The notes below the pieces were generated by a model, which did not search any database, was not told the origin of the DNA, and saw nothing but the letters and a program-made list of their open reading frames with translations. The position numbers and the translations under genes were made by a program. DNA of 39,787 nt, from the IMG/VR virus record IMGVR_UViG_3300012944_000017, positions 1-39,787 of that record, one strand, 5' to 3'. The stretch is from a virus. Below are positions 1 to 39,787 of the stretch, piece after piece. Each line of letters opens with the position of its first letter. Positions within the stretch are counted from its first letter, which is position 1.

Positions 1-109
1 CGGCGTGGAGCGCCTTCATCTTCGCCTTGAACGCCGGGTCGGCGTGGAGCGCCTTCATGCGCGCCCTGGCGCTCGCCTTGAACGCCGGGTCGGCGTGGAG
101 CGCCTTCAT
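1..109. repeat. Tandem direct repeats (39-nt and 51-nt units, both multiples of 3), copy set at the window start; same family as 39626-39787
   Basis: Read directly. The unit cggcgtggagcgccttcat + cttcgccttgaacgccgggt (39 nt) is at 1-39. A 51-nt variant with the insert gcgcgccctggcgctcgcc is at 40-90. A third partial copy is at 91-109. Nt 1-33 are identical to 39755-39787, and 1-109 are identical to 39665-39773. Confidence 0.95.
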
Positions 110-163
110 GCGCCGACGCCTCGCGGCATGACCGTCTGCGGTCCAGCGATAGGGCCTGGTCAC
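1..163 (-). CDS. 5' part of the tandem-repeat protein gene (MKALHADPAFKA[K/SARAR] repeats); it runs off the window start and is continued in frame by 39525-39787
   Basis: The minus-strand frame is open from the TGA at about 196. An ATG at 109 is preceded by GAGG 9 nt upstream. An alternative GTG at 163 would add VTRPYRWTADGHAARRRR, which looks like a degenerate repeat copy. The frame is continuous with the ORF at the window end if the ends are joined by the 33-nt overlap. Confidence 0.55.
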   Translation of the reverse strand, partial: MTRPYRWTADGHAARRRRMKALHADPAFKASARARMKALHADPAFKAKMKALHA

Positions 164-235
164 GGATGAGCCTGGCGCCGCTCGTGCGCTTGAATCAAAG
201 CCATGGCCTCATCGTGTAGGCTCACGCGCTCGCCC

Positions 236-379
236 TCAGCGGCCCCGATTGCGACGCCGGCTTTCCTTCGCGAGCGCATTGCGTCGACGCTGGCGCTTGT
301 TGTTCGCCGCGAACCATCGCTGCTCGCCGGCGCTGTTACGCGGATCGCCGCGCGCGCTGTTCTTGCGGTGCATCGGCAT
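236..379 (-). CDS. 47-aa arginine-rich basic protein (MPMHRKNSARGDPRNSAGEQRWFAANNKRQRRRNALAKESRRRNRGR); below the ORF-track size cutoff
   Basis: My own translation. The ATG at 379 lies 4 nt after the stop of the upstream gene (383-385) and AAGGAA sits upstream. It fills an otherwise empty slot in a tightly packed operon. No family recognised. Confidence 0.35.
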   Translation of the reverse strand: MPMHRKNSARGDPRNSAGEQRWFAANNKRQRRRNALAKESRRRNRGR

Positions 380-382
380 AGG

Positions 383-784
383 CTATTCCTTCAACGCGAA
401 GGTCTCCTCCAGCATCCGCTGGATGTCGCTCGATCCGGGCGTCATCAGGCCGGCGCCATGTTTGATGTGCGTGTGCCAGTTCGCGAGCGCGGCGGCGCTC
501 GATATGGTGTGGTGCAGGGCCTTGTTCACATCGCCGTCGATGTGGGCTTTGAGTGCTTTACCTGCGAGGTAACCGATCAGCCAAAACCAGTCTTGCGGCT
601 GCTTGGCACGATCGCCGACGGTGCCCCAGCGTTGAATCTGGTGCCCAACCTCGCGCTGCACGCCGTCGAGAAAATCCATGACCTCGGGCGAATTGAGTAT
701 GTCGAAGGCTTCCATGGCTTCAACTTCCAGATCGTGCCGGTCCAGCGCTCCGATCCGTTTTTCATTTTCCTCGCGGCTGATCAT
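383..784 (-). CDS. Hypothetical 133-aa protein; possible degenerate all-alpha NTP-pyrophosphohydrolase (MazG-like) template
   Basis: The track ORF 383-883 is trimmed to the ATG at 784, which overlaps the TerS stop by 1 nt (TGATG). The segment QRWG..(12)..DWFWLIGYLAGKA...ALHHTISSAAALANW resembles phage MazG-like proteins, but the acidic EExxE-type motif is not visible. Confidence 0.55.
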   Translation of the reverse strand: MISREENEKRIGALDRHDLEVEAMEAFDILNSPEVMDFLDGVQREVGHQIQRWGTVGDRAKQPQDWFWLIGYLAGKALKAHIDGDVNKALHHTISSAAALANWHTHIKHGAGLMTPGSSDIQRMLEETFALKE

Positions 785-1329
785 CACTTCGGCCTTTTGT
801 AGGTGCTCGGGTAAATGTGCAGGTTCAGGCCGCTGGCGGCGAGCGGGTTCACGCTCTTGTGCATCGCGAGGATGCTCATGCACTGATCGAGCCCCTTGAG
901 CTTGTCGCGCAGCCGCACTTTGCGCACCATGCCCAACACGCGCCGGGGCTCGCCCTCCCCCTCACTGGGCCCGAAGATTTCCTCGTGCTCCACCCCTGCG
1001 ATCATGGCGCGCGCGTCGACGTCCATCTGCTGGATCGGCTTCAAGTTCCCAGCCTCGTCGAACAGCGCGCCCACATCCCCGTAGGCGACGCTCGCAATCT
1101 CGCGCATGGTGCGCTCGACCGTGATTTCATTCGATCGGCTGGCTTTGGCGACGATCTGCGCCAAGTGGTCGCGAACGTCAGCAAAAGTCAGCAATCTGGA
1201 GCCGCACACCTTGGCGGACTTGCGCGAGTAGCCTGCGCGGATCGCCGCCTGGGTGGCGTTGAAGTCCTTGGCGTATTCCTCGGCGAAGCGTCGCCGCTTG
1301 GCGTTCGCCGATGGGCCCCTCGCCGCCAC
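784..1329 (-). CDS. terS: Terminase small subunit (Terminase_2-like)
   Basis: The N-terminus KRRRFAEEYAKDFNATQAAIRAGYSRKSAKVCGSRLL matches the classic TerS HTH signature (F..eY....NatqAa..AGYs.ksA...g..LL). GTG start at 1329. Confidence 0.8.
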   Translation of the reverse strand: MAARGPSANAKRRRFAEEYAKDFNATQAAIRAGYSRKSAKVCGSRLLTFADVRDHLAQIVAKASRSNEITVERTMREIASVAYGDVGALFDEAGNLKPIQQMDVDARAMIAGVEHEEIFGPSEGEGEPRRVLGMVRKVRLRDKLKGLDQCMSILAMHKSVNPLAASGLNLHIYPSTYKRPK

Positions 1330-1330
1330 G

Positions 1331-1504
1331 TCAATGCTTCATGCGTTGCCGCGCGAACTTGCGACGCTGCACGTACTCGGGCAGGTGCCCGCCGGTGTCG
1401 GATTTCACGAACTCGCGGCCCACCTTCTTGGGGATGCCGAGCGTGCTCCGCCCCTCGGCCGCCGCGTGCATGGCGCCGCGCTGCGCCTGGCTCAGGATTG
1501 GCAT
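1331..1504 (-). CDS. 57-aa protein, DUF3008-like ([57 protein letters not shown])
   Basis: My own translation; below the track cutoff. A strong GGGAGG lies 6 nt upstream of the ATG at 1504. The pattern S.AQ....aAA.G.StlGIPKKV..EF resembles the small DUF3008 family, recalled from memory. Confidence 0.5.
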
Positions 1505-1515
1505 GGAACCTCCCT

Positions 1516-1962
1516 TTATCGCTTCCAGAAACGGCGAACGCCGCGGCTCTGGCTCTGGTACGGGGATGTGGCGGGGCGCACCGGTGTGATCCGCGTCAAA
1601 CCGCGCCAGGGCTGGCCGGTGAGCTCTGCGACCTCATCGAGGGCCTTGGCCGCTTTCAATCGCATGGTGCGGCAGGAGCGGTGCGGGGCGAAGCGATCGG
1701 CCCACCGATCGCGCCAGTAGGTGAGCCAGGACCGTGGCGCCCAGCTGAGGCGCGGGGTGTAGTACTGATCCTCCGCGATCGACTCCATGGCCTGGCGCAG
1801 CACATCGACGACCGCAGCGAATCGCTGCTGCGCGCTCATCGAATCCGTCATCTGCACCGTTTCGGTGACGGGCGGCTCCAGGCGCCGTGCATCCGCGTAC
1901 ACGCCTGCGCCCGCGCTGCCGAAGGGTTCAGGCAAGCCGACTTGTCGCCTCCGATCCATCAC
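1516..1962 (-). CDS. Hypothetical protein (148 aa)
   Basis: Track ORF. The GTG/ATG start at 1962/1959 overlaps the upstream stop (GTGATG). It is co-oriented and tightly packed with its neighbours. No family recognised. Confidence 0.5.
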
Positions 1963-2216
1963 GCCGCCTCGGGCCCCTCACCCCACGCCACCTCGGCACT
2001 CGGCTCGTTCGCAGCCTCTACCGCCGGAGCGGTGTCGTCGACGGGCACCTCGTGGTGCTGGTCGTGCAGGTAGCGGAAACGTGTGCCGCTCAGGTCGCCC
2101 TCATCCCAAACGCTCTCGCACCCTGGCCGGCAGCGCAGCGCCGGCAATCCGCCCGGCGTGGTGGCCTTAATGAAATTGGTCGAGCCGCACTTGGGGCAAA
2201 CGAGTGTGTCGGTCAT
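1959..2216 (-). CDS. Small zinc-ribbon protein (85 aa)
   Basis: CPKCGS...(17)...CRPGC is a four-Cys ribbon at the N-terminus, followed by an acidic tail ending GPEAA. The ATG at 2216 overlaps the upstream stop (ATGA). Confidence 0.6.
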   Translation of the reverse strand: MTDTLVCPKCGSTNFIKATTPGGLPALRCRPGCESVWDEGDLSGTRFRYLHDQHHEVPVDDTAPAVEAANEPSAEVAWGEGPEAA

Positions 2217-2605
2217 GTGTCCTCCAGCGTTGCAAGGTTCCGATCCCCGGCCCAGCTTCCGATCAGTTTATGACGGCGCCAGGACTGGCCGCTCACCTGG
2301 CTGTAGGCGTTCAACGCTTCCACGGCGAGCCCGCGGAGCTGTGCGGTCGTCACCGGCAATTTCGTGCGCAGGTCCATTTCAGCGATCGCGATGGTCTCCA
2401 ATCCGGTGCGCAGCGCATCGACGGCGAGACCGAGCTTGTGATTGCCCTCCTTGGCGTGCAGGGCCTCCTCCTGGGCGGCGAGGAGCGGATCGGGCAAGCC
2501 CAGCTTGGGTTTCTTCCCCGGCTCCGCAGCGGGCACCACCGGCGGCGGAGTGGCCCCGTTGCGCTTGGCGCGCGTCACCTTCACCCGCTCCCTGGTGTTG
2601 CTCAC
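2213..2605 (-). CDS. Hypothetical protein (130 aa), basic/Pro-rich N-terminus
   Basis: Track ORF with 4-nt start/stop overlaps on both sides. No family recognised. Confidence 0.5.
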   Translation of the reverse strand: MSNTRERVKVTRAKRNGATPPPVVPAAEPGKKPKLGLPDPLLAAQEEALHAKEGNHKLGLAVDALRTGLETIAIAEMDLRTKLPVTTAQLRGLAVEALNAYSQVSGQSWRRHKLIGSWAGDRNLATLEDT

Positions 2606-2880
2606 AGGCGCGCCCTCCCGTTGTGACGCGGCCGGCGCGCCTGCTTGTTCACCGCGCGCACGGTTTTATCGAACCGCGGTTGCTGCGCCTGGCTCCTGGG
2701 GTGCCCGAGCTGCTCGAGCACCGCGTTGGCCACTTGCGCGAGCGCGTCGGGGTGCGTGAAGGGGATGCCCCCGAGGGCGGTAATGGCCTCAGTCTCGAAA
2801 TCCGGGAGCAGCCCGATGCGCTGGCGCATGTCGACCAATTCCTGGATCACAATCGAGCGCACCGCCTCGACCTGTTTCAT
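2602..2880 (-). CDS. Hypothetical protein (92 aa, MKQVEAVRSIVIQELVDMRQRIG...)
   Basis: This is the 3' part of track ORF 2602-3123, trimmed to the ATG at 2880, which overlaps the stop of the upstream gene by 1 nt (TGATG). The upstream part of that ORF is a shadow frame of 2880-3140. Confidence 0.45.
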   Translation of the reverse strand: MKQVEAVRSIVIQELVDMRQRIGLLPDFETEAITALGGIPFTHPDALAQVANAVLEQLGHPRSQAQQPRFDKTVRAVNKQARRPRHNGRARL

Positions 2881-3140
2881 CACTCGTGCTTCCCGTTGCC
2901 GGCGATCGCCTCGCGCACCCCAGCGTTCACGGTGCGGGGACCTGCGGGGGCGGGCACGAAGTCCCAGCACGAATCGGTTGGTGTGACCGGCGGCCACACC
3001 CCGGCGAGGCCCATGCCGTTTTTGCCCTGCGGGATCAGGATCGCCTGCGGGGAGCGGCGGAAGCAATACAGCGCCACGGTGCCGAGCTGCTTGGCCTGGC
3101 GCGAGTGCTGGCATTCCCCACACGGCCCGCGCTCGCTCAT
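2880..3140 (-). CDS. Hypothetical Cys-containing protein (86 aa, CGEC...C...C)
   Basis: Track ORF. The ATG at 3140 overlaps the DUF1064-like gene stop (ATGA). Confidence 0.45.
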   Translation of the reverse strand: MSERGPCGECQHSRQAKQLGTVALYCFRRSPQAILIPQGKNGMGLAGVWPPVTPTDSCWDFVPAPAGPRTVNAGVREAIAGNGKHE

Positions 3141-3535
3141 CCTCGCACCTGCGCGCGCGTGAGAATCTGTACGCTGATCCCGTAGCGTTGAGCGACCACG
3201 GCCAACTTGACCCGCGCGGTATCGGTGAGAAACCCCTTGGTGTCCTCTACTGTGATTTTTTCCACTGTACCGCCGAGGTTCCAGACCACCAGGAAGTCGG
3301 CACGGTATATCACACCCGGCGCCACGTCAAAGGGCACCTGGCGCAAAAACCACTTCACCTCACCCGCGGCGCGCAGGAGTTTGAGCTCGCTGTAGCGGTC
3401 GGCCTCCAGCTTGGAGCGGAACTTGAGTCCATCGACGCATGTGACGCGATTGCCCATCCGCTCGCGCTTGGGGTGCACGCGGTAGGTCTCGAGCCGATCG
3501 AGGGCTTTGGTCCAGGCGCTCCGGGCTGATCCCAT
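3137..3535 (-). CDS. DUF1064-family PD-(D/E)xK-like nuclease (putative Holliday-junction resolvase type)
   Basis: VDGLKFRSKLEADRYSELKLLRAAGEVKWFLRQVPFDV...YRADFLVVW...VEDTKGFLT..ARVKLAVVAQRYG fits the DUF1064 pattern (G..FdSk.Ea.ry.eL..l...G.I......f.......Y..DF.v......v.E.KG). The start is set at the ATG at 3535, behind GGGGGAGGGAG; the track start at 3559 is a TTG. Confidence 0.65.
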   Translation of the reverse strand: MGSARSAWTKALDRLETYRVHPKRERMGNRVTCVDGLKFRSKLEADRYSELKLLRAAGEVKWFLRQVPFDVAPGVIYRADFLVVWNLGGTVEKITVEDTKGFLTDTARVKLAVVAQRYGISVQILTRAQVRG

Positions 3536-3559
3536 TCTCGGCTCCCTCCCCCTCGCCAA

Positions 3560-3669
3560 ACCGGATTTGCTCTATAAATCTTATTCTTAGGTCTTAGGAT
3601 TTAAGACTAAGAGGAGTCACTTGCGCGGCGCGTGAGATATCCACAGGCCAATGCTCAGGTCATCCACAG
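3560..3669. promoter_or_regulatory. Low-GC intergenic segment with CTTAG/CTAAG repeats, an inverted repeat (gtcttaggatttaagac) and three CCACAG(G) motif copies; candidate leftward promoter/operator region
   Basis: Read directly. ctctataaatcttattcttaggtcttaggatttaagactaagagg lies at about 3570-3613. atatccacagg is at 3637-3647 and catccacagc at 3661-3670. This is the only strongly AT-enriched tract on this side of the genome, and it lies immediately upstream of the long leftward gene string. Confidence 0.4.
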
Positions 3670-4038
3670 CTACCCCACAGGAACATCCCACGGCTGGCGC
3701 GCCGGCGGCCTGCGGTGCAGGTGATGGTCTTTGCAGTTCTGCGCTCGGGTCGTGATGTACACGTTCCCCACCGCATACGGGCCCAAATCGTACTTGCGGG
3801 CCAGCACCAAATCGGCCCTCAGACGGTCCGGCCAATAGGGGGCCCAGATGCCGCACCACTGCTGGAGGGTCAGCTCAATGGGAATGTTCCGCTGCTTAGC
3901 CGAGGCTCTCCAGGCGATATACCTGGAGCGCATCCAAGGGTTCCGCGGTTCAATGGGTCGACTGTCTGCCAGCAGGCTGCACGAACCATCCACAGGAATA
4001 TCCACAGGCGTGAAATGCGTCACAACTTGCTTAATCAC
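3670..4038 (-). CDS. Stand-alone HNH-like (degenerate) endonuclease / DNA-binding protein candidate (122 aa)
   Basis: RYIAWRASAKQRNIPIELTLQQW...LVLARKYDLGPYAVGNVYITTRAQN resembles phage HNH_3-type proteins (R..A..RgI.F.LT.eqw...L.ldRiD...gY...Nv...t...N), but the catalytic His positions are not obvious. The start is uncertain (GTG at 4038, no SD). GC is lower than in the surrounding sequence. Confidence 0.4.
   Translation of the reverse strand: MIKQVVTHFTPVDIPVDGSCSLLADSRPIEPRNPWMRSRYIAWRASAKQRNIPIELTLQQWCGIWAPYWPDRLRADLVLARKYDLGPYAVGNVYITTRAQNCKDHHLHRRPPARQPWDVPVG
3986..4008. promoter_or_regulatory. Two adjacent copies of the TCCACAGG motif (ccatccacagg, atatccacagg)
   Basis: atatccacagg at 3998-4008 is identical to 3637-3647. 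Related accccacagg copies are at 3672-3681, 4444-4453 and 5957-5966 (the last two sit in the two early promoter-like motifs). Confidence 0.5.
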
Positions 4039-4105
4039 GACAAATTAGATAGAGTCTAAGTCCAAGTCCAGGGCGGCCTGCGGGCGGCGGAACCTGGCCA
4101 GCTTG

Positions 4106-4145
4106 GGAGGGGTCCGTCCCCCACGGCCGCGGGCCGGACCCCTCC
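4106..4145 (-). terminator. GC-rich stem-loop (11-bp perfect stem ggaggggtccg / cggacccctcc, 18-nt loop) just downstream of the XRE-like gene
   Basis: Inverted repeat read directly (4106-4116 and 4135-4145). It lies 18 nt after the stop at 4163. There is no U-tract, so its function as a terminator is uncertain. Confidence 0.4.
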
Positions 4146-4162
4146 GCTGTCAGCCCCACCCC

Positions 4163-4372
4163 TTACCCTCCAGAAAAGCTCGCGCGCCCGCGCGCATAGC
4201 GGTACGCCTCGTACGCCTCGAGCTTCAGGTACGCCAAGAGCTTTGGCCCTGGGCGCTTGCGCCCGGCCAGCACGGCGCTGATGAAACCAGGGGAGACCCC
4301 AGCCTCCTCGGCGATGTCCTGCTTGAGTTTCGTGCGGCAACGCCGGCGCAGTTCCCTGAGTGCGGTATTCAT
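4163..4372 (-). CDS. XRE/Cro-type helix-turn-helix regulator (about 69 aa)
   Basis: MNTALRELRRRCRTKLKQDIAEEAGVSPGFISAVLAGRKRPGPKLLAYL fits the HTH_XRE pattern (sq.elAe.aGVs.s.IS.v..G.r.P). This is only the 3' end of the 490-aa track ORF 4163-5635. An alternative ATG is at 4384. It is divergent from the early promoter. Confidence 0.6.
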   Translation of the reverse strand: MNTALRELRRRCRTKLKQDIAEEAGVSPGFISAVLAGRKRPGPKLLAYLKLEAYEAYRYARGRASFSGG

Positions 4373-4432
4373 GGGCGTCACCATACTACAGCCGGTCACT
4401 GTACCGCAATGGTCCAGCCCTGAAATAAACGC

Positions 4433-4461
4433 TTGACGGCTGAACCCCACAGGTATAGGAT
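4433..4461 (+). promoter_or_regulatory. Early rightward promoter candidate P1 (TTGACG - 17 nt - TAGGAT) with embedded ACCCCACAGGT motif
   Basis: cTTGACggCTGaACCCCACAGGTataggat, followed by the AAGGAG SD (4473-4478) and the ATG at 4490. The block CTTGAC-NN-CTG-N-ACCCCACAGGT recurs at 5944-5967. Confidence 0.55.
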
Positions 4462-4489
4462 CGAATCCTAACCGAAGGAGCAGGCACCC

Positions 4490-5020
4490 ATGAGCACTCG
4501 AGCGAACATTGTTGTGGTCCACGGCGAGAGCGTGGTGTTTCTCTACCGGCACTGCGATGGATACCCGAGCGAGTGCGGGGCGGACCTGGGGGCTAAGCTC
4601 CTGGCCTGCGATCGCTCCGCCGGCGCCTTCCTGCGCTCGATCGTCCTGGACAAGTACGAGCAGCAGAGCTACGAGCGGGCGGCGCGGCCGGTGTACGAAC
4701 TGACCACTGAGCTGCATGGCGACATTGAGTGGCTCTACGTGTTCGATTTCAAGGACGGCGGGGCGCCGGGCCCCTACGTGGGCTGCGGGCTCACCCCGTT
4801 TGCGATCGGGAGCGATCGGGACATCAGCAACACCGAGGTGTGCAAGGTGGCCAGCGCCAGCGTCGAGGACTTCATCGCCACGATCAACGGGCACATCCGC
4901 GACCAGAACCGGCGAATCCTCCAGTACAACCGGGACAACCGCACCGACCACCCCGCGATCGAAGAGCTCAAGCTCCCCGAGGATGAGGTGCTGGCGCCGG
5001 CCGGGCCGGAGGCCGCATGA
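4490..5020 (+). CDS. Early protein, unknown function (176 aa)
   Basis: Track ORF with a good SD. It is the first gene after P1 and its C-terminus ends PEAA with an ATGA overlap. No family recognised. Confidence 0.65.
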   Translation: MSTRANIVVVHGESVVFLYRHCDGYPSECGADLGAKLLACDRSAGAFLRSIVLDKYEQQSYERAARPVYELTTELHGDIEWLYVFDFKDGGAPGPYVGCGLTPFAIGSDRDISNTEVCKVASASVEDFIATINGHIRDQNRRILQYNRDNRTDHPAIEELKLPEDEVLAPAGPEAA

Positions 5021-5307
5021 GCGCCCCCTATCGGGTTGTGCTCCTGGATGCCGACGACTGCGAGCTGTCGGTGACCGAGGAGAACACGCTGCGCGAGGCC
5101 AGGCGCTCGGCGCTGGAAAAAACGCGCGAACCGTGCAATAGCGACTGGCGAGTCGCGCAGGTGCGCTGCGCCGAGGGCGATGTGGTGTGGGACCGGCGAG
5201 CGCGGGAGGAGTGTCCCAACTGCGGCGAGGAGCTGGCGCCCGGCCAGGAACGCTGCTGCACCGATGATTTCCCCGAGGCCGGCGACATACGCGAGACCGG
5301 GCGATGA
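5017..5307 (+). CDS. Early protein with C-terminal CxxC...CC cluster (96 aa)
   Basis: Track ORF. GGAGG lies 6 nt upstream of the ATG. Contains CPNCGEELAPGQERCC. Confidence 0.55.
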   Translation: MSAPYRVVLLDADDCELSVTEENTLREARRSALEKTREPCNSDWRVAQVRCAEGDVVWDRRAREECPNCGEELAPGQERCCTDDFPEAGDIRETGR

Positions 5308-5492
5308 GCGCGCGCACTCCAGAGGCCATACTCGTGGAGCAGTGGGACAAACTGCTGGCCGAGCGCAATGATCTGCTGGCGGCACTACGCCAAATCGCCG
5401 ACTTAAAGCGCAGACCCTTCGAGAGTCCGTTCGAGTGGCAAGCGCGCACCCGCGATATAGCGGACGCCGCGCTCGCCAAGGTGCAGTCATGA
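5304..5492 (+). CDS. Small early protein (62 aa), paralog of 6265-6450
   Basis: W D K L L A E R N D L L A A L R Q I A ... A L A K V Q S aligns by eye with W D Y I C F L E R Q R A E L V T A L Q R I A ... A A A K V Q R. Confidence 0.55.
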   Translation: MSARTPEAILVEQWDKLLAERNDLLAALRQIADLKRRPFESPFEWQARTRDIADAALAKVQS

Positions 5493-5683
5493 CCAAAACC
5501 CAGCTCGATGCGCTGCGCCGCATTCGTGACGGTGGCGCCCTTGCGTGGTGCGCGGGGAAAAGACGGGGAGGCGGGTCCGTCGCGCGCATGTTCGATCGCT
5601 TGGCCGCCGAGGGCTACTGCACGCCGGCGCCGCATGAAATCACCGACAAGGGCCGGGCCGCGCTCGGCGCATCGCAGCCATGA
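5489..5683 (+). CDS. Small early protein (64 aa), possible winged-helix; C-terminal ITDKGRAAL shared with 6447-6728
   Basis: Track ORF 5435-5683 trimmed to the ATG at 5489 (ATGA overlap with the upstream stop). The motif GY....(I/L)T..GRAAL is typical of the wing of wHTH proteins. Confidence 0.5.
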   Translation: MTKTQLDALRRIRDGGALAWCAGKRRGGGSVARMFDRLAAEGYCTPAPHEITDKGRAALGASQP

Positions 5684-5949
5684 ACGCGGTGCTCAAGGCC
5701 AAACCGCTGACGCCCACCATGGAGGCGTGTCTCGCGTTCATGCGGGGCGAGCCCGACCGATCCGTGCACCGGCACCGGGGCGGGGTCTGGAGCCGCTACG
5801 CCTTCACCTTCGAGCACGCCTGGCAGGCCGGCACCGTCGAGGCCCTGGTGACTCGCGGGCACGCGCACTACTCGGAGTTTCGCGACGGGCGCCTCACAGC
5901 CGATGGGCAGCAACACCCCTTTCCTGTCCGCTGCACACTCTCCGCTTGA
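5680..5949 (+). CDS. Early protein, unknown (89 aa)
   Basis: Track ORF with an ATGA overlap at its start. Its 3' end overlaps the second promoter-like motif. Confidence 0.5.
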   Translation: MNAVLKAKPLTPTMEACLAFMRGEPDRSVHRHRGGVWSRYAFTFEHAWQAGTVEALVTRGHAHYSEFRDGRLTADGQQHPFPVRCTLSA

Positions 5950-5977
5950 CAACTGTACCCCACAGGTTCAGTATAAG
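5944..5977 (+). promoter_or_regulatory. Early rightward promoter candidate P2 (TTGACA ... GTATAAG) with embedded ACCCCACAGGT motif
   Basis: cTTGACaaCTGtACCCCACAGGTtcagtataagg, followed by the AGGAGG SD and the ATG at 6002. The position of the -10 element is ambiguous: TATAAG lies 21 nt from the -35 element. Confidence 0.5.
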
Positions 5978-6001
5978 GCGTAAGGAAACCCAGGAGGTCA
6001 A

Positions 6002-6268
6002 ATGAGCGACACCACTGAAATCCGATTGAGCGACGGCACGGAGATAGACTTCTACCGCCAGAGCGCCACCAGGGCGCCGCACGGCTACGAGCTGCGCGGC
6101 CCTGGGTGCACCAACGCCACCGGCCGATTCAGCACCGGGATGCTTTGCTGGGATGGGGACATGCTGATCGACTTCGATGGCTCTTTCGAGCTGCCGGCCG
6201 AGGTCTGCGATGCGCTCGAGCGGATGGGTTACCGGCTCGATGAGTTCATCCGGCCGGAGGCCGCATGA
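6002..6268 (+). CDS. Early protein, unknown (88 aa), ends PEAA like 4490-5020
   Basis: Track ORF with a strong SD. It is the first gene after P2. Confidence 0.6.
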   Translation: MSDTTEIRLSDGTEIDFYRQSATRAPHGYELRGPGCTNATGRFSTGMLCWDGDMLIDFDGSFELPAEVCDALERMGYRLDEFIRPEAA

Positions 6269-6450
6269 GCGCCGCGGACGACTACCAGACGCGCGATCTG
6301 ACCTGGGATTACATCTGCTTCCTTGAGCGCCAGCGCGCTGAGCTCGTGACGGCGCTGCAACGGATAGCCAAGTACTGCGGCAACCAAGGCGCTGCGTTGC
6401 CCTCAGTGGCACACATGGCCCGCACCGCCGCCGCCAAAGTACAGCGATGA
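6265..6450 (+). CDS. Small early protein (61 aa), paralog of 5304-5492
   Basis: See 5304-5492. Its start lies in a 22-nt junction that is identical to 5004-5025. Confidence 0.55.
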   Translation: MSAADDYQTRDLTWDYICFLERQRAELVTALQRIAKYCGNQGAALPSVAHMARTAAAKVQR

Positions 6451-6728
6451 GCGACTACGTCGCAATCGCGCGTGCCGCGGCCAAGGCGGCGAAGCGCGCC
6501 GAGCCCTCCCCGATGGAGCGGCTCCTCGAGAGCGCCGTCACTCATGGTGCTAGCGCCGTCACTCATGGTGCTGCGGAACCGGACAACCCACAGCACTGGC
6601 AAACGGTATCCAAGGCGGTACGCCTGGGGCTGCTCGATCTGGACCTGCGCCTTACGCAAGCCGGTCGCGCGGCCCTCGACAAGGAACATCAACGACGGGC
6701 GGTGACGCCGCCCCAGGAGGTCACTTGA
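6447..6728 (+). CDS. Early protein (93 aa) containing a perfect 7-aa duplication (SAVTHGA x2); C-terminus LTQAGRAAL resembles 5489-5683
   Basis: Track ORF with an ATGA overlap at its start. Confidence 0.55.
   Translation: MSDYVAIARAAAKAAKRAEPSPMERLLESAVTHGASAVTHGAAEPDNPQHWQTVSKAVRLGLLDLDLRLTQAGRAALDKEHQRRAVTPPQEVT
6531..6572 (+). repeat. Perfect 21-bp tandem duplication (agcgccgtcactcatggtgct x2), in frame
   Basis: Read directly: 6531-6551 is identical to 6552-6572. Confidence 0.95.
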
Positions 6729-6934
6729 GCGGAATCATTGGCAATGCAGCGCCGAGTCTCTCGGCGTTAGCCAAGCAGTGCGGTGAGTTGGTCGCGCGCC
6801 AGCTATTCAAGGCCCGCGGTAACCACAGTGAAGTGCACTTGAGCGAGCTGGAGCTGGCCCTGGTGGCCGCTACCGCGTGCCAGGTGGCGCTTAAAAGACG
6901 CGCCGACACCACTGCGCGCGCTGAGGTCGCATGA
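6725..6934 (+). CDS. Small early protein (69 aa), TTG start
   Basis: Track ORF. The TTG at 6725 overlaps the upstream stop (TTGA). The non-ATG start lowers confidence. Confidence 0.4.
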   Translation: MSGIIGNAAPSLSALAKQCGELVARQLFKARGNHSEVHLSELELALVAATACQVALKRRADTTARAEVA

Positions 6935-7212
6935 GCGCCGAGGAGGAGCTGCCCGCGGCCGCCCAGGATGAGTTGCTGCACGCCCTCTCGGACCTGCTGA
7001 CCGCGGCTCGGGCCATGAAGGCGAGCCAGGCGGAATGGGAGAAGCGGAGCGGTGAGATTGAGCAGTTAATGGTCAAGCACGGGCTTGCGAGCCCCAGGAG
7101 TCGGCGTTATGTTCGCGATCGGAAATCGAGTGCGGGTGATGGTGCATCACGCGGCTGGCCAGTGGACGGACCACGGGCCGGGCCTGGTGCTGGCGGTCTC
7201 ACAGGGGATTAA
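6931..7212 (+). CDS. Small acidic/helical early protein; true 3' end uncertain
   Basis: The N-terminal 55 aa look protein-like (MSAEEELPAAAQDELLHALSDLLTAARAMKASQAEWEKRSGEIEQLMVKHG). The last 40 or so aa are R/G/P-rich and overlap the next gene by 104 nt. Confidence 0.45.
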   Translation: MSAEEELPAAAQDELLHALSDLLTAARAMKASQAEWEKRSGEIEQLMVKHGLASPRSRRYVRDRKSSAGDGASRGWPVDGPRAGPGAGGLTGD

Positions 7213-7462
7213 CACCGTGTATACGGTTCGCTTGGACAGCGGCGGGGTGCCGCGCGTGTTTGGCGCCATGCACCTCTCGGCCCACATTGATCGGGAGCCC
7301 GAAGCGGGCACGATACTGGTGGACCCGAGCGCCTCCTACTGGCTGAAAAAGACGCTCCAGGAATGCCTCAAGCGCGACGTGTGTGACGCGGCCACGGATG
7401 CCGAACTCCTGGGGCGCATCCTGCGCCAGCGGGCCAACGATGCCCTCGGGCGGGTCGCATGA
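7109..7462 (+). CDS. Early protein (117 aa), possible small beta-barrel N-domain
   Basis: Track ORF 7085-7462 trimmed to the ATG at 7109, behind AGGAG. Begins MFAIGNRVRVMVHHAAGQWTDHGPGLVLAV. Confidence 0.5.
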   Translation: MFAIGNRVRVMVHHAAGQWTDHGPGLVLAVSQGINTVYTVRLDSGGVPRVFGAMHLSAHIDREPEAGTILVDPSASYWLKKTLQECLKRDVCDAATDAELLGRILRQRANDALGRVA

Positions 7463-7983
7463 GCAGAAAGCGAGGCCCGGTCACCCAGGAGTGGATACAC
7501 GAGCTGCCCTTCATGCAGCAGTCGGTCCTGATCCTGGCGATGCGTGGGCCCGACGGCGTGTCAAAGTACGGCGCGGCGAAGATGCTGCTGCGCTGGTATC
7601 GGCGCTGCGTCATTAAGGCCGCGTTCCTGGGCGAGGCACTGCGCGATCCCATTCAGCCCAGCGGCGGTTCCTTCGACGGCCCGAGTCTCGAGGGCGATGA
7701 CGAGCTGGACCCGTGGACCGAGCGCATGATGGTGCACGTCAATCAATACCTGCGCGAGCTCGATGGCATCCCGCACCACTTTCACATGCACCTGATGCAC
7801 GGGACCGAGATTCTCGGTTACAAGCACCCCGACGCGATCGTGCGTCACTGGTGGCATTGTCTGTACCTGCGCCTGGCCAATGATGCGCACCTGCACCCCG
7901 AGAGTGAAGCGGAGCTTGACGTGCGCTTGGGCGATTCTCGGGACGGCTGGCTGCACCGTGCAGACCCGGCCACCGTCGCGTGA
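7459..7983 (+). CDS. Early protein, unknown (174 aa), His/Trp-rich C-half
   Basis: Track ORF with an ATGA overlap at its start. No family recognised. Confidence 0.55.
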   Translation: MSRKRGPVTQEWIHELPFMQQSVLILAMRGPDGVSKYGAAKMLLRWYRRCVIKAAFLGEALRDPIQPSGGSFDGPSLEGDDELDPWTERMMVHVNQYLRELDGIPHHFHMHLMHGTEILGYKHPDAIVRHWWHCLYLRLANDAHLHPESEAELDVRLGDSRDGWLHRADPATVA

Positions 7984-8210
7984 GAAAAGCCCTTCCCCGC
8001 TGGCCCGTTGCCACCAGCTCGCATCCGCAGGATGCCAAGAGTCTGTGGGAGCTGCGGGCCGATTATTGGAGCGACTCGCAGCGTTTCGGGCGCGAGCTCT
8101 GCGGCATCCTCACCAGGTTGATGGCTCGCGGCGAGACCTTCACGGTAAGCAGGCCGCCTCACGGCGAGCCAATCTGGTCGCTCACCACGGTTCCGCGTTC
8201 CGAGCTATGA
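7980..8210 (+). CDS. Small early protein (76 aa), GTG start
   Basis: Track ORF with a GTGA overlap at its start and an ATGA overlap at its end. Confidence 0.4.
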   Translation: MRKALPRWPVATSSHPQDAKSLWELRADYWSDSQRFGRELCGILTRLMARGETFTVSRPPHGEPIWSLTTVPRSEL

Positions 8211-8677
8211 GCGCCATGGTGTGGAGCTGGCCTAAAGTGGCGTGCGCGCTGATGTGGCGCCTGGCCCCGCGGGGCACGAAGGTCACGCGCAAGGACTTGG
8301 GGGGCCTTCCGATGGATCGGGTGCTGGTCTACGACACGCACGGGGAGGAGATTGCCTTCTCCTGGATCAGCCTTCGGACCATGCGCCGGCGCGTCGCGGC
8401 CGGGGAAGTGAGCGGGCGGGTGGATGACAAGGTCGGGGTGCTTGAGCTCCAGGGCCGCTGGATGAAACTCGTCAGCGTGCTCCTGTGGAAGCTCGCCAAG
8501 GACGGGCTCACCCTCACGGCCAAAGACTTCGAGGCGGTGCCCGCCGATCAGCAGCTCCTCGCCCAGGGCACGGCCGATGCGATCGTGTACCGCTTCCTCC
8601 CACACGCGGAGGCGCGCGCGATCGCCCAGCGCGACTCCGAAAACGAGGGGCGCATCATCGTGGAGACCGGCCAGTGA
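8207..8677 (+). CDS. Early protein (156 aa) built from an internal duplication
   Basis: Track ORF 7880-8677 trimmed to the ATG at 8207. WPKVACALMWRLAPRGTKVTRKDLGGLPMD aligns with WMKLVSVLLWKLAKDGLTLTAKDFEAVPAD. Confidence 0.55.
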   Translation: MSAMVWSWPKVACALMWRLAPRGTKVTRKDLGGLPMDRVLVYDTHGEEIAFSWISLRTMRRRVAAGEVSGRVDDKVGVLELQGRWMKLVSVLLWKLAKDGLTLTAKDFEAVPADQQLLAQGTADAIVYRFLPHAEARAIAQRDSENEGRIIVETGQ

Positions 8678-9135
8678 ACTACGAACCTGGACAGCCAATG
8701 TACCCGTGCTCTTTCGCCGAATTAAATATGGGCAGGGAAACCTCCGAAGCCCACATTGAGCCGGTCGACATCGCCTCTTATGCGTGGCCACCTGGCGAGC
8801 GGCAGCGCTACACCGAGGCGGGCTGGGAGAAAGCAATTACCCTGGGCATCGCACGGATCACGAGAGAGCAGTTGCTCGCCGATCCCACGTTGTGCGAGCG
8901 GCTCGCTGGAATTGTCGTCGACCCTGAGCTCGCCAAGAAATATCCGATCGTCGGCGACGTCCGGCGCTATGGCGCGGTGTGCGAGGAGCCTACGAAAGGC
9001 GAGGACAATGGCGCGCCCGGCAGATTCAGCGCGCACGCGCCCTGGTGCGCGGCGCGCTTTAGAGCGAACTCGGAGGACAGCAACTGCGCGGCCAGGACCG
9101 GCCAGCGCACGGAGGGTTATGAACCTGCGCGATGA
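8674..9135 (+). CDS. Early protein, unknown (153 aa), GTG start (alternative ATG 8698)
   Basis: Track ORF 8485-9135 trimmed to the GTG at 8674, which overlaps the upstream stop (GTGA) with GGAG 8 nt upstream. Confidence 0.45.
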   Translation: MNYEPGQPMYPCSFAELNMGRETSEAHIEPVDIASYAWPPGERQRYTEAGWEKAITLGIARITREQLLADPTLCERLAGIVVDPELAKKYPIVGDVRRYGAVCEEPTKGEDNGAPGRFSAHAPWCAARFRANSEDSNCAARTGQRTEGYEPAR

Positions 9136-9421
9136 GGCCAAGCGGTTGGAGGCGCTGATGGACAAGGCGCTCGCCGAGTGGGCCGACAAGGGCAAGATCA
9201 TCGAGGGCGGCTGGCAGGCGTTCCTGGTGAGCGGTGGCGCCCGGCTCCCGGCCGATCAGCAGTACGACATGCGCCGCGGCTACTACATGGGCGCGCAGCA
9301 CCTGTATGCCAGCATCATCCGGATGCTCGATCCGGGGAGCGAGCCGACCGAGCGGGACCTGGAGCGCATGAGTAAAATCCACGACGAGCTCGAGGCGTAC
9401 CACCGCTCGCTCCTGCAATGA
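9119..9421 (+). CDS. Early protein, unknown (100 aa), helical
   Basis: Track ORF 8756-9421 trimmed to the ATG at 9119, behind GGAGGG. It is the last gene of the rightward block. Confidence 0.55.
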   Translation: MNLRDEAKRLEALMDKALAEWADKGKIIEGGWQAFLVSGGARLPADQQYDMRRGYYMGAQHLYASIIRMLDPGSEPTERDLERMSKIHDELEAYHRSLLQ

Positions 9422-9583
9422 AGGAACAGACTTGGACCCGCTGACTCAAGACATTTGGTTCATGCCAATTATGTCGACGGTGTGGCATTTGTGGCCAAAG
9501 GGAAGCCCCGAATCGAAATGCGGTTTGCCGTGGCGGTGCGCCTCGGAAGCGTGGGACTCACAGCTCGAGAGACCAGCCAATAG

Positions 9584-9601
9584 CCGCTGTCACGACTGTG
9601 A
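9584..9601. terminator. Short hairpin (ctgtcac-gact-gtgacag) in the convergent intergenic zone; weak bidirectional terminator candidate
   Basis: Inverted repeat read directly. It lies between the end of the rightward block (9421) and the end of the leftward unit (9607). There is no clear U-tract. Confidence 0.3.
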
Positions 9602-9606
9602 CAGTG

Positions 9607-10086
9607 CTACTTCGGCCGCGGGCACACCCTGAGCGCGTAGTCGCGCAGTTTCTCTATCGTGTCGTCGGCGGCGTGCGCACGCTGCACTTCTCGCTCGAAG
9701 TGGGCGTTAAGGTCGTCCGGCAAATATCCTGACGGGCCTGTGATTCGTATGAACCGGAGGGGGTCGACATCAGCGAGGGGTCCGGGGGTGGGGGCTGGTA
9801 CTGCGGGGCGGCAGTGGAATGGTTGGGCACCGTGCTGCATGCCGAGAGCAGCCACGGGAGCAATAGGGGCAGTAATCGCGTTCGCATGATCGGTGGCCTC
9901 CTGCTTGACAATCTCGCCGGCACGCCCTTCGGCCGCGGCGTTCTTGGTCCCTTCCGTCGTGACCGCCTTCGCATCGCTGGCCACGCACTTGGCCGCCCCG
10001 ACACTGCGCTCGTGTGAGGTCCAGTACCACGCCGCGCCCATCGCCAGCAGCACGGCCACCAGGATCGCCTCAAGTTTGGTCGTCAC
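9607..10086 (-). CDS. i-spanin (Rz-like), N-terminal TM anchor
   Basis: MTTKLEAILVAVLLAMGAAWYW forms the TM segment and is followed by a charged/helical periplasmic part. A lipoprotein ORF is embedded in the +1 frame. It is the last gene of the lysis cassette. Confidence 0.6.
   Translation of the reverse strand: MTTKLEAILVAVLLAMGAAWYWTSHERSVGAAKCVASDAKAVTTEGTKNAAAEGRAGEIVKQEATDHANAITAPIAPVAALGMQHGAQPFHCRPAVPAPTPGPLADVDPLRFIRITGPSGYLPDDLNAHFEREVQRAHAADDTIEKLRDYALRVCPRPK
9654..9887 (-). CDS. o-spanin (Rz1-like) lipoprotein fully embedded in the i-spanin gene
   Basis: MRTRLLPLLLPWLLSAC|STVPNHSTAAPQYQPPPPDP carries a signal sequence with the lipobox LSAC and has a Pro-rich mature part. The start is the internal ATG at 9887 of track ORF 9654-10073. 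Confidence 0.6.
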   Translation of the reverse strand: MRTRLLPLLLPWLLSACSTVPNHSTAAPQYQPPPPDPSLMSTPSGSYESQARQDICRTTLTPTSSEKCSVRTPPTTR

Positions 10087-10483
10087 GGCGCTCCTCGGTT
10101 TTTGGCACCGCCGCCCCGTTGGGTTTCACCGGCTCCTCTTTCGCCTTGCTCGGCGTCACCGATCTGAGCCACTCGAGGAAGTGATTGAAGATGCCGGTCT
10201 GGAATTTACGCTGCTGCTTGTCGGCCTTCTCCTCCCGGAGCCGGGCCGCATCGGTGTTGTCGCTGATCTGCACGCGGACGCCCTCGACGCCTTTGTCCAC
10301 GCTCTGCACCGCCTGCTCCACATCCCCGACCTTCTGGCCCACCACATCGATCTTACGGCCGGTCTCCTCGTGGTTGCGCTTTTGCCGATCGTGGGTGCGG
10401 ATATAGAGCGCGACGACCAGGACGGCCAAGGCCAGAGTGCACCCGCCAATCAGCCAGTCCACCGTGTGCAAATCCGGGCTCAT
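10070..10483 (-). CDS. Membrane-anchored coiled-coil protein (137 aa)
   Basis: Track ORF trimmed to the ATG at 10483 (ATGA overlap). WLIGGCTLALAVLVVALYI forms the TM segment and is followed by a charged helical region. Confidence 0.5.
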   Translation of the reverse strand: MSPDLHTVDWLIGGCTLALAVLVVALYIRTHDRQKRNHEETGRKIDVVGQKVGDVEQAVQSVDKGVEGVRVQISDNTDAARLREEKADKQQRKFQTGIFNHFLEWLRSVTPSKAKEEPVKPNGAAVPKTEERRDDQT

Positions 10484-10800
10484 GTCTTGAACACCAAACC
10501 GGCGAGAAAGAGGATCGCGGCCCACTGGCCGATGACCAGGAGTTTTAGGTTTCTAACCCGCTCCTCCAGCACCGGGAAGCGCAGCGCCACCTCCGCCTTG
10601 TGGAGCGCCACCAGGCGCGGGCGGGCGAGGCCCATCCAGGCCACCATCTGGTTGAGCAGTTCCTTGGACGGGCCGGCCGCGCTCAGGCTCTCCGCCTCGA
10701 GCTGCACCACCACTCCGGTGTAGGTGCGCGAGAGCTCGTCGTCGTCGTCGGATTCGGCGCTGCGCGCTCGGCCGAAGGCGGGGTTGCGATCGAACCCCAC
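10480..10800 (-). CDS. Protein with C-terminal TM segment (about 106 aa), GTG start
   Basis: This is the 3' third of track ORF 10480-11061. The GTG at 10800 follows the stop of the 62-aa gene. Contains an acidic DDDDE tract and ends LLVIGQWAAILFLAGLVFKT. Confidence 0.4.
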   Translation of the reverse strand: MGFDRNPAFGRARSAESDDDDELSRTYTGVVVQLEAESLSAAGPSKELLNQMVAWMGLARPRLVALHKAEVALRFPVLEERVRNLKLLVIGQWAAILFLAGLVFKT

Positions 10801-10802
10801 GT

Positions 10803-10991
10803 TTAAGCGTCCGGTAAGGTCTTGTGCACGCCGCTCGCGCTCTCGAGCTCTGTAAGGCGCTCCCCGTGCTGCTTGACCGCGCGGCGGTTGCGAATCGTCA
10901 TGATCAGACTCGTCACCTGGGTCACGATCAGCCCAATGAAGGCCCCGCAGGCGGTGATGATGCCGGCGACATCGCCGCTCTCGATTTTCAC
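10803..10991 (-). CDS. Holin-like single-TM protein (62 aa)
   Basis: VAGIITACGAFIGLIVTQVTSLIM forms the TM segment and is followed by a basic tail. The GTG start overlaps the stop of the 37-aa ORF (GTGA). It lies directly downstream of the endolysin. Confidence 0.5.
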   Translation of the reverse strand: MKIESGDVAGIITACGAFIGLIVTQVTSLIMTIRNRRAVKQHGERLTELESASGVHKTLPDA

Positions 10992-11101
10992 GGGGCCTTG
11001 CCCGCTCGCCGAGCCGCCCAGGCCAGCACGCGCGCCCGGAGCTTCGGCCAGGTGTAGGCACCGAGCGCGTAACCGATGAGACCTATCAAACCAGCGTTCA
11101 T
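10988..11101 (-). CDS. 37-aa membrane peptide (MNAGLIGLIGYALGAYTWPKLRARVLAWAARRAGKAP)
   Basis: My own translation; below the track cutoff. The ATG at 11101 lies 14 nt after the endolysin stop. Hydrophobic N-half and basic C-half. Confidence 0.4.
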   Translation of the reverse strand: MNAGLIGLIGYALGAYTWPKLRARVLAWAARRAGKAP

Positions 11102-11114
11102 AGGCGTGGCTCCT

Positions 11115-11564
11115 TCAAATGTGGGTGTAGGTCCAGTGCCCAGGGGTTCCGGTGCAGGTGAGGCAATCGCGGCGCGTGGGCTCGTCCGTATCGGCGATCG
11201 CCAGGTGCAGCCAGGCGTTGCACTCGATGATGAGCTGATCGAAGGGCAGGCTTGAAGCGCGCACCAGCGCGAAGGCGTCGTGCAGGTCCATGCCGATCGG
11301 GATGATGTCCGCTCCCCGCCCGTCCAGATGTGCGCTGTGGGGCGCTGTGGAGCCCACCAGGCGGTTCACCTCCGGGTTACGGAACCCACTGTCCACATGC
11401 AGGTGCACGCCCAGCAGCGTCCTGGCGGGCTCCAGGAGCGTCACGCACAGCCGGGTGAGGGCGCCGATCTGCGCCTCGTTGGGCGTGTTGATGATGCCGC
11501 GGCGCAATGCGATCTGGCTGAAGGTGAGTTCCTCGAGCGAGAAGTGCGGGGACAGCGGGGTCAT
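11115..11564 (-). CDS. Endolysin, peptidase M15 (L-alanyl-D-glutamate / D-Ala-D-Ala peptidase type)
   Basis: HFSLEELTFSQIALRRGIINTP...LLEPAR...VDSGFRNPEVNRLVGSTAPHSAHLDGRGADI matches the M15 pattern (HF.l.E......A...gi.N.P...LeP.R...SGyR....N..vGG...S.H..G.AaDi), which carries the zinc ligands H...D...H. Confidence 0.8.
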   Translation of the reverse strand: MTPLSPHFSLEELTFSQIALRRGIINTPNEAQIGALTRLCVTLLEPARTLLGVHLHVDSGFRNPEVNRLVGSTAPHSAHLDGRGADIIPIGMDLHDAFALVRASSLPFDQLIIECNAWLHLAIADTDEPTRRDCLTCTGTPGHWTYTHI

Positions 11565-11947
11565 TGGAGCCTCCCTCGGATGGCATGGGCCACGCCCGCC
11601 TCGATGCTGAGCTTTTCGACATCCTGCACGCCCATCTGCTTCAAGATGCTATCGAGCGCGGCATCCAGGCTCTTACCCTTGGCCAGGACCCCGAGCGAGC
11701 GGATGCGTACCTGGTGCTGGCGGAGCACCGCGTAGCGGAGCGAGACCTGGCGCAGCTCTTCCTTCAAGTTCTCAAAGAGCTGGCGCGATCGCTCCCGGTC
11801 CTTTTTCATTTCCTCGTACTGCGCGGCGTACTGCCCCTCCAGCCGAGCAATGATCTGCTCGGTGGTTTCATCGCGCGTCCTGATGATCGCGAGCGCTTTA
11901 CAAAGCTGGTCGCGCAAACACACCGGATCGTCGAGGTCAAGTTCCAT
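11561..11947 (-). CDS. Coiled-coil protein (128 aa), unknown role
   Basis: Track ORF 11561-12052 trimmed to the ATG at 11947, which overlaps the tailspike stop (ATGA). Heptad-like charged sequence. Confidence 0.5.
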   Translation of the reverse strand: MELDLDDPVCLRDQLCKALAIIRTRDETTEQIIARLEGQYAAQYEEMKKDRERSRQLFENLKEELRQVSLRYAVLRQHQVRIRSLGVLAKGKSLDAALDSILKQMGVQDVEKLSIEAGVAHAIRGRLQ

Positions 11948-14118
11948 CAGGCTTTGATCCACTTCGAGAGAACCCCATCGTACATGATCTGCTGGGTGCC
12001 CAGCGGCGGTATGGTCAGCGTGGCCGCGCTCGGCAGGGAAAACTGGTTCCACGCATTCGAGGCACCGTTCAGGTGCGAGAGCTTCACGTTATCGGCGGCG
12101 CTCAAGTTCTGCACCAGGAGGGTGGTGCCGTCGGTCCAGGTCGTTGCCCCTACGCCCGTGAAGAGTCCCGTGATCGTCGTATCCCCTGCATTGGGCGTGA
12201 GGCGCAAGCGTTTGACATTGATGCTCCAGTTCGTCGGGTTGTAATTGTTGACCGTGGCGCCCATCGCTGCGGGGCCCAGCGCGGGACTGAAGGTCATGTT
12301 GCCGGCGTAGAGATTGTTCTGAATCTGCGTGTTGACATCGCCCGAGTTGTTGAGGATCGGGCCGAGGGTATTCAGGAACAGCGTGTTACCGGTAACCGTG
12401 TTGCGCGCCGACCCGAGGTCGAGCTGCACGCCGTAGGACATGTCCGAGGTCGAGGAGCCGGTGTGCTGCCCGATCATGTTGTCGAACACCTTGCACTCAT
12501 AGGAGCTGGGGCCAAGCTGGAAGCCCGGATAAGTGCCGACGGCGAGCTGGCTGTTCTTGCTGATCTTGAAGTCCGAAAAGCGGATGCCGTTGCCGTCGTT
12601 GTACACACCGTTGAGTTTGCAGGTGACGATGACCCCGCCCTGGAAGGAAGCCTCGCGGCAGTTGGGGTAGATGTACATGCCGTGGCCGTCGAGCGCGGTC
12701 ACACCCGCATTGTTGGCTCCCGAGTTGTGGATGTAGAGCTGATTGAAGTAGTGAGTGCCGGTGGTCCCGGCCCCCGCGGTTCCCAGAATGACGGCCGTCC
12801 CCCATAGCCCATCGAATTGAGTATCCGTCGCGTCGATGAATTCCCCAAAGCTGGTGAGCGCCGCCGGGTTCGTCGTGATGACGCCAAAGCGGCAGGCGAC
12901 TGCACCGCAATGCCTCATATCGACGGTGTTGACGCCGCCCTCCAGCACCAGAAAATCCGAAGAGGTCGAGGCCGCTCCGCCCGTCCCCCCATACTGGATG
13001 TCGTCCAGGTCCAGCACGTTGAAGGAGGTTGCGGTGGTGCCAACGGCCTTGATGAAGGCGCCATTCGTCCCGAAGTTCGCGTTGCCCCAAATGTCCCGCA
13101 ACCCAATGGCGTTGATGTCCTCGAGATAGATCGCGCCCGCTCCGAGGCTGTTGGTGCGGATGGTCAGATCATTGATGACGATGCGATTCTGACCCTGCAA
13201 GCTGAGGGCAAAGCCACCGGTCATCCCACCCACATCGAGCACGGCGTGGCGAAAGCCAGCGCCCGTGACGAAGGCCGTGGTCCACTTGAAAGCATCGACG
13301 GCGGTGCTGAGATTCAAGGTCACAGAGCCGCGCGAAGCGCCGGAGAAGCACACCTGGCGTCCCGCGCAGTTCACCTGAGCATCGATCTTGTAGACGCCCT
13401 CGGGCATCACAACGCTCTTGTTCGCATTGGCGGCCTGCTGGAATGCGCTTGCCGAAGAGGCGGCCCCGGTGGCATCAGCTCCATAGCGGCGCACATCCCC
13501 AGGCGGGTAGAAAAAGGCCGTGGGCACGACGCCGGAGGAGATTTCATTGGCGGTGCGGGGCCAGAGGAACGCGCCGATGCTGGATTGCGAGAGCGTGCCG
13601 GAGGGCACCGATACCGCAACGCTTAAATTTCCGGCACCATCGAAGCTCGGGTACGTGTTGGCGCGCGCCGCCGCAGTGGGCAGGAGCATCGCCGGGGAGA
13701 CATCCCCATCGGGGGTGTGGATCGCGCGGCCCAACTGGTCCTCGAGGCGCTGCACCATCTGCGTCAAGCGATCGAAATTGGTCTGCACGGCAAGCGAGGG
13801 GAACGCCTGGCCCTGCACGTACTGCGTCTGCTGCTGTCGCACTGGGTTGATAAAGACTTGCAGCACGTAGCCCACGGCATAGGGCGAGGGGATCTGGCCC
13901 GTGAGCGTGGTGAGCGTCCACTTCGGGGGCGCATCGGTGCTCGAGGCGACCAGGGTGTAATCGGAATTGAGCACCAAGGCGAACACCGAGCCGGTGGTGG
14001 TGTTGGTGGCGAGCACCGTAAAATCGCTCGCCTGGTAGGCTTGGATCGGCACCGGGAAAACGGTGCTCGCCCCATCGCCGTTGTACAGGGCGCGCGAAGC
14101 GGTCGTGCCTATGGTCAT
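11947..14118 (-). CDS. Tail fibre / tailspike with right-handed beta-helix (pectate-lyase-superfamily) depolymerase-like domain
   Basis: The N-terminus ALYNGDGASTVFPVPIQAYQASDFTV is typical of phage fibre anchors. GDVRRYGADATGAASSASAFQQAANANKSVVMPEGVYKI matches the Pectate_lyase_3 entry motif. The remainder is a long G/N/T-rich repetitive beta region. Confidence 0.7.
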   Translation of the reverse strand: MTIGTTASRALYNGDGASTVFPVPIQAYQASDFTVLATNTTTGSVFALVLNSDYTLVASSTDAPPKWTLTTLTGQIPSPYAVGYVLQVFINPVRQQQTQYVQGQAFPSLAVQTNFDRLTQMVQRLEDQLGRAIHTPDGDVSPAMLLPTAAARANTYPSFDGAGNLSVAVSVPSGTLSQSSIGAFLWPRTANEISSGVVPTAFFYPPGDVRRYGADATGAASSASAFQQAANANKSVVMPEGVYKIDAQVNCAGRQVCFSGASRGSVTLNLSTAVDAFKWTTAFVTGAGFRHAVLDVGGMTGGFALSLQGQNRIVINDLTIRTNSLGAGAIYLEDINAIGLRDIWGNANFGTNGAFIKAVGTTATSFNVLDLDDIQYGGTGGAASTSSDFLVLEGGVNTVDMRHCGAVACRFGVITTNPAALTSFGEFIDATDTQFDGLWGTAVILGTAGAGTTGTHYFNQLYIHNSGANNAGVTALDGHGMYIYPNCREASFQGGVIVTCKLNGVYNDGNGIRFSDFKISKNSQLAVGTYPGFQLGPSSYECKVFDNMIGQHTGSSTSDMSYGVQLDLGSARNTVTGNTLFLNTLGPILNNSGDVNTQIQNNLYAGNMTFSPALGPAAMGATVNNYNPTNWSINVKRLRLTPNAGDTTITGLFTGVGATTWTDGTTLLVQNLSAADNVKLSHLNGASNAWNQFSLPSAATLTIPPLGTQQIMYDGVLSKWIKA

Positions 14119-14126
14119 GGTGTCAC

Positions 14127-17100
14127 CTATTGCGTCTGAGCGTGCCGCTCGGCGGCGCGCTGGGCTTCGGATTGGCCGGGCAGGTCAAAGGCGTCCCCGA
14201 TCGAGTCCTCGAGCTGGTTGATCCCGTGGCGCAAGTACCAGATGTTCTGCCCTGGGGCCATGCGGCGGAGGAAGTGCAGGTCGGAGCGCCTGAATTGCAG
14301 ATTGGCCTCCCCGCCTTCCTCATCCATGTTGGGGTTGCCGAAGATGCGGCCGGGGAACTGGCGCGTGTAGGCGCTCGCCACGGTGCCCGCGGTGGGCCCC
14401 AGCAACGTTTCGACCGGGTCGCGATCGGACCAACGCGAGAGGTTCTTCATGCCGAACTGCCAGAGCATCGGGAATAAGAACTGCCCGGTCCACCCGACCA
14501 GGTTGCTCTTGTCCACCACTTCGATCCCGAGGCGCGTGGGATCAGTCTCGATCGGCTGGTCGGCCACCTTCTGCTTGGTGTAATAAGCCAAGTACCCGGC
14601 GGCGAGCAGGCAGATGAGCGCCTGGGCGCTGCGGTAGTCCCCATGCGCCAGCCCTTGAGCGAGCGGGTTGACCACCGAGCGGCTCGCGGCAAAGGCAAAA
14701 CTCGTGAACTGCAAAATGGTCTTGCCCCATTCGGTCGACATCAGGCCCGGCGTGTCGCCCGCACCAGGGCGCAGCGTCACGCCGTGCGCGAAGCGCAGCA
14801 CCGCGGATTCAAATTTGGCCGCGAGCTTCTGGTCGTGCCAGAGCTCGGAAGCGCCGAACTGGAGCCCGCGGGCCTCCAATCCAAAGCGCCCGTGCTCCTC
14901 GGCGATGGCGGCGAGCTCATCGGTGCTTAAGCCCGCGCCGGCGAGCATCACTCGAATGCCCTTCGGCACCGTCTGCATGTTGGCGAGCTTGGCGGCGCTG
15001 CGCAGTATCTCGTCCTGGGCGAGCACGCCGGTCAAACCCTGCACCAGCGTGATCAGCGGGGTCTCACCGGTCAGGATCGTAAAGAAGCGCGTGGCGCGGT
15101 TCATGAGGCGCTGCTCGAGGTACTGGCTGTGCTGGGCGTAATCGCCGAGCATCGAGGCGGTGGCGTTCATGGTCATATCGAGCGCGGCCCCCATGCGCTG
15201 GGTCGTGTCGCGCGCGAGCTTGAACGCCTCCAGGCTCGTGCCCAATCGCACCATGGCACCGAAGGTGCGCGGCGCGCCGAACTTCAAGACGGTGTTGGCG
15301 ATGTCCGGGAAGTGAGCGAGGGTGGCCGCTCCCAGCAGGCGCAGTGCGTTCTCCCCACGGAGCAGGCGGGCCGCGCGCACAAAGAAACTGCCCGGATTTT
15401 TCGGCTGCCCGTAGATGCCATAGAGCCGATCGCGCATCAGCGCGATGTCCTTGAAGTCCTGGTTCTGCTGCTTGAGCAGATCGTTGGCCTTGCCCTCATC
15501 CCCGGCGGCGAGCGCGCGCTGCTTGAGCACCGCGTACTCATCGTTGATCCCCTCGAGCTGCTGCTTCAGGTCCCGGCTCCCGAAGCGCTCGGTGAACTCC
15601 ACCTCGGGCGCCATGGAGCGAAGGTAGGCGTGCGTGAGGTGGTTGATGTCCTGGTTTAGAAACGGCTCGAGCTTCTCATCCGGGAGCCGCAGCGTCCGCC
15701 CGGTCATCTGGCCGCTGTGCGGGACCCCATCGAGGATGTGCCAGTCCATGGTGCCGCGCTCACCTCCCAGCACATTGCGCGTCACATCGTGCGCGATGCG
15801 CTCGGCCTCGCCCCGCTGCTCGGCGGAGTCTTTGAACATGTCGGCGCGCGCCGGATCGCGCGCGAGCTGCTCCTCGAACGCATCGGTGAGGAGCGCGTGC
15901 CAGGCGGCCAGGTGCGCTCGGATCGCGCGCCCATCGTACTGGCGCATCAGATAGCTCTCGGCGTAGATGTCGGCCTGCGCGGGGATGAGCCCGGCTTTAA
16001 GCGCCCGCTCGTAGAGGGGCTGGAACACGGTGGCGCGGGTCTTGACCGCCGCGGTGGCCACTTCGGGGATGTCGCTCCGGTCCCCTCGGCGCATCGCAAA
16101 GCTCACCTGGCGATCCCACTCCTGGCGCGTGAGTGGGCTCCCACCCTCGGCGGCAAGACGCTGGCGGTAGGTCTTGAACAGCCGGCCGCGCTCGCGGAGC
16201 GATTGGTGCCAAATCCCGTCATAGCGCCACAGTTGCCGCTCGATCGGTGAGGGGCTGGGGACGCCACGGTAGTTCTCGTTGGTCAGCTCCGGGATGTTGA
16301 CCAATTCCTGGGTGAGCTGGCGCACCCGGAAGCTCGGGCTCCCCAGGGCCCGAAGGCCCGGTGCCACGCGGCCAATCGTGCCCTCGGCCATGATGCGCGC
16401 GCCTCGCCCTAAGCGCTTATCCTCCAGGTTCCCCGCTTCCGCGGTCCGGTACGGCGTGTCCGGCTCGCTGATCGCAAAGGGTGCGGCCGGCAATCTTGCC
16501 TCCGGGGCACTGTGGCCCATGATGTCCGGCTGCGGGTAGCTCACCGGGTAGGATCGCTGGCGGGTGGCGAGCGTTTGCAGGCCGGCGGCGCGCGCGCCGG
16601 TGATGCGGATTTGCCCGTAGGCATCCGTCATGAACATATCGGCGACGATGCCGCTGCGCGCGAGCGGCCGTGCCCCTTTGAGGTCCGCCTCCTTGCCCAC
16701 CAAAAACACATGGCCGCCGGCGCCGGCCTCGCGCTGGATGCGCCGGATGCGGGCGAGTGCCGGCACGCCGCCCTTCTCCGACCCGCTCAGCATGTCCTTT
16801 GGGAAATCAGCCAGCACCTTGCTGAACCCGCGCGAGTCCGTCGCGATCAACGTCACATTGCCGGGCGCCACCTCGAGCTGCTTGGCCACCACGGCGAGCT
16901 GCTCGGGGCTCTCCACTTTGGCGGCGAGCAGCGGGTGGGCGAGCGTCGGGTTCACGTACGGATCGGAGTAGCCACCCAGGTGCGGGGCGCTCACGACGCG
17001 CGACTCCCCGTGCCCTTCGATGTGCCCGTAGCTGTTGCGATTGACAATGATGTGGCCCTTAAAGCCGGGAACCACGTTCGCCGCTCGGGTCGTGAACATC

Positions 17101-20100
17101 ACATCCTGCATCGAGGGCTCAGGGTTCCCGCTCGGGTGGTTGTGCTGCATCCAGTAGCCAGTGGCCCCGTGCAGGCGCATGGTGCTGGCGAGCGTGTCGA
17201 GCCAGCCGGAGGAGAAGCTCACGGCGCCGGCGAGGCGGGAGGTGCCTCCGTACTGGTGCACGATCGCGCCGCTGTCGTCGGTGAGAAAGAAGCGCAGGGT
17301 CTCAAAGCGCCGGTCTCGGTACACCTGCGCGAGCGCGGCGAAATCACCGGGCGTGCGCGGGTGCTGGCCCACAAGTGAGAGGTGGCCCTGGGCGGTGAAC
17401 TCGCGGGTGAGACCGTTCGCCAGTATGGACGCGCCGGCGTTGGAGTCGCGGCGCGCCAGGAGCGATCCGAGAGCGGCTCGGCCGAGCGCCACTTGCGTGC
17501 GGCTCGTCGTGGCACGAGTCTCGATGTGCGGCGCGAAGTCGAAGGCGATCTGTCCATCGGCGGCGGTGACGCTCTTGCCCTTGTAGCCGCGCGTGGGCTC
17601 GGCAACCGTTTCCGGTTCCTCTGGTGCCGGCTCCCCGCGCAATCCGAATAGGTCACCGGAGCGCGGCACCACGGCGTGGCGCATGAGCTCGGCGGGGCTG
17701 AAGGCTTCGGTGGAAAAGAGGCTCGCCTGATCGGTGCGCTGTGCGATCGCCGCATCGGCGTATTTCTCGAGTGCCGCGGCCGCCTTGTCCCGTCCCACCA
17801 GGCGTCCGTCGACTGAGTAGAACGCGCGCACCGCCAGTGACTTCGGCGCGAACATATCCGCGGTGGCCAGGTGCTCGGCGAGCGAGGTGCCACTGGCCCG
17901 GAGCTTGGCGACATCCTCCACCGCGCTCACGATGGCAGGGGTGATGTCGAATCGTTCATCCACGGTGCCGTCGGCGATCGCCTGACGGAGCTTGGCAAAT
18001 TTCGGGGCCGCATCCTGCAAGGCATTGAGCGTGGACTTCATCGAGTCGTCCGTGCTCTCGAGCATCCGGCCCAAGGTCACGTTGCTCGCTTCCGTTCCGC
18101 CGTACGCCTTGGCGAGGATCGCGGCCTGCAATCGCGCTTCACCGGCCTGGCTCAGTACGTTGTGCGCATCGACGTAGGCGTTGCGCTCGCTCGCCGGGAT
18201 CAGCTCCGCGAACGCGCGCACGAAGGGCGCGTTGGCCACAGTGGTGAGCTCGCCGGGCTGGAGCTTATCCATCGTGATCGCATCGAGGTTGTGCGCATCG
18301 GCCTGTGCTCGCTCGACCGGTGAGAGGCTGCCGACGCTGGTGGAATTCGCCTCGATCGCAAACTGCTGGCGCTCGGTGGGGGACAGGGCGCTGGTGCGCT
18401 CGCGCACCAGCACCGGCGCCTTCATGCCCTTCACGTCGTACCCCAAACTCTCGAGGTGCGCGCGGTACGCGGCCGCCTTCTCGGGACTGTTGGCGTAGCG
18501 GCCCTCGTACACCTGGCGCAGTGCCATGACGCGACCGTTGCCGCTTTCGACGGCGTTGTCGGGCCCGACGATCGGTGCGCCGCGGTCCGCCTCTGGTGCG
18601 GCGCCGAGCTGCTCGGGGTTCAAGCGCATCGCGATGTCCGCGACCTGCGCCTCGCTCGAGGCGCGACCCTTGCGATCGCGCGGCTGGAGGCCGGCGGGGT
18701 AGTTGGGATTTTCGGAGGTGAGGAGGTCGACCGCTTCAACGAGCTTGTGGCGCACCTCGATGCGCCGCCCCGCGGCGGTGAGTACCTGCTCTACTCGTGG
18801 ACGGGGAACACCACCGGCACCGGGCTCGCGTTGCTGCGCGCCTCGCTCTCCTGCTCCGCCAGCGCCTTCTGCGCCGCCTCCGGTGGGTAGGGTTTCGGGG
18901 CCGAGGCCAGCTCCGCGTCCAGCTTCGCCTGGTGGGGCCGCAGGCCCGTAGAGCTCGGCAAATGTGGTCGCTTTTTCATTCAGGTTGCCCTTTCGGACGA
19001 ACTCATTATAGCTCTCCGGCAGGTGGATGACCAGCCCCGCGGCACTCCCAAGCCTCTGTTCCGCCATGATTTTTGCCGGCGTTCCACGTGGAACGTTATT
19101 GTCCAGCAACCGGCTGTGCTCGAACAAATGGGCCCGCTCCGCCCACCCCAGGGCGTGCTCCTTGTGGGCCTTCAACATCGCATCGGTGGGCACGTAGCGC
19201 TTCTCGGGCCCCTCGGCGCGCTTGACCATGCGCACCACCGCGCTGTCGGGGTGGACCGAGACCGCCACCTCGTGCACTTCGTACCCCGCGTCCTTCAACG
19301 CCTGCACTTCGATGCGCGCCTTGGCCGGGTCCGAGAGCGTGCGATCGAGGATCAGGTGGTAGCGCCCCTCGATGGCGCGGCGCAGCGCCTGGTCGTAGAG
19401 GAGCTTCGATTCATCGTGCGTCACGGCCGCAGCGCGCGAATCGCCTGCGGCCACGATCTGCTTGTACTCGGGGAGCCCATCCAGCCCCTTCTTCTCGTGT
19501 CCGGTCTTGAACTCGTCCGGGTCGAGCTCCACCGCGCCCTTCGGCAACTGGCCCGCGGCGGCGAGTGATTTCTTGACCGTGCCCTTGCCCGACGCGCCGC
19601 CACCGGAAAAGAAGATCGCCACGGGCTTGGCTTGGCCGGCGATCGCGCCGGCGAATCGCTGGTCGATCAACCGCTCGCGCAGCTCCAGGCGCTCCGGGCT
19701 CACGTTGTTGGCGTGGCTGAGGAGCAGCTCGTGCCCCTGGGGCAGGGTGATGGGCGGCTCGGCGAGCCCGAAGTTCGCGAGCTCGAAGTGCTCGGGGGCG
19801 ATGCGGGTGGCGAGTGACCGTCGCAGGTCCTCGTGCAGCGCGTGCGTGAGCGGTGGCGTGCGCTCGGTTTCGGTAGGTGCCTGCGCGACTGGTTGACGTT
19901 CCGCGCCCTCCGTCGGCTTTGGTTGCGCGGCGTCGCTGACAACCGGCGGGGTGAGCTCTGGGCTGAGCGGCACGGGCTCGGTGGGCTCTGGCGTGTGCGC
20001 CGCCGCGACCGCGGCGCGCGCCGCCTCCTCGGCTTCCTGCTCCTGGGCGCCGGTGTGCTCGGCCAACTGGCGCGTGAGGTCCTGGTGCTCGGCTTGCAGG

Positions 20101-21200
20101 CTCTGAAGCTGTGCTTCGAGGGAGGCGCGGCGCTCATCGATGTTGGCGGTCGCGCGCTCGGCGAGCACCTCGGCGGTGCGCGCGCCATACCGACGCTCGA
20201 GGGCGGCCAGCACTGAGGGCGGATGCTTGAGGCGCTCGAGCTCCGTGGCGATCGCCTGCTCCCGATCCCCCAAGGTCCCCTGAATCTGCGCGCTGGTGGC
20301 CTGTAGCTCCGCCTGGCGGGCTGTGGCGGCCGCCGGCTCGAAGGGTGTCACTGACCCGCCTTTCCCGCTCGGGCGCTCTGGCGCCTTCGGGACAGCGGCC
20401 TGGGCGGCATTGCGCAGGTCCGCAGCAATGTCGGCCGCGTCCGAGGTCGGGGGCGGGTGAAACGGCCAGGGGCCCGGCGGGACGGCATTGCCGCGCTGGG
20501 CGCCGAAGATGTCCTCGGCACTCCCTGCCGGCGGCACATTGGCCAGCTCGCGGGTGGCGGCGGTGCGCAAGCGATTCACTTCCCCTCGCCCGCCGATCAG
20601 GCCGCCTAAGGTCCCACCGAGCAGGGCCGAGGCGGCGATGCCCGCCGCCTCCTGCCCGGCGCTCTCCGGGCCCTCGTGGAGGGATTTCAGGGCCTCCTGT
20701 TCGGCCAGGCTCGTGCCCGCCCCGATGAGGGCGAGCTGCGCCATGCGCGCCAGGCGCGCCTCGGCGGTGATGGGGATCGCCATGGCCGTGATCGAAAACG
20801 GGTCGAGCAGGCCCGCTCCGATTTCGGCGATCGTGCCCACCTTGCCGGCACTGCGGAGGGTCTTTTCCACTGCGGCGCGATGATCGAGGCGAGTCTCGGT
20901 GCGCAGCATGTCCTGCGGGCTCTCATCGAGCGCGAACGCCTCCTGGTGCATCTGGTACTCGGGCTTGATGTGCGCCAGCGGGTCGAAGCCGGCCACCGCT
21001 TCACCGGGCGGCAATCGCTTGTCGAGGTCCTGCTCGTAGTGCCGTTGCGCAAAGTAGTTGCTGCTCTGGAAGGCCGCGCGCGTGACATCCCAGCCCGATT
21101 GGTACTGCTCGGGCTCCGGCGCCCCGCTGGGGCCGCGCGGGGGGAGCGCATACGCCGGGGCGTCGAGCTGCGTGTCCGTACCGGCGGGGTCAAGTGGCAT
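14127..21200 (-). CDS. Giant internal virion / DNA-ejection protein (2,357 aa), polyvalent: Zeta-like kinase + ParB-like + RadC/JAB modules
   Basis: This is the largest ORF. It sits in the T7 gp16 position, after gp14/gp15-position proteins and before the tailspike. The embedded motifs are listed as separate features. The C-terminal third is helical, with a TM-like segment (ALICLLAAGYLAYY). Confidence 0.8.
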   Translation of the reverse strand: MPLDPAGTDTQLDAPAYALPPRGPSGAPEPEQYQSGWDVTRAAFQSSNYFAQRHYEQDLDKRLPPGEAVAGFDPLAHIKPEYQMHQEAFALDESPQDMLRTETRLDHRAAVEKTLRSAGKVGTIAEIGAGLLDPFSITAMAIPITAEARLARMAQLALIGAGTSLAEQEALKSLHEGPESAGQEAAGIAASALLGGTLGGLIGGRGEVNRLRTAATRELANVPPAGSAEDIFGAQRGNAVPPGPWPFHPPPTSDAADIAADLRNAAQAAVPKAPERPSGKGGSVTPFEPAAATARQAELQATSAQIQGTLGDREQAIATELERLKHPPSVLAALERRYGARTAEVLAERATANIDERRASLEAQLQSLQAEHQDLTRQLAEHTGAQEQEAEEAARAAVAAAHTPEPTEPVPLSPELTPPVVSDAAQPKPTEGAERQPVAQAPTETERTPPLTHALHEDLRRSLATRIAPEHFELANFGLAEPPITLPQGHELLLSHANNVSPERLELRERLIDQRFAGAIAGQAKPVAIFFSGGGASGKGTVKKSLAAAGQLPKGAVELDPDEFKTGHEKKGLDGLPEYKQIVAAGDSRAAAVTHDESKLLYDQALRRAIEGRYHLILDRTLSDPAKARIEVQALKDAGYEVHEVAVSVHPDSAVVRMVKRAEGPEKRYVPTDAMLKAHKEHALGWAERAHLFEHSRLLDNNVPRGTPAKIMAEQRLGSAAGLVIHLPESYNEFVRKGNLNEKATTFAELYGPAAPPGEAGRGAGLGPETLPTGGGAEGAGGAGERGAQQREPGAGGVPRPRVEQVLTAAGRRIEVRHKLVEAVDLLTSENPNYPAGLQPRDRKGRASSEAQVADIAMRLNPEQLGAAPEADRGAPIVGPDNAVESGNGRVMALRQVYEGRYANSPEKAAAYRAHLESLGYDVKGMKAPVLVRERTSALSPTERQQFAIEANSTSVGSLSPVERAQADAHNLDAITMDKLQPGELTTVANAPFVRAFAELIPASERNAYVDAHNVLSQAGEARLQAAILAKAYGGTEASNVTLGRMLESTDDSMKSTLNALQDAAPKFAKLRQAIADGTVDERFDITPAIVSAVEDVAKLRASGTSLAEHLATADMFAPKSLAVRAFYSVDGRLVGRDKAAAALEKYADAAIAQRTDQASLFSTEAFSPAELMRHAVVPRSGDLFGLRGEPAPEEPETVAEPTRGYKGKSVTAADGQIAFDFAPHIETRATTSRTQVALGRAALGSLLARRDSNAGASILANGLTREFTAQGHLSLVGQHPRTPGDFAALAQVYRDRRFETLRFFLTDDSGAIVHQYGGTSRLAGAVSFSSGWLDTLASTMRLHGATGYWMQHNHPSGNPEPSMQDVMFTTRAANVVPGFKGHIIVNRNSYGHIEGHGESRVVSAPHLGGYSDPYVNPTLAHPLLAAKVESPEQLAVVAKQLEVAPGNVTLIATDSRGFSKVLADFPKDMLSGSEKGGVPALARIRRIQREAGAGGHVFLVGKEADLKGARPLARSGIVADMFMTDAYGQIRITGARAAGLQTLATRQRSYPVSYPQPDIMGHSAPEARLPAAPFAISEPDTPYRTAEAGNLEDKRLGRGARIMAEGTIGRVAPGLRALGSPSFRVRQLTQELVNIPELTNENYRGVPSPSPIERQLWRYDGIWHQSLRERGRLFKTYRQRLAAEGGSPLTRQEWDRQVSFAMRRGDRSDIPEVATAAVKTRATVFQPLYERALKAGLIPAQADIYAESYLMRQYDGRAIRAHLAAWHALLTDAFEEQLARDPARADMFKDSAEQRGEAERIAHDVTRNVLGGERGTMDWHILDGVPHSGQMTGRTLRLPDEKLEPFLNQDINHLTHAYLRSMAPEVEFTERFGSRDLKQQLEGINDEYAVLKQRALAAGDEGKANDLLKQQNQDFKDIALMRDRLYGIYGQPKNPGSFFVRAARLLRGENALRLLGAATLAHFPDIANTVLKFGAPRTFGAMVRLGTSLEAFKLARDTTQRMGAALDMTMNATASMLGDYAQHSQYLEQRLMNRATRFFTILTGETPLITLVQGLTGVLAQDEILRSAAKLANMQTVPKGIRVMLAGAGLSTDELAAIAEEHGRFGLEARGLQFGASELWHDQKLAAKFESAVLRFAHGVTLRPGAGDTPGLMSTEWGKTILQFTSFAFAASRSVVNPLAQGLAHGDYRSAQALICLLAAGYLAYYTKQKVADQPIETDPTRLGIEVVDKSNLVGWTGQFLFPMLWQFGMKNLSRWSDRDPVETLLGPTAGTVASAYTRQFPGRIFGNPNMDEEGGEANLQFRRSDLHFLRRMAPGQNIWYLRHGINQLEDSIGDAFDLPGQSEAQRAAERHAQTQ
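17030..17310 (-). other. RadC-like JAB/JAMM domain inside the giant protein
   Basis: FETLRFFLTDDSGAIVHQYGG...GYWMQHNHPSGNPEPSMQDVMFT contains the RadC/JAMM signature HNHPSG..xPSxxD. Confidence 0.7.
18420..18750 (-). other. ParB/Sulfiredoxin-like (ParB-type nuclease/NTPase) domain inside the giant protein
   Basis: LQPRDRKGRASSEAQVADIAMRLNPEQLGAAPEADRGAPIVGPDNAVESGNGRVMALRQVY matches the pattern seen in DarB-type polyvalent proteins (lQ.RDR.r..S..Qi..IA..ldP..L........GaPIv.....VeSGNgR..AL). Confidence 0.65.
19090..19710 (-). other. Zeta-toxin-like P-loop kinase domain inside the giant protein
   Basis: The Walker A motif is KPVAIFFSGGGASGKGT (DNA about 19578-19625). It is followed by ELDPDEFK, THDESKLL, HLILDRTLS and RYVPTD, an order typical of the Zeta/PezT-type kinase fold. 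Confidence 0.65.
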
Positions 21201-21201
21201 G

Positions 21202-23418
21202 TCAGTGCATCCCTTCCGGGAACCCTAAGTGAGTGGGGTCGGCCTTGCGCTTGACCTCCCAGGCATCGCGCGCCTCCTGGGCGCCCTTCCGGCTCTCCTC
21301 GATCAGCCGCGCCCGCTCGGTCTCGTAGAGCTTTTGACCATCGGGCACCGTCCAGGTCACCGGCTCCCCATTGCCGCGCAGGAGCGGGGTGCGATGCCCG
21401 AGCGCATCGGTTTCATAGACTGAGAAGCGCCGCCCGTTGCTCCGATCGGTGGTGCTGTCCGCGACGATCGCCAGTCCCTTGCGATCGAGTCCCGGAAATT
21501 CCTTTTGCGCGCTGTCCTCCAAATCCTTGCGGATGAACGCGGTGGTTTTCTCCTGCGGCACCAGGTGCTGCGGGTCCATCGCCGCCTCGGGCGCCCAGCG
21601 CATGAACTCGCGCTTCCCATTGACGCCGGACACGCCCCACACCCGCACCAGATCAGCGCCGGCGGCCGCCTTCGCCGCGGCGAGGTTCCCGCCGGTCTCT
21701 CGGTAGTAGTGGGCGAGCAGATCGTTGTAGTCGGTGAGGATGGCATGATTGCCGGGGAGCGGGGGGAGTTCACCGCCTAAGCCAAAGGCGCCGCCCACCT
21801 TGGCGCCGGGCACCTTGTCGAAAAACCCGTTGACATCGGAGGCCACGAAGTTCGCCGGCTTGAGTGATCGCAAGCGCGCATCGAGGGCGCTCACGTACTT
21901 CGGATCGAGCTGCGCCACCTGGCGCGCGCCCTCCACCGCCGCTGTCGGATCGCGACCGGCGCGGATGTCCTCGTTGATCACCGCGGCCATGGCCTTGGTC
22001 TTATCATCGATCGAGTAGGGCGCTCCGCGAGGGCTCGCAAGCTGCAAGCGCTCGAGGGCCTCGGCCGCTTGCGCGGCCGGCTGTGGGGCACCGCTCACGA
22101 GCTGCGTGCGCGCCCAGGTGACCATCGAGGGCGGGACGACGCCCGTGCGCGAGGCGATGTCGGCCCCGAAGTTGATCCACTGCGCCGAGCCGGCGGGCTG
22201 CTTGCCCACGTTCTGCACAAAGAGCGCGTCGATTCCCTCGCGCGTGTCCTTGTCCTTCGGATCAAGGGGGAGCCCATTCTGGTAGGCGTTGGACGTGGCT
22301 GTCGCCACAGCGCGCGTGGCTGCCTGCTTGTCATAGGCGTTCTCGAGCTGGCCCATCTTGTTGCCCGCCTGCGCCGGGTCGAACACGTTGCGGTGGTACA
22401 GGTCCATGAGCACGCCCCGATCGCCCGCGTCCGGCTGGCCCGTGGCGATGCGGGTCTCCAGTCCAATGATCTGATTGCCGTACTTGTCGCGCTGCGTGTC
22501 CCGATAGAGCCCCAGGGCGCGCTGCGCCTCGGCGTGTATCTGATCCTTGATCGGCTGCTCGTAGGGGAGCTTGTCGATGGCGGCCTCCGCAGCGGCTCCG
22601 GCCTGCGGGCCGTGCATCGCGTACGCCTGCACGACGCCATGGGCCTGGAGCACCGCCACCCCTTTGCTCGCCGCTTCCAGCACCGCGGCGCGATCTTGGG
22701 GGTTGATGAGGCGCGTGAGCAGCTCGTCCTTGGCGACCCCGCCGGGCTTGAGCTGCGTGTAGACGCTGTCCGGGTCCCGATCGGCGAGCCCCAAGGCCGC
22801 GTTGGTGCTGAGCTGCTGGTCCATCGCCCGCATGTATTTGAGCTTCAAGCCCGGCGAGTTGTTGCTCGAGTTGATCTGATCGGAGAGCGTCCGGCCCACC
22901 TGGGGCGCGAGGGAGGGGTTGGCGCGCACCAGCGGGAGCTGCTTGTCCAGGTTGTCGCTGATGGACTGGTTCTGGTAATCGATGCGCTGGGTGGCCTCAA
23001 AGTTCATGGCCTCCATCGCGTAGCTGGTGCGGAGCTCCCGCAATCCGTTGTGCACGATGGCGCGGCTGTACTCGTTCTTCGCCGCGTTGGCGGCGAGGGG
23101 CTGGGCGTCCTGGTCAAATTGCTTAAGATAATTGCCGGTGAAATCCCCAGGGTCCCCCGCCGGCGTGTTGGCCTTCAAATCCTCCAGATTCTTGGCCGCC
23201 TTCAATCGAAAGTCGGCGAGCTCGTCCCCGGCCCAGGTGGCCGAATCAGCGCGGGCCTTGGCTTCCTGCTTCTTGGCGATCGCCTCGAACCCGCCAGCCA
23301 GGTCGGACAATGCGGGAGCGAGAGAGAGGTCTGGGGCGCGCGGGATGACTTTGCGCGGCAGGTCCTCGGGCTGCACCTGCGGGGTATAAATCTCCTCGCC
23401 CGGTACGCCACGGGCCAT
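21202..23418 (-). CDS. Internal virion protein (gp15-position, 738 aa)
   Basis: Assigned by size and position between the small internal protein and the giant protein. Largely helical. No lytic transglycosylase motif seen. Confidence 0.55.
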   Translation of the reverse strand: MARGVPGEEIYTPQVQPEDLPRKVIPRAPDLSLAPALSDLAGGFEAIAKKQEAKARADSATWAGDELADFRLKAAKNLEDLKANTPAGDPGDFTGNYLKQFDQDAQPLAANAAKNEYSRAIVHNGLRELRTSYAMEAMNFEATQRIDYQNQSISDNLDKQLPLVRANPSLAPQVGRTLSDQINSSNNSPGLKLKYMRAMDQQLSTNAALGLADRDPDSVYTQLKPGGVAKDELLTRLINPQDRAAVLEAASKGVAVLQAHGVVQAYAMHGPQAGAAAEAAIDKLPYEQPIKDQIHAEAQRALGLYRDTQRDKYGNQIIGLETRIATGQPDAGDRGVLMDLYHRNVFDPAQAGNKMGQLENAYDKQAATRAVATATSNAYQNGLPLDPKDKDTREGIDALFVQNVGKQPAGSAQWINFGADIASRTGVVPPSMVTWARTQLVSGAPQPAAQAAEALERLQLASPRGAPYSIDDKTKAMAAVINEDIRAGRDPTAAVEGARQVAQLDPKYVSALDARLRSLKPANFVASDVNGFFDKVPGAKVGGAFGLGGELPPLPGNHAILTDYNDLLAHYYRETGGNLAAAKAAAGADLVRVWGVSGVNGKREFMRWAPEAAMDPQHLVPQEKTTAFIRKDLEDSAQKEFPGLDRKGLAIVADSTTDRSNGRRFSVYETDALGHRTPLLRGNGEPVTWTVPDGQKLYETERARLIEESRKGAQEARDAWEVKRKADPTHLGFPEGMH

Positions 23419-23421
23419 GGT

Positions 23422-23928
23422 TCAGGCCAACGCGGCGGTGCCGCCGATGGAGCCCAGGTCCTGGCTGGAGTATTGGCCGGCGCTCGCGCCGTAGATGCCC
23501 TCTCCCCCGCCGGTGTAGGAGCCACTCATCCCTTTTAGGAGCGCGCCGGCGGCCGAGATTGCCGCCTGCTTTTGCGCCGCGCGGGCGCCCATGCGATCAA
23601 GATACCCTTGCGTGTTGTACCCGTAGGCGACGATCGCGCCCTTGTAACGGGTGCGCAGCGCATCGAGCTCCTGGTTGATGGAGCTCTCGCGCTCCGCCCC
23701 ATAGGTGCTCGCTCCTCCTGCGACGCCGGCGGCACCGAACGCGCCGATCTGGCGCCCGAGCGCCTCGCGGGTGGAGTGGCGCACATCGCCTTCCGCGACA
23801 TTGGCCTGCGCTCGAGCAATGCCGGCTTCCTGGTCCTCGAATAGCGCCTGGGTGTTGAGCTGGTCGCGCTCGGCGGTTTTGCTGCTGTAAGCGGAGTAGG
23901 CGGCGAGGACGACGGCGGCGGCTTGCAT
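23422..23928 (-). CDS. Internal virion protein (gp14-position, 168 aa), Ala/Gly-rich
   Basis: Assigned by position. Hydrophobic N-terminus MQAAAVVLAAYSAY and G/A-rich tracts. The ATG overlaps the upstream stop by 1 nt. Confidence 0.5.
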   Translation of the reverse strand: MQAAAVVLAAYSAYSSKTAERDQLNTQALFEDQEAGIARAQANVAEGDVRHSTREALGRQIGAFGAAGVAGGASTYGAERESSINQELDALRTRYKGAIVAYGYNTQGYLDRMGARAAQKQAAISAAGALLKGMSGSYTGGGEGIYGASAGQYSSQDLGSIGGTAALA

Positions 23929-24365
23929 CAGCGCACCCGCGCGAACAGCAGGTGGGTCGCTCCATCCTCGCCGTACCTTCGCATCCCGTTCGGGGTCTCA
24001 CATTCAAAGCCCATGAGCTCGAGCCAGCGACAGCCGGGCCTAAAGCCTTGCTCCACGGTCGCCTCCAATCGCTGCGGCTGGAGCGTGCTCATGAACCGCT
24101 CGGTGGCCCGATGGAGCGCCAGCATGTGCGCGCCGGCTTCGGCCGCGAGGGCGGCCCACACGTGCCCGAGCTTCGGGCCCATCGGGATCATCCCGCCCAC
24201 GCACAGCACGCGATCGCGATCAAAAGCGGTGAGAGCCGGCCCCATTTCCTGGAGCCTGTCAGAAAGCCCTGGCACATACGAGATGCGCCCCACGTAGGCG
24301 GGCTGAACCCCCTGGGCAATGAGGAGCTTGAGGTGAAAGGGCCGGTACGGCTCGACGCGGATCAT
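23928..24365 (-). CDS. GNAT-fold-like / DUF2833-like protein (145 aa) between tail tubular B and the internal virion proteins
   Basis: The layout ...LTAFDRDRVLCVGGMIP...GHVWAAL....RLEATV...RPGCRWLELMGFECE resembles small phage acetyltransferase-like proteins (C-terminal rwle.lGF). No acetyl-CoA motif was verified. Confidence 0.4.
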   Translation of the reverse strand: MIRVEPYRPFHLKLLIAQGVQPAYVGRISYVPGLSDRLQEMGPALTAFDRDRVLCVGGMIPMGPKLGHVWAALAAEAGAHMLALHRATERFMSTLQPQRLEATVEQGFRPGCRWLELMGFECETPNGMRRYGEDGATHLLFARVR

Positions 24366-27091
24366 TGCGGCTCATGCACCTCGTAGTTGGGGAAGATACC
24401 CACCACCGTCATCGGGAGCGGTGAGTCCTGCTGCACCAGAATATACATATCACGCATGTCCTGATCGCTCGATTGGTCGGTGGGGAAGCTGATCGGGAAG
24501 TCCCCGCTCATGATCGGGGGCGGGGAATCGAGCGGCGTGGTGGTGAGGTTGTACTGGATGCGCTCCGGGTTGATCGGGGTGATCGAGGTGAGGGCGAGGG
24601 GGTCCTGGTACACATTGGCCGGGCGCGTCTGGTTGGAAAGCTGGGAGACCGTGCCGCCGGCCGCATCCACGAGGCGCAGCACCAGAGTCGCCCCCTGCTT
24701 CAATTTCCCCTGGCTCGTGCCCACATCCGCCCCGCCCTCCGGCCTCATCGGCACCAGATTCCCCTGGTAGGGCAGGCCCACCGTGACGGTGGTGAAGGCC
24801 GAGCCGAGTGTGAGGATGCCGCTTCCCGGCACCACTTGCTGGGGCTGCACCCCGCCGTCGGCCAGAATCCCCACGGTTTGACCGGTGAGGTAGGTGAGGC
24901 CCGTCACCGTGGTGCTGGTCGCACCTGGCGGTGGCGCGGCGACGCTCTGCGCGGCGCAATCGAGATACCAGGCCGACGCCTGCGTGTCGCCCACATTCCC
25001 GCCCTGCGGGCCCTCGAAGCCCTTAGTCATGTACTCGACGTAGCGGGCCGTGGCGCCATTGATGGTGCGCCGGACAATGAGCCAGAGCTCATCGCGCAGC
25101 GCGTCCGGGGAGGGGATCGAGGCGATGGATTCCACAATGCCAGAGCCGCCGAGGTTGTGGCGCGCCCAGGCCGTGACCTGGTCCTCGCGGTTGTAGGTGT
25201 AGGAGAGCAGCGTGCCGTCCGCGCGCGCCGCCCACAGCACGCTCCAGGGCTCTTGCTGGTAGGCGATCGCGACGACGCCACCGATGGTGATGTGGTAGCT
25301 GTACTTGCTCTGATCCGTTGAATCGTAGCGGTTCAGGTAAAAGTTATAGTCCATCACGAAGATTTTGCGGCCGGCGCGCTGCACGTAGATCACACTCGTG
25401 GCCACCAGCGCTGGTCGGATGTGCCGGCTCCGCCACTGGCTCTGGCGCAGCACCTCCACATTCGCCGGTCCCAGCGGGCTGCTCGAGTAGTTCGCGGCAT
25501 CGAGCCCGTACTCCCCGCCCTCGGTGCCAATGAGCAGAATGTTCGCCGGGACCATCCAGCACACGTTCGAGGCGTCCACGCCCGCCACCGGCACGTTGAT
25601 CGCCGCATCGGTGGTGATCTGGCCAAAGAAGTCCGGCGCCTGGCTCGCGTAGGAACTCACGACCGAGCCCCAGGCGGTGAGCTTGCCGGCCCAAAAGAGC
25701 CGATCCTTGAACAGCGCCACGGCGCGCGGCCATTCCGTGGTGTTGCTCCAGGCCCCCAGCGCCCACTCCACACTCGCGTTGTCGACCAGCGTCCCACCGG
25801 CCGCGTAGGCGCTGAACCCGGTGGAGTCAATGCCGGCGAGCGTCACATTGGCCGCATTGGTGGTCTGATTGGTGTACGGGGTGTTCTGGTTCACCTGCGT
25901 CATGCCGGTGACCCCGAAAATGAACACGGCATCCCCGGCCTGAGCCGCATTGGCGGTCGTCACCACCGCGGGGTTCGCCTGCGTGATCGCCGTGATGGCA
26001 CTTGCGACCGCCACCACATTGGCGGGGAAGCGCACCAGGACCTTCGCCGTCACCTGCGTGGGGCTCGTGTAAGCGGTGATCTGCGCGATGCCGTAGTTGC
26101 TATCGGTGTAGAGCCAGCGCACGCCGGTCTTTCCATCGAGCACCGCGCCGCTCGTGTGGAAGGGGGCGTCCACTCCGCTGGTGGCGGCATTGAGCGCGAC
26201 GTAGTTATTGCCGTTGTTGGTGACGGTGTCGCCCGCGACGTAGGCGATATTCCCGGTCCAGCCCGTCGTGTTGAACTGCTGGCTCGCGATGCGCACCAGG
26301 CGCCCCACATCGGTGGCCGCAAAGACATTCCCGCCGTACGCCTTTATCGTGATGGCTTGGCCCTGCACCGCACTCACGCCGAGGGCAATCTCAGCGCCCG
26401 CGACCAGCGGCACCGGCGGGAGGAACGGCCCATCAGTGGGCGCGTAGAGCGAGAACAGCCACTTGGGCGGGTTGTTGGCGTAGCGAGTCAGCGTGTAGGG
26501 CGGGTAGCCCGCGCCCGCGTAGCCGCCGGCGATGTACAGCACGTCCCCGCTTTGCACGAGCTGGAGGGCGAACTCGCCCAACGAGTCGGTGAGGTCCGCC
26601 ACCGCATACGGGCTGGGGAGCTCGAACATCCCGGTGTTGGGGGTGGCCAGGTATTGGGGTTGCACGTACCAATAGGTGGCATTGGGCGGCGCGTTGCCCG
26701 TGGTGGTGGCGATGCACAGGTACACGAAGCCACCGGAGAGCGCAAAATCACCGGGGTTGTAGGTCGTGCCGCCGTTGTAGGCCGCCGTCCCCTGGATCAG
26801 CACCGGGCCGTGGTTGGCAAAGAAGCGCACGTAAAAATCGCCAAACTCCAGCATGTACGCCTGCGTCTGTGAGAACTCGAAGGGCACCAGCCAGGTGCGA
26901 TTGGCCGAGAGCTTGACCGGCTGGATATAGGCGGTGCCGGGCCTGAAAACCGAGGGGCCCTGCTTGATGGGCACGAAATTCTGCTGGATATGAGCGCCGA
27001 TGTTGTAGCGGTCCTGATCGACCCGCCCCTCCATCTGCGGGGCGAGCTCCCCGGCGTTGAAGGCCACGAGGGCGGGGGAGGCGCGGCCCAC
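24362..27091 (-). CDS. Tail tubular protein B (gp12-position, 909 aa)
   Basis: Assigned by size and position directly after the gp11-like gene. The N-terminus LVAFNAGELAPQMEGRVDQDRYNIGAHIQQNFVPIKQGPSVFRPGT is a motif common to podovirus nozzle proteins. GTG start at 27091. Confidence 0.65.
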   Translation of the reverse strand: MGRASPALVAFNAGELAPQMEGRVDQDRYNIGAHIQQNFVPIKQGPSVFRPGTAYIQPVKLSANRTWLVPFEFSQTQAYMLEFGDFYVRFFANHGPVLIQGTAAYNGGTTYNPGDFALSGGFVYLCIATTTGNAPPNATYWYVQPQYLATPNTGMFELPSPYAVADLTDSLGEFALQLVQSGDVLYIAGGYAGAGYPPYTLTRYANNPPKWLFSLYAPTDGPFLPPVPLVAGAEIALGVSAVQGQAITIKAYGGNVFAATDVGRLVRIASQQFNTTGWTGNIAYVAGDTVTNNGNNYVALNAATSGVDAPFHTSGAVLDGKTGVRWLYTDSNYGIAQITAYTSPTQVTAKVLVRFPANVVAVASAITAITQANPAVVTTANAAQAGDAVFIFGVTGMTQVNQNTPYTNQTTNAANVTLAGIDSTGFSAYAAGGTLVDNASVEWALGAWSNTTEWPRAVALFKDRLFWAGKLTAWGSVVSSYASQAPDFFGQITTDAAINVPVAGVDASNVCWMVPANILLIGTEGGEYGLDAANYSSSPLGPANVEVLRQSQWRSRHIRPALVATSVIYVQRAGRKIFVMDYNFYLNRYDSTDQSKYSYHITIGGVVAIAYQQEPWSVLWAARADGTLLSYTYNREDQVTAWARHNLGGSGIVESIASIPSPDALRDELWLIVRRTINGATARYVEYMTKGFEGPQGGNVGDTQASAWYLDCAAQSVAAPPPGATSTTVTGLTYLTGQTVGILADGGVQPQQVVPGSGILTLGSAFTTVTVGLPYQGNLVPMRPEGGADVGTSQGKLKQGATLVLRLVDAAGGTVSQLSNQTRPANVYQDPLALTSITPINPERIQYNLTTTPLDSPPPIMSGDFPISFPTDQSSDQDMRDMYILVQQDSPLPMTVVGIFPNYEVHEPQ

Positions 27092-27703
27092 TTACTGCAT
27101 CCGCGCCGCGACCCAGGAATCGTCGGCGGTGTTCTCGGGGGGCTTTTCCAGCGCGTTGCTCGCGGCCGCTTCGGTGAGCGCCTGACTCTTGCGCTCCTTG
27201 GCCGCGGCCTGCTTGGTGTCGCTGTTGGTCAATCGCTCGCAGCAGGTCCAGGCGAGCTGGGCGGCCAGATAAATGCAGAACCAGGGATCAAAGAGCGTGG
27301 TGTCGGTGACATCCTTCACGTACTTGATCGGCACCGGGGCGGCGTAGTCACAGAGGATGTTGCGCCCCTCGATGGTGTAGCCCGAGTCGGTGGGCCCGAG
27401 CCGGTAGTCGGAAAGATCAAGCCCAGGCCACACATCGCCCACCAGGAGCACGCGCAGGCAATCGGTGGGCATCGCCAACTGCTGGGTGAAGGGGCCGGAG
27501 ACCGGTACGGCGGTCATTGCGGGGAGCGAGGCTCGCGCCACCGAGAAGCTCCAGGTGGGCCGCCCTCGGAGGAGCGCGCGGCGGATCAGATCGTATTCGA
27601 CATTGATGACGCGCGCGGCGTTGGATTGATCGCCTAAGCTCGCGATCGTGCCCTTGCCGAGGATCGACAGGGCCAAGTCCGCGATGTCGACCTGGCTGGC
27701 CAT
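27092..27703 (-). CDS. Tail tubular protein A / adaptor (T7 gp11-like, 203 aa)
   Basis: QVDIADLALSILGKGTIASLGDQSNAARVINVEYDLIRRALLRGRPTWSF parallels T7 gp11 [46 protein letters not shown]. Confidence 0.7.
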   Translation of the reverse strand: MASQVDIADLALSILGKGTIASLGDQSNAARVINVEYDLIRRALLRGRPTWSFSVARASLPAMTAVPVSGPFTQQLAMPTDCLRVLLVGDVWPGLDLSDYRLGPTDSGYTIEGRNILCDYAAPVPIKYVKDVTDTTLFDPWFCIYLAAQLAWTCCERLTNSDTKQAAAKERKSQALTEAAASNALEKPPENTADDSWVAARMQ

Positions 27704-27715
27704 GTGCCTCTCGCC

Positions 27716-28657
27716 TCAGAAAGTGGTGATGACATAGATTGCACCGGACCCGCCCTGGCCGCCAGCCCCGGAGGCTTGCGTGCTGATCGCACTGCCACCG
27801 CCACCGCCGCCCGCGCCGATGCCACCCGCGCCGCCGGCGAAGCCGACGCCCGCCGCGCTCGAGGCGCCGCCCGCACCGCCGGTCCCGCCCGTATAACCGC
27901 TCGCATTGGACCCTGCCGTGCCTGCCCCCGCACCGCCCGCCGGGCCAGTGATATTAAGCCCGTTGAGATTGCCGCCGTTACCGCCGTTGGTGGCGGCCGG
28001 CGCCGCCGTGAGCCCACCGCCAGCACCACCGCCTGAGCCCGCGTTGTAACCCAGGCCACCGTTCGCACCCGCCGCACCGTTCACACCGCCGCCGCCCGAA
28101 CCGCCTCCGGCGTTGGCGAAAATGCCGTTGGCACCGAATCCACCGATGGACCCGGCGCCCGCGCCGGCCGCTCCGCCGGCCGCGCCCGTGCCAATGCCCC
28201 CAGCACCCGCAAGGCCCGCCGCTCCGCCACCGCCCGAGTTGCTGGCGCTCTGGCCACCCGCGGCTCCGCCACCGACGGCCGCGTTCACCAGCCCGCCGAA
28301 AGTCGTTGCACCGCTCCCGCTGGCTCCAGGATTTCCCACTGCACCGGTGACCGTGATGCCACCGGCACCGCCGGTCCCCACGTTGGTCGCAGCCGTTGCA
28401 CCGAATGCAGAAGCCGGGAAGGTTTGATCGATGAGTGCGCCGGTCGCGCCGCCGGCACCGCCAGAGCTTGCGGTCCCAGAGACAATGGAGCCGCCCGATC
28501 CGCCACCGCCCCCTGCGCCAATGGCGATCACGCGCACGAGCTTGGCACCGCTCGGCTTCGTCCAGGTGCCCGCACCGGGTGTGGTGAACACCTGAACGTC
28601 GACGGGATTCCCGGCCGAGCCGCCCACCGGAGACACATTGCCGGTGATTTCACCCAC
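27716..28657 (-). CDS. Glycine-rich domain protein (313 aa), fibre/virion-associated
   Basis: The N-terminus VQVFTTPGAGTWTKPSGAKLVRVIAIGAGGGGGSG is the typical entry of phage glycine-rich tail-fibre-like domains. About 250 aa of G/A/S/T low complexity follow. Confidence 0.6.
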   Translation of the reverse strand: MGEITGNVSPVGGSAGNPVDVQVFTTPGAGTWTKPSGAKLVRVIAIGAGGGGGSGGSIVSGTASSGGAGGATGALIDQTFPASAFGATAATNVGTGGAGGITVTGAVGNPGASGSGATTFGGLVNAAVGGGAAGGQSASNSGGGGAAGLAGAGGIGTGAAGGAAGAGAGSIGGFGANGIFANAGGGSGGGGVNGAAGANGGLGYNAGSGGGAGGGLTAAPAATNGGNGGNLNGLNITGPAGGAGAGTAGSNASGYTGGTGGAGGASSAAGVGFAGGAGGIGAGGGGGGSAISTQASGAGGQGGSGAIYVITTF

Positions 28658-28662
28658 GTGAG

Positions 28663-28986
28663 TTAACTCACGATGCGCGCGAGCGCGGCGAAGATTCCCG
28701 CAGGGGCACCGCCCACAATGACCGCCTGCACCATGCCGGGCGGCAGGTACACGACGCCCATGCCCGCAGCGGTCAAGGTCGTGCCCACGCCCGCATCAAT
28801 CCAGGTGGCTCCATCGGGACCGAGCACCTGGAGCTTCACGGTCGCGCCACCGAAGGTGCCGACCACAGAGAATACGCAGGTGCCGCCAGGGCAATCGACC
28901 GGGCCGCGGCTCACCGTGGCGCCCGAAGTGTTGGGTGTGTCGGGCGGGCCCGTCCCGATCAGCAGCGCGCCCCAGCTCCCGGACAT
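28663..28986 (-). CDS. Hypothetical virion-module protein (107 aa), beta-rich
   Basis: Track ORF, tightly packed in the structural operon. Confidence 0.5.
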   Translation of the reverse strand: MSGSWGALLIGTGPPDTPNTSGATVSRGPVDCPGGTCVFSVVGTFGGATVKLQVLGPDGATWIDAGVGTTLTAAGMGVVYLPPGMVQAVIVGGAPAGIFAALARIVS

Positions 28987-28989
28987 GGC

Positions 28990-29226
28990 TCAGAAGTCCG
29001 AGAAGGTGGTGTTGTCGCGCTGCATCCAGTTGATGACGTTGTAGAGCGCGAGGATCACTTCTTTGCGACTGATCGGCCGAGGCGAGACCGTCGAGCTCGC
29101 GTCCGTCACGGTGACCGCCTGCTCAACCGTCACTTCGATCTTCTTGGTCACGACCGCAGCTCCAGCCGCCACCACGATGGACTCGATCGGGTCCTCGGGG
29201 TTGATCGAAATTCGGATGGTCGCCAT
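28990..29226 (-). CDS. Hypothetical virion-module protein (78 aa)
   Basis: Track ORF with a GAGG SD upstream of the ATG at 29226. Confidence 0.5.
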   Translation of the reverse strand: MATIRISINPEDPIESIVVAAGAAVVTKKIEVTVEQAVTVTDASSTVSPRPISRKEVILALYNVINWMQRDNTTFSDF

Positions 29227-29294
29227 GGCTTACCTCGCGGAAAGCGGGGCGGTGGGAGGTCCCGCCCCTTCGGGTGGTGTAACGGGGACTAACC

Positions 29295-29978
29295 TTATCG
29301 CACCCAGGTCCACTGCAAGGTGATGCCACCGACCGCGGTGGGCGCGGTGGTCGCGGTGAGGGCGAGCTCGAACTCGTAGAACGGGTCCTGGGCAAAGCCC
29401 ATGAGCTCCCAGATACGCAGGTTCGCGTTCGCCGCGGCGGTGGCCACCGCACCGATCTGCGGGGTGTAGATGGACTTCCACACCGTGTTCGCGGCCGCAG
29501 TGGAAGCGGCCTGTGCCAAGATCTGATCGTTGTTCGGGATCGCGATCGCCGAGGGCGGTGCGTTGATGGCCGCACCCGTGGTCCAATTCCCGCTCGGGGG
29601 CTGGCTGTTGGTGTTGCCGGTGGTGCAGTAGTACACCACGCCGGCGAACTGCACGACGTTGCCCGGCACATAGGCGGTCGTGGAGTTCCAGGTGGCCAGT
29701 GACAGTCCGAGGTTCAGGCCCTGCTGGTCGTTGGTGTACAGGCCGAGCTTCCACACGCCGGCCGTGGTCGCATCATTGAGGAGCTGAATGTCCTGGATGC
29801 GCACGCCCGATGGGAGATACCCGTACTTGTACACGGAGGCGATCGAGTCGGTCGCCACCGTGACCACCGTGCCCACCGAAACGGTGTCGTTCGCGCCCGC
29901 CTGGTAGCCAGAGGACAGAATGCGCGGCTGCGCATTGTAGTTGGTGATGAGCGTGCCTTGACGGGTGACGACGGCCAT
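29295..29978 (-). CDS. Capsid decoration / cement protein candidate (227 aa)
   Basis: It lies immediately downstream of the major capsid gene behind AAGGAGAAG. Its beta-rich composition and this gene order match the arrangement I recall for BPP-1 (MCP followed by a jellyroll cement protein). Assignment is by position only. Confidence 0.4.
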   Translation of the reverse strand: MAVVTRQGTLITNYNAQPRILSSGYQAGANDTVSVGTVVTVATDSIASVYKYGYLPSGVRIQDIQLLNDATTAGVWKLGLYTNDQQGLNLGLSLATWNSTTAYVPGNVVQFAGVVYYCTTGNTNSQPPSGNWTTGAAINAPPSAIAIPNNDQILAQAASTAAANTVWKSIYTPQIGAVATAAANANLRIWELMGFAQDPFYEFELALTATTAPTAVGGITLQWTWVR

Positions 29979-30048
29979 GAACTTCTCCTTGTGGCTCCGG
30001 GGCGGGGACCTGCCCCCTGCCCCTGCCGGTTATTGCTGAATGACTCGC

Positions 30049-30966
30049 TTACCGCGACCAGATTTGCGTGACGCGCTTTTCCTCGAGCCGCGTGGCCCCT
30101 GCGGTCATGAACACGTACGCCTGCCAGGGCTCGGACTGCAAATCGTTGCGCTGGCTGATGTTGGTGCTGATGGCGTTCCACACGCCCAGGTGCATCCCCT
30201 CGCGCTGCCACATGAACACCTTGGTCGAGGTGCCGGCCTGATCGTCCGTCCCGGTGGCCAGGCGCTCGGAGCGCACGAAGGTGATCCCGAGGAATCGCTT
30301 GACGCGCCCCTCCTCGAGCACCGGCTGGTCGTTGAAGTCACGGCTGATGACCTGCGCCTCGGCCATGAGATTGTCGAGCTGGCGCGCCCCGGCGACGCAC
30401 ACCAGGCCCGAATTCGGATCGCCTGGGTCCTCCTCATCGTCCGAGTACGCCTCGTTCTGCGTGAGGATGAGCTTGCCCTGGCGGAGCTTCGCGACCGTGA
30501 GGCCGGTAGGCGCGGTCGCGCCCTGATTGACACTCACGATTTCACCGGCCGGCAGCACGATGGCGTTGCCACCATTCACTCCGGTCTGCGCCGTGCCGCC
30601 CAGCGCCGTGATGATCAGATCGTCGTACTGGCGATTGGCCGCGTTGTGGGCGTTCTTGACGAATTTACCCTTCGGGTCAATCAGCAGGCGGAGCTTGTCG
30701 AAGTTGTCGAACAACTGCGGCAAATCGTAATCGGAGGGGTAGACCCAGCGCCGATCGGTCGCCGCGTCCACGCGCTGCATCGGGCCGTATCGCTGCGTGA
30801 CGGGCTGCATGGCCACCGCGCCCACCTGCTCAACGGGGCTCGCGGCCTGGCCCACGTACTTATCTTCGGTGACGAACTTTCGGAGCCGACTGGTCTTTTG
30901 CTGAACCAGCTCGTTCAGGGTCTTGGCGTACTGCTGAACGTAGAACGTGACAATGTTGGTAGACAC
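30049..30966 (-). CDS. Major capsid protein (HK97-fold, BPP-1/Phage_capsid_2-like, 305 aa)
   Basis: Assigned by size and by position after the scaffold. It has a strong SD (GGAGG) before the GTG at 30966 and is flanked by stem-loops. The sequence resembles podovirus MCPs (MSTNIVTFYVQQYAKTL...DKYVGQAASPVEQVG...). Confidence 0.7.
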   Translation of the reverse strand: MSTNIVTFYVQQYAKTLNELVQQKTSRLRKFVTEDKYVGQAASPVEQVGAVAMQPVTQRYGPMQRVDAATDRRWVYPSDYDLPQLFDNFDKLRLLIDPKGKFVKNAHNAANRQYDDLIITALGGTAQTGVNGGNAIVLPAGEIVSVNQGATAPTGLTVAKLRQGKLILTQNEAYSDDEEDPGDPNSGLVCVAGARQLDNLMAEAQVISRDFNDQPVLEEGRVKRFLGITFVRSERLATGTDDQAGTSTKVFMWQREGMHLGVWNAISTNISQRNDLQSEPWQAYVFMTAGATRLEEKRVTQIWSR

Positions 30967-31109
30967 GGCGGCGCCTCCGAAAAGTGTGGTGAGCTTTTCG
31001 AGGGCCGGGTCCCTTGCGGGGGGCGCTCTAAGTGGGGGAGCCCACTTTACGCTGGAGCTTTGCTCCCATCAGCGGGGGGAAGGTCCTTCCCGGTTCCGCG
31101 TTCGTGGGG

Positions 31110-31310
31110 TCAGACGCTAGGCGGGCTCGGTGGCACTGTCAAGGGGCTGCGTCGCGCGCGGCCGGCGAAGTACGCCTCGAGCACCCGAAGATCATTCGCC
31201 GCATCACTCACCGCGTGCCAGTCCCTCATGGTCACGCGCTGCATCAGGTAGCGCACCAGGACCCGCCGCTCGTGATCGAGCTCGGCGGTGTCCAGGAGCG
31301 ATTCACTCAT
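31110..31310 (-). CDS. Hypothetical small protein (66 aa)
   Basis: Track ORF. It overlaps the upstream gene end by 8 nt. Confidence 0.4.
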   Translation of the reverse strand: MSESLLDTAELDHERRVLVRYLMQRVTMRDWHAVSDAANDLRVLEAYFAGRARRSPLTVPPSPPSV

Positions 31311-31968
31311 TGAGCGGCGGCGGTGCGGTGTTGATGCGCTCCAGGTACGGACCTGCCGGATGGTTCACCAGGTGGAACACGCCGGCCTCCGCGGCCACGA
31401 TAATTAGGCCATTCCACTCGCGAAAGCCGAGCACTTTACCGTAGGGGGTCAGGTCGGCAACGAAGCGCGCGCCGGCGGTGTCGCCGGCCGCCGCCGCGTC
31501 GTGCGGGTCCGGGCGGTATCTTGGATCGGTGCCGAGGAACTTCCCGCAGGCGAGACACTGGTACTCATCGTGGAGCCCGCTATACCTGGTCCGCAGGTGC
31601 GGGCAGCCCGCTACTTTGGGCACACCGCCTGGCGCTGGCACGGCTCCCTCTGGCACCCTCATGGGGTCCAGCATCGGCAGCACCACATCGCACTCTGCGC
31701 AGTGCCACATCAGATCGTCCTGCCGGAAATACCGGCGCAGGTGCGCGCACTTCGCACACCCTCGCTGCGCCGCATTGGCTTCCGCGCGCGTGTCGAATGC
31801 TGCGCGCAGTTCGCGCGGCTTGTGGGGTGGCCCATAAGAAAGTTTCGCGAACGCCCCGCAGCCCATGCACTGAAAGGTCTCCATATCCGGGCCTTCGCTG
31901 CTGTCAATGGGCCCGTGCCCGAGGGACTTAACGACGGTGTGCCCGCAACTGTTGACGCCCTCGCTCAC
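31303..31968 (-). CDS. Double zinc-ribbon protein (four CxxC pairs) between scaffold and capsid genes
   Basis: CMGC...CAKC and CAEC...CLAC. The start is either the GTG at 31968, overlapping the scaffold stop (GTGA), or the ATG at 31884. The N-terminal extension in the track (to 32040) overlaps the scaffold gene and is rejected. Confidence 0.55.
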   Translation of the reverse strand: MSEGVNSCGHTVVKSLGHGPIDSSEGPDMETFQCMGCGAFAKLSYGPPHKPRELRAAFDTRAEANAAQRGCAKCAHLRRYFRQDDLMWHCAECDVVLPMLDPMRVPEGAVPAPGGVPKVAGCPHLRTRYSGLHDEYQCLACGKFLGTDPRYRPDPHDAAAAGDTAGARFVADLTPYGKVLGFREWNGLIIVAAEAGVFHLVNHPAGPYLERINTAPPPLNE

Positions 31969-32972
31969 TGCTGCTGCGCGGCGCCCGCGGCTACGATCTT
32001 GCCGAGCTCCAGCACTTCCTTCTCGTACTTGTTGCGCCACTCAAAATCGCTGATCTTGTTCGCGGACCGATCGGCGGTGATCTGGTTGATGCGCGCCTGC
32101 GCCTGGCTCGCCGTATTACCAAAGCCCGAGGTCCCATCGCCGTTGTTCCCATCGCCGGCGAAGCGTGACTCGGCATTCCCCGCGCCAAAGGCGTGGAGCA
32201 TCTTCATGTAGCCAGGGGTGCCGAGCACGCGCTCCACTTCGCGCATCTGAGGCTCGGTGGCTCCGGTGCTTTTCATGACGAACGCCTCGCCGCGGTTGGC
32301 GAGCTGCGCGTTTTCCTTGTAGGAAGTGCCCCAGGTGCGCTGGAGCTCGGCCAGTCCCGCCTCGCTCTCGGCCTTATCACGGGCCTGGGCCGCGGCCACC
32401 GCTTTGGCGATCGCCCCGTCATAGCCCTTGGCAATTTGGGACGCCATGCGAGCGGGCACGCCCGCCTCGAACAGCACCTTGGAAATCTCCCCCTTGAACT
32501 CCGGGAAGTTCGGGTCCTGGGGGATGTCGTACTTATCAGCGCTCGCCGGCACGCCGATCTTCGCGTTGAACGCCGCGCGCCCCTCCGGGTCGGCCTTGAC
32601 GAGCTCCCCCTTGTCGTTGTACTCCTCGGCGGGAAGCGCGACTACGCGGCCGGCGCGCTCCGCTCCGATCATCCTTTCGTACCCGTGGGCCGAGCGCGCG
32701 AGGGTCTTGATGTCCGGGAAGTTCTTGTTCCCGACCCACTCGCGAATCTCTTTGTCGGCCGGGTCGGACCAGGCTTGCCAGAAAGGCTCGTTGGCGGCCG
32801 CGCCATTCCCAGCTCCACCAGTGCCTCCACCAGTCCCCGCTCCAGCACCAGCGCCCGTACCAGTGCCCGCGCCAGCGCCCGCACCGCCTTGGCCGCCCGC
32901 GCCTCCGCCGGCCCCACCAGCGCCACCTTCGGCGCCGCCCGCATTACCCGCCGCCGTCGCTGCTGTTGGCAT
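31965..32972 (-). CDS. Capsid scaffolding protein (335 aa) with N-terminal Gly/Ala low-complexity tract
   Basis: It lies upstream of the MCP. The body is helical and charged (KADPEGRAAFNAKIGVPASADKYDIP...) as in T7/BPP-1-type scaffolds. The first 60 or so aa are GAG/GTG repeats. Confidence 0.6.
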   Translation of the reverse strand: MPTAATAAGNAGGAEGGAGGAGGGAGGQGGAGAGAGTGTGAGAGAGTGGGTGGAGNGAAANEPFWQAWSDPADKEIREWVGNKNFPDIKTLARSAHGYERMIGAERAGRVVALPAEEYNDKGELVKADPEGRAAFNAKIGVPASADKYDIPQDPNFPEFKGEISKVLFEAGVPARMASQIAKGYDGAIAKAVAAAQARDKAESEAGLAELQRTWGTSYKENAQLANRGEAFVMKSTGATEPQMREVERVLGTPGYMKMLHAFGAGNAESRFAGDGNNGDGTSGFGNTASQAQARINQITADRSANKISDFEWRNKYEKEVLELGKIVAAGAAQQQ

Positions 32973-33267
32973 CTTTCGGTTCCTTCCATTCGATGAGGTC
33001 GTTGATCGCCTGCATTACATCACAGCGCCCGTGTTTGCGCGCGGTGCGGTAGATGTCGGTCTGCCCGACGTTGTCGGTTTCATTGATGAGCTTGCGCGTG
33101 CCACAGAATCGGTCGAGCTCGTCCAGGACAATGGCCCCATGTGGAGTACGGGCCCCAGGGGGCCCGAAGATTGCCAGAAAAGCATCACGCACCGAACGGA
33201 TACGCGCGAGCTGTCGGACGCGCTCGAGGGTGTTCTCCTCCCCGGCGGTGAGCTCACTGTCAGCCAC
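32944..33267 (-). CDS. Bbp19-like protein (107 aa)
   Basis: GAIVLDELDRFCGTRKLINETDNVGQTDIYRTARKHGRCDVMQAINDLI resembles the Bbp19 family pattern (VL.dL..FC........d.......egrR.V...I), recalled from memory. Its position upstream of the scaffold also matches my recollection of BPP-1. Confidence 0.45.
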   Translation of the reverse strand: MADSELTAGEENTLERVRQLARIRSVRDAFLAIFGPPGARTPHGAIVLDELDRFCGTRKLINETDNVGQTDIYRTARKHGRCDVMQAINDLIEWKEPKDANSSDGGG

Positions 33268-33604
33268 CGAGCTCGCTCTCGCTCACCCGCGGGACGGCCG
33301 CACTGCCGGTGGTTTGGTTGCCAGGCGTCGCCGCCAAGGCCGCCATGAGCTGCTCGGTCCTGGCTCCTTGACCTTTCTGGTACGGCATCCACTCGCACCA
33401 GGAAGTGCCCTCGACCGGCTTCTCATCGTCTTGGAGGAGCGTCACCTTCTGCACGCCGTAGGGCGGCCCAAACATCGAGAAGGCGCAGAGGTTAACGTGG
33501 CGTGCGTCGTGCACGAACGTTACGATCGCCGCGAGCGGGGGAGCGTCCAGCGCGGCCCAGCTCTCGTGGTACCACACCACGCGCCCGGCAGTGGGTTCGA
33601 TCAT
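33260..33604 (-). CDS. Hypothetical protein (114 aa), possible SH3-like small beta-barrel
   Basis: GRVVWYHE......LAAIVTFVHDARHVNLCAFSMFG...VQKV is a pattern common in small phage proteins of unknown function. Confidence 0.5.
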   Translation of the reverse strand: MIEPTAGRVVWYHESWAALDAPPLAAIVTFVHDARHVNLCAFSMFGPPYGVQKVTLLQDDEKPVEGTSWCEWMPYQKGQGARTEQLMAALAATPGNQTTGSAAVPRVSESELGG

Positions 33605-33819
33605 GAGACCACCTGCCAGTCATCGGCCAGGAGGTCCGTCTGCGAAGCGACCCAGGGCACGAGCTCCCCGCCCACCGGGTACATGTAGAGGTAGGGCCGG
33701 CGCATCTTGCTGTTTTCATCCGGCGTCTGGAGCGCCACGTACATGCCGACGCCGTTCCAGCCCGAGCGCGAAATCTTGGCCCCGTGGCGGACCACCTCGA
33801 GTGCATCTGAAAAATCCAT
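33601..33819 (-). CDS. tad2: DUF2829 family protein, Tad2-like (Thoeris anti-defence 2 candidate, 72 aa)
   Basis: MDFSDALEVVRHGAKISRSGWNGVGMYVALQTPDENSKMRRPYLYMYPVGGELVPWVASQTDLLADDWQVV fits the DUF2829 consensus almost residue for residue (M.F.eAl.al..GkkvaR.gWng.gm.i.lq......m..pyiym.......vpW.asq.DlLAeDW.iv). The start is set at the ATG at 33819, behind GGAGGGGG. Confidence 0.8.
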   Translation of the reverse strand: MDFSDALEVVRHGAKISRSGWNGVGMYVALQTPDENSKMRRPYLYMYPVGGELVPWVASQTDLLADDWQVVS

Positions 33820-33826
33820 GGCATCC

Positions 33827-33851
33827 CCCTCCAGTTGTTGAACGCGGAGGG
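33827..33851 (-). promoter_or_regulatory. Hairpin pairing the Tad2-like gene's Shine-Dalgarno (GGAGGG) with an upstream CCCUCC
   Basis: On the plus strand, ccctcc (33827-33832) and ggaggg (33846-33851) are separated by 13 nt. In the minus-strand RNA this reads CCCUCC-13 nt-GGAGGGGGAUGCC-AUG. Confidence 0.35.
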
Positions 33852-33883
33852 TACAGCGCAATCACACCCGCTGGCAACTCCTG

Positions 33884-34234
33884 TTAGGCGCCCATGCTTG
33901 CCTTGAGGGTGGCGACGAGCTCGCCGATCGCCGTGCAGAGCTTATCCAGGCCCGCGATCACCTTCCGATCGGTCTCCATATCCGAGCGCAGCGCGGTGAG
34001 GAGCTGATCCATGACCTTGCGCTCGAACCCGTCCTGGAACGCGGCGTGCGCGCCCTTGACCATGCCGGCGATCGCCTCGGGCCCCATCTGCTCGGCCATG
34101 TCGTGAAACTGCCGGTCGTGCTCGTCGAGGCGGTGGTGCGCCTCCTCATCCACCGGCGCAGCACCCGCTCGCGAGGCCGGTGCTGCGCCGGGCTTCCCGG
34201 CTCCGTTCGCGCTCACCGAGGTATCCTTGGGCAC
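33884..34234 (-). CDS. Hypothetical helical protein (116 aa)
   Basis: Track ORF. Its start abuts the stop of the FN3-like gene. Confidence 0.5.
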   Translation of the reverse strand: MPKDTSVSANGAGKPGAAPASRAGAAPVDEEAHHRLDEHDRQFHDMAEQMGPEAIAGMVKGAHAAFQDGFERKVMDQLLTALRSDMETDRKVIAGLDKLCTAIGELVATLKASMGA

Positions 34235-34588
34235 CTACGGCCCCACGTTCGGGAATGGAAAGGGCCGGCGCATCGGGGTCACCAGGTTGGTGCTGGTGGG
34301 GCTCGCCGTGAACACCCGCTCGGCGCTCACCGCCCGCTCCACACCGCCCTGCACGACCGCCACGCGGACGGTGTACTGGCCTGGCGGGGTGATCGCGCTC
34401 CCGTTGTAGCTCGAGCCGTGGAGCCCCGTGATGATCGCCTTTCGGACGGCCACATTCACATTGAGCACATCGTTCACGTACACGTTGTAGCTGTCGGGGG
34501 CGGCGCCGGGGAAAGGCGGCCACTCCACGAGTGCCGTGCCGTTGAGGTTGTCGTAAATGTCGATGCGCCCGCAGCTCGAGTTCGCCAC
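34235..34588 (-). CDS. Fibronectin-III/Ig-like domain protein (117 aa)
   Basis: ALVEWPPFPGAAPDSYNVYVNDVL.....ITGL......YTVRVAVVQGGVE shows FN3-like strand spacing (W...Y.vyv.......tgL....Y.v.V.Av). Confidence 0.5.
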   Translation of the reverse strand: MANSSCGRIDIYDNLNGTALVEWPPFPGAAPDSYNVYVNDVLNVNVAVRKAIITGLHGSSYNGSAITPPGQYTVRVAVVQGGVERAVSAERVFTASPTSTNLVTPMRRPFPFPNVGP

Positions 34589-34591
34589 AGC

Positions 34592-36268
34592 CTACGCTCC
34601 TTGCGGAATGGTGGGAGCGCCAGGCCCCGTCCCCTGCCCGCCGGCAATCTGCGCGGCCTTGGCAAGACTCAGCGCGCTCGTGGACACGCTCGGGGCCGCG
34701 GCGAGCGCCGCGGTCTCCTGCTGCTGCTTCGCGGCCTGCTCCATGAGCGCCTGAATCTGCTCCTCGGTGCGCAGGAGCTTGGGCGGCGTGCCGCGGATCA
34801 TCGACATGGCGCGCGCCGCGTCGTGGAAATCCATGATGTATTTCACGCTCGGGTCGATCTGCGCCATGACCCCGAGGTCCTGCACGGTGTTCATGATCGC
34901 AGTCCCCTCCTCCGCGCGCTGCGCTCGGGCCAGGGGGCTCGTGTATTCAATCCGCATCCCGCGCTTGGAGCGCATCAGCGCCTCCGGCGGGGGCGGCAAC
35001 ACCCGCGCTTCACTTAAGAGGTCAATCTCTCTGTGGACTTGCGGCCCCAAAAACTCGGTCTGCTGCCGACCCATTTCCGGGGCGAGGAGCTCGCCCTTCT
35101 CCTGGGCGTGGATGAGGGCTTGGGTCGCGGTGATGGGCTCGCCGTTCCGGGTCGCGTCCACCAAAATCTGAAACAGCGTGTTGAGGAACGTGTCCTTGAT
35201 CGCACCGCGGGTGTCGGTGAGCATGTCCTTTTCGATCTGCCAGTTCCCCTTGCTCTCGAACGGCATGGCGAGTGGCTTCCCATCGCTCGTCATCATGCCG
35301 TAGTTATTGGCGCCGGGGCGCTGGTTGAAGTTGGTCAGCACCCCATCCTCGGCCAGGAGGATGGGCGGGTCGACCGCCTTCTGGCCCATGCGGAGCGCGG
35401 TCTTGACCATTTCATTGGCGGTGCGGATGTCGGGGAGGCACGTGGTGGCTGGCCCTCGGCCGTAGCTCTCGCGCGGTGCCACGCGGTAGCGCCCGATCGC
35501 GCAGGGGAAAGTGCGGTAGCCACCGCACTCGATCACCGATTGGTCGCCCAGGAATACGTACCAGCTCTCAAAGGCCATGCCCTTGGGGCCATAGCCGCCG
35601 GCCACCTGGTGGTAGTTGGGACGGATGCAGTGCAGGTACTCGGCTTCCGTGTACGGCGCGCTCTCGAAGGTGCGCTGGATGCCCAAGGGGATATTGGCCT
35701 TGCCCTTCCAGTGCTGGATCGCCTGCTTGGCGGTGTAGCGGAACTTGCGGTACACCGTGTCGACCATACCCTGGTGGTTCACCGCCCAGCACAATTCGGA
35801 GAGCGGCCAGGCGCGATACCGGAGGTTCCCTTTGCGGAGGTCATCGTCGATAAAGAGCACGTTGTTGCCAAACGCGCCGAGTGAGAGGTAGCACACATCG
35901 GTCTGCGCCGCGTAGCCCGCCTCGGGGTGGTAGCGGGCGGCAAAGAGAATCTTGTTGACCGCATCCAGGTACTTTTGCACCGTCGGGTCGTCCTCGAGCT
36001 CCTCATCGTCGGGCTTGAGCTTGTGCCACACCTGGCTCGAGGGGGTGAGCATCGCGGTCATGGCCGCGGCGAAGCGTTGGTTGGCAATCACGCCGGTGGA
36101 ATCGAAGATGCGGGTGTTGCGATTGACCCCTTCGGCGAACTCGCCAATAAAGTTGTCGTTCGCGGGCATCACGAACTGCGCGGCGGTGTTCCAGAGGTTG
36201 CGGAAGTTGCTTTGCTTCTGCCACAGCGCCTGGTAGTCGCTGATCAGGCTCTTGGCATCATCGCTCAC
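34592..36268 (-). CDS. Portal (head-to-tail connector) protein, podovirus type (558 aa)
   Basis: Assigned by size and by position between the terminase and scaffold regions. The N-terminus DYQALWQKQSNFRNLWNTAAQFVMP and its general similarity to T7 gp8-class connectors support the call. Confidence 0.75.
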   Translation of the reverse strand: MSDDAKSLISDYQALWQKQSNFRNLWNTAAQFVMPANDNFIGEFAEGVNRNTRIFDSTGVIANQRFAAAMTAMLTPSSQVWHKLKPDDEELEDDPTVQKYLDAVNKILFAARYHPEAGYAAQTDVCYLSLGAFGNNVLFIDDDLRKGNLRYRAWPLSELCWAVNHQGMVDTVYRKFRYTAKQAIQHWKGKANIPLGIQRTFESAPYTEAEYLHCIRPNYHQVAGGYGPKGMAFESWYVFLGDQSVIECGGYRTFPCAIGRYRVAPRESYGRGPATTCLPDIRTANEMVKTALRMGQKAVDPPILLAEDGVLTNFNQRPGANNYGMMTSDGKPLAMPFESKGNWQIEKDMLTDTRGAIKDTFLNTLFQILVDATRNGEPITATQALIHAQEKGELLAPEMGRQQTEFLGPQVHREIDLLSEARVLPPPPEALMRSKRGMRIEYTSPLARAQRAEEGTAIMNTVQDLGVMAQIDPSVKYIMDFHDAARAMSMIRGTPPKLLRTEEQIQALMEQAAKQQQETAALAAAPSVSTSALSLAKAAQIAGGQGTGPGAPTIPQGA

Positions 36269-36480
36269 AGCGTCCTCGGATGCGCCAGCAGGTCGCGCAA
36301 CGCCACATACTCGGGCCGGTACATCACGCCAGGCTGCTCCGGGTTCTGGTAGCGACAGCGCGCGCGATCGCGCTGCACGAACAAAATCTTATACACCCGC
36401 CGCGGCTCGGAGCGCGTCTGCACCAGATCGCCGGCACGGAAGGGCTCGTGCAGATCGAGGCGCTCGGTGAGCGCGATCAC
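36265..36480 (-). CDS. Hypothetical small protein (71 aa)
   Basis: Track ORF with 4-nt overlaps on both sides. Confidence 0.45.
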   Translation of the reverse strand: MIALTERLDLHEPFRAGDLVQTRSEPRRVYKILFVQRDRARCRYQNPEQPGVMYRPEYVALRDLLAHPRTL

Positions 36481-36755
36481 TGCAACACGTCCTGGGCGCG
36501 CCTAATCTCCAGTCCAAAGATGGTGAAGTGCTCCAGCACCAGCCAGGGGTCGTGGCGGCGCTTGGCTTCCTCGATGTCGATTTCCAGTTGCTCGTGGTTG
36601 CCAAAGTGCCCCAGCTCGCCGGCTTTCAACGGGTCCAGCAAATCGAGGGCCTCCGCGTCGGTGAGGGTGAGGGCGAACTCGTTGAGCGGTGCGCCCTGGC
36701 TCATCACAAAGGTATGCAGGCTCCGCGCCTTCTCCACCGCCGCGCTCATGCTCAT
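36477..36755 (-). CDS. Hypothetical acidic protein (92 aa)
   Basis: Track ORF with 4-nt overlaps on both sides. Confidence 0.45.
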   Translation of the reverse strand: MSMSAAVEKARSLHTFVMSQGAPLNEFALTLTDAEALDLLDPLKAGELGHFGNHEQLEIDIEEAKRRHDPWLVLEHFTIFGLEIRRAQDVLQ

Positions 36756-37000
36756 ATCCCGAGCTGGGTTTTACCGGTCGCCGGCGGCTGGCCGCTCGCC
36801 CCGCCGTAGATGTTGGAGAGGAACCCGCGCCGTGCGCGCAGCGCATCGGACTGCTGCTGGGCGGCGTTCGCCGCATCGTTCACGTTGGGCACGCCAGGGA
36901 GCGGCGGTGGACCGGGGCGGCCGGCGTTCATCACCGAGTGGGCCGCGCTCGCGCCAGGATCGAGGCGGCGCATCCAGCGTGGCGGATCAAGAAAGCTCAT
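36752..37000 (-). CDS. Hypothetical protein (82 aa), Pro/Gly-rich, ends ...GKTQLGI
   Basis: Track ORF 36752-37066 trimmed to the ATG at 37000, behind GAGGTGA. Confidence 0.45.
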   Translation of the reverse strand: MSFLDPPRWMRRLDPGASAAHSVMNAGRPGPPPLPGVPNVNDAANAAQQQSDALRARRGFLSNIYGGASGQPPATGKTQLGI

Positions 37001-37006
37001 CGCTGG

Positions 37007-37033
37007 CTCACCTCGGTGGGGGCGGGAGGTGAG
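37007..37033 (-). promoter_or_regulatory. 8-bp stem hairpin (ctcacctc / gaggtgag) that includes the SD of the 36752-37000 gene
   Basis: Inverted repeat read directly, with an 11-nt loop. Confidence 0.35.
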
Positions 37034-37062
37034 GACGATCCTGCGGGGCGCCCCCGGCACAG

Positions 37063-37326
37063 TCAAGGCTTCGCCGGTTCCGCTCGCTTCGCCTCGAGGC
37101 GATACCCGCGATACAGGCAGTGCGCCGGCACTGGGTGGGGCCCGTGCGGGATCGGATAGCCCAGCGCCGTGAGCATCTGCTTCGGTGACATCTGAAGCGG
37201 GATCGGCGTCGTGGACCAGGGCTGGAAGTGCCGGCGCCTATCGATGAGTATGTCGATGCGCCGGCGGTGGAAATACGGGTTCTCCGGCTCGCTCGCCTCC
37301 TGTTCCCACTGTCGCTCCTCGCTCAC
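37063..37326 (-). CDS. Hypothetical protein (87 aa)
   Basis: Track ORF with an ATGA-type overlap with the upstream wHTH gene. Confidence 0.45.
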   Translation of the reverse strand: MSEERQWEQEASEPENPYFHRRRIDILIDRRRHFQPWSTTPIPLQMSPKQMLTALGYPIPHGPHPVPAHCLYRGYRLEAKRAEPAKP

Positions 37327-37529
37327 GCGCGCACCGTGTAGAGCCAGGGCTGGCGCCCGCGGGTGTCCAATCGCATGAGCTTTCGATCGAGCACGCCCAC
37401 ATCGAGGGCTAGGTGCCGCAAGATCGCCGAGCAGTGCTTGCGTGGGAGACCCGTGACCGCGGCCACCTCAACCGATGTGCTCGCCCCCTCGGCCACCACC
37501 TCGAGCACCGCCAGGCGCTGCCCGGTCAT
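37323..37529 (-). CDS. Winged-helix (MarR/ArsR-like) DNA-binding protein (68 aa)
   Basis: RLAVLEVVAEGASTSVEVAAVTGLPRKHCSAILRHLALDVGVLDRK...WLYTV follows the typical wHTH layout. Confidence 0.55.
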   Translation of the reverse strand: MTGQRLAVLEVVAEGASTSVEVAAVTGLPRKHCSAILRHLALDVGVLDRKLMRLDTRGRQPWLYTVRA

Positions 37530-37642
37530 GTGAGCACCAGCTCGAAGCGCGGCGGTGGATCATCGACGATCCAGAAGCGGAGCCAGGAGCGCCGCCGGCG
37601 CGCAAAGCGCCCGCGCTCGTCGCGGATGTTATGCCTCGCCAT
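37526..37642 (-). CDS. 38-aa basic peptide (MARHNIRDERGRFARRRRSWLRFWIVDDPPPRFELVLT)
   Basis: My own translation; below the track cutoff. Its stop overlaps the wHTH start (ATGA) and its start overlaps the upstream gene by 14 nt. Confidence 0.3.
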   Translation of the reverse strand: MARHNIRDERGRFARRRRSWLRFWIVDDPPPRFELVLT

Positions 37643-37913
37643 GGACCCAATCCGTCACGCGACGCACGATGCGCCGCCAGAGCGCCGGCTTGTGCCGGTA
37701 CATCGGATGCGCGTGGTTCATGCCGCCACAGGCCACACACAGCTCGCGGAAGTTTTCGGTGTAGACGTGGGCGGCAAACAGGCGCAGGCACTTGCTGCAC
37801 CGCGCGTGCGTAAAATAGCGGGTGTTGGCTACCCTCCTGGTCCCCTCGATCAACTGCGGTCTCTCCCAGCCGTCAAGCCGTTCTGAAGTGCTACTGCCTC
37901 CAGGCTTTCTCAT
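37629..37913 (-). CDS. Zinc-ribbon protein (94 aa)
   Basis: Track ORF 37629-38006 trimmed to the ATG at 37913. The four-Cys site is CSKC...(19)...CVAC. No obvious SD. Confidence 0.45.
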   Translation of the reverse strand: MRKPGGSSTSERLDGWERPQLIEGTRRVANTRYFTHARCSKCLRLFAAHVYTENFRELCVACGGMNHAHPMYRHKPALWRRIVRRVTDWVHGEA

Positions 37914-38052
37914 GGCGCGATTACCAGAACACTCTTTGGGGCCGTGCCTTCCCGCGCGTTGCGGCCATCCGAATGCGTCGACTCCGTCGGGCCCACTACC
38001 GTGCACGGTGGGCGGACCTCCAAGGGCCGAGGCTACGCGGTCGGAAAATTCC

Positions 38053-39525
38053 TCACGTCAAAGAGTACGCCGGTCGGATGCGCTTTGCACCTAGTTGACC
38101 TCGGAGCACCACCCGGCCCTCCCCGCACCCGAGCATCCGGTACTGATCGGCCTCGCACACATGGGAGACCGAGTTCTTGTCCGGCTTGTCGTGGTATCGC
38201 TCATCGCCCACGATCTGCACGCGGCGGAAGCGGTACATGCCGGCGAGGCCCCGGCGGAGCGTGGGGCAGCCGTGCTCGTGGACTTGAAAGCCCACCTCCC
38301 CGTCAATGATGCGCATCATGGCCTGGGCGTGCGCCTCGCGGCGCACCGTGAACTCGTTGGTGTGCGCGGGCTTCGCATCCACCCCGTTGGCCTTGAGGAT
38401 TTTAAAACACGTGTCCTCGATATTGTGCTCGCTGTCGGCATCGCCGGCGGGGTCCCCGGTGATGCTCGAGATTTCAAAGTTCGGCACCCGTTCCTCGATG
38501 AACCCCTTGAGTACCACGGCGAACTGCTTGGCACCCATGTGCTCGGTCACCACCTCCCAGCGCACCCTGTGAATACCGGTGAAGGTGCGCTGGCCGATGG
38601 TGGCGGCCGGCGTGTTGCCAAAATCGATCCCGATCGAGAGGGGCAGGCGCGGGTTAAATTCAAAGAGCTTGACGTGCAGGCTCTCGCGGAACTCGGGGTA
38701 CACCGGGCGCCCATCCTGCACGAAGCCATACTCGCCGCGGATGTAGACTTTCTTCCACTCCTCGCTCTTTCCCGCACTCGCCTTGGCGTAGTAGTCACTC
38801 GGCAGGTTGACTCGGTTCTCCGCATCCGGTGAGTTGGCATCGGGCTGGGCGTGGAACTCGAACAAGGGCTGGTTGCGCTTGAGGAGCCCGGCGGCGCGCA
38901 TTTCCTTCTCCGCATCGATCACCGACTGCACGAGGTCGGCATTGCGCTGGCTCGAGGTGTCGCGCTCGGCGAGCACGTACCACCAGTGATCGACCTCCGG
39001 CGGGTTGGTGTCCATGATGATCTGCGGGTTCACACACCCGCCATCCCGCTTCGGGGGAAAGCGGCCCACGCGACCGGTGAGCCCATCGATCAGGCTTTTG
39101 CCCACTTCCCGAGCCTCGTTCACCCACGCGGCGGTGAGCTCCATGCCTAAGACCTTGCGCACGTCCTTCGGGCGATCGAGGGATACAAAGAGCACCTCCA
39201 TGTCGATGTTGTCATCGATGATGTGGTGCGTGGGTGGGCCGCTCGCGCGCCAGTGCCCGACCGATTCTGGAATCCACTGGTGCCAGGTCTTGATGGTCGT
39301 GGTCGTGAGCTCTGGATACGTGTTGCGGATCACCGCAATGCGCGAGTGCTTGCGCCCATCGGCCTGCACCACTTGCGCGTTGGCGATCTTGATGAGCTTC
39401 ATGACCGCCGCGGTGCTCTTGCCCGATCCGATCGGCCCGCGGATGCCGTCGATGAACGCCTCGGAATCTAGGAACGCATCGGCCACGGGCCCAGGGCTGA
39501 TGTAGTGGTACTCAGCGACCGTCAT
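38053..39525 (-). CDS. terL: Terminase large subunit (490 aa)
   Basis: Walker A is GPIGSGKST. The signature IRNTYPELTTTTIKTW is present. The Walker B-like motif is LTAAWVNEA. The C-terminal nuclease region includes ITGDPAGD. The start is set at the ATG at 39525, which overlaps the upstream stop by 1 nt (TAATG); the track ORF extends to 39615. Confidence 0.85.
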   Translation of the reverse strand: MTVAEYHYISPGPVADAFLDSEAFIDGIRGPIGSGKSTAAVMKLIKIANAQVVQADGRKHSRIAVIRNTYPELTTTTIKTWHQWIPESVGHWRASGPPTHHIIDDNIDMEVLFVSLDRPKDVRKVLGMELTAAWVNEAREVGKSLIDGLTGRVGRFPPKRDGGCVNPQIIMDTNPPEVDHWWYVLAERDTSSQRNADLVQSVIDAEKEMRAAGLLKRNQPLFEFHAQPDANSPDAENRVNLPSDYYAKASAGKSEEWKKVYIRGEYGFVQDGRPVYPEFRESLHVKLFEFNPRLPLSIGIDFGNTPAATIGQRTFTGIHRVRWEVVTEHMGAKQFAVVLKGFIEERVPNFEISSITGDPAGDADSEHNIEDTCFKILKANGVDAKPAHTNEFTVRREAHAQAMMRIIDGEVGFQVHEHGCPTLRRGLAGMYRFRRVQIVGDERYHDKPDKNSVSHVCEADQYRMLGCGEGRVVLRGQLGAKRIRPAYSLT

Positions 39526-39787
39526 TAGGAAAGGGCCTGTTGAAGCGCCTCGCGTTGGCCCACGCCATGATCGCGCAGCACGAAATAGCGCCGCAGTTCG
39601 GTCTTGCTGAGCCAATCCCTGTGCTCGGCGTGGAGCGCCTTCATCTTCGCCTTGAACGCCGGGTCGGCGTGGAGCGCCTTCATCTTCGCCTTGAACGCCG
39701 GGTCGGCGTGGAGCGCCTTCATGCGCGCCCTGGCGCTCGCCTTGAACGCCGGGTCGGCGTGGAGCGCCTTCATCTTCGCCTTGAACG
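39525..39787 (-). CDS. 3' part of the tandem-repeat protein gene (…MKALHADPAFKAK x n … EHRDWLSKTELRRYFVLRDHGVGQREALQQALS); the 5' part is at 1-163
   Basis: Track ORF 39525-39773. The frame stays open to the window edge and is in phase with 1-109 across a 33-nt end overlap. The periodic ALHADPAFKA repeat is faintly reminiscent of the short DNA-binding repeats (…ADPEFRAK…) seen in NUMOD-type homing-endonuclease proteins; this comes from memory and is unverified. Confidence 0.6.
   Translation of the reverse strand, partial: FKAKMKALHADPAFKASARARMKALHADPAFKAKMKALHADPAFKAKMKALHAEHRDWLSKTELRRYFVLRDHGVGQREALQQALS
39626..39787. repeat. Tandem direct repeats (39, 39, 51, then 33 nt truncated by the window end)
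   Basis: Read directly: 39626-39664 is identical to 39665-39703; 39704-39754 is the 51-nt variant; 39755-39787 is identical to nt 1-33. Confidence 0.95.

Follow-up and report, generated by a model that had tools for sequence, protein, structure and literature searches.

A 2,357-residue protein in the gp16 position of a soil podophage, with Zeta-like, DdrB-like and RadC-like domains between its ejection-protein modules

Background

Why should the gene in the position of the T7 DNA-ejection protein gp16 encode a polypeptide of 2,357 amino acids, with three enzyme-like domains in its middle? Tabulated gp16-like proteins are 609-1,337 aa long (PMC8954989), whereas the one considered here is 2,357 aa and carries three enzyme domains in addition. 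It is encoded by an uncultured phage from soil whose sequence is a metagenome contig; the whole stretch of 39,787 nucleotides that was analysed is referred to below as the window. The source podophage is probably proteobacterial, and the MAG labels are mixed as to host.

The reading frame and its neighbours

The gene lies on the minus strand at 14127..21200 as a single, uninterrupted ATG-to-stop ORF, identified as an IVP-D/gp16-type ejection protein with a passenger block from the ORF call and its Pfam and PHROG matches. The first-pass annotation had described one uninterrupted ORF here without naming its strand, and every motif that it quoted is found in the translation. Given the base composition of the window, 2,357 stop-free codons would arise by chance with a probability of about 1.5e-25, and GC3 is 0.84-0.89 in every module of the ORF, as in the adjoining structural genes. 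The JGI gene product, P0001, differs at 2 residues and is otherwise identical; the window shows two base differences from the JGI record, both of which fall within this ORF and are substitutions, not indels. The presence, in the gp16 position, of a 2,357-aa ORF with three enzyme domains is confirmed.

Annotating the neighbours with PHROG and Pfam gives, on the minus strand, the order TerL, T7-type portal (PF12236), capsid, tail tubular A, tail tubular B, two small internal virion proteins, a 738-aa protein in the gp15 position, the 2,357-aa ORF, tail fibre and M15 endolysin. The capsid gene is placed at 30049-30966 (minus strand) by a precomputed JGI Pfam match, and not at 31965-32972, the other candidate considered. 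Tail tubular B (909 aa) and tail tubular A (203 aa) together span 24362..27703 on the minus strand, a region with matches to PHROG 376 (E 2.5e-152) and PHROG 394 (E 1.6e-41). The two small internal virion proteins, of 168 and 145 aa, lie at 23422..24365 (minus strand), the first matching PHROG 418 and the second PHROGs 4177 and 308. The gp15-position protein at 21202..23418 (minus strand) has been assigned from synteny and a weak match of its C-terminal part to PHROG 1044; it has no Pfam match. The 2,357-aa ORF starts 1 nt past the stop of this upstream gene, and its own stop is 8 nt from the start of the gene directly downstream, which encodes a 723-aa tail fibre (11947..14118, minus strand) with N-terminal matches to tail and tail-fibre PHROGs. 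Elsewhere in the window, a 490-aa ORF at 4163-5635 is probably spurious, as JGI calls just a 73-aa HTH gene at its 3' end.

The protein thus follows tubular tail B, the small internal virion proteins and a gp15-type gene and precedes the tail fibre, which is the slot of gp16 in T7, and the two phages have the structural module of portal, tubular tail A/B and small internal virion proteins in common. They differ in that no ORF big enough for a T7-type RNA polymerase has been seen here and in that TerL lies upstream of the portal. The earlier assignment to the gp16 slot is upheld both by this gene order and by the homology of the C-terminal ~770 aa to the C-terminal part of T7 gp16, described below.

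The N- and C-terminal modules

Amino acids 1589-2357 (14127..16436, minus strand) form a C module homologous, by PHROG and hhalign, to T7 gp16-C, the region of the cytoplasmic hub and TMH II. It matches PHROG 16310 with E 7e-83 and, over profile positions 435-1224 of 1235, PHROG 342 with E 9e-71, the latter being annotated as "internal virion protein with endolysin domain", which is also how the T7 gp16 record names its product. When the family alignment of the C module was compared by hhalign with T7 gp16, it aligned with residues 518-1265 at a probability of 97.3% and E 1.9e-11. The module also gives a weak match to PHROG 684. It matches 3,030 representative clusters, at their C-terminus in all cases, and is 52-56% identical to relatives that have no insert.

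The N module, aa 1-230 (20511..21200, minus strand), is conserved across the family, with phmmer matches in 114 proteins, nearly all of which have the C module as well. It contains the two most hydrophobic stretches of the whole protein, aa 121-148 and 184-206, and the motif IGAGLLDPFSITAM at aa 127-140. That motif shows a weak match to residues 320-345 of T7 gp16 which is not significant (E 0.098), and a comparison of the module with TMH I of T7 gp16 was likewise not significant (E about 0.09-0.1), so that it is not detectably related to T7 gp16-N. Because of this lack of significant similarity, a membrane role for the N module is a guess.

Between the two modules, the additional sequence begins with an Ala/Pro/Glu-rich spacer recognised by its composition, aa 231-500 (19701..20510, minus strand), with coiled-coil-like and Pro-rich stretches and weak coiled-coil-type Pfam matches, which is common to only 5 proteins. 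It ends with a linker, aa 1461-1588 (16437..16820, minus strand), of low to moderate pLDDT, which has no match to a Pfam or PHROG family and is matched by its own protein alone. The N module is followed directly by the C module in P0148 (959 aa) and P0249 (908 aa). A 980-aa protein from a Steroidobacteraceae-MAG contig aligns in the same manner, its residues 1-196 with residues 1-202 and its residues 236-974 with 1589-2348, with 52% identity over the aligned modules. Since the two modules abut in these relatives of about 950 aa, the enzymes constitute about 1,350 aa inserted in frame, and these alignments show the putative passenger block filling a variable central slot between the N module and the gp16-C-like module. 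The fusion to gp16 proposed in the first-pass annotation therefore stands insofar as there is one polypeptide; it is not a simple fusion, the enzymes being inserted in frame between the N and C modules.

The N-terminal lytic transglycosylase of gp16 is a phage-specific feature (PMC8954989), present in T7 but lacking here, as had been noted from the sequence. SLT and lysozyme families are absent from the 2,357-aa protein in Pfam searches even at E<=1, and the PHROG 342 match begins at profile position 435, past the transglycosylase part. The protein P0002, by contrast, carries a lytic transglycosylase domain; a test of whether it shares the carrier with the 2,357-aa protein was not significant (E about 0.09-0.1).

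The passenger domains

Three domains assigned in the first-pass annotation from motifs, Zeta-toxin-like, ParB and RadC, all score above the curated Pfam cut-offs. The first is a P-loop kinase resembling Zeta, PezT and AvrRxo1, at aa 523-681 (19158..19634, minus strand), identified by Pfam, alignments and AF2/Foldseek; the Zeta_toxin score over these residues is 99.4 bits against a cut-off of 22.3. Its Walker A motif, FFSGGGASGKGT at aa 530-541, contains GGGASGKGT, and an ILDRTLS motif lies at aa 617-623. A candidate catalytic Asp is found in LDPDEFK, aa 559-565, which aligns with IDGDSFR of PezT and VNPDVFK of AvrRxo1; Walker A and the Asp are both kept in the alignments to these two proteins. 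The AF2 model of the domain has pLDDT >90, with a confident fold over about aa 490-745, and its best Foldseek matches are 4z8q (E 6.4e-9), 1gvn (E 3e-8), 3q8x and 2p5t (E 1.9e-7), the target TM-scores for AvrRxo1, zeta and PezT being 0.52-0.69. The passenger kinase thus has the fold, Walker A and catalytic Asp in common with the UDP-GlcNAc kinases Zeta/PezT and the NAD kinase AvrRxo1, but is only about 15-19% identical to them and is embedded in a virion protein. Because AvrRxo1 and zeta score nearly equally in Foldseek, the substrate of the kinase cannot be inferred. A Gly/Pro/Ala-rich linker, aa 746-800 (18801..18965, minus strand), predicted from its composition and a pLDDT <50 to be disordered, follows; here GC3 falls to 0.60.

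The second domain, at 17646..18800 on the minus strand, is a DdrB-like ParB domain, identified by Pfam, PHROG and tblastn, and continues as a conserved helical region that runs to about aa 1185. The ddrB-ParB family scores 106.1 bits (cut-off 27.6) over aa 811-935, PHROGs 5143 and 2299 span aa 800-1102, and the AF2 pLDDT of the region is >90. Its motifs are LQPRDRKGRASSEAQVADIA (aa 838-857), GAPIV (aa 874-878) and VESGNGRVMAL (aa 884-894), and in 126 homologues LQPRxR and ESGNGR show at least 90% conservation. By tblastn it is 34% identical to DdrB of phage P1 (E 2e-32), which is a separate protein of a myovirus, whereas here the block is embedded in a podoviral IVP-D. A C-terminal metallopeptidase domain has been identified in P1 DdrB by Iyer et al. 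(PMC5512222).

The third, a RadC-type JAB block at aa ~1220-1460 (16821..17543, minus strand), is the weakest supported of the three predicted enzyme domains. It has been assigned from Pfam, from its identity to the protein P0281 and from a PDB profile match. Pfam RadC scores 27.2 bits against a cut-off of 22.1 over aa 1325-1377, covering only model positions 43-95 of 121. The JAMM residues E1300, H1353, H1355, S1363 and D1366 (E...HxH...S...D) are all there, the motif HNHPSGNPEPSMQD lying at aa 1353-1366. The closest relative of the block is P0281, a stand-alone RadC-like protein with 36% identity over 247 aa, whose gene adjoins LPD7 and TraD genes; a word-indexed search with the block gave one match. 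A profile of the block's family matches PDB 2qlc at E 3.1e-9. In a Foldseek search with a low-confidence AF2 model (mean pLDDT 43, from a 4-sequence alignment) the best match was again 2qlc, a RadC protein (E 1e-5, target TM 0.72), with Rpn11, BRCC36 and JAMM1 next. The structure search proposed earlier backs the Zeta fold, through 4z8q, 1gvn and 2p5t, and, from that low-confidence model, tentatively suggests the RadC fold. Searched by phmmer against the PDB, the whole 2,357-aa protein had no match, and single-segment PDB searches were weakly informative.

The predicted catalytic motifs of all three passenger domains are intact, with low-complexity linkers between the domains. Zeta-like kinase, ddrB-ParB and RadC are all among the domains that Iyer et al. 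2017 (PMC5512222) list for polyvalent proteins, as had been suggested, and by Pfam at least two distinct effector or enzyme domains of that repertoire are present in this one polypeptide. No zincin-like (MPTase) or other processing peptidase was found by Pfam or PHROG apart from the RadC/JAB fold; in polyvalent proteins this is a frequent, not an obligatory, feature.

The central slot in related phages

A length of 1,500 aa or more is reached by about 13% of the 151 nearest family clusters. Among 24 long members, ART-PolyVal was found in 6, ddrB-ParB in 3, Zeta in 2 and RadC in 2, while 38 mid-size members include Zeta (2), GNAT (2), PBECR3 (1), ADPrib_exo_Tox (1) and ART-PolyVal (1). P0141 has the arrangement N+Zeta+ParB+C and P0055 has N+ParB+C, the latter with identical synteny in two independent assemblies. 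In relatives, many of the long inserts lack any Pfam match, that of P0150, ~2,000 aa in length, being an example. As judged from these domain assignments, the central slot is occupied repeatedly by polyvalent-type domains and the present arrangement is not unique.

Zeta and ddrB-ParB also occur together as stand-alone proteins. In all four cases examined, the gene lies between the gp15-position gene and that of a PHROG-684 virion protein, which it overlaps by 4 bp. Relatives with such separate cargo, L003 and L004, are not split versions of the 2,357-aa ORF, as their cargo proteins have no N module; their downstream proteins of ~840 aa (PHROG 684) show no significant similarity to the C module by phmmer or hhalign.

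Homologues in phages that are otherwise unalignable share 46-59% identity with the Zeta and ParB blocks, which suggests that the block is under purifying selection. Among cultured phages, megablast with 20 kb of the window gave no match; by tblastn the C module and the ParB block were the only parts with matches, and the Zeta part had none. A word-indexed search with the full 2,357-aa protein gave 12 matches, and the C module alone found no close relatives among viral contigs.

Proposed function and alternatives

We think it reasonably probable, from these domain assignments and by analogy with characterised phages, that this is an ejection protein of the IVP-D/gp16 type, carrying about 1,350 aa of passenger sequence whose enzymes enter with the DNA and act early in the host. 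On the pattern of T7 gp16, N4 gp50 and the P1 Dar proteins, it would be packaged in the head core in a few copies per virion and would pass unfolded down the portal-tail channel before the DNA. Its N and C modules would then contribute to the part of the ejectosome that lies in the inner membrane and cytoplasm, and the enzymes would refold on the cytoplasmic side beside the DNA entry point, active before phage gene expression. The passenger insert has the hydrophobic N module on one side and the gp16-C homologue on the other; in the composite model for T7, gp16-C is in the cytoplasm, a modelled placement, and only gp16-N has been seen at high resolution after ejection (PMC8954989). In reviewed models of ejection gp14 leaves first, followed by gp15 and gp16, all before the DNA (PMC8954989). 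The statements that the protein enters the cell first and may act before gene expression rest on this analogy with T7.

Like its solved relatives, the kinase may transfer phosphate to a substrate of nucleotide type, for instance UDP-GlcNAc or NAD+, and RadC may process nucleic acid, nucleotides or peptide. By analogy, the role is most likely to be counter-defence or early host take-over, and the DdrB-like domain points to the anti-restriction system of P1, whose Dar proteins, including DdrB, are inside the head and are ejected together with the DNA (PMC12810830).

One alternative is that the product is a polyprotein, cut during head maturation or after ejection by RadC/JAB or by a host protease, so that the enzymes act free rather than tethered to the ejectosome. 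P1 DdrB is cleaved prior to packaging and polyvalent proteins are often cut into units, according to Iyer et al. (PMC5512222); long disordered Gly/Pro/Ala-rich linkers lie between the domains here, in other podophages the Zeta+ParB block is a protein of its own, and the JAB fold is common to the metallopeptidases Rpn11, BRCC36 and JAMM1. However, the zincin-like (MPTase) peptidase that those authors link to processing was not found by Pfam in the 2,357-aa protein, N4 vRNAP is packaged without processing, and RadC, which has no ubiquitin-tail groove, is more likely in their view to act on nucleic acid (PMC5512222). We consider such cleavage unlikely.

It also seems quite unlikely that the domains work in the producing cell or the capsid, in late host shut-off, as an aid to lysis, in DNA condensation or in the control of core size or assembly. 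Expression of a late structural gene such as this one would yield active enzyme in the infected cell; Iyer et al. (PMC5512222) describe Zeta-type UDP-GlcNAc kinases as blocking cell-wall synthesis and promoting lysis, and P1 DarA and Hdf tie the Dar proteins to head morphogenesis (PMC12810830). Such a role would, though, give no need to place the block inside an ejection protein; insert-less relatives exist in the same family, and the unrelated enzymes found in the slot (ART, the RNase PBECR3, GNAT, kinase, ParB, JAB) fit exchangeable effectors better.

That the domains are decayed remnants, the block being mere spacer or bulk in the core stack, is very improbable: some 40% of the insert is low-complexity or has no assignment, and long inserts with no Pfam match such as that of P0150 are common in relatives, but Walker A with the catalytic Asp, LQPRxR, ESGNGR and the full JAMM are all intact, and the identity of the Zeta and ParB blocks to homologues in unalignable phages also speaks against decay. 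It is hardly credible that an assembly or sequencing artefact joined a cargo gene to a gp16-like gene arranged as in L003/L004, with the 4-bp overlap of four other podophages, even with both differences from the JGI record falling in this ORF, for these are substitutions, GC3 is uniform along the ORF, the same kind of fusion is seen in P0141, in P0055 and in about 20 other long clusters, and the cargo has the N module of the carrier upstream of it and the C module downstream, an order that simple two-gene read-through cannot yield.

Relation to known systems and significance

The preferred reading, in which the enzymes are delivered with the DNA, has precedents. Hardies et al. 2016 (PMC4819975) wrote that internal virion proteins "variably host... 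domains destined for the cytoplasm" and proposed that IVP-D/gp16 homologues bring "passenger" enzymatic domains into the cytoplasm, citing N4 gp50 and gp60 of Pseudomonas phage H66. The likeness to these is one of principle, an IVP-D-homologous region linked within a single polypeptide to domains that have to work in the cytoplasm; their passengers are RNA polymerase or methylase-like, in contrast to the Zeta-like kinase, DdrB-like ParB and RadC/JAB found here. As Hardies et al. had already proposed passenger delivery, the earlier inference that the enzymes ride on the protein that enters the cell first was sound but not new.

The polyvalent proteins of Iyer et al. 2017 (PMC5512222) likewise combine several effector-type domains in one large polypeptide; those of phages are encoded amid virion genes, as the 2,357-aa protein is among late/virion genes, and many share the zincin-like peptidase not found here. 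That paper contains 0 occurrences of gp16. Very large virion proteins of short-tailed phages have been seen by proteomics in the polyvalent gp47 of Stx phage phi24B, which was explicitly proposed as an ejection protein (bioRxiv 10.64898/2026.04.10.717836), and in the anti-restriction-type, DarB-like giant proteins of Bcep22-like phages (PMC9144972). The domain content differs, gp47 having LPD5, LPD1, LPD38 and MuF-C and the Bcep22 group being DarB-like. From its predicted domains, the 2,357-aa protein is clearly a new example of an already described strategy of delivering enzymes with DNA.

A broader and more tentative suggestion is that the central "cargo slot" of the gp16/IVP-D family seen here might be a dedicated, exchangeable platform for protein delivery. 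Cassettes (kinase, ParB, JAB, ART, GNAT, RNase) would swap between stand-alone internal-virion genes and in-frame insertions, and each would be held by its tether where the DNA-entry channel opens into the cytoplasm, so that host defences, possibly restriction enzymes or NAD- or nucleotide-based immune signalling, would be disarmed locally before phage transcription. If this is true, the Zeta-like kinase could be an ejected anti-defence enzyme of a previously undescribed kind.

The locus offers a clean case, defined by sequence, of a short-tailed phage whose predicted enzymes are loaded into the protein that builds the DNA-entry channel, and it joins two literatures, that on podoviral ejection proteins with "passenger" domains and that on polyvalent anti-defence proteins. 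The Zeta-like kinase and RadC emerge from it as candidates for counter-defence enzymes that act early. Insert-less forms of about 950 aa, forms with varied cargo and forms with cargo in a separate gene together make a natural experiment on where a gp16-type protein tolerates foreign domains, and the tolerated insertion site could guide the engineering of T7-like phages for protein delivery.

Gene order and the carrier protein

As described in the first-pass annotation, a single uninterrupted ORF of 2,357 codons occupies positions 14127-21200, and all of the motifs quoted for it were found. It runs from ATG to stop on the minus strand; from window base composition a stop-free run this long has a chance of ~1.5e-25. 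On that strand TerL, a T7-type portal (PF12236), capsid, tubular tail A and tubular tail B are followed by two small internal virion proteins (IVPs), a 738-aa gp15-position protein, the ORF itself, a tail fibre and an M15 endolysin; the 738-aa gene stops 1 nt before the ORF starts, and the tail fibre begins 8 nt after it ends. GC3 is 0.84-0.89 throughout the ORF, equal to that of the neighbouring structural genes, and this uniformity argues against a recent foreign acquisition. Gene order and the gp16 homology of its C-terminal part together place the ORF in the gp16 slot, as had been proposed. Amino acids 1545-2332 match PHROG 342, "internal virion protein with endolysin domain" (the product name in T7 gp16's record), with E 9e-71 and limited to profile positions 435-1224, and a family alignment of 29 short members matches T7 gp16 residues 518-1265 with an hhalign probability of 97.3% (E 1.9e-11). 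Pfam and PHROG searches detected no transglycosylase or lysozyme in this or the gp15-position protein, in keeping with the earlier remark that no lytic transglycosylase motif is visible.

No virion-associated peptidoglycan hydrolase was recognised over 11115-23418 (minus strand). For the gp15-position protein the match to PHROG 1044 ("endolysin") is confined to the profile's non-enzymatic C-terminal part, and the sole muralytic domain found is the lysis-cassette M15 peptidase (11115-11564).

The three enzyme modules

The Zeta-toxin-like, ParB and RadC modules reported earlier all score above the Pfam curated cut-offs: Zeta_toxin at aa 523-681 (99.4 bits), ddrB-ParB at aa 811-935 (106.1 bits) and RadC at aa 1325-1377 (27.2 bits, cut-off 22.1, model positions 43-95 of 121). 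Aligned to PezT and AvrRxo1, the kinase keeps the Walker A motif and the catalytic Asp, its LDPDEFK lining up with IDGDSFR and VNPDVFK. AlphaFold2, given an alignment of 70 sequences, modelled aa 480-1545 with pLDDT >90 over the kinase, whose best PDB matches are AvrRxo1, zeta and PezT (E 6e-9 to 2e-7). The NAD kinase AvrRxo1 and the UDP-GlcNAc kinase zeta match almost equally well and so favour neither substrate over the other. The ParB block and a helical extension to ~aa 1185 are also modelled with pLDDT >90; the block shares 34% identity with DdrB of phage P1 (E 2e-32), and its motifs LQPRxR and ESGNGR show at least 90% conservation across 126 homologues. Across 247 aa the RadC block (aa ~1220-1460) is 36% identical to a free-standing RadC-like protein whose gene adjoins LPD7 and TraD genes, and the block's JAMM motif is complete (E1300, H1353, H1355, S1363, D1366). 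A four-sequence profile of the block matches the RadC crystal structure 2QLC (E 3e-9), which is also the top Foldseek match, ahead of Rpn11, BRCC36 and JAMM1, of a poor model (pLDDT 43); the sequence evidence is sufficient for a predicted RadC.

Insertion architecture and reuse of the slot

With the C module (aa ~1589-2357) as query, exhaustive HMMER searching gave 3,030 representative clusters. In the best 150 of these the module is always C-terminal, the proteins range from 908 to 2,969 aa (median 1,185), and most also carry the N module (aa 1-~230). The two modules abut in the shortest members, P0148 (959 aa) and P0249 (908 aa), and a 980-aa relative from a Steroidobacteraceae-MAG contig aligns to aa 1-202 and 1589-2348 of our protein (52% identity) with only ~40 residues between the two matches. 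The key structural result is thus that the enzymes form an insertion of ~1,350 residues into a variable central slot of the carrier; the toolkit does share one polypeptide with the gp16-type protein, as first described, but not as an end-to-end fusion.

This architecture recurs, and the slot has been put to use repeatedly. P0141 (2,076 aa) has the N module, Zeta, ParB and the C module without RadC; P0055 (1,579 aa), found in two independent assemblies with its synteny unchanged, has ParB between the two modules; P0196 carries ParB, and P0149 and P0156 carry RadC. Pfam scans found ART-PolyVal (6), ddrB-ParB (3), Zeta (2) and RadC (2) in 24 long members, and Zeta (2), GNAT (2), PBECR3 (1), ADPrib_exo_Tox (1) and ART-PolyVal (1) in 38 mid-size members. 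Many inserts in these two sets have no Pfam match; that of P0150 (2,969 aa; contig L010, 3374-12283, from a betaproteobacterial MAG), ~2,000 aa long, has none at E<=1e-5. MAG labels of the relatives' contigs are mixed as to host.

P0002 (2,408 aa; contig L001, 2881-10107), whose gene adjoins an integrase, has a T7-gp16-like N-terminal SLT transglycosylase (PHROG 342 positions 16-188) followed by ddrB-ParB and RadC; its C-terminal ~1,100 aa have no matches and no detectable relation to the C module.

The cargo as a stand-alone gene

A search with the enzyme-bearing block found ~300 homologues, many of them Zeta+ddrB-ParB proteins of 1,100-1,500 aa on phage-sized contigs, 42-59% identical to ours. 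In all four stand-alone cargo loci examined the gene lies between the gp15-position gene and that for a ~840-890-aa protein, which it overlaps by 4 bp and which the tail fibre follows; in L003 and L004 this is PHROG 684 ("virion structural protein") at full length. The carriers of these phages could not be aligned to ours by BLAST or phmmer, so that the same cargo lies beside unalignable carriers and the Zeta+ParB cassette would seem to move between diverged podophages, always tied to the ejection-protein block.

The nearest relative of the ParB block (59% identity), P0013 (817 aa, on a 3.2-kb ENA contig), is another cargo combination, with HD-domain matches (PF13328, PF01966) in place of the Zeta kinase. 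Locus L019 has an Asp/Arg-hydroxylase-like gene (7396-7977) between the gp15-position and cargo genes. Weak GNAT acetyltransferase matches at the IVP-A position in L004 (7049-7504) and L019 (4235-4720) recall the acetyltransferase matches that Hardies et al. reported for T7 IVP-A.

Other features of the genome

Window ends 1-33 and 39755-39787 overlap exactly over 33 bp, which suggests a circular assembly and a phage genome of ~39.75 kb that is probably complete. In JGI the window corresponds to soil-metagenome contig Ga0137409_10000597 (sample 3300015245), where the ORF is called as the same gene, with precomputed Zeta_toxin and ddrB-ParB matches. Over the 27 kb compared the two differ at only two bases (window 17311 and 18893). 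Both are non-synonymous substitutions within the ORF: T770, in a Gly/Pro linker, and R1297, directly ahead of the JAMM Glu, are each P in the JGI record, and homologue P0281 likewise has P at the latter.

The tubular tail B homologue (24362-27091, minus strand; 909 aa) has an extra N-terminal ~430 aa with a CBM_5_12 carbohydrate-binding module at aa 278-308, and a 227-aa protein (29295-29978, minus strand) has a second CBM_5_12-like match, below the Pfam cut-off. A 490-aa ORF at 4163-5635 (minus strand) is probably spurious, JGI calling just a 73-aa gene, the HTH match, at 4163-4384; relative to this gene, a series of small genes is on the other (plus) strand, a layout resembling a repressor/early-operon switch. 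The window ORFs scanned included no integrase.

Proposed role and comparison with known systems

In the T7 model gp16-N is periplasmic, two regions lie in the membrane, and gp16-C forms a cytoplasmic hub (PMC8954989). Strongly hydrophobic stretches of our protein are confined to the N module, whose most conserved motif gives a weak, non-significant alignment to T7 gp16 residues 320-345, within the region named TMH I (PMC8954989); if this equivalence is real, the slot would lie between TMH I and the cytoplasmic hub. By analogy with that model, and with the proposal of passenger domains in IVPs (Hardies et al., PMC4819975), a few copies would be packaged and would precede the DNA out of the virion in unfolded form; the enzymes would then refold in the cytoplasm at the DNA entry site, and a cytoplasmic location would also give them the ATP and the nucleotide or nucleic-acid substrates that they need. 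That the enzymes are instead freed by proteolysis seems unlikely, and that they work in the producing cell or the capsid a little more so. The catalytic motifs of the predicted modules are intact, and it is highly improbable that these domains are decayed spacer. Least credible of all is an assembly artefact.

All three domains have been described in polyvalent proteins by Iyer et al. 2017, who never mention gp16, give RadC as confined to the polyvalent proteins of conjugative elements and place Zeta in conjugative elements or fused to MuF; here, the same domain types sit in a gp16-type carrier. At 2,357 aa it far exceeds the 609-1,337 aa tabulated for gp16-like proteins in an ejection-protein review (PMC8954989), where the exchangeable enzymatic domain discussed is peptidoglycan hydrolase. 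A polyvalent protein of 2,811 aa, proposed as an ejection protein, is described from phi24B virions in a 2026 preprint, so that with Hardies et al. and Iyer et al. 2017 the principle was already known. New here are the set of passengers (a Zeta-like kinase, a DdrB-like ParB domain and RadC), a defined slot for the insertion, and cargo that interchanges with stand-alone genes.

What the first reader, a model, noticed from the sequence alone, without database searches (positions are those of the whole stretch)
33601..33851. DUF2829 / Tad2-like candidate anti-Thoeris sponge embedded in the head-morphogenesis module, with its own SD-sequestering hairpin
The 72-aa product matches the DUF2829 consensus closely (GWNG.GM...PY.YM......VPW.ASQ.D.LA.DW). 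Tad2 proteins of this family were shown to sequester the gcADPR signal made by Thoeris ThsB, blocking ThsA activation (Yirmiya et al. 2024).

The gene sits between the portal and scaffold genes, so it would be expressed late. It is one of the few genes in this operon with a real upstream intergenic gap of 64 nt. In that gap, CCCUCC can pair with its GGAGGG Shine-Dalgarno. This looks like a moron-type insertion with separate translational control.
Basis: partly seen in the sequence, partly recalled or inferred. Interest (0 to 1): 0.7.

Follow-up and report, generated by a model that had tools for sequence, protein, structure and literature searches.

The report
Short Tad2-like immune-signal sponge gene
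A soil phage carries, inside its head-assembly operon, a 72-residue member of the known Tad2 family, whose proteins soak up bacterial alarm molecules. The gene is an ordinary new member, but it sits in a gene-swapping hot spot beside an uncharacterised gene that may be a further anti-immunity protein.

Summary
Window 33601-33819 (minus strand) encodes a 72-aa protein that matches Pfam PF11195 (Tad2-like) end to end (88 bits, cut-off 25). It matches every solved Tad2 by sequence. Its model (pLDDT 95) superposes on them at TM 0.84-0.90. The residues that grip gcADPR in SPO1 Tad2 and HgmTad2 (W, N, W, S, T, D) are all present. The insertion that binds cyclic dinucleotides in HgmTad2 is missing.

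None of 34 distinct related phages (portal 50-74% identical) has the gene. At the same junction, one relative carries Acb4 plus Sequestin and another lineage carries Acb4. The site is therefore a hot spot for sponge genes, and "moron-type insertion" is supported.

The hairpin that covers the ribosome-binding site is real in silico (-11.7 kcal/mol; 0 of 500 shuffles match it). But 4 of 31 ribosome-binding sites in this window are equally covered. It is not a trait of 33 other Tad2 genes, and no homologous leader exists. A regulatory role is unproven.

Ligand and anti-Thoeris activity are inferred, not shown.

Side lead: the overlapping downstream gene (33260-33604) belongs to an unnamed family that neighbours Acb4 or Tad2 in many phages. 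It is fused to Acb4 in five contigs.

The parts
33601..33819 (-). Coding sequence of the 72-aa short-insert Tad2-like protein (stop codon included)
   Evidence: PF11195 at 88 bits, E 6e-25. PDB sequence matches to SptTad2, ModTad2, SPO1 Tad2 and HgmTad2. Model pLDDT 95. The top 24 Foldseek PDB matches are all Tad2, TM 0.84-0.90.
33824..33832 (-). Ribosome-binding site GGAGGGGGA, 4 nt upstream of the ATG
   Evidence: Read directly from the sequence.
33827..33851 (-). Predicted 25-nt hairpin. The 5' arm CCCUCC(G) pairs with the 3' arm (U)GGAGGG, which is the core of the ribosome-binding site.
   Evidence: dG -11.7 kcal/mol and pair probability 0.88-0.99 in 6 of 7 windows. 0 of 500 shuffles cover the site as fully. 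No conservation evidence.
33820..33883 (-). 64-nt intergenic leader, the left junction of the accessory cassette
   Evidence: Gene coordinates. No promoter-like or terminator-like site, no Rfam match, no similar DNA in any fetched locus.
33260..33604 (-). Partner gene 'g114' (114 aa). Its start overlaps the Tad2 stop (ATGA). It belongs to an uncharacterised family (phrog_2293).
   Evidence: PHROG match. No Pfam, PADLOC or NCBIfam match. Family alignment. Neighbours or is fused to Acb4 or Tad2 elsewhere.
33884..34234 (-). Backbone gene g116, the left boundary of the insertion site
   Evidence: Homologues at 33-50% identity in relatives, directly upstream of the Bbp19-like gene where the site is empty (L017, L078).
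32944..33267 (-). Backbone Bbp19-like gene (107 aa), the right boundary of the insertion site
   Evidence: Weak PF25181 match and phrog_4437. Conserved in relatives.
34592..36268 (-). Portal (T7/BPP-1 type)
   Evidence: PF12236 at 339 bits. 37-40% identical to the portals of phages BcepC6B, RpY1 and BUCT708.
31965..32972 (-). Putative scaffold (335 aa), assigned by position only
   Evidence: phrog_3742, function unknown. It occupies the place of BPP-1 bbp18 and BcepC6B gp07.
30049..30966 (-). Major capsid protein
   Evidence: PF19821 at 209 bits.

Best explanation
**What it is.** The 72-aa product is a minimal, short-insert member of the Tad2 family of phage sponge proteins.

**How it most likely works (by homology).** It assembles into a homo-oligomer, which is a tetramer in all solved Tad2 proteins. 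Pockets between protomers sequester a nucleotide alarm signal derived from NAD by a host TIR-domain enzyme. The most probable signal is 3'cADPR (1''-3' gcADPR) of type I Thoeris. With the signal bound, the host effector is never switched on and the infection proceeds.

**What it probably does not do.** It lacks the long insertion that gives HgmTad2 and SptTad2 a second pocket for cyclic dinucleotides. It is therefore predicted not to bind CBASS dinucleotides.

**Where it sits.** The gene and the overlapping downstream gene g114 form a two-gene accessory cassette. The cassette was acquired at a hot spot between two conserved small head-module genes of a BPP-1/BcepC6B-like soil podovirus. It is read as part of the late structural operon, upstream of the capsid gene. 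A phage capsid protein has been reported to trigger type I Thoeris.

**Shown here:** family, fold, pocket residues, absence from relatives, and other sponge genes at the same site.

**Inferred:** oligomer state, ligand, anti-defence effect, and timing of expression.
For: - **Family and fold.** PF11195 full-length match. Sequence matches to all solved Tad2 proteins, E 1e-13 to 6e-9. Model pLDDT 95.2. Foldseek top 24 PDB matches are all Tad2, TM 0.84-0.90, and the next match has E 0.1.
- **Pocket residues, SPO1 Tad2.** The contacts W25, N26, W73, S76, T78 and D79 (10.1101/2023.05.01.538930) align with W21, N22, W56, S59, T61 and D62 of the query.
- **Pocket residues, HgmTad2.** The same positions are the ones whose mutation abolishes gcADPR binding there (W21A/N22A; S90A/T92A/D93A; PMC10680739).
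- **Conservation.** These positions are 75-100% conserved in the 150 closest cluster representatives. 151 of 159 aligned domains, including the query and two solved Tad2 reference sequences, share the same 12-residue short insert.
- **Size of the family.** 5,455 representative clusters match at E <= 0.001.
- **Motif.** The query has SQTD, as in the gcADPR binders SPO1 Tad2 and HgmTad2. ModTad2, which binds His-ADPR, has SVSD.
- **Published tests.** 4 of 5 diverse Tad2 homologues inhibited type I Thoeris.
- **Absence from relatives.** No Tad2 match in six-frame searches of 87 fetched loci, which comprise 84 loci from relatives (34 distinct lineages with sequence downstream of the portal) plus BPP-1, BcepC6B and one other phage.
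- **Other sponges at the same junction.** Between g116 and the Bbp19-like gene, L006 (portal 74%, capsid 84% identical) carries a g114 homologue, Acb4 (PF13876, 108 bits) and Sequestin (PF21825, 49 bits). L013/L053 carries Acb4. PF13876 and PF21825 are experimentally shown sponge families (10.1101/2025.07.12.664507).
- **Trigger.** Capsid as the trigger of type I Thoeris: PMC12578639.
Against: - No binding or infection data exist for this protein or any close relative. The closest representatives are about 65% identical.
- Ligand choice within Tad2 is plastic. Homologues block type I, II and IV Thoeris, CBASS or Pycsar, and 19 of 84 tested sponge homologues blocked nothing.
- Four secondary pocket positions differ from SPO1 Tad2: I63 to M, T65 to P, D67 to G, H71 to V.
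- The helix alpha-2, which forms the V-shaped dimer in SPO1 Tad2, has no counterpart in the model. The oligomer state is therefore uncertain.
- The host is unknown, so the presence of Thoeris in it cannot be checked.
- Sponges act stoichiometrically and are argued to need early expression. A late-operon position with a covered ribosome-binding site fits that argument poorly.
Confidence: 0.65

Rival explanations
1. It is a functional Tad2-type sponge, but its ligand is not the type I Thoeris signal. It could be His-ADPR (type II), N7-cADPR (type IV), a cyclic mononucleotide (Pycsar), or a signal of a defence system not yet described.
For: - The family shows wide functional diversity, and many members block more than one system (PMC12393519).
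- ModTad2 has the same fold and keeps the W, N and W positions, yet it binds His-ADPR and not gcADPR.
- Four secondary pocket positions differ from SPO1 Tad2.
Against: - The SQTD motif and the WN pair match the gcADPR binders, not ModTad2, which has SVSD.
- PMC10680739 predicts that only about 1% of Tad2 proteins lack gcADPR binding.
- The pocket used for cUMP in MoTad2 and for dinucleotides in HgmTad2 lies at the protomer A-C interface. In HgmTad2 that pocket is built from the long insertion, which is missing here.
Confidence: 0.2
2. The hairpin over the ribosome-binding site is a real translational control element. It could be a throttle or a timing device, and it gives the inserted gene expression control separate from the operon.
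For: - The hairpin is stable (-11.7 kcal/mol) and buries GGAGGG, with unpaired probability 0.003.
- 0 of 500 shuffles of the leader reach that value.
- It lies in one of only a few real gaps in the operon.
- In relative L013 the Acb4 cassette also starts with its ribosome-binding site inside an 8-bp stem, unpaired probability 0.012.
Against: - 4 of 31 ribosome-binding sites in this window are covered as fully in silico, including one in a tightly packed backbone gene. Roughly one case in eight is therefore expected.
- Accessibility of the wider zone around the site (0.23) is no lower than for the capsid gene (0.17).
- The 91-nt leader is not unusually stable (z +0.56).
- Among 33 other Tad2 genes the median unpaired probability is 0.48 and the mean shuffle rank is 0.49.
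- The L013 case is matched by 7% of shuffles, and the L006 case depends on the folding window.
- There is no homologous leader for a covariation test and no Rfam match.
- Throttling a stoichiometric sponge makes little functional sense.
Confidence: 0.2
3. The protein has no counter-defence role. It is a head-assembly or virion accessory protein, or a decaying passenger gene.
For: - It lies inside the head-morphogenesis operon.
- Many DUF2829 genes in isolated phages sit next to terminase or structural genes.
Against: - It is absent from every one of 34 distinct relatives that share the portal and capsid genes, so it is not needed for assembly.
- The reading frame is intact, its codon bias matches the operon (GC3 0.84), and all core pocket residues are kept.
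- The same site holds proven sponge families in relatives.
Confidence: 0.07
4. It is an anti-CRISPR of the AcrIIA7 type, an inhibitor of type II CRISPR-Cas.
For: AcrIIA7 (the same protein as HgmTad2) is a DUF2829 protein. It matches the query at E 5.8e-11.
Against: - HgmTad2 and the other Tad2 homologues tested did not inhibit SpyCas9 in vitro, and HgmTad2 showed no anti-CRISPR activity in vivo (PMC10680739).
- Binding to Cas9 was never demonstrated.
Confidence: 0.03

Closest known systems
SPO1 Tad2 (Gp34.65; PDB 8SME/8SMF/8SMG), the founding anti-Thoeris sponge that binds 1''-3' and 1''-2' gcADPR
   Same: - Same Pfam family and fold: N-terminal helix, antiparallel sheet and C-terminal helix, TM 0.85-0.90.
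- The contacts W25, N26, W73, S76, T78 and D79 are all conserved.
- The C-terminal motif W-V-x-S-Q-T-D-x-L-A-x-D-W is nearly identical.
   Different: - 72 aa against 89 aa. The insertion of SPO1 Tad2 (its residues 36-59), which holds helix alpha-2, is 13 residues shorter here and has no helix in the model.
- I63, T65, D67 and H71 are replaced by M, P, G and V.
- The host is probably a high-GC soil Gram-negative bacterium, not Bacillus.
- The gene lies in a late structural operon.
HgmTad2 (AcrIIA7; PDB 8KBI-8KBM) and SptTad2 (8WJD), dual sponges for gcADPR and cyclic dinucleotides
   Same: The gcADPR site residues are conserved (HgmTad2 W21/N22 and S90/T92/D93). SptTad2 is the best sequence match in the PDB.
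   Different: These proteins bind cGG and 3'3'-cGAMP with a 35-41-residue insertion. The query has about 12 residues there, so a dinucleotide pocket is not expected.
ModTad2 (PDB 8V3E/9EIB), a sponge for His-ADPR of type II Thoeris and for cUMP/cCMP of Pycsar
   Same: Same fold (TM 0.84-0.90) and the same W, N and W positions.
   Different: The pocket motif is SVSD rather than SQTD. ModTad2 has extra strands after beta-2 that create a second pocket, and the query lacks them.
Anti-signalling hot spot of N4-like (Migulavirinae) phages (bioRxiv 10.64898/2026.06.04.730250)
   Same: It is a fixed genomic junction that holds different mixes of Tad2, Acb4, Sequestin and unknown genes in related phages. 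Here the junction between g116 and the Bbp19-like gene holds Tad2 plus g114, or g114 plus Acb4 plus Sequestin, or Acb4, or nothing.
   Different: The phage lineage differs (BPP-1/BcepC6B-like podoviruses from soil metagenomes). The position also differs: inside the late head operon between portal and capsid, not between replication genes and the virion RNA polymerase.

Membership tests
Tad2 / DUF2829 (Pfam PF11195) | Profile match above the curated gathering score over the whole domain | tested here: met
   88 bits against a cut-off of 25, E 6.2e-25, residues 1-71 on profile positions 1-73 of 73.
Tad2 / DUF2829 (Pfam PF11195) | Tad2 fold: helix alpha-1, antiparallel beta-sheet, C-terminal helix alpha-3 | tested here: met
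   Model pLDDT 95.2 with H3-11, four to five strands and H60-64. The top 24 Foldseek PDB matches are all Tad2, TM 0.84-0.90, and the next match has E 0.1.
Tad2 / DUF2829 (Pfam PF11195) | Core gcADPR-contact residues (SPO1 W25, N26, W73, S76, T78, D79; HgmTad2 W21, N22, S90, T92, D93) | tested here: met
   Query W21, N22, W56, S59, T61 and D62 align with them. They are 75-100% conserved in the 150 nearest representatives.
Tad2 / DUF2829 (Pfam PF11195) | Secondary contacts on the adenine side and water-coordinating residues of SPO1 Tad2 (I63, T65, D67, H71) | tested here: not met
   They are replaced by M46, P48, G50 and V54 (alignment). In the short-insert subfamily these positions are mostly M/I, T, D/Q and V.
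Tad2 / DUF2829 (Pfam PF11195) | Homotetramer made of two V-shaped dimers, with pockets between non-dimeric protomers | not testable with these tools
   Only monomer prediction is available. Helix alpha-2, which makes the V-dimer in SPO1 Tad2, is absent from the model.
Tad2 / DUF2829 (Pfam PF11195) | Binds and sequesters an immune signal, and rescues a phage from Thoeris | not testable with these tools
   This needs biochemistry or an infection assay.
Dual-pocket Tad2 (HgmTad2/SptTad2 type) | [quoted passage not shown] | tested here: not met
   The insert is about 12 residues (QTPDENSKMRRP).
Moron (accessory gene inserted into a late phage operon) | Present in one phage and absent at the same place in close relatives | tested here: met
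   No Tad2 in any of 34 distinct relatives. The site is empty in L017, L052, L066, L068 and L078.
Moron (accessory gene inserted into a late phage operon) | Own promoter and terminator flanking the gene | tested here: not met
   No sigma-70-like promoter anywhere in 30000-39787, and no terminator-like site in the gap or after the gene. The stop codon overlaps the next start codon.
Moron (accessory gene inserted into a late phage operon) | Base composition that differs from the surrounding genes | tested here: not met
   GC 0.635 and GC3 0.84, against 0.62-0.69 and 0.73-0.91 for the neighbouring genes.
Translational control by a hairpin over the ribosome-binding site | A stable stem that includes the ribosome-binding site, beyond what chance gives | tested here: inconclusive
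   dG -11.7 kcal/mol and 0 of 500 shuffles match it. But 4 of 31 sites in the window are covered as fully, and the leader has z = +0.56.
Translational control by a hairpin over the ribosome-binding site | Conservation or covariation of the stem in related leaders | tested here: not met
   No similar leader in any fetched locus. The sites of 33 other Tad2 genes are not covered (median unpaired probability 0.48). No Rfam family matches.
Phage immune-signal sponges in general (candidate status of the neighbouring gene g114) | Small phage-borne protein that recurs next to known sponges and is fused to them | tested here: met
   307 loci in IMG/VR. Acb4 lies within 3 kb in 22 of 80 loci and Tad2 in 8 of 80. 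Five single ORFs carry g114 followed by Acb4.
Phage immune-signal sponges in general (candidate status of the neighbouring gene g114) | Homo-oligomer with ligand pockets at the interfaces, and ligand binding | not testable with these tools
   The monomer model is a five-stranded barrel plus a helix, pLDDT 85. It has no PDB relative.

The most novel reading that the evidence does not exclude
The Tad2 gene is one half of a travelling two-gene cassette. Its partner, g114 (33260-33604), would be the founding example of an unnamed family of phage proteins that counter nucleotide-signal immunity, either as a new sponge or as another kind of blocker.

The g114 domain has the conserved motifs MIEPTxGRxVW, LLQDD and EWMPYQKGQAAK, and its model is a small beta-barrel plus a helix. 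It has no Pfam family and no solved relative. It sits beside Acb4, Acb3, Tad2 or Sequestin in unrelated phage backbones, and it is fused to Acb4 in at least five contigs.

In addition, the junction between g116 and the Bbp19-like gene in the late head operon of BPP-1-like soil podoviruses would be an anti-signalling island. It would be expressed together with the capsid protein that triggers the signal.
Probability: 0.4. Interest if true: 0.7.

Novelty: new member of a known kind. Interest (0 to 1): 0.38.

Why it matters
- **The gene itself.** It adds one more member to a family with thousands of members. That shows only that high-GC soil podoviruses also carry Tad2-type sponges, here in the smallest form of the domain.
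- **The short form.** It could be a handy minimal scaffold for studying the gcADPR pocket without the variable insertion.
- **The context.** A fixed junction in a late head operon holds interchangeable sponge genes (Tad2, Acb4, Sequestin). This extends the idea of anti-signalling islands to a new phage group and to late expression next to the capsid trigger.
- **The neighbouring gene.** g114 family is the main lead. It has the same kind of evidence that led to the discovery of Sequestin: recurring adjacency and fusion to known sponges. Searches based on Pfam would miss it, because it has no Pfam family.

Tried and rejected
- **Word-indexed homologue search with the 72-aa protein.** It failed twice on time. 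The exhaustive representative search replaced it.
- **Close relatives of the window.** Megablast of 7 kb against phage genomes found nothing. Single-sequence portal scans of IMG/VR and GTDB genomes found nothing. An alignment of portal homologues was needed.
- **L001.** This contig is 100% identical to the window, so it is not independent evidence.
- **Repeats flanking the cassette.** Only short, chance-level matches.
- **Composition or codon signal of recent acquisition.** None.
- **Other libraries.** PADLOC and NCBIfam gave no matches for the Tad2 gene or its neighbours.
- **Host.** Not identifiable. The cluster look-up gave no organism names and the window has no tRNA genes.
- **Large ORFs in relatives.** Four ORFs of 909-1262 aa in the variable region of relatives have no Pfam match.
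- **Neighbour picking.** Choosing the longest ORF on each side of the g114 loci mis-called genes in GC-rich DNA. I dropped it in favour of six-frame HMM searches.
- **First survey of ribosome-binding sites.** The first attempt used a profile with offset coordinates and analysed only one locus. It was redone correctly.
- **One apparent fusion rejected.** In L232 the g114 and Acb4 parts are in different reading frames, by my check of the coordinates. Consistently, its Acb4 ORF has no g114 domain. They are adjacent genes, not a fusion.
- **Cassette-head hairpin in L006.** It depends on the folding window and is no better than shuffles.
Full report
**1. What is at the coordinates**

- The finding's span (33601-33851) covers a minus-strand gene and part of its leader.
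- The gene runs from the ATG at 33819 to a TGA at 33603-33601.
- The stop overlaps the ATG of the next gene (ATGA).
- The upstream gene ends with TAA at 33884-33886, which leaves a 64-nt gap.
- Between portal and capsid the other gaps are 3, 0-18, -4, -8, -29, -4, -8 and 143 nt. The 64-nt gap is indeed unusual for this operon.
- A second contig in the public data (L001) is 100% identical to window 27794-36553. It adds no independent evidence.

**2. Family membership**

- The protein matches Pfam PF11195 (Tad2-like, formerly DUF2829) from end to end, at 88 bits against a cut-off of 25. It also matches two PHROG families of unknown function.
- It matches the sequences of all solved Tad2 proteins: SptTad2, ModTad2, SPO1 Tad2 and HgmTad2/AcrIIA7, at E 1.5e-13 to 5.8e-9.
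- An AlphaFold2 model built on 63 sequences has mean pLDDT 95.2.
- Against the PDB, its 24 best Foldseek matches are all Tad2 structures, with query-normalised TM 0.84-0.90. The 25th match drops to E 0.1.
- An exhaustive HMMER search of 1.84 billion cluster representatives found 5,455 relatives at E <= 0.001.
- 151 of 159 aligned domains in the best-150 set share the same 12-residue short insert. The set also holds the query and two solved Tad2 sequences used as references. The 72-aa form is therefore a common subfamily, not a truncation.

**3. The ligand pocket**

- The SPO1 Tad2-gcADPR structure names these contacts: W25, N26, W73 and D79 directly, T78 to the adenine, and S76 through water (10.1101/2023.05.01.538930).
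- In HgmTad2 the mutants W21A/N22A and S90A/T92A/D93A were designed to disrupt the gcADPR site (PMC10680739).
- In the HMMER alignment these positions correspond to W21, N22, W56, S59, T61 and D62 of the query. All six are conserved.
- Among the 150 nearest representatives, W21 is 100% conserved, N22 94%, W56 99%, S59 96%, T61 75% (serine in a further 15%) and D62 99%.
- Four secondary positions differ from SPO1 Tad2: I63 to M, T65 to P, D67 to G and H71 to V.
- The motif SQTD matches the gcADPR binders. ModTad2, which binds His-ADPR, has SVSD.
- HgmTad2 and SptTad2 bind cyclic dinucleotides with a 35-41-residue insertion. Only about 12 residues stand there in the query. The model has no helix alpha-2, the element that forms the V-shaped dimer of SPO1 Tad2.
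- A second, dinucleotide pocket is therefore unlikely. The oligomer state cannot be taken for granted.

**4. What the family is known to do**

- Four of five diverse homologues blocked type I Thoeris.
- Later work showed that Tad2 homologues can block type I, II and IV Thoeris, CBASS and Pycsar, often more than one. It also showed that 19 of 84 sponge homologues blocked none of seven systems (PMC12393519).
- HgmTad2 does not inhibit Cas9, which weakens the anti-CRISPR reading.
- "Sponge for an immune nucleotide signal" is therefore well supported by homology. "Anti-Thoeris through gcADPR" is the most likely reading but is unproven.

**5. The phage and the insertion**

- The window is a BPP-1/BcepC6B-like podovirus. 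It has a T7-type portal (PF12236), a PF19821 capsid protein and a Bbp19-like gene. Its portal is 37-40% identical to those of Burkholderia, Ralstonia and Stenotrophomonas phages.
- Portal homologues 50-74% identical occur on many soil-metagenome contigs. I fetched 84 loci around them, of which 34 are distinct and have sequence downstream of the portal.
- The conserved order is portal, g117, sometimes g116, the Bbp19-like gene, the putative scaffold and the capsid gene.
- None of these loci, nor BPP-1 or BcepC6B, contains a Tad2 domain in any of six frames.
- In L017 and L078 the Bbp19-like gene follows g116 directly. In L052, L066 and L068 it follows g117 directly.
- In the window, 616 nt lie between g116 and the Bbp19-like gene. 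They comprise the 64-nt leader, the Tad2 gene and the overlapping 114-aa gene g114.
- At exactly this junction the closest long relative, L006 (portal 74%, capsid 84% identical), carries three genes. These are a g114 homologue, a PF13876 protein (108 bits) and a PF21825 protein (49 bits).
- L013/L053/L054 carries a PF13876 protein at the same junction.
- PF13876 is Acb4 and PF21825 is Sequestin. Both are experimentally demonstrated sponges (10.1101/2025.07.12.664507; PMC11722364).
- The junction is thus a hot spot where related phages hold different sponge genes. This is independent contextual support for a counter-defence role, and it supports the insertion reading.
- The gene has no promoter, terminator or compositional signature of its own. 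It is better described as part of a cassette read with the late operon.
- A similar hot spot has been described in N4-like phages.
- A phage capsid protein has been reported as the trigger of type I Thoeris (PMC12578639). Placing sponge genes just upstream of the capsid gene is therefore plausible. It does conflict with the published argument that sponges should accumulate early.

**6. The hairpin**

*For it:*
- The stem CCCUCC(G)/(U)GGAGGG, with an inner three-pair extension, is predicted at -11.7 kcal/mol. Its pair probability is 0.88-0.99 in six of seven windows and 0.40 in the other.
- Shuffling the 51 nt upstream never covered the ribosome-binding site as fully (0 of 500). 3% of shuffles reached an unpaired probability of 0.05 or less.

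*Against a special role:*
- The 91-nt leader as a whole is not unusually stable (z +0.56).
- In a survey of 31 genes of this window with a recognisable ribosome-binding site, four have a core that is less than 2% unpaired.
- The wider zone around the site is no less accessible than that of the capsid gene (0.23 against 0.17).
- Rfam has no match, and no fetched locus has a similar leader.
- Among 33 of the closest Tad2 genes in IMG/VR, the median unpaired probability is 0.48 and the mean rank among shuffles is 0.49. Covering the site is therefore not a family trait.
- The cassette in L013 also starts with its ribosome-binding site in an 8-bp stem, but 7% of shuffles do as well. The L006 case depends on the folding window.

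I conclude that the hairpin is real as a prediction. Its regulatory meaning is unsupported, and I give it a probability of about 0.2.

**7. The neighbouring gene (side lead)**

- g114 (33260-33604) matches phrog_2293, of unknown function. It has no Pfam, PADLOC or NCBIfam match.
- Its family has very conserved motifs: MIEPTxGRxVW, VNL, LLQDD and EWMPYQKGQAAK.
- Its model (pLDDT 85) is a five-stranded barrel followed by a helix. It has no significant PDB match (best E 0.037). In BFVD it matches only unnamed or uncharacterised viral proteins.
- Homologues sit next to Acb4 in a lambdoid nin region (L090) and two genes from Acb3 (L091). They also sit between scaffold and capsid in another BPP-1-like phage (L089).
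- IMG/VR holds at least 307 loci.
- In the best 80 of these, six-frame HMM searches find Acb4 within 3 kb in 22, Tad2 in 8 and Sequestin in 1. In L236 the Tad2 gene abuts g114 exactly as in the window.
- Five contigs (L192, L205, L211, L226, L250) have the g114 domain and a Pfam-confirmed Acb4 domain in one uninterrupted reading frame.
- Fusion to known sponges is the argument that led to Sequestin. That search used Pfam families only, so it would have missed g114.
- A caution: in Pseudomonas phage PA8 the domain heads a 268-aa protein directly after the portal. In Xanthomonas phage Sopo it lies between terminase and portal. A link to head assembly is therefore not excluded.

**8. Verdict**

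The gene is a true, minimal Tad2-family member, acquired at a sponge hot spot, and most likely a sponge for a TIR-derived signal.
- The specific ligand, the anti-Thoeris effect and any control by the hairpin remain untested.
- As a Tad2 gene it is a new member of a known kind and of modest interest. The context, and above all the g114 family, are what merit follow-up.

Noticed in passing
window 33260-33604 (minus strand); L006 7191-7505; L090 4001-4318; L091 4001-4297; L226 2971-3732; L205 2923-3756; L192 342-1046; L211 2087-2947; L250 2884-4098: The 114-aa gene that overlaps the Tad2 stop belongs to an unnamed family (phrog_2293) with no Pfam family and no solved relative. The family recurs next to Acb4, Acb3, Tad2 and Sequestin in unrelated phages and is fused in frame to Acb4 in five IMG/VR contigs. 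It is a candidate new counter-defence domain.
   Followed up: yes
L006 7191-8135; L013 6638-6985 (same as L053, L054); empty sites in L017, L052, L066, L068, L078: The junction between g116 and the Bbp19-like gene in the head operon of this phage group is a hot spot. It holds Tad2 plus g114 (window), g114 plus Acb4 plus Sequestin (L006), Acb4 (L013), or nothing.
   Followed up: yes
L025 4198-7131; L033 8074-11031; L055 5383-9171; L063 9764-12493; also L039, L051, L020: Several relatives carry insertions of 3-6 kb between the portal and the Bbp19-like gene. These insertions encode very large ORFs (about 500-1260 aa). The four that were scanned (909-1262 aa) have no Pfam match. Other ORFs in the variable region match the Gp80 fibre protein or Ig-like domains.
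   Followed up: partly
L253 2495-3301 (Pseudomonas phage PA8 gp15); L254 1892-2179 (Xanthomonas phage Sopo): Isolated, culturable phages carry the g114 domain. In PA8 it forms the N-terminus of a 268-aa protein directly after a P22-type portal. In Sopo it is a 95-aa gene between terminase and portal. Both are usable for experiments, and both hint at a possible link to head assembly.
   Followed up: partly
window 39625-39787: A tandem array of about 3.9 copies of a 39-nt unit (TCGGCGTGGAGCGCCTTCATCTTCGCCTTGAACGCCGGG) runs to the end of the window, just upstream of the terminase gene on the other strand. Each unit contains a short GC-rich inverted repeat.
   Followed up: no
window 31303-31968 (minus strand): A 221-aa ORF between the putative scaffold and the capsid gene is rich in paired cysteines (CxxC-like motifs, suggesting zinc ribbons). 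It has no Pfam match and no detectable homologue in any of the related loci.
   Followed up: no
window 31965-32972 (minus strand), N-terminal ~60 residues: The putative scaffold protein starts with a long low-complexity run rich in Gly, Ala and Thr (GGAGGAGGGAGGQGGAGAGAGTGTGAGAGAGTGGGTGG...).
   Followed up: no
L236 2319-3270: One IMG/VR contig carries three candidate sponge genes in a row, Acb4 (2319-2633), Tad2 (2666-3001) and g114 (3001-3270). The Tad2 and g114 genes abut as they do in the window.
   Followed up: partly

Follow-up and report, generated by a model that had tools for sequence, protein, structure and literature searches.

Between the genes for the small and large terminase subunits (terS and terL) of the phage analysed here lies a gene built largely of near-perfect direct repeats, and the question raised by this locus is whether the array takes part in DNA packaging, as a protein or as a DNA site, or belongs to a different kind of system. 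The window (the whole stretch of DNA that was analysed, 39,787 nucleotides) is a complete podovirus-like phage genome, in which tail proteins and a 2,357-aa internal virion protein are encoded besides the virion and terminase genes given in Table 1. A blastn comparison of the terL region with deposited phages rendered distant Burkholderia podoviruses only (the BcepC6B group).

Structure of the locus and of the repeat array

Once the terminal overlap is removed, the repeat gene comprises 130 codons on the minus strand. The array has the order A-B-A-B-B (51/39/51/39/39 nt) and is followed by a degenerate sixth unit; the 51-nt units encode MKALHADPAFKASARAR and the 39-nt units MKALHADPAFKAK, all of them in frame, and identity among copies is 100% within the 51-nt class and within the 39-nt class. 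A unique 33-aa tail (EHRDW...QQALS) follows the MKALHA of the sixth unit, and the stop codon of the gene overlaps the ATG of terL (39525-39523) as TAATG. The first-pass annotation of this DNA had described near-perfect repeats of 39 and 51 nt, always in frame, as well as the TAATG overlap, and both agree with the measured identities and coordinates; its count of about six units plus a 33-aa tail holds for the tail and for the six positions, but five of these are perfect and the sixth is degenerate.

Table 1. Features of the window discussed in the text, with their positions and strands
Feature	Position	Strand	Remarks
Portal	34592-36268		
Major head protein	30049-30966		
terL (490 aa)	38053..39525	-	Terminase_3, phrog_2, PBSX-type model
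terS (181 aa)	784..1329	-	Terminase_2, E=1e-28
133-aa accessory gene	383..784	-	phrog_25267 (unknown function), E=1e-26
47-aa very basic ORF	236..379	-	Gene status uncertain
Repeat-protein gene, 5' part	1..163	-	GTG start 163-161, N-terminus MTRPYRWTADGHAARRRR, units 1-2, first 19 nt of unit 3
Repeat-protein gene, 3' part	39525..39754	-	Rest of unit 3, units 4-5, degenerate unit 6, tail, stop TAA 39527-39525
Array unit 1	109-59	-	51 nt
Array unit 2	58-20	-	39 nt
Array unit 3	39773-39723 (part 39773-39755 duplicates 19-1)	-	51 nt
Array unit 4	39722-39684	-	39 nt
Array unit 5	39683-39645	-	39 nt
Array unit 6, degenerate (MKALHAE...)	from 39644	-	
Terminal overlap, exact copy of 1-33	39755..39787	.	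Assembly artefact of circular or permuted genome

The most likely start of the gene is the GTG at 163, which precedes the first ATG by 17 codons. This start is favoured because the N-terminal sequence that it adds fits the motif xRxYRxS of the homologues, which have N-termini such as MARTYKWSAEGLAKRQAR, MTRTYRWTEEGLARRKAA and MSRTYRISPDKLAARAAR and keep the motif in P0019, P0044, P0018, P0071 and P0080. The GC3 of the repeat gene is 0.885 in frame, and the two alternative frames have values of 0.66 and 0.49. A scan of positions 1-2700 for promoters and terminators detected none on the minus strand, so that co-transcription of the repeat gene with the late operon is likely, and the stop/start overlap indicates that the gene is probably both co-transcribed and translationally coupled with terL. 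So tight a coupling to terL is unusual for the repeat family, and it could reflect a local packaging role.

The two ends of the window, positions 1-33 and 39755-39787, are identical and both lie inside the array. This 33-nt identity is an assembler-type overlap: when it is trimmed, a circle of 39,754 nt is obtained, and an untrimmed end-to-start join creates a spurious 33-nt unit (MKALHAAFKAK). The assembler appears to have broken the contig in the array because of its near-identical repeats. A single further contig of this phage was found, an independent one from JGI (1,098 nt) that matches positions 38626-39722 at 99.9% identity; it likewise stops within the array, and many homologues are found on short contigs that end in their own repeats. 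In search of an assembly that reads through the array, one of its unique flanks was scanned for exact matches in IMG/VR and the opposite flank in JGI metagenome contigs, with no hits in either; the number of units is not fixed by the assembly, five full units being the minimum that fits both contig ends. The gene had been described as spanning the genome junction, and it does cross the contig ends, but it does so because the contig broke within the repeat and not because of a biological terminus. An apparent genome junction within a repeat can thus be an assembly effect, which is a lesson for annotation.

All homologous genes that were examined have units with identical or almost identical DNA sequences within the gene, and between genes the units differ mainly at synonymous sites; over the 12-codon core, for example, L032 and the window show six synonymous and two non-synonymous differences. 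Alleles with identical flanks vary in unit number, with two, three or four units in the P0009 group and two to six in the MARIDPERAA group, a variation to which assembly collapse could contribute. Near-identical units of this kind would arise by unequal recombination or slippage, and, as judged from these comparisons, the array is a coding tandem repeat that undergoes concerted evolution while being constrained at the protein level. The recent expansion or homogenisation that had been proposed from the window alone is supported by all three observations, namely the near-identical units of each gene, the synonymous divergence between genes and the alleles of two to six units. The identity of the units at the DNA level needs no explanation as a packaging (pac) site, since it is seen whatever the genomic position.

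The repeat family and its proposed relation to NUMOD3

The repeat that defines the family, (R)MKAL[HN]ADP[EA]FKA, is present in 2-6 copies per member, and the family is unnamed. A database search for the 13-aa repeat, which the first-pass annotation had suggested, rendered 89 homologues with the window protein as query, all of them small unnamed metagenomic proteins, and 341 with the consensus of the commoner Glu variant, again all small and unnamed. A profile search of 1.84 billion representatives detected 966 clusters (50% identity) at E<=1e-3, of which 244 reach E<=1e-10. The spacing of the units is quantised: among 342 spacings, 202 were of 17 aa, which is the mode, 94 of 21 aa and 24 of 13 aa. 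The flanks of the arrays are modular and include an N-terminal HTH (HTH_23, sigma70_r4), a Cx4-5Cx7-8CxxC motif and HTH-like tails at the C-terminus, as well as coiled coils or zinc ribbons. An alignment with 18 homologues defines the subfamily of the window protein, which has xRxYRxS as its head and LSxxQRKxYxKLRxxGxxRxxAxxEA as its tail; according to this alignment and to the profile search, the window protein has the N-terminal motif, at least two (R)MKAL[HN]ADPxFKA units and the two-helix tail of about 30 aa that characterize it.

The structure predicted by AlphaFold2 with the subfamily alignment (pLDDT 87.6, pTM 0.47) contains one helix per unit, each beginning at the Pro that follows Asp (residues 9-24, 26-41, 43-54, 56-71, 73-84 and 86-100), and two helices in the tail (105-116 and 121-129); because the pTM is low, the arrangement of the helices relative to each other is undefined. 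The protein contains 30 Lys+Arg versus 11 Asp+Glu residues and has a pI of 11.2. Foldseek comparison of the model with the PDB gave nothing better than E=4.5, and neither a PDB sequence search with the whole protein nor a search with a profile of the tail gave anything meaningful. Pfam, PHROGs and NCBIfam rendered no match above threshold for the repeat protein, and the sub-threshold matches to STI1 DP, GerD, GBP_repeat, DUF7623 and Terminase_6 look compositional.

The relation of the repeat to homing endonucleases was found in the longer members of the family, many of which are GIY-YIG homing endonucleases. P0118 has a GIY-YIG domain (SegE_GIY-YIG, 26.1 bits, above the cutoff) followed by AKWADPEYRAK repeats, and P0123 and P0129 resemble it by eye, without Pfam support. 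With P0118 as query, 925 relatives were obtained. Proteins P0159, P0161, P0168, P0171 and P0172 bear ARMKALHADPEFRAK-type arrays and are about 50% identical to P0118 over the whole protein, and P0179, P0181, P0184 and P0189 bear classical NUMOD3 arrays (PF07460; GRKHSPETREKMSESQR) and are about 50% identical to it over the catalytic part. The NUMOD3 arrays of these relatives have the same 17-aa period, and several of the proteins are named 'group I intron endonuclease' by their sources. Furthermore, P0203 holds both ADPEF-type and NUMOD3 repeats, and P0174 alternates intermediate forms. Among the 55 representatives that bear the repeat and are 200 aa or longer, 15 matched GIY-YIG, the other matches among the same 55 being sigma70_r4 (three), LEM-3 GIY-YIG (two), SegE GIY-YIG, NUMOD1 and I-HmuI NUMOD-like (one each). 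The enzymes that combine GIY-YIG with ADPEF repeats are free-standing genes in phage replication modules, which are like the neighbourhoods of the nuclease-free proteins.

NUMOD3 is a minor-groove-binding helix that works with an HTH module in I-TevI, I-BmoI and I-HmuI (PMC3664794). The repeat described here is like the NUMOD3 of these enzymes (PF07460) in its modal 17-aa spacing, in having one helix per unit and in its position C-terminal to GIY-YIG; among related enzymes the two repeats replace each other, and in one protein both are present. As expected for NUMOD3, it is a short repeated helix placed C-terminally in GIY-YIG/HNH homing endonucleases. HTH or Cys4 modules stand before or after the array, as in the I-TevI order of Zn finger, minor-groove helix and HTH (PMC3664794). 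The two repeats differ in their consensus, DPEFKAKxSARMKAL[HN]A versus SPETRAKMSxAxxGKK for NUMOD3: the one described here is devoid of the conserved Gly-Lys turn, has its helix capped by Asp-Pro, and occurs also in 13- and 21-aa versions. Unlike the GIY-YIG/HNH homing endonucleases, the window protein bears no nuclease domain, and a search across the window for a GIY-YIG domain, even a decayed one (tblastn of ten domains, Pfam), rendered none outside the repeats themselves.

When the 17-aa consensus units were compared (DPEFKAKHSARMKALHA versus SPETRAKMSAANRGRKL), the proposed register was the best of the 17 circular registers, with a permutation P of about 0.02 for units that were picked by pattern, and hhalign of double units, ADPEF-type versus NUMOD3, gave P=2e-4 with unit sets chosen by hand-written patterns. 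The PF07460 NUMOD3 model matched neither the window protein at E<=1 nor ten ADPEF-type proteins at E<=10. As these statistics are modest, the link between both repeats is only suggestive at the level of the unit sequence, and the positional and combinatorial evidence for it is stronger than the unit-sequence statistics.

The terS/terL junction and the alternative explanations

For comparison, 25 loci with genes for TerL relatives were taken from IMG/VR, nine of them with a TerL 67-80% identical to that of the window. The repeat gene, the 133-aa gene and the 47-aa ORF were detected by tblastn in none of the 25, including these nine. In most close relatives terS directly adjoins terL. A Terminase_2 terS abuts terL in L006, L012 and L009, and both genes are also adjacent in the distantly related BcepC6B. 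What adjoins terL in L005, L007 and L016 is a short alternative small ORF, and in L008 and L011 about 460 and 850 nt, respectively, of unrelated small ORFs separate terS and terL. As the relatives differ in their intervening ORFs, the terS/terL junction of this group of phages is a spot of variable insertions, and by this comparison the three intervening genes of the window are lineage-specific cargo. Three genes had been reported between terS and terL; the three ORFs are indeed present, but no homologue supporting the 47-aa one was found by profile searches or by tblastn of the TerL-related loci. On the other hand, seven homologues of the repeat protein come from long contigs, where they occupy early, replication or accessory regions, with DNA methylase (twice), ParB_N plus a Mu-type transposase, RecT/YqaJ, primase and DUF7768 as neighbours, and none of the seven is beside terL or terS.

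These results bear on the two proposals of the first-pass annotation, namely that the protein is a repeat-type DNA-binding factor used in packaging and that the array is itself the pac or TerS-binding site. A packaging accessory factor would bind phage DNA near the packaging start and aid recognition or bending by TerS/TerL. The position of the gene between terS and terL, with its stop overlapping the terL start, the basic and helical nature of the protein and a weak sub-threshold match to a TerS family (PF23931, Terminase_6; E=0.004, 18.1 bits versus a cutoff of 27) are consistent with this, but the match is not repeated in ten other members, a normal Terminase_2 TerS is already encoded, and the gene is missing from all the TerL relatives and stands away from terminase genes on the seven long contigs, so that we regard such a factor as distinctly unlikely. 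Repeated boxes are used by some pac phages (SPP1, P1), and perfect direct repeats next to terminase genes could form a site of this type, the reading frame being incidental. This is extremely improbable, since relatives with a TerS of 48-54% identity do not have the array, hundreds of homologues keep the frame as a protein while their genes differ mostly at synonymous sites, the GC3 of the frame stands out from those of the other two frames, and the same within-gene homogeneity is seen at loci far from any terminase gene. A search for alternative pac boxes around terS rendered only short two-copy matches at chance level. In its packaging-operon position, its small basic helical product and its direct DNA repeats the locus is like small terminase subunits and pac repeat boxes (SPP1 G1P type, Terminase_2), but the window has its own TerS, neither the array nor the gene is conserved in the 25 loci with homologous terminases, and the family is unlinked to terminase elsewhere. 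The comparative evidence is therefore against a packaging component or a pac site, neither of which is supported; what stands of the proposals is DNA binding, which the arrays of GIY-YIG enzymes and the pI make plausible. Location beside a terminase gene alone does not imply a packaging role.

Two other explanations concern the protein. It could be a protein-binding helical repeat like the DP domain of STI1/HOP, for example an adaptor or an inhibitor of a host or phage protein, as the short Asp-Pro-capped helices resemble DP repeats and a match to PF17830, below the cutoff (28.2 versus 29.1 bits), recurs in some members. We consider this unlikely: the matches to GerD and GBP_repeat show that matches of this kind are compositional, which the near-threshold DP score probably is as well, and both the strongly positive net charge and the fusion partners of the family, overwhelmingly GIY-YIG nuclease, HTH and Cys4 modules and not chaperone-type domains, point to nucleic-acid binding. 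It could also be the case that the gene is a decaying, functionless remnant of a homing endonuclease whose nuclease domain was lost. Decay is common among homing-endonuclease genes, the window has no GIY-YIG domain and the gene is at a variable insertion spot, but the intact frame with its strong GC3, the specific N-terminal motif and tail kept across many unrelated contigs, and the hundreds of nuclease-free members with defined architectures make a remnant very improbable.

Proposed nature of the repeat protein

On balance, the gene probably encodes a free-standing NUMOD3-like protein, whose DNA binding we infer, that is, a nuclease-free arm encoded by an accessory gene upstream of terL. Each 13- or 17-aa unit would form one alpha-helix starting at the Pro of the Asp-Pro cap, and five and a half such helices would be followed by a short two-helix C-terminal module. 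The repeat would be a divergent variant of the NUMOD3-type 'nuclease-associated modular DNA-binding' helix, the arm of GIY-YIG homing endonucleases, which in the window protein would stand alone, with no nuclease domain. By analogy with I-TevI and I-BmoI, the helices may lie along the DNA, mainly in the minor groove, the tail may add a second DNA contact and the number of units may set the length of the footprint. The gene itself would be an accessory one, inserted at the variable terS/terL junction in this lineage only, and its product could be a regulator, a competitor or immunity factor against related endonucleases, or a local packaging helper. A more far-reaching proposal, which we think fairly improbable, is that nuclease-free ADPEF/NUMOD3-like arrays are widespread length-tunable minor-groove binders, which sit on the sites targeted by related GIY-YIG enzymes, resulting in immunity or exclusion between phages or in repression of nearby genes; gain or loss of units would retune the footprint, and in this phage the packaging operon would have acquired one such array, which would be expressed with terL.

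The analysis links small phage proteins without a name, which form about 1,000 clusters (50% identity), to the modular arms with which GIY-YIG homing endonucleases bind DNA, and a second type of repeat is defined that takes the place of NUMOD3 and escapes current Pfam models. If DNA binding holds true, these proteins would be natural DNA-binding arrays tunable by copy number, which could regulate mobile endonucleases or compete with them.

Unit variation across the repeat family

Among the homologous proteins bearing the repeats (P0001-P0157), the spacing of the units is quantised at 13, 17 or 21 residues, each step being roughly one turn of a helix. Most of these proteins mix ALHADP and ALNADP units, the His and Asn codons of which (CAC and AAC) differ by one base, whereas the units of the window protein carry only His. 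In several nuclease-free members a Cx4-5Cx7-8CxxC motif is found at the N-terminal start, immediately preceding the repeats, and an HTH-like tail at the C-terminal end (P0007, P0009, P0027, P0050, P0090, P0095, P0136 and P0145).

The array in other contigs and repeat-rich genes elsewhere

An independent metagenomic contig of the window phage, L039 (JGI 3300015052; 1,098 nt), is 99.9% identical to window positions 38626-39722, and its end also falls inside the array. Two separate ADPAF repeat arrays are present in another contig, L002, at 5705-5884 and 5986-6183, with ca. 100 nt between them, and only the second lies within a called gene (P0026); they may represent a tandem gene pair or a longer gene that is frameshifted. 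A related phage, L009 (TerL 67% identical), bears an ORF (3057-3785) made of cysteine/serine repeats of the CS[DRG]CS type, ca. 1.2 kb upstream of its terminase genes, so that this part of its genome, too, holds a gene rich in repeats.

Other features of the window, including the gene next to terS

A single ORF takes up 18% of the genome (see table). Elsewhere, Tandem Repeats Finder detected a 21-nt unit, AGCGCCGTCACTCATGGTGCT, perfectly duplicated in tandem at 6531-6572.

Coordinates of two further genes in the window
Feature	Position	Strand	Context	PHROG match
Internal virion protein with endolysin-type domain (2,357-aa ORF)	14127-21200	(-)		phrog_342, phrog_16310
133-aa accessory gene	383-784	(-)	between terS and repeat gene	phrog_25267

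No copy of the accessory gene was found by tblastn in any of the 25 IMG/VR loci with a related TerL. Its product matches only positions 312-391 of the 421-position profile of phrog_25267, a family of unknown function; from this partial alignment, the gene seems to encode, on its own, one domain of a larger phage protein.
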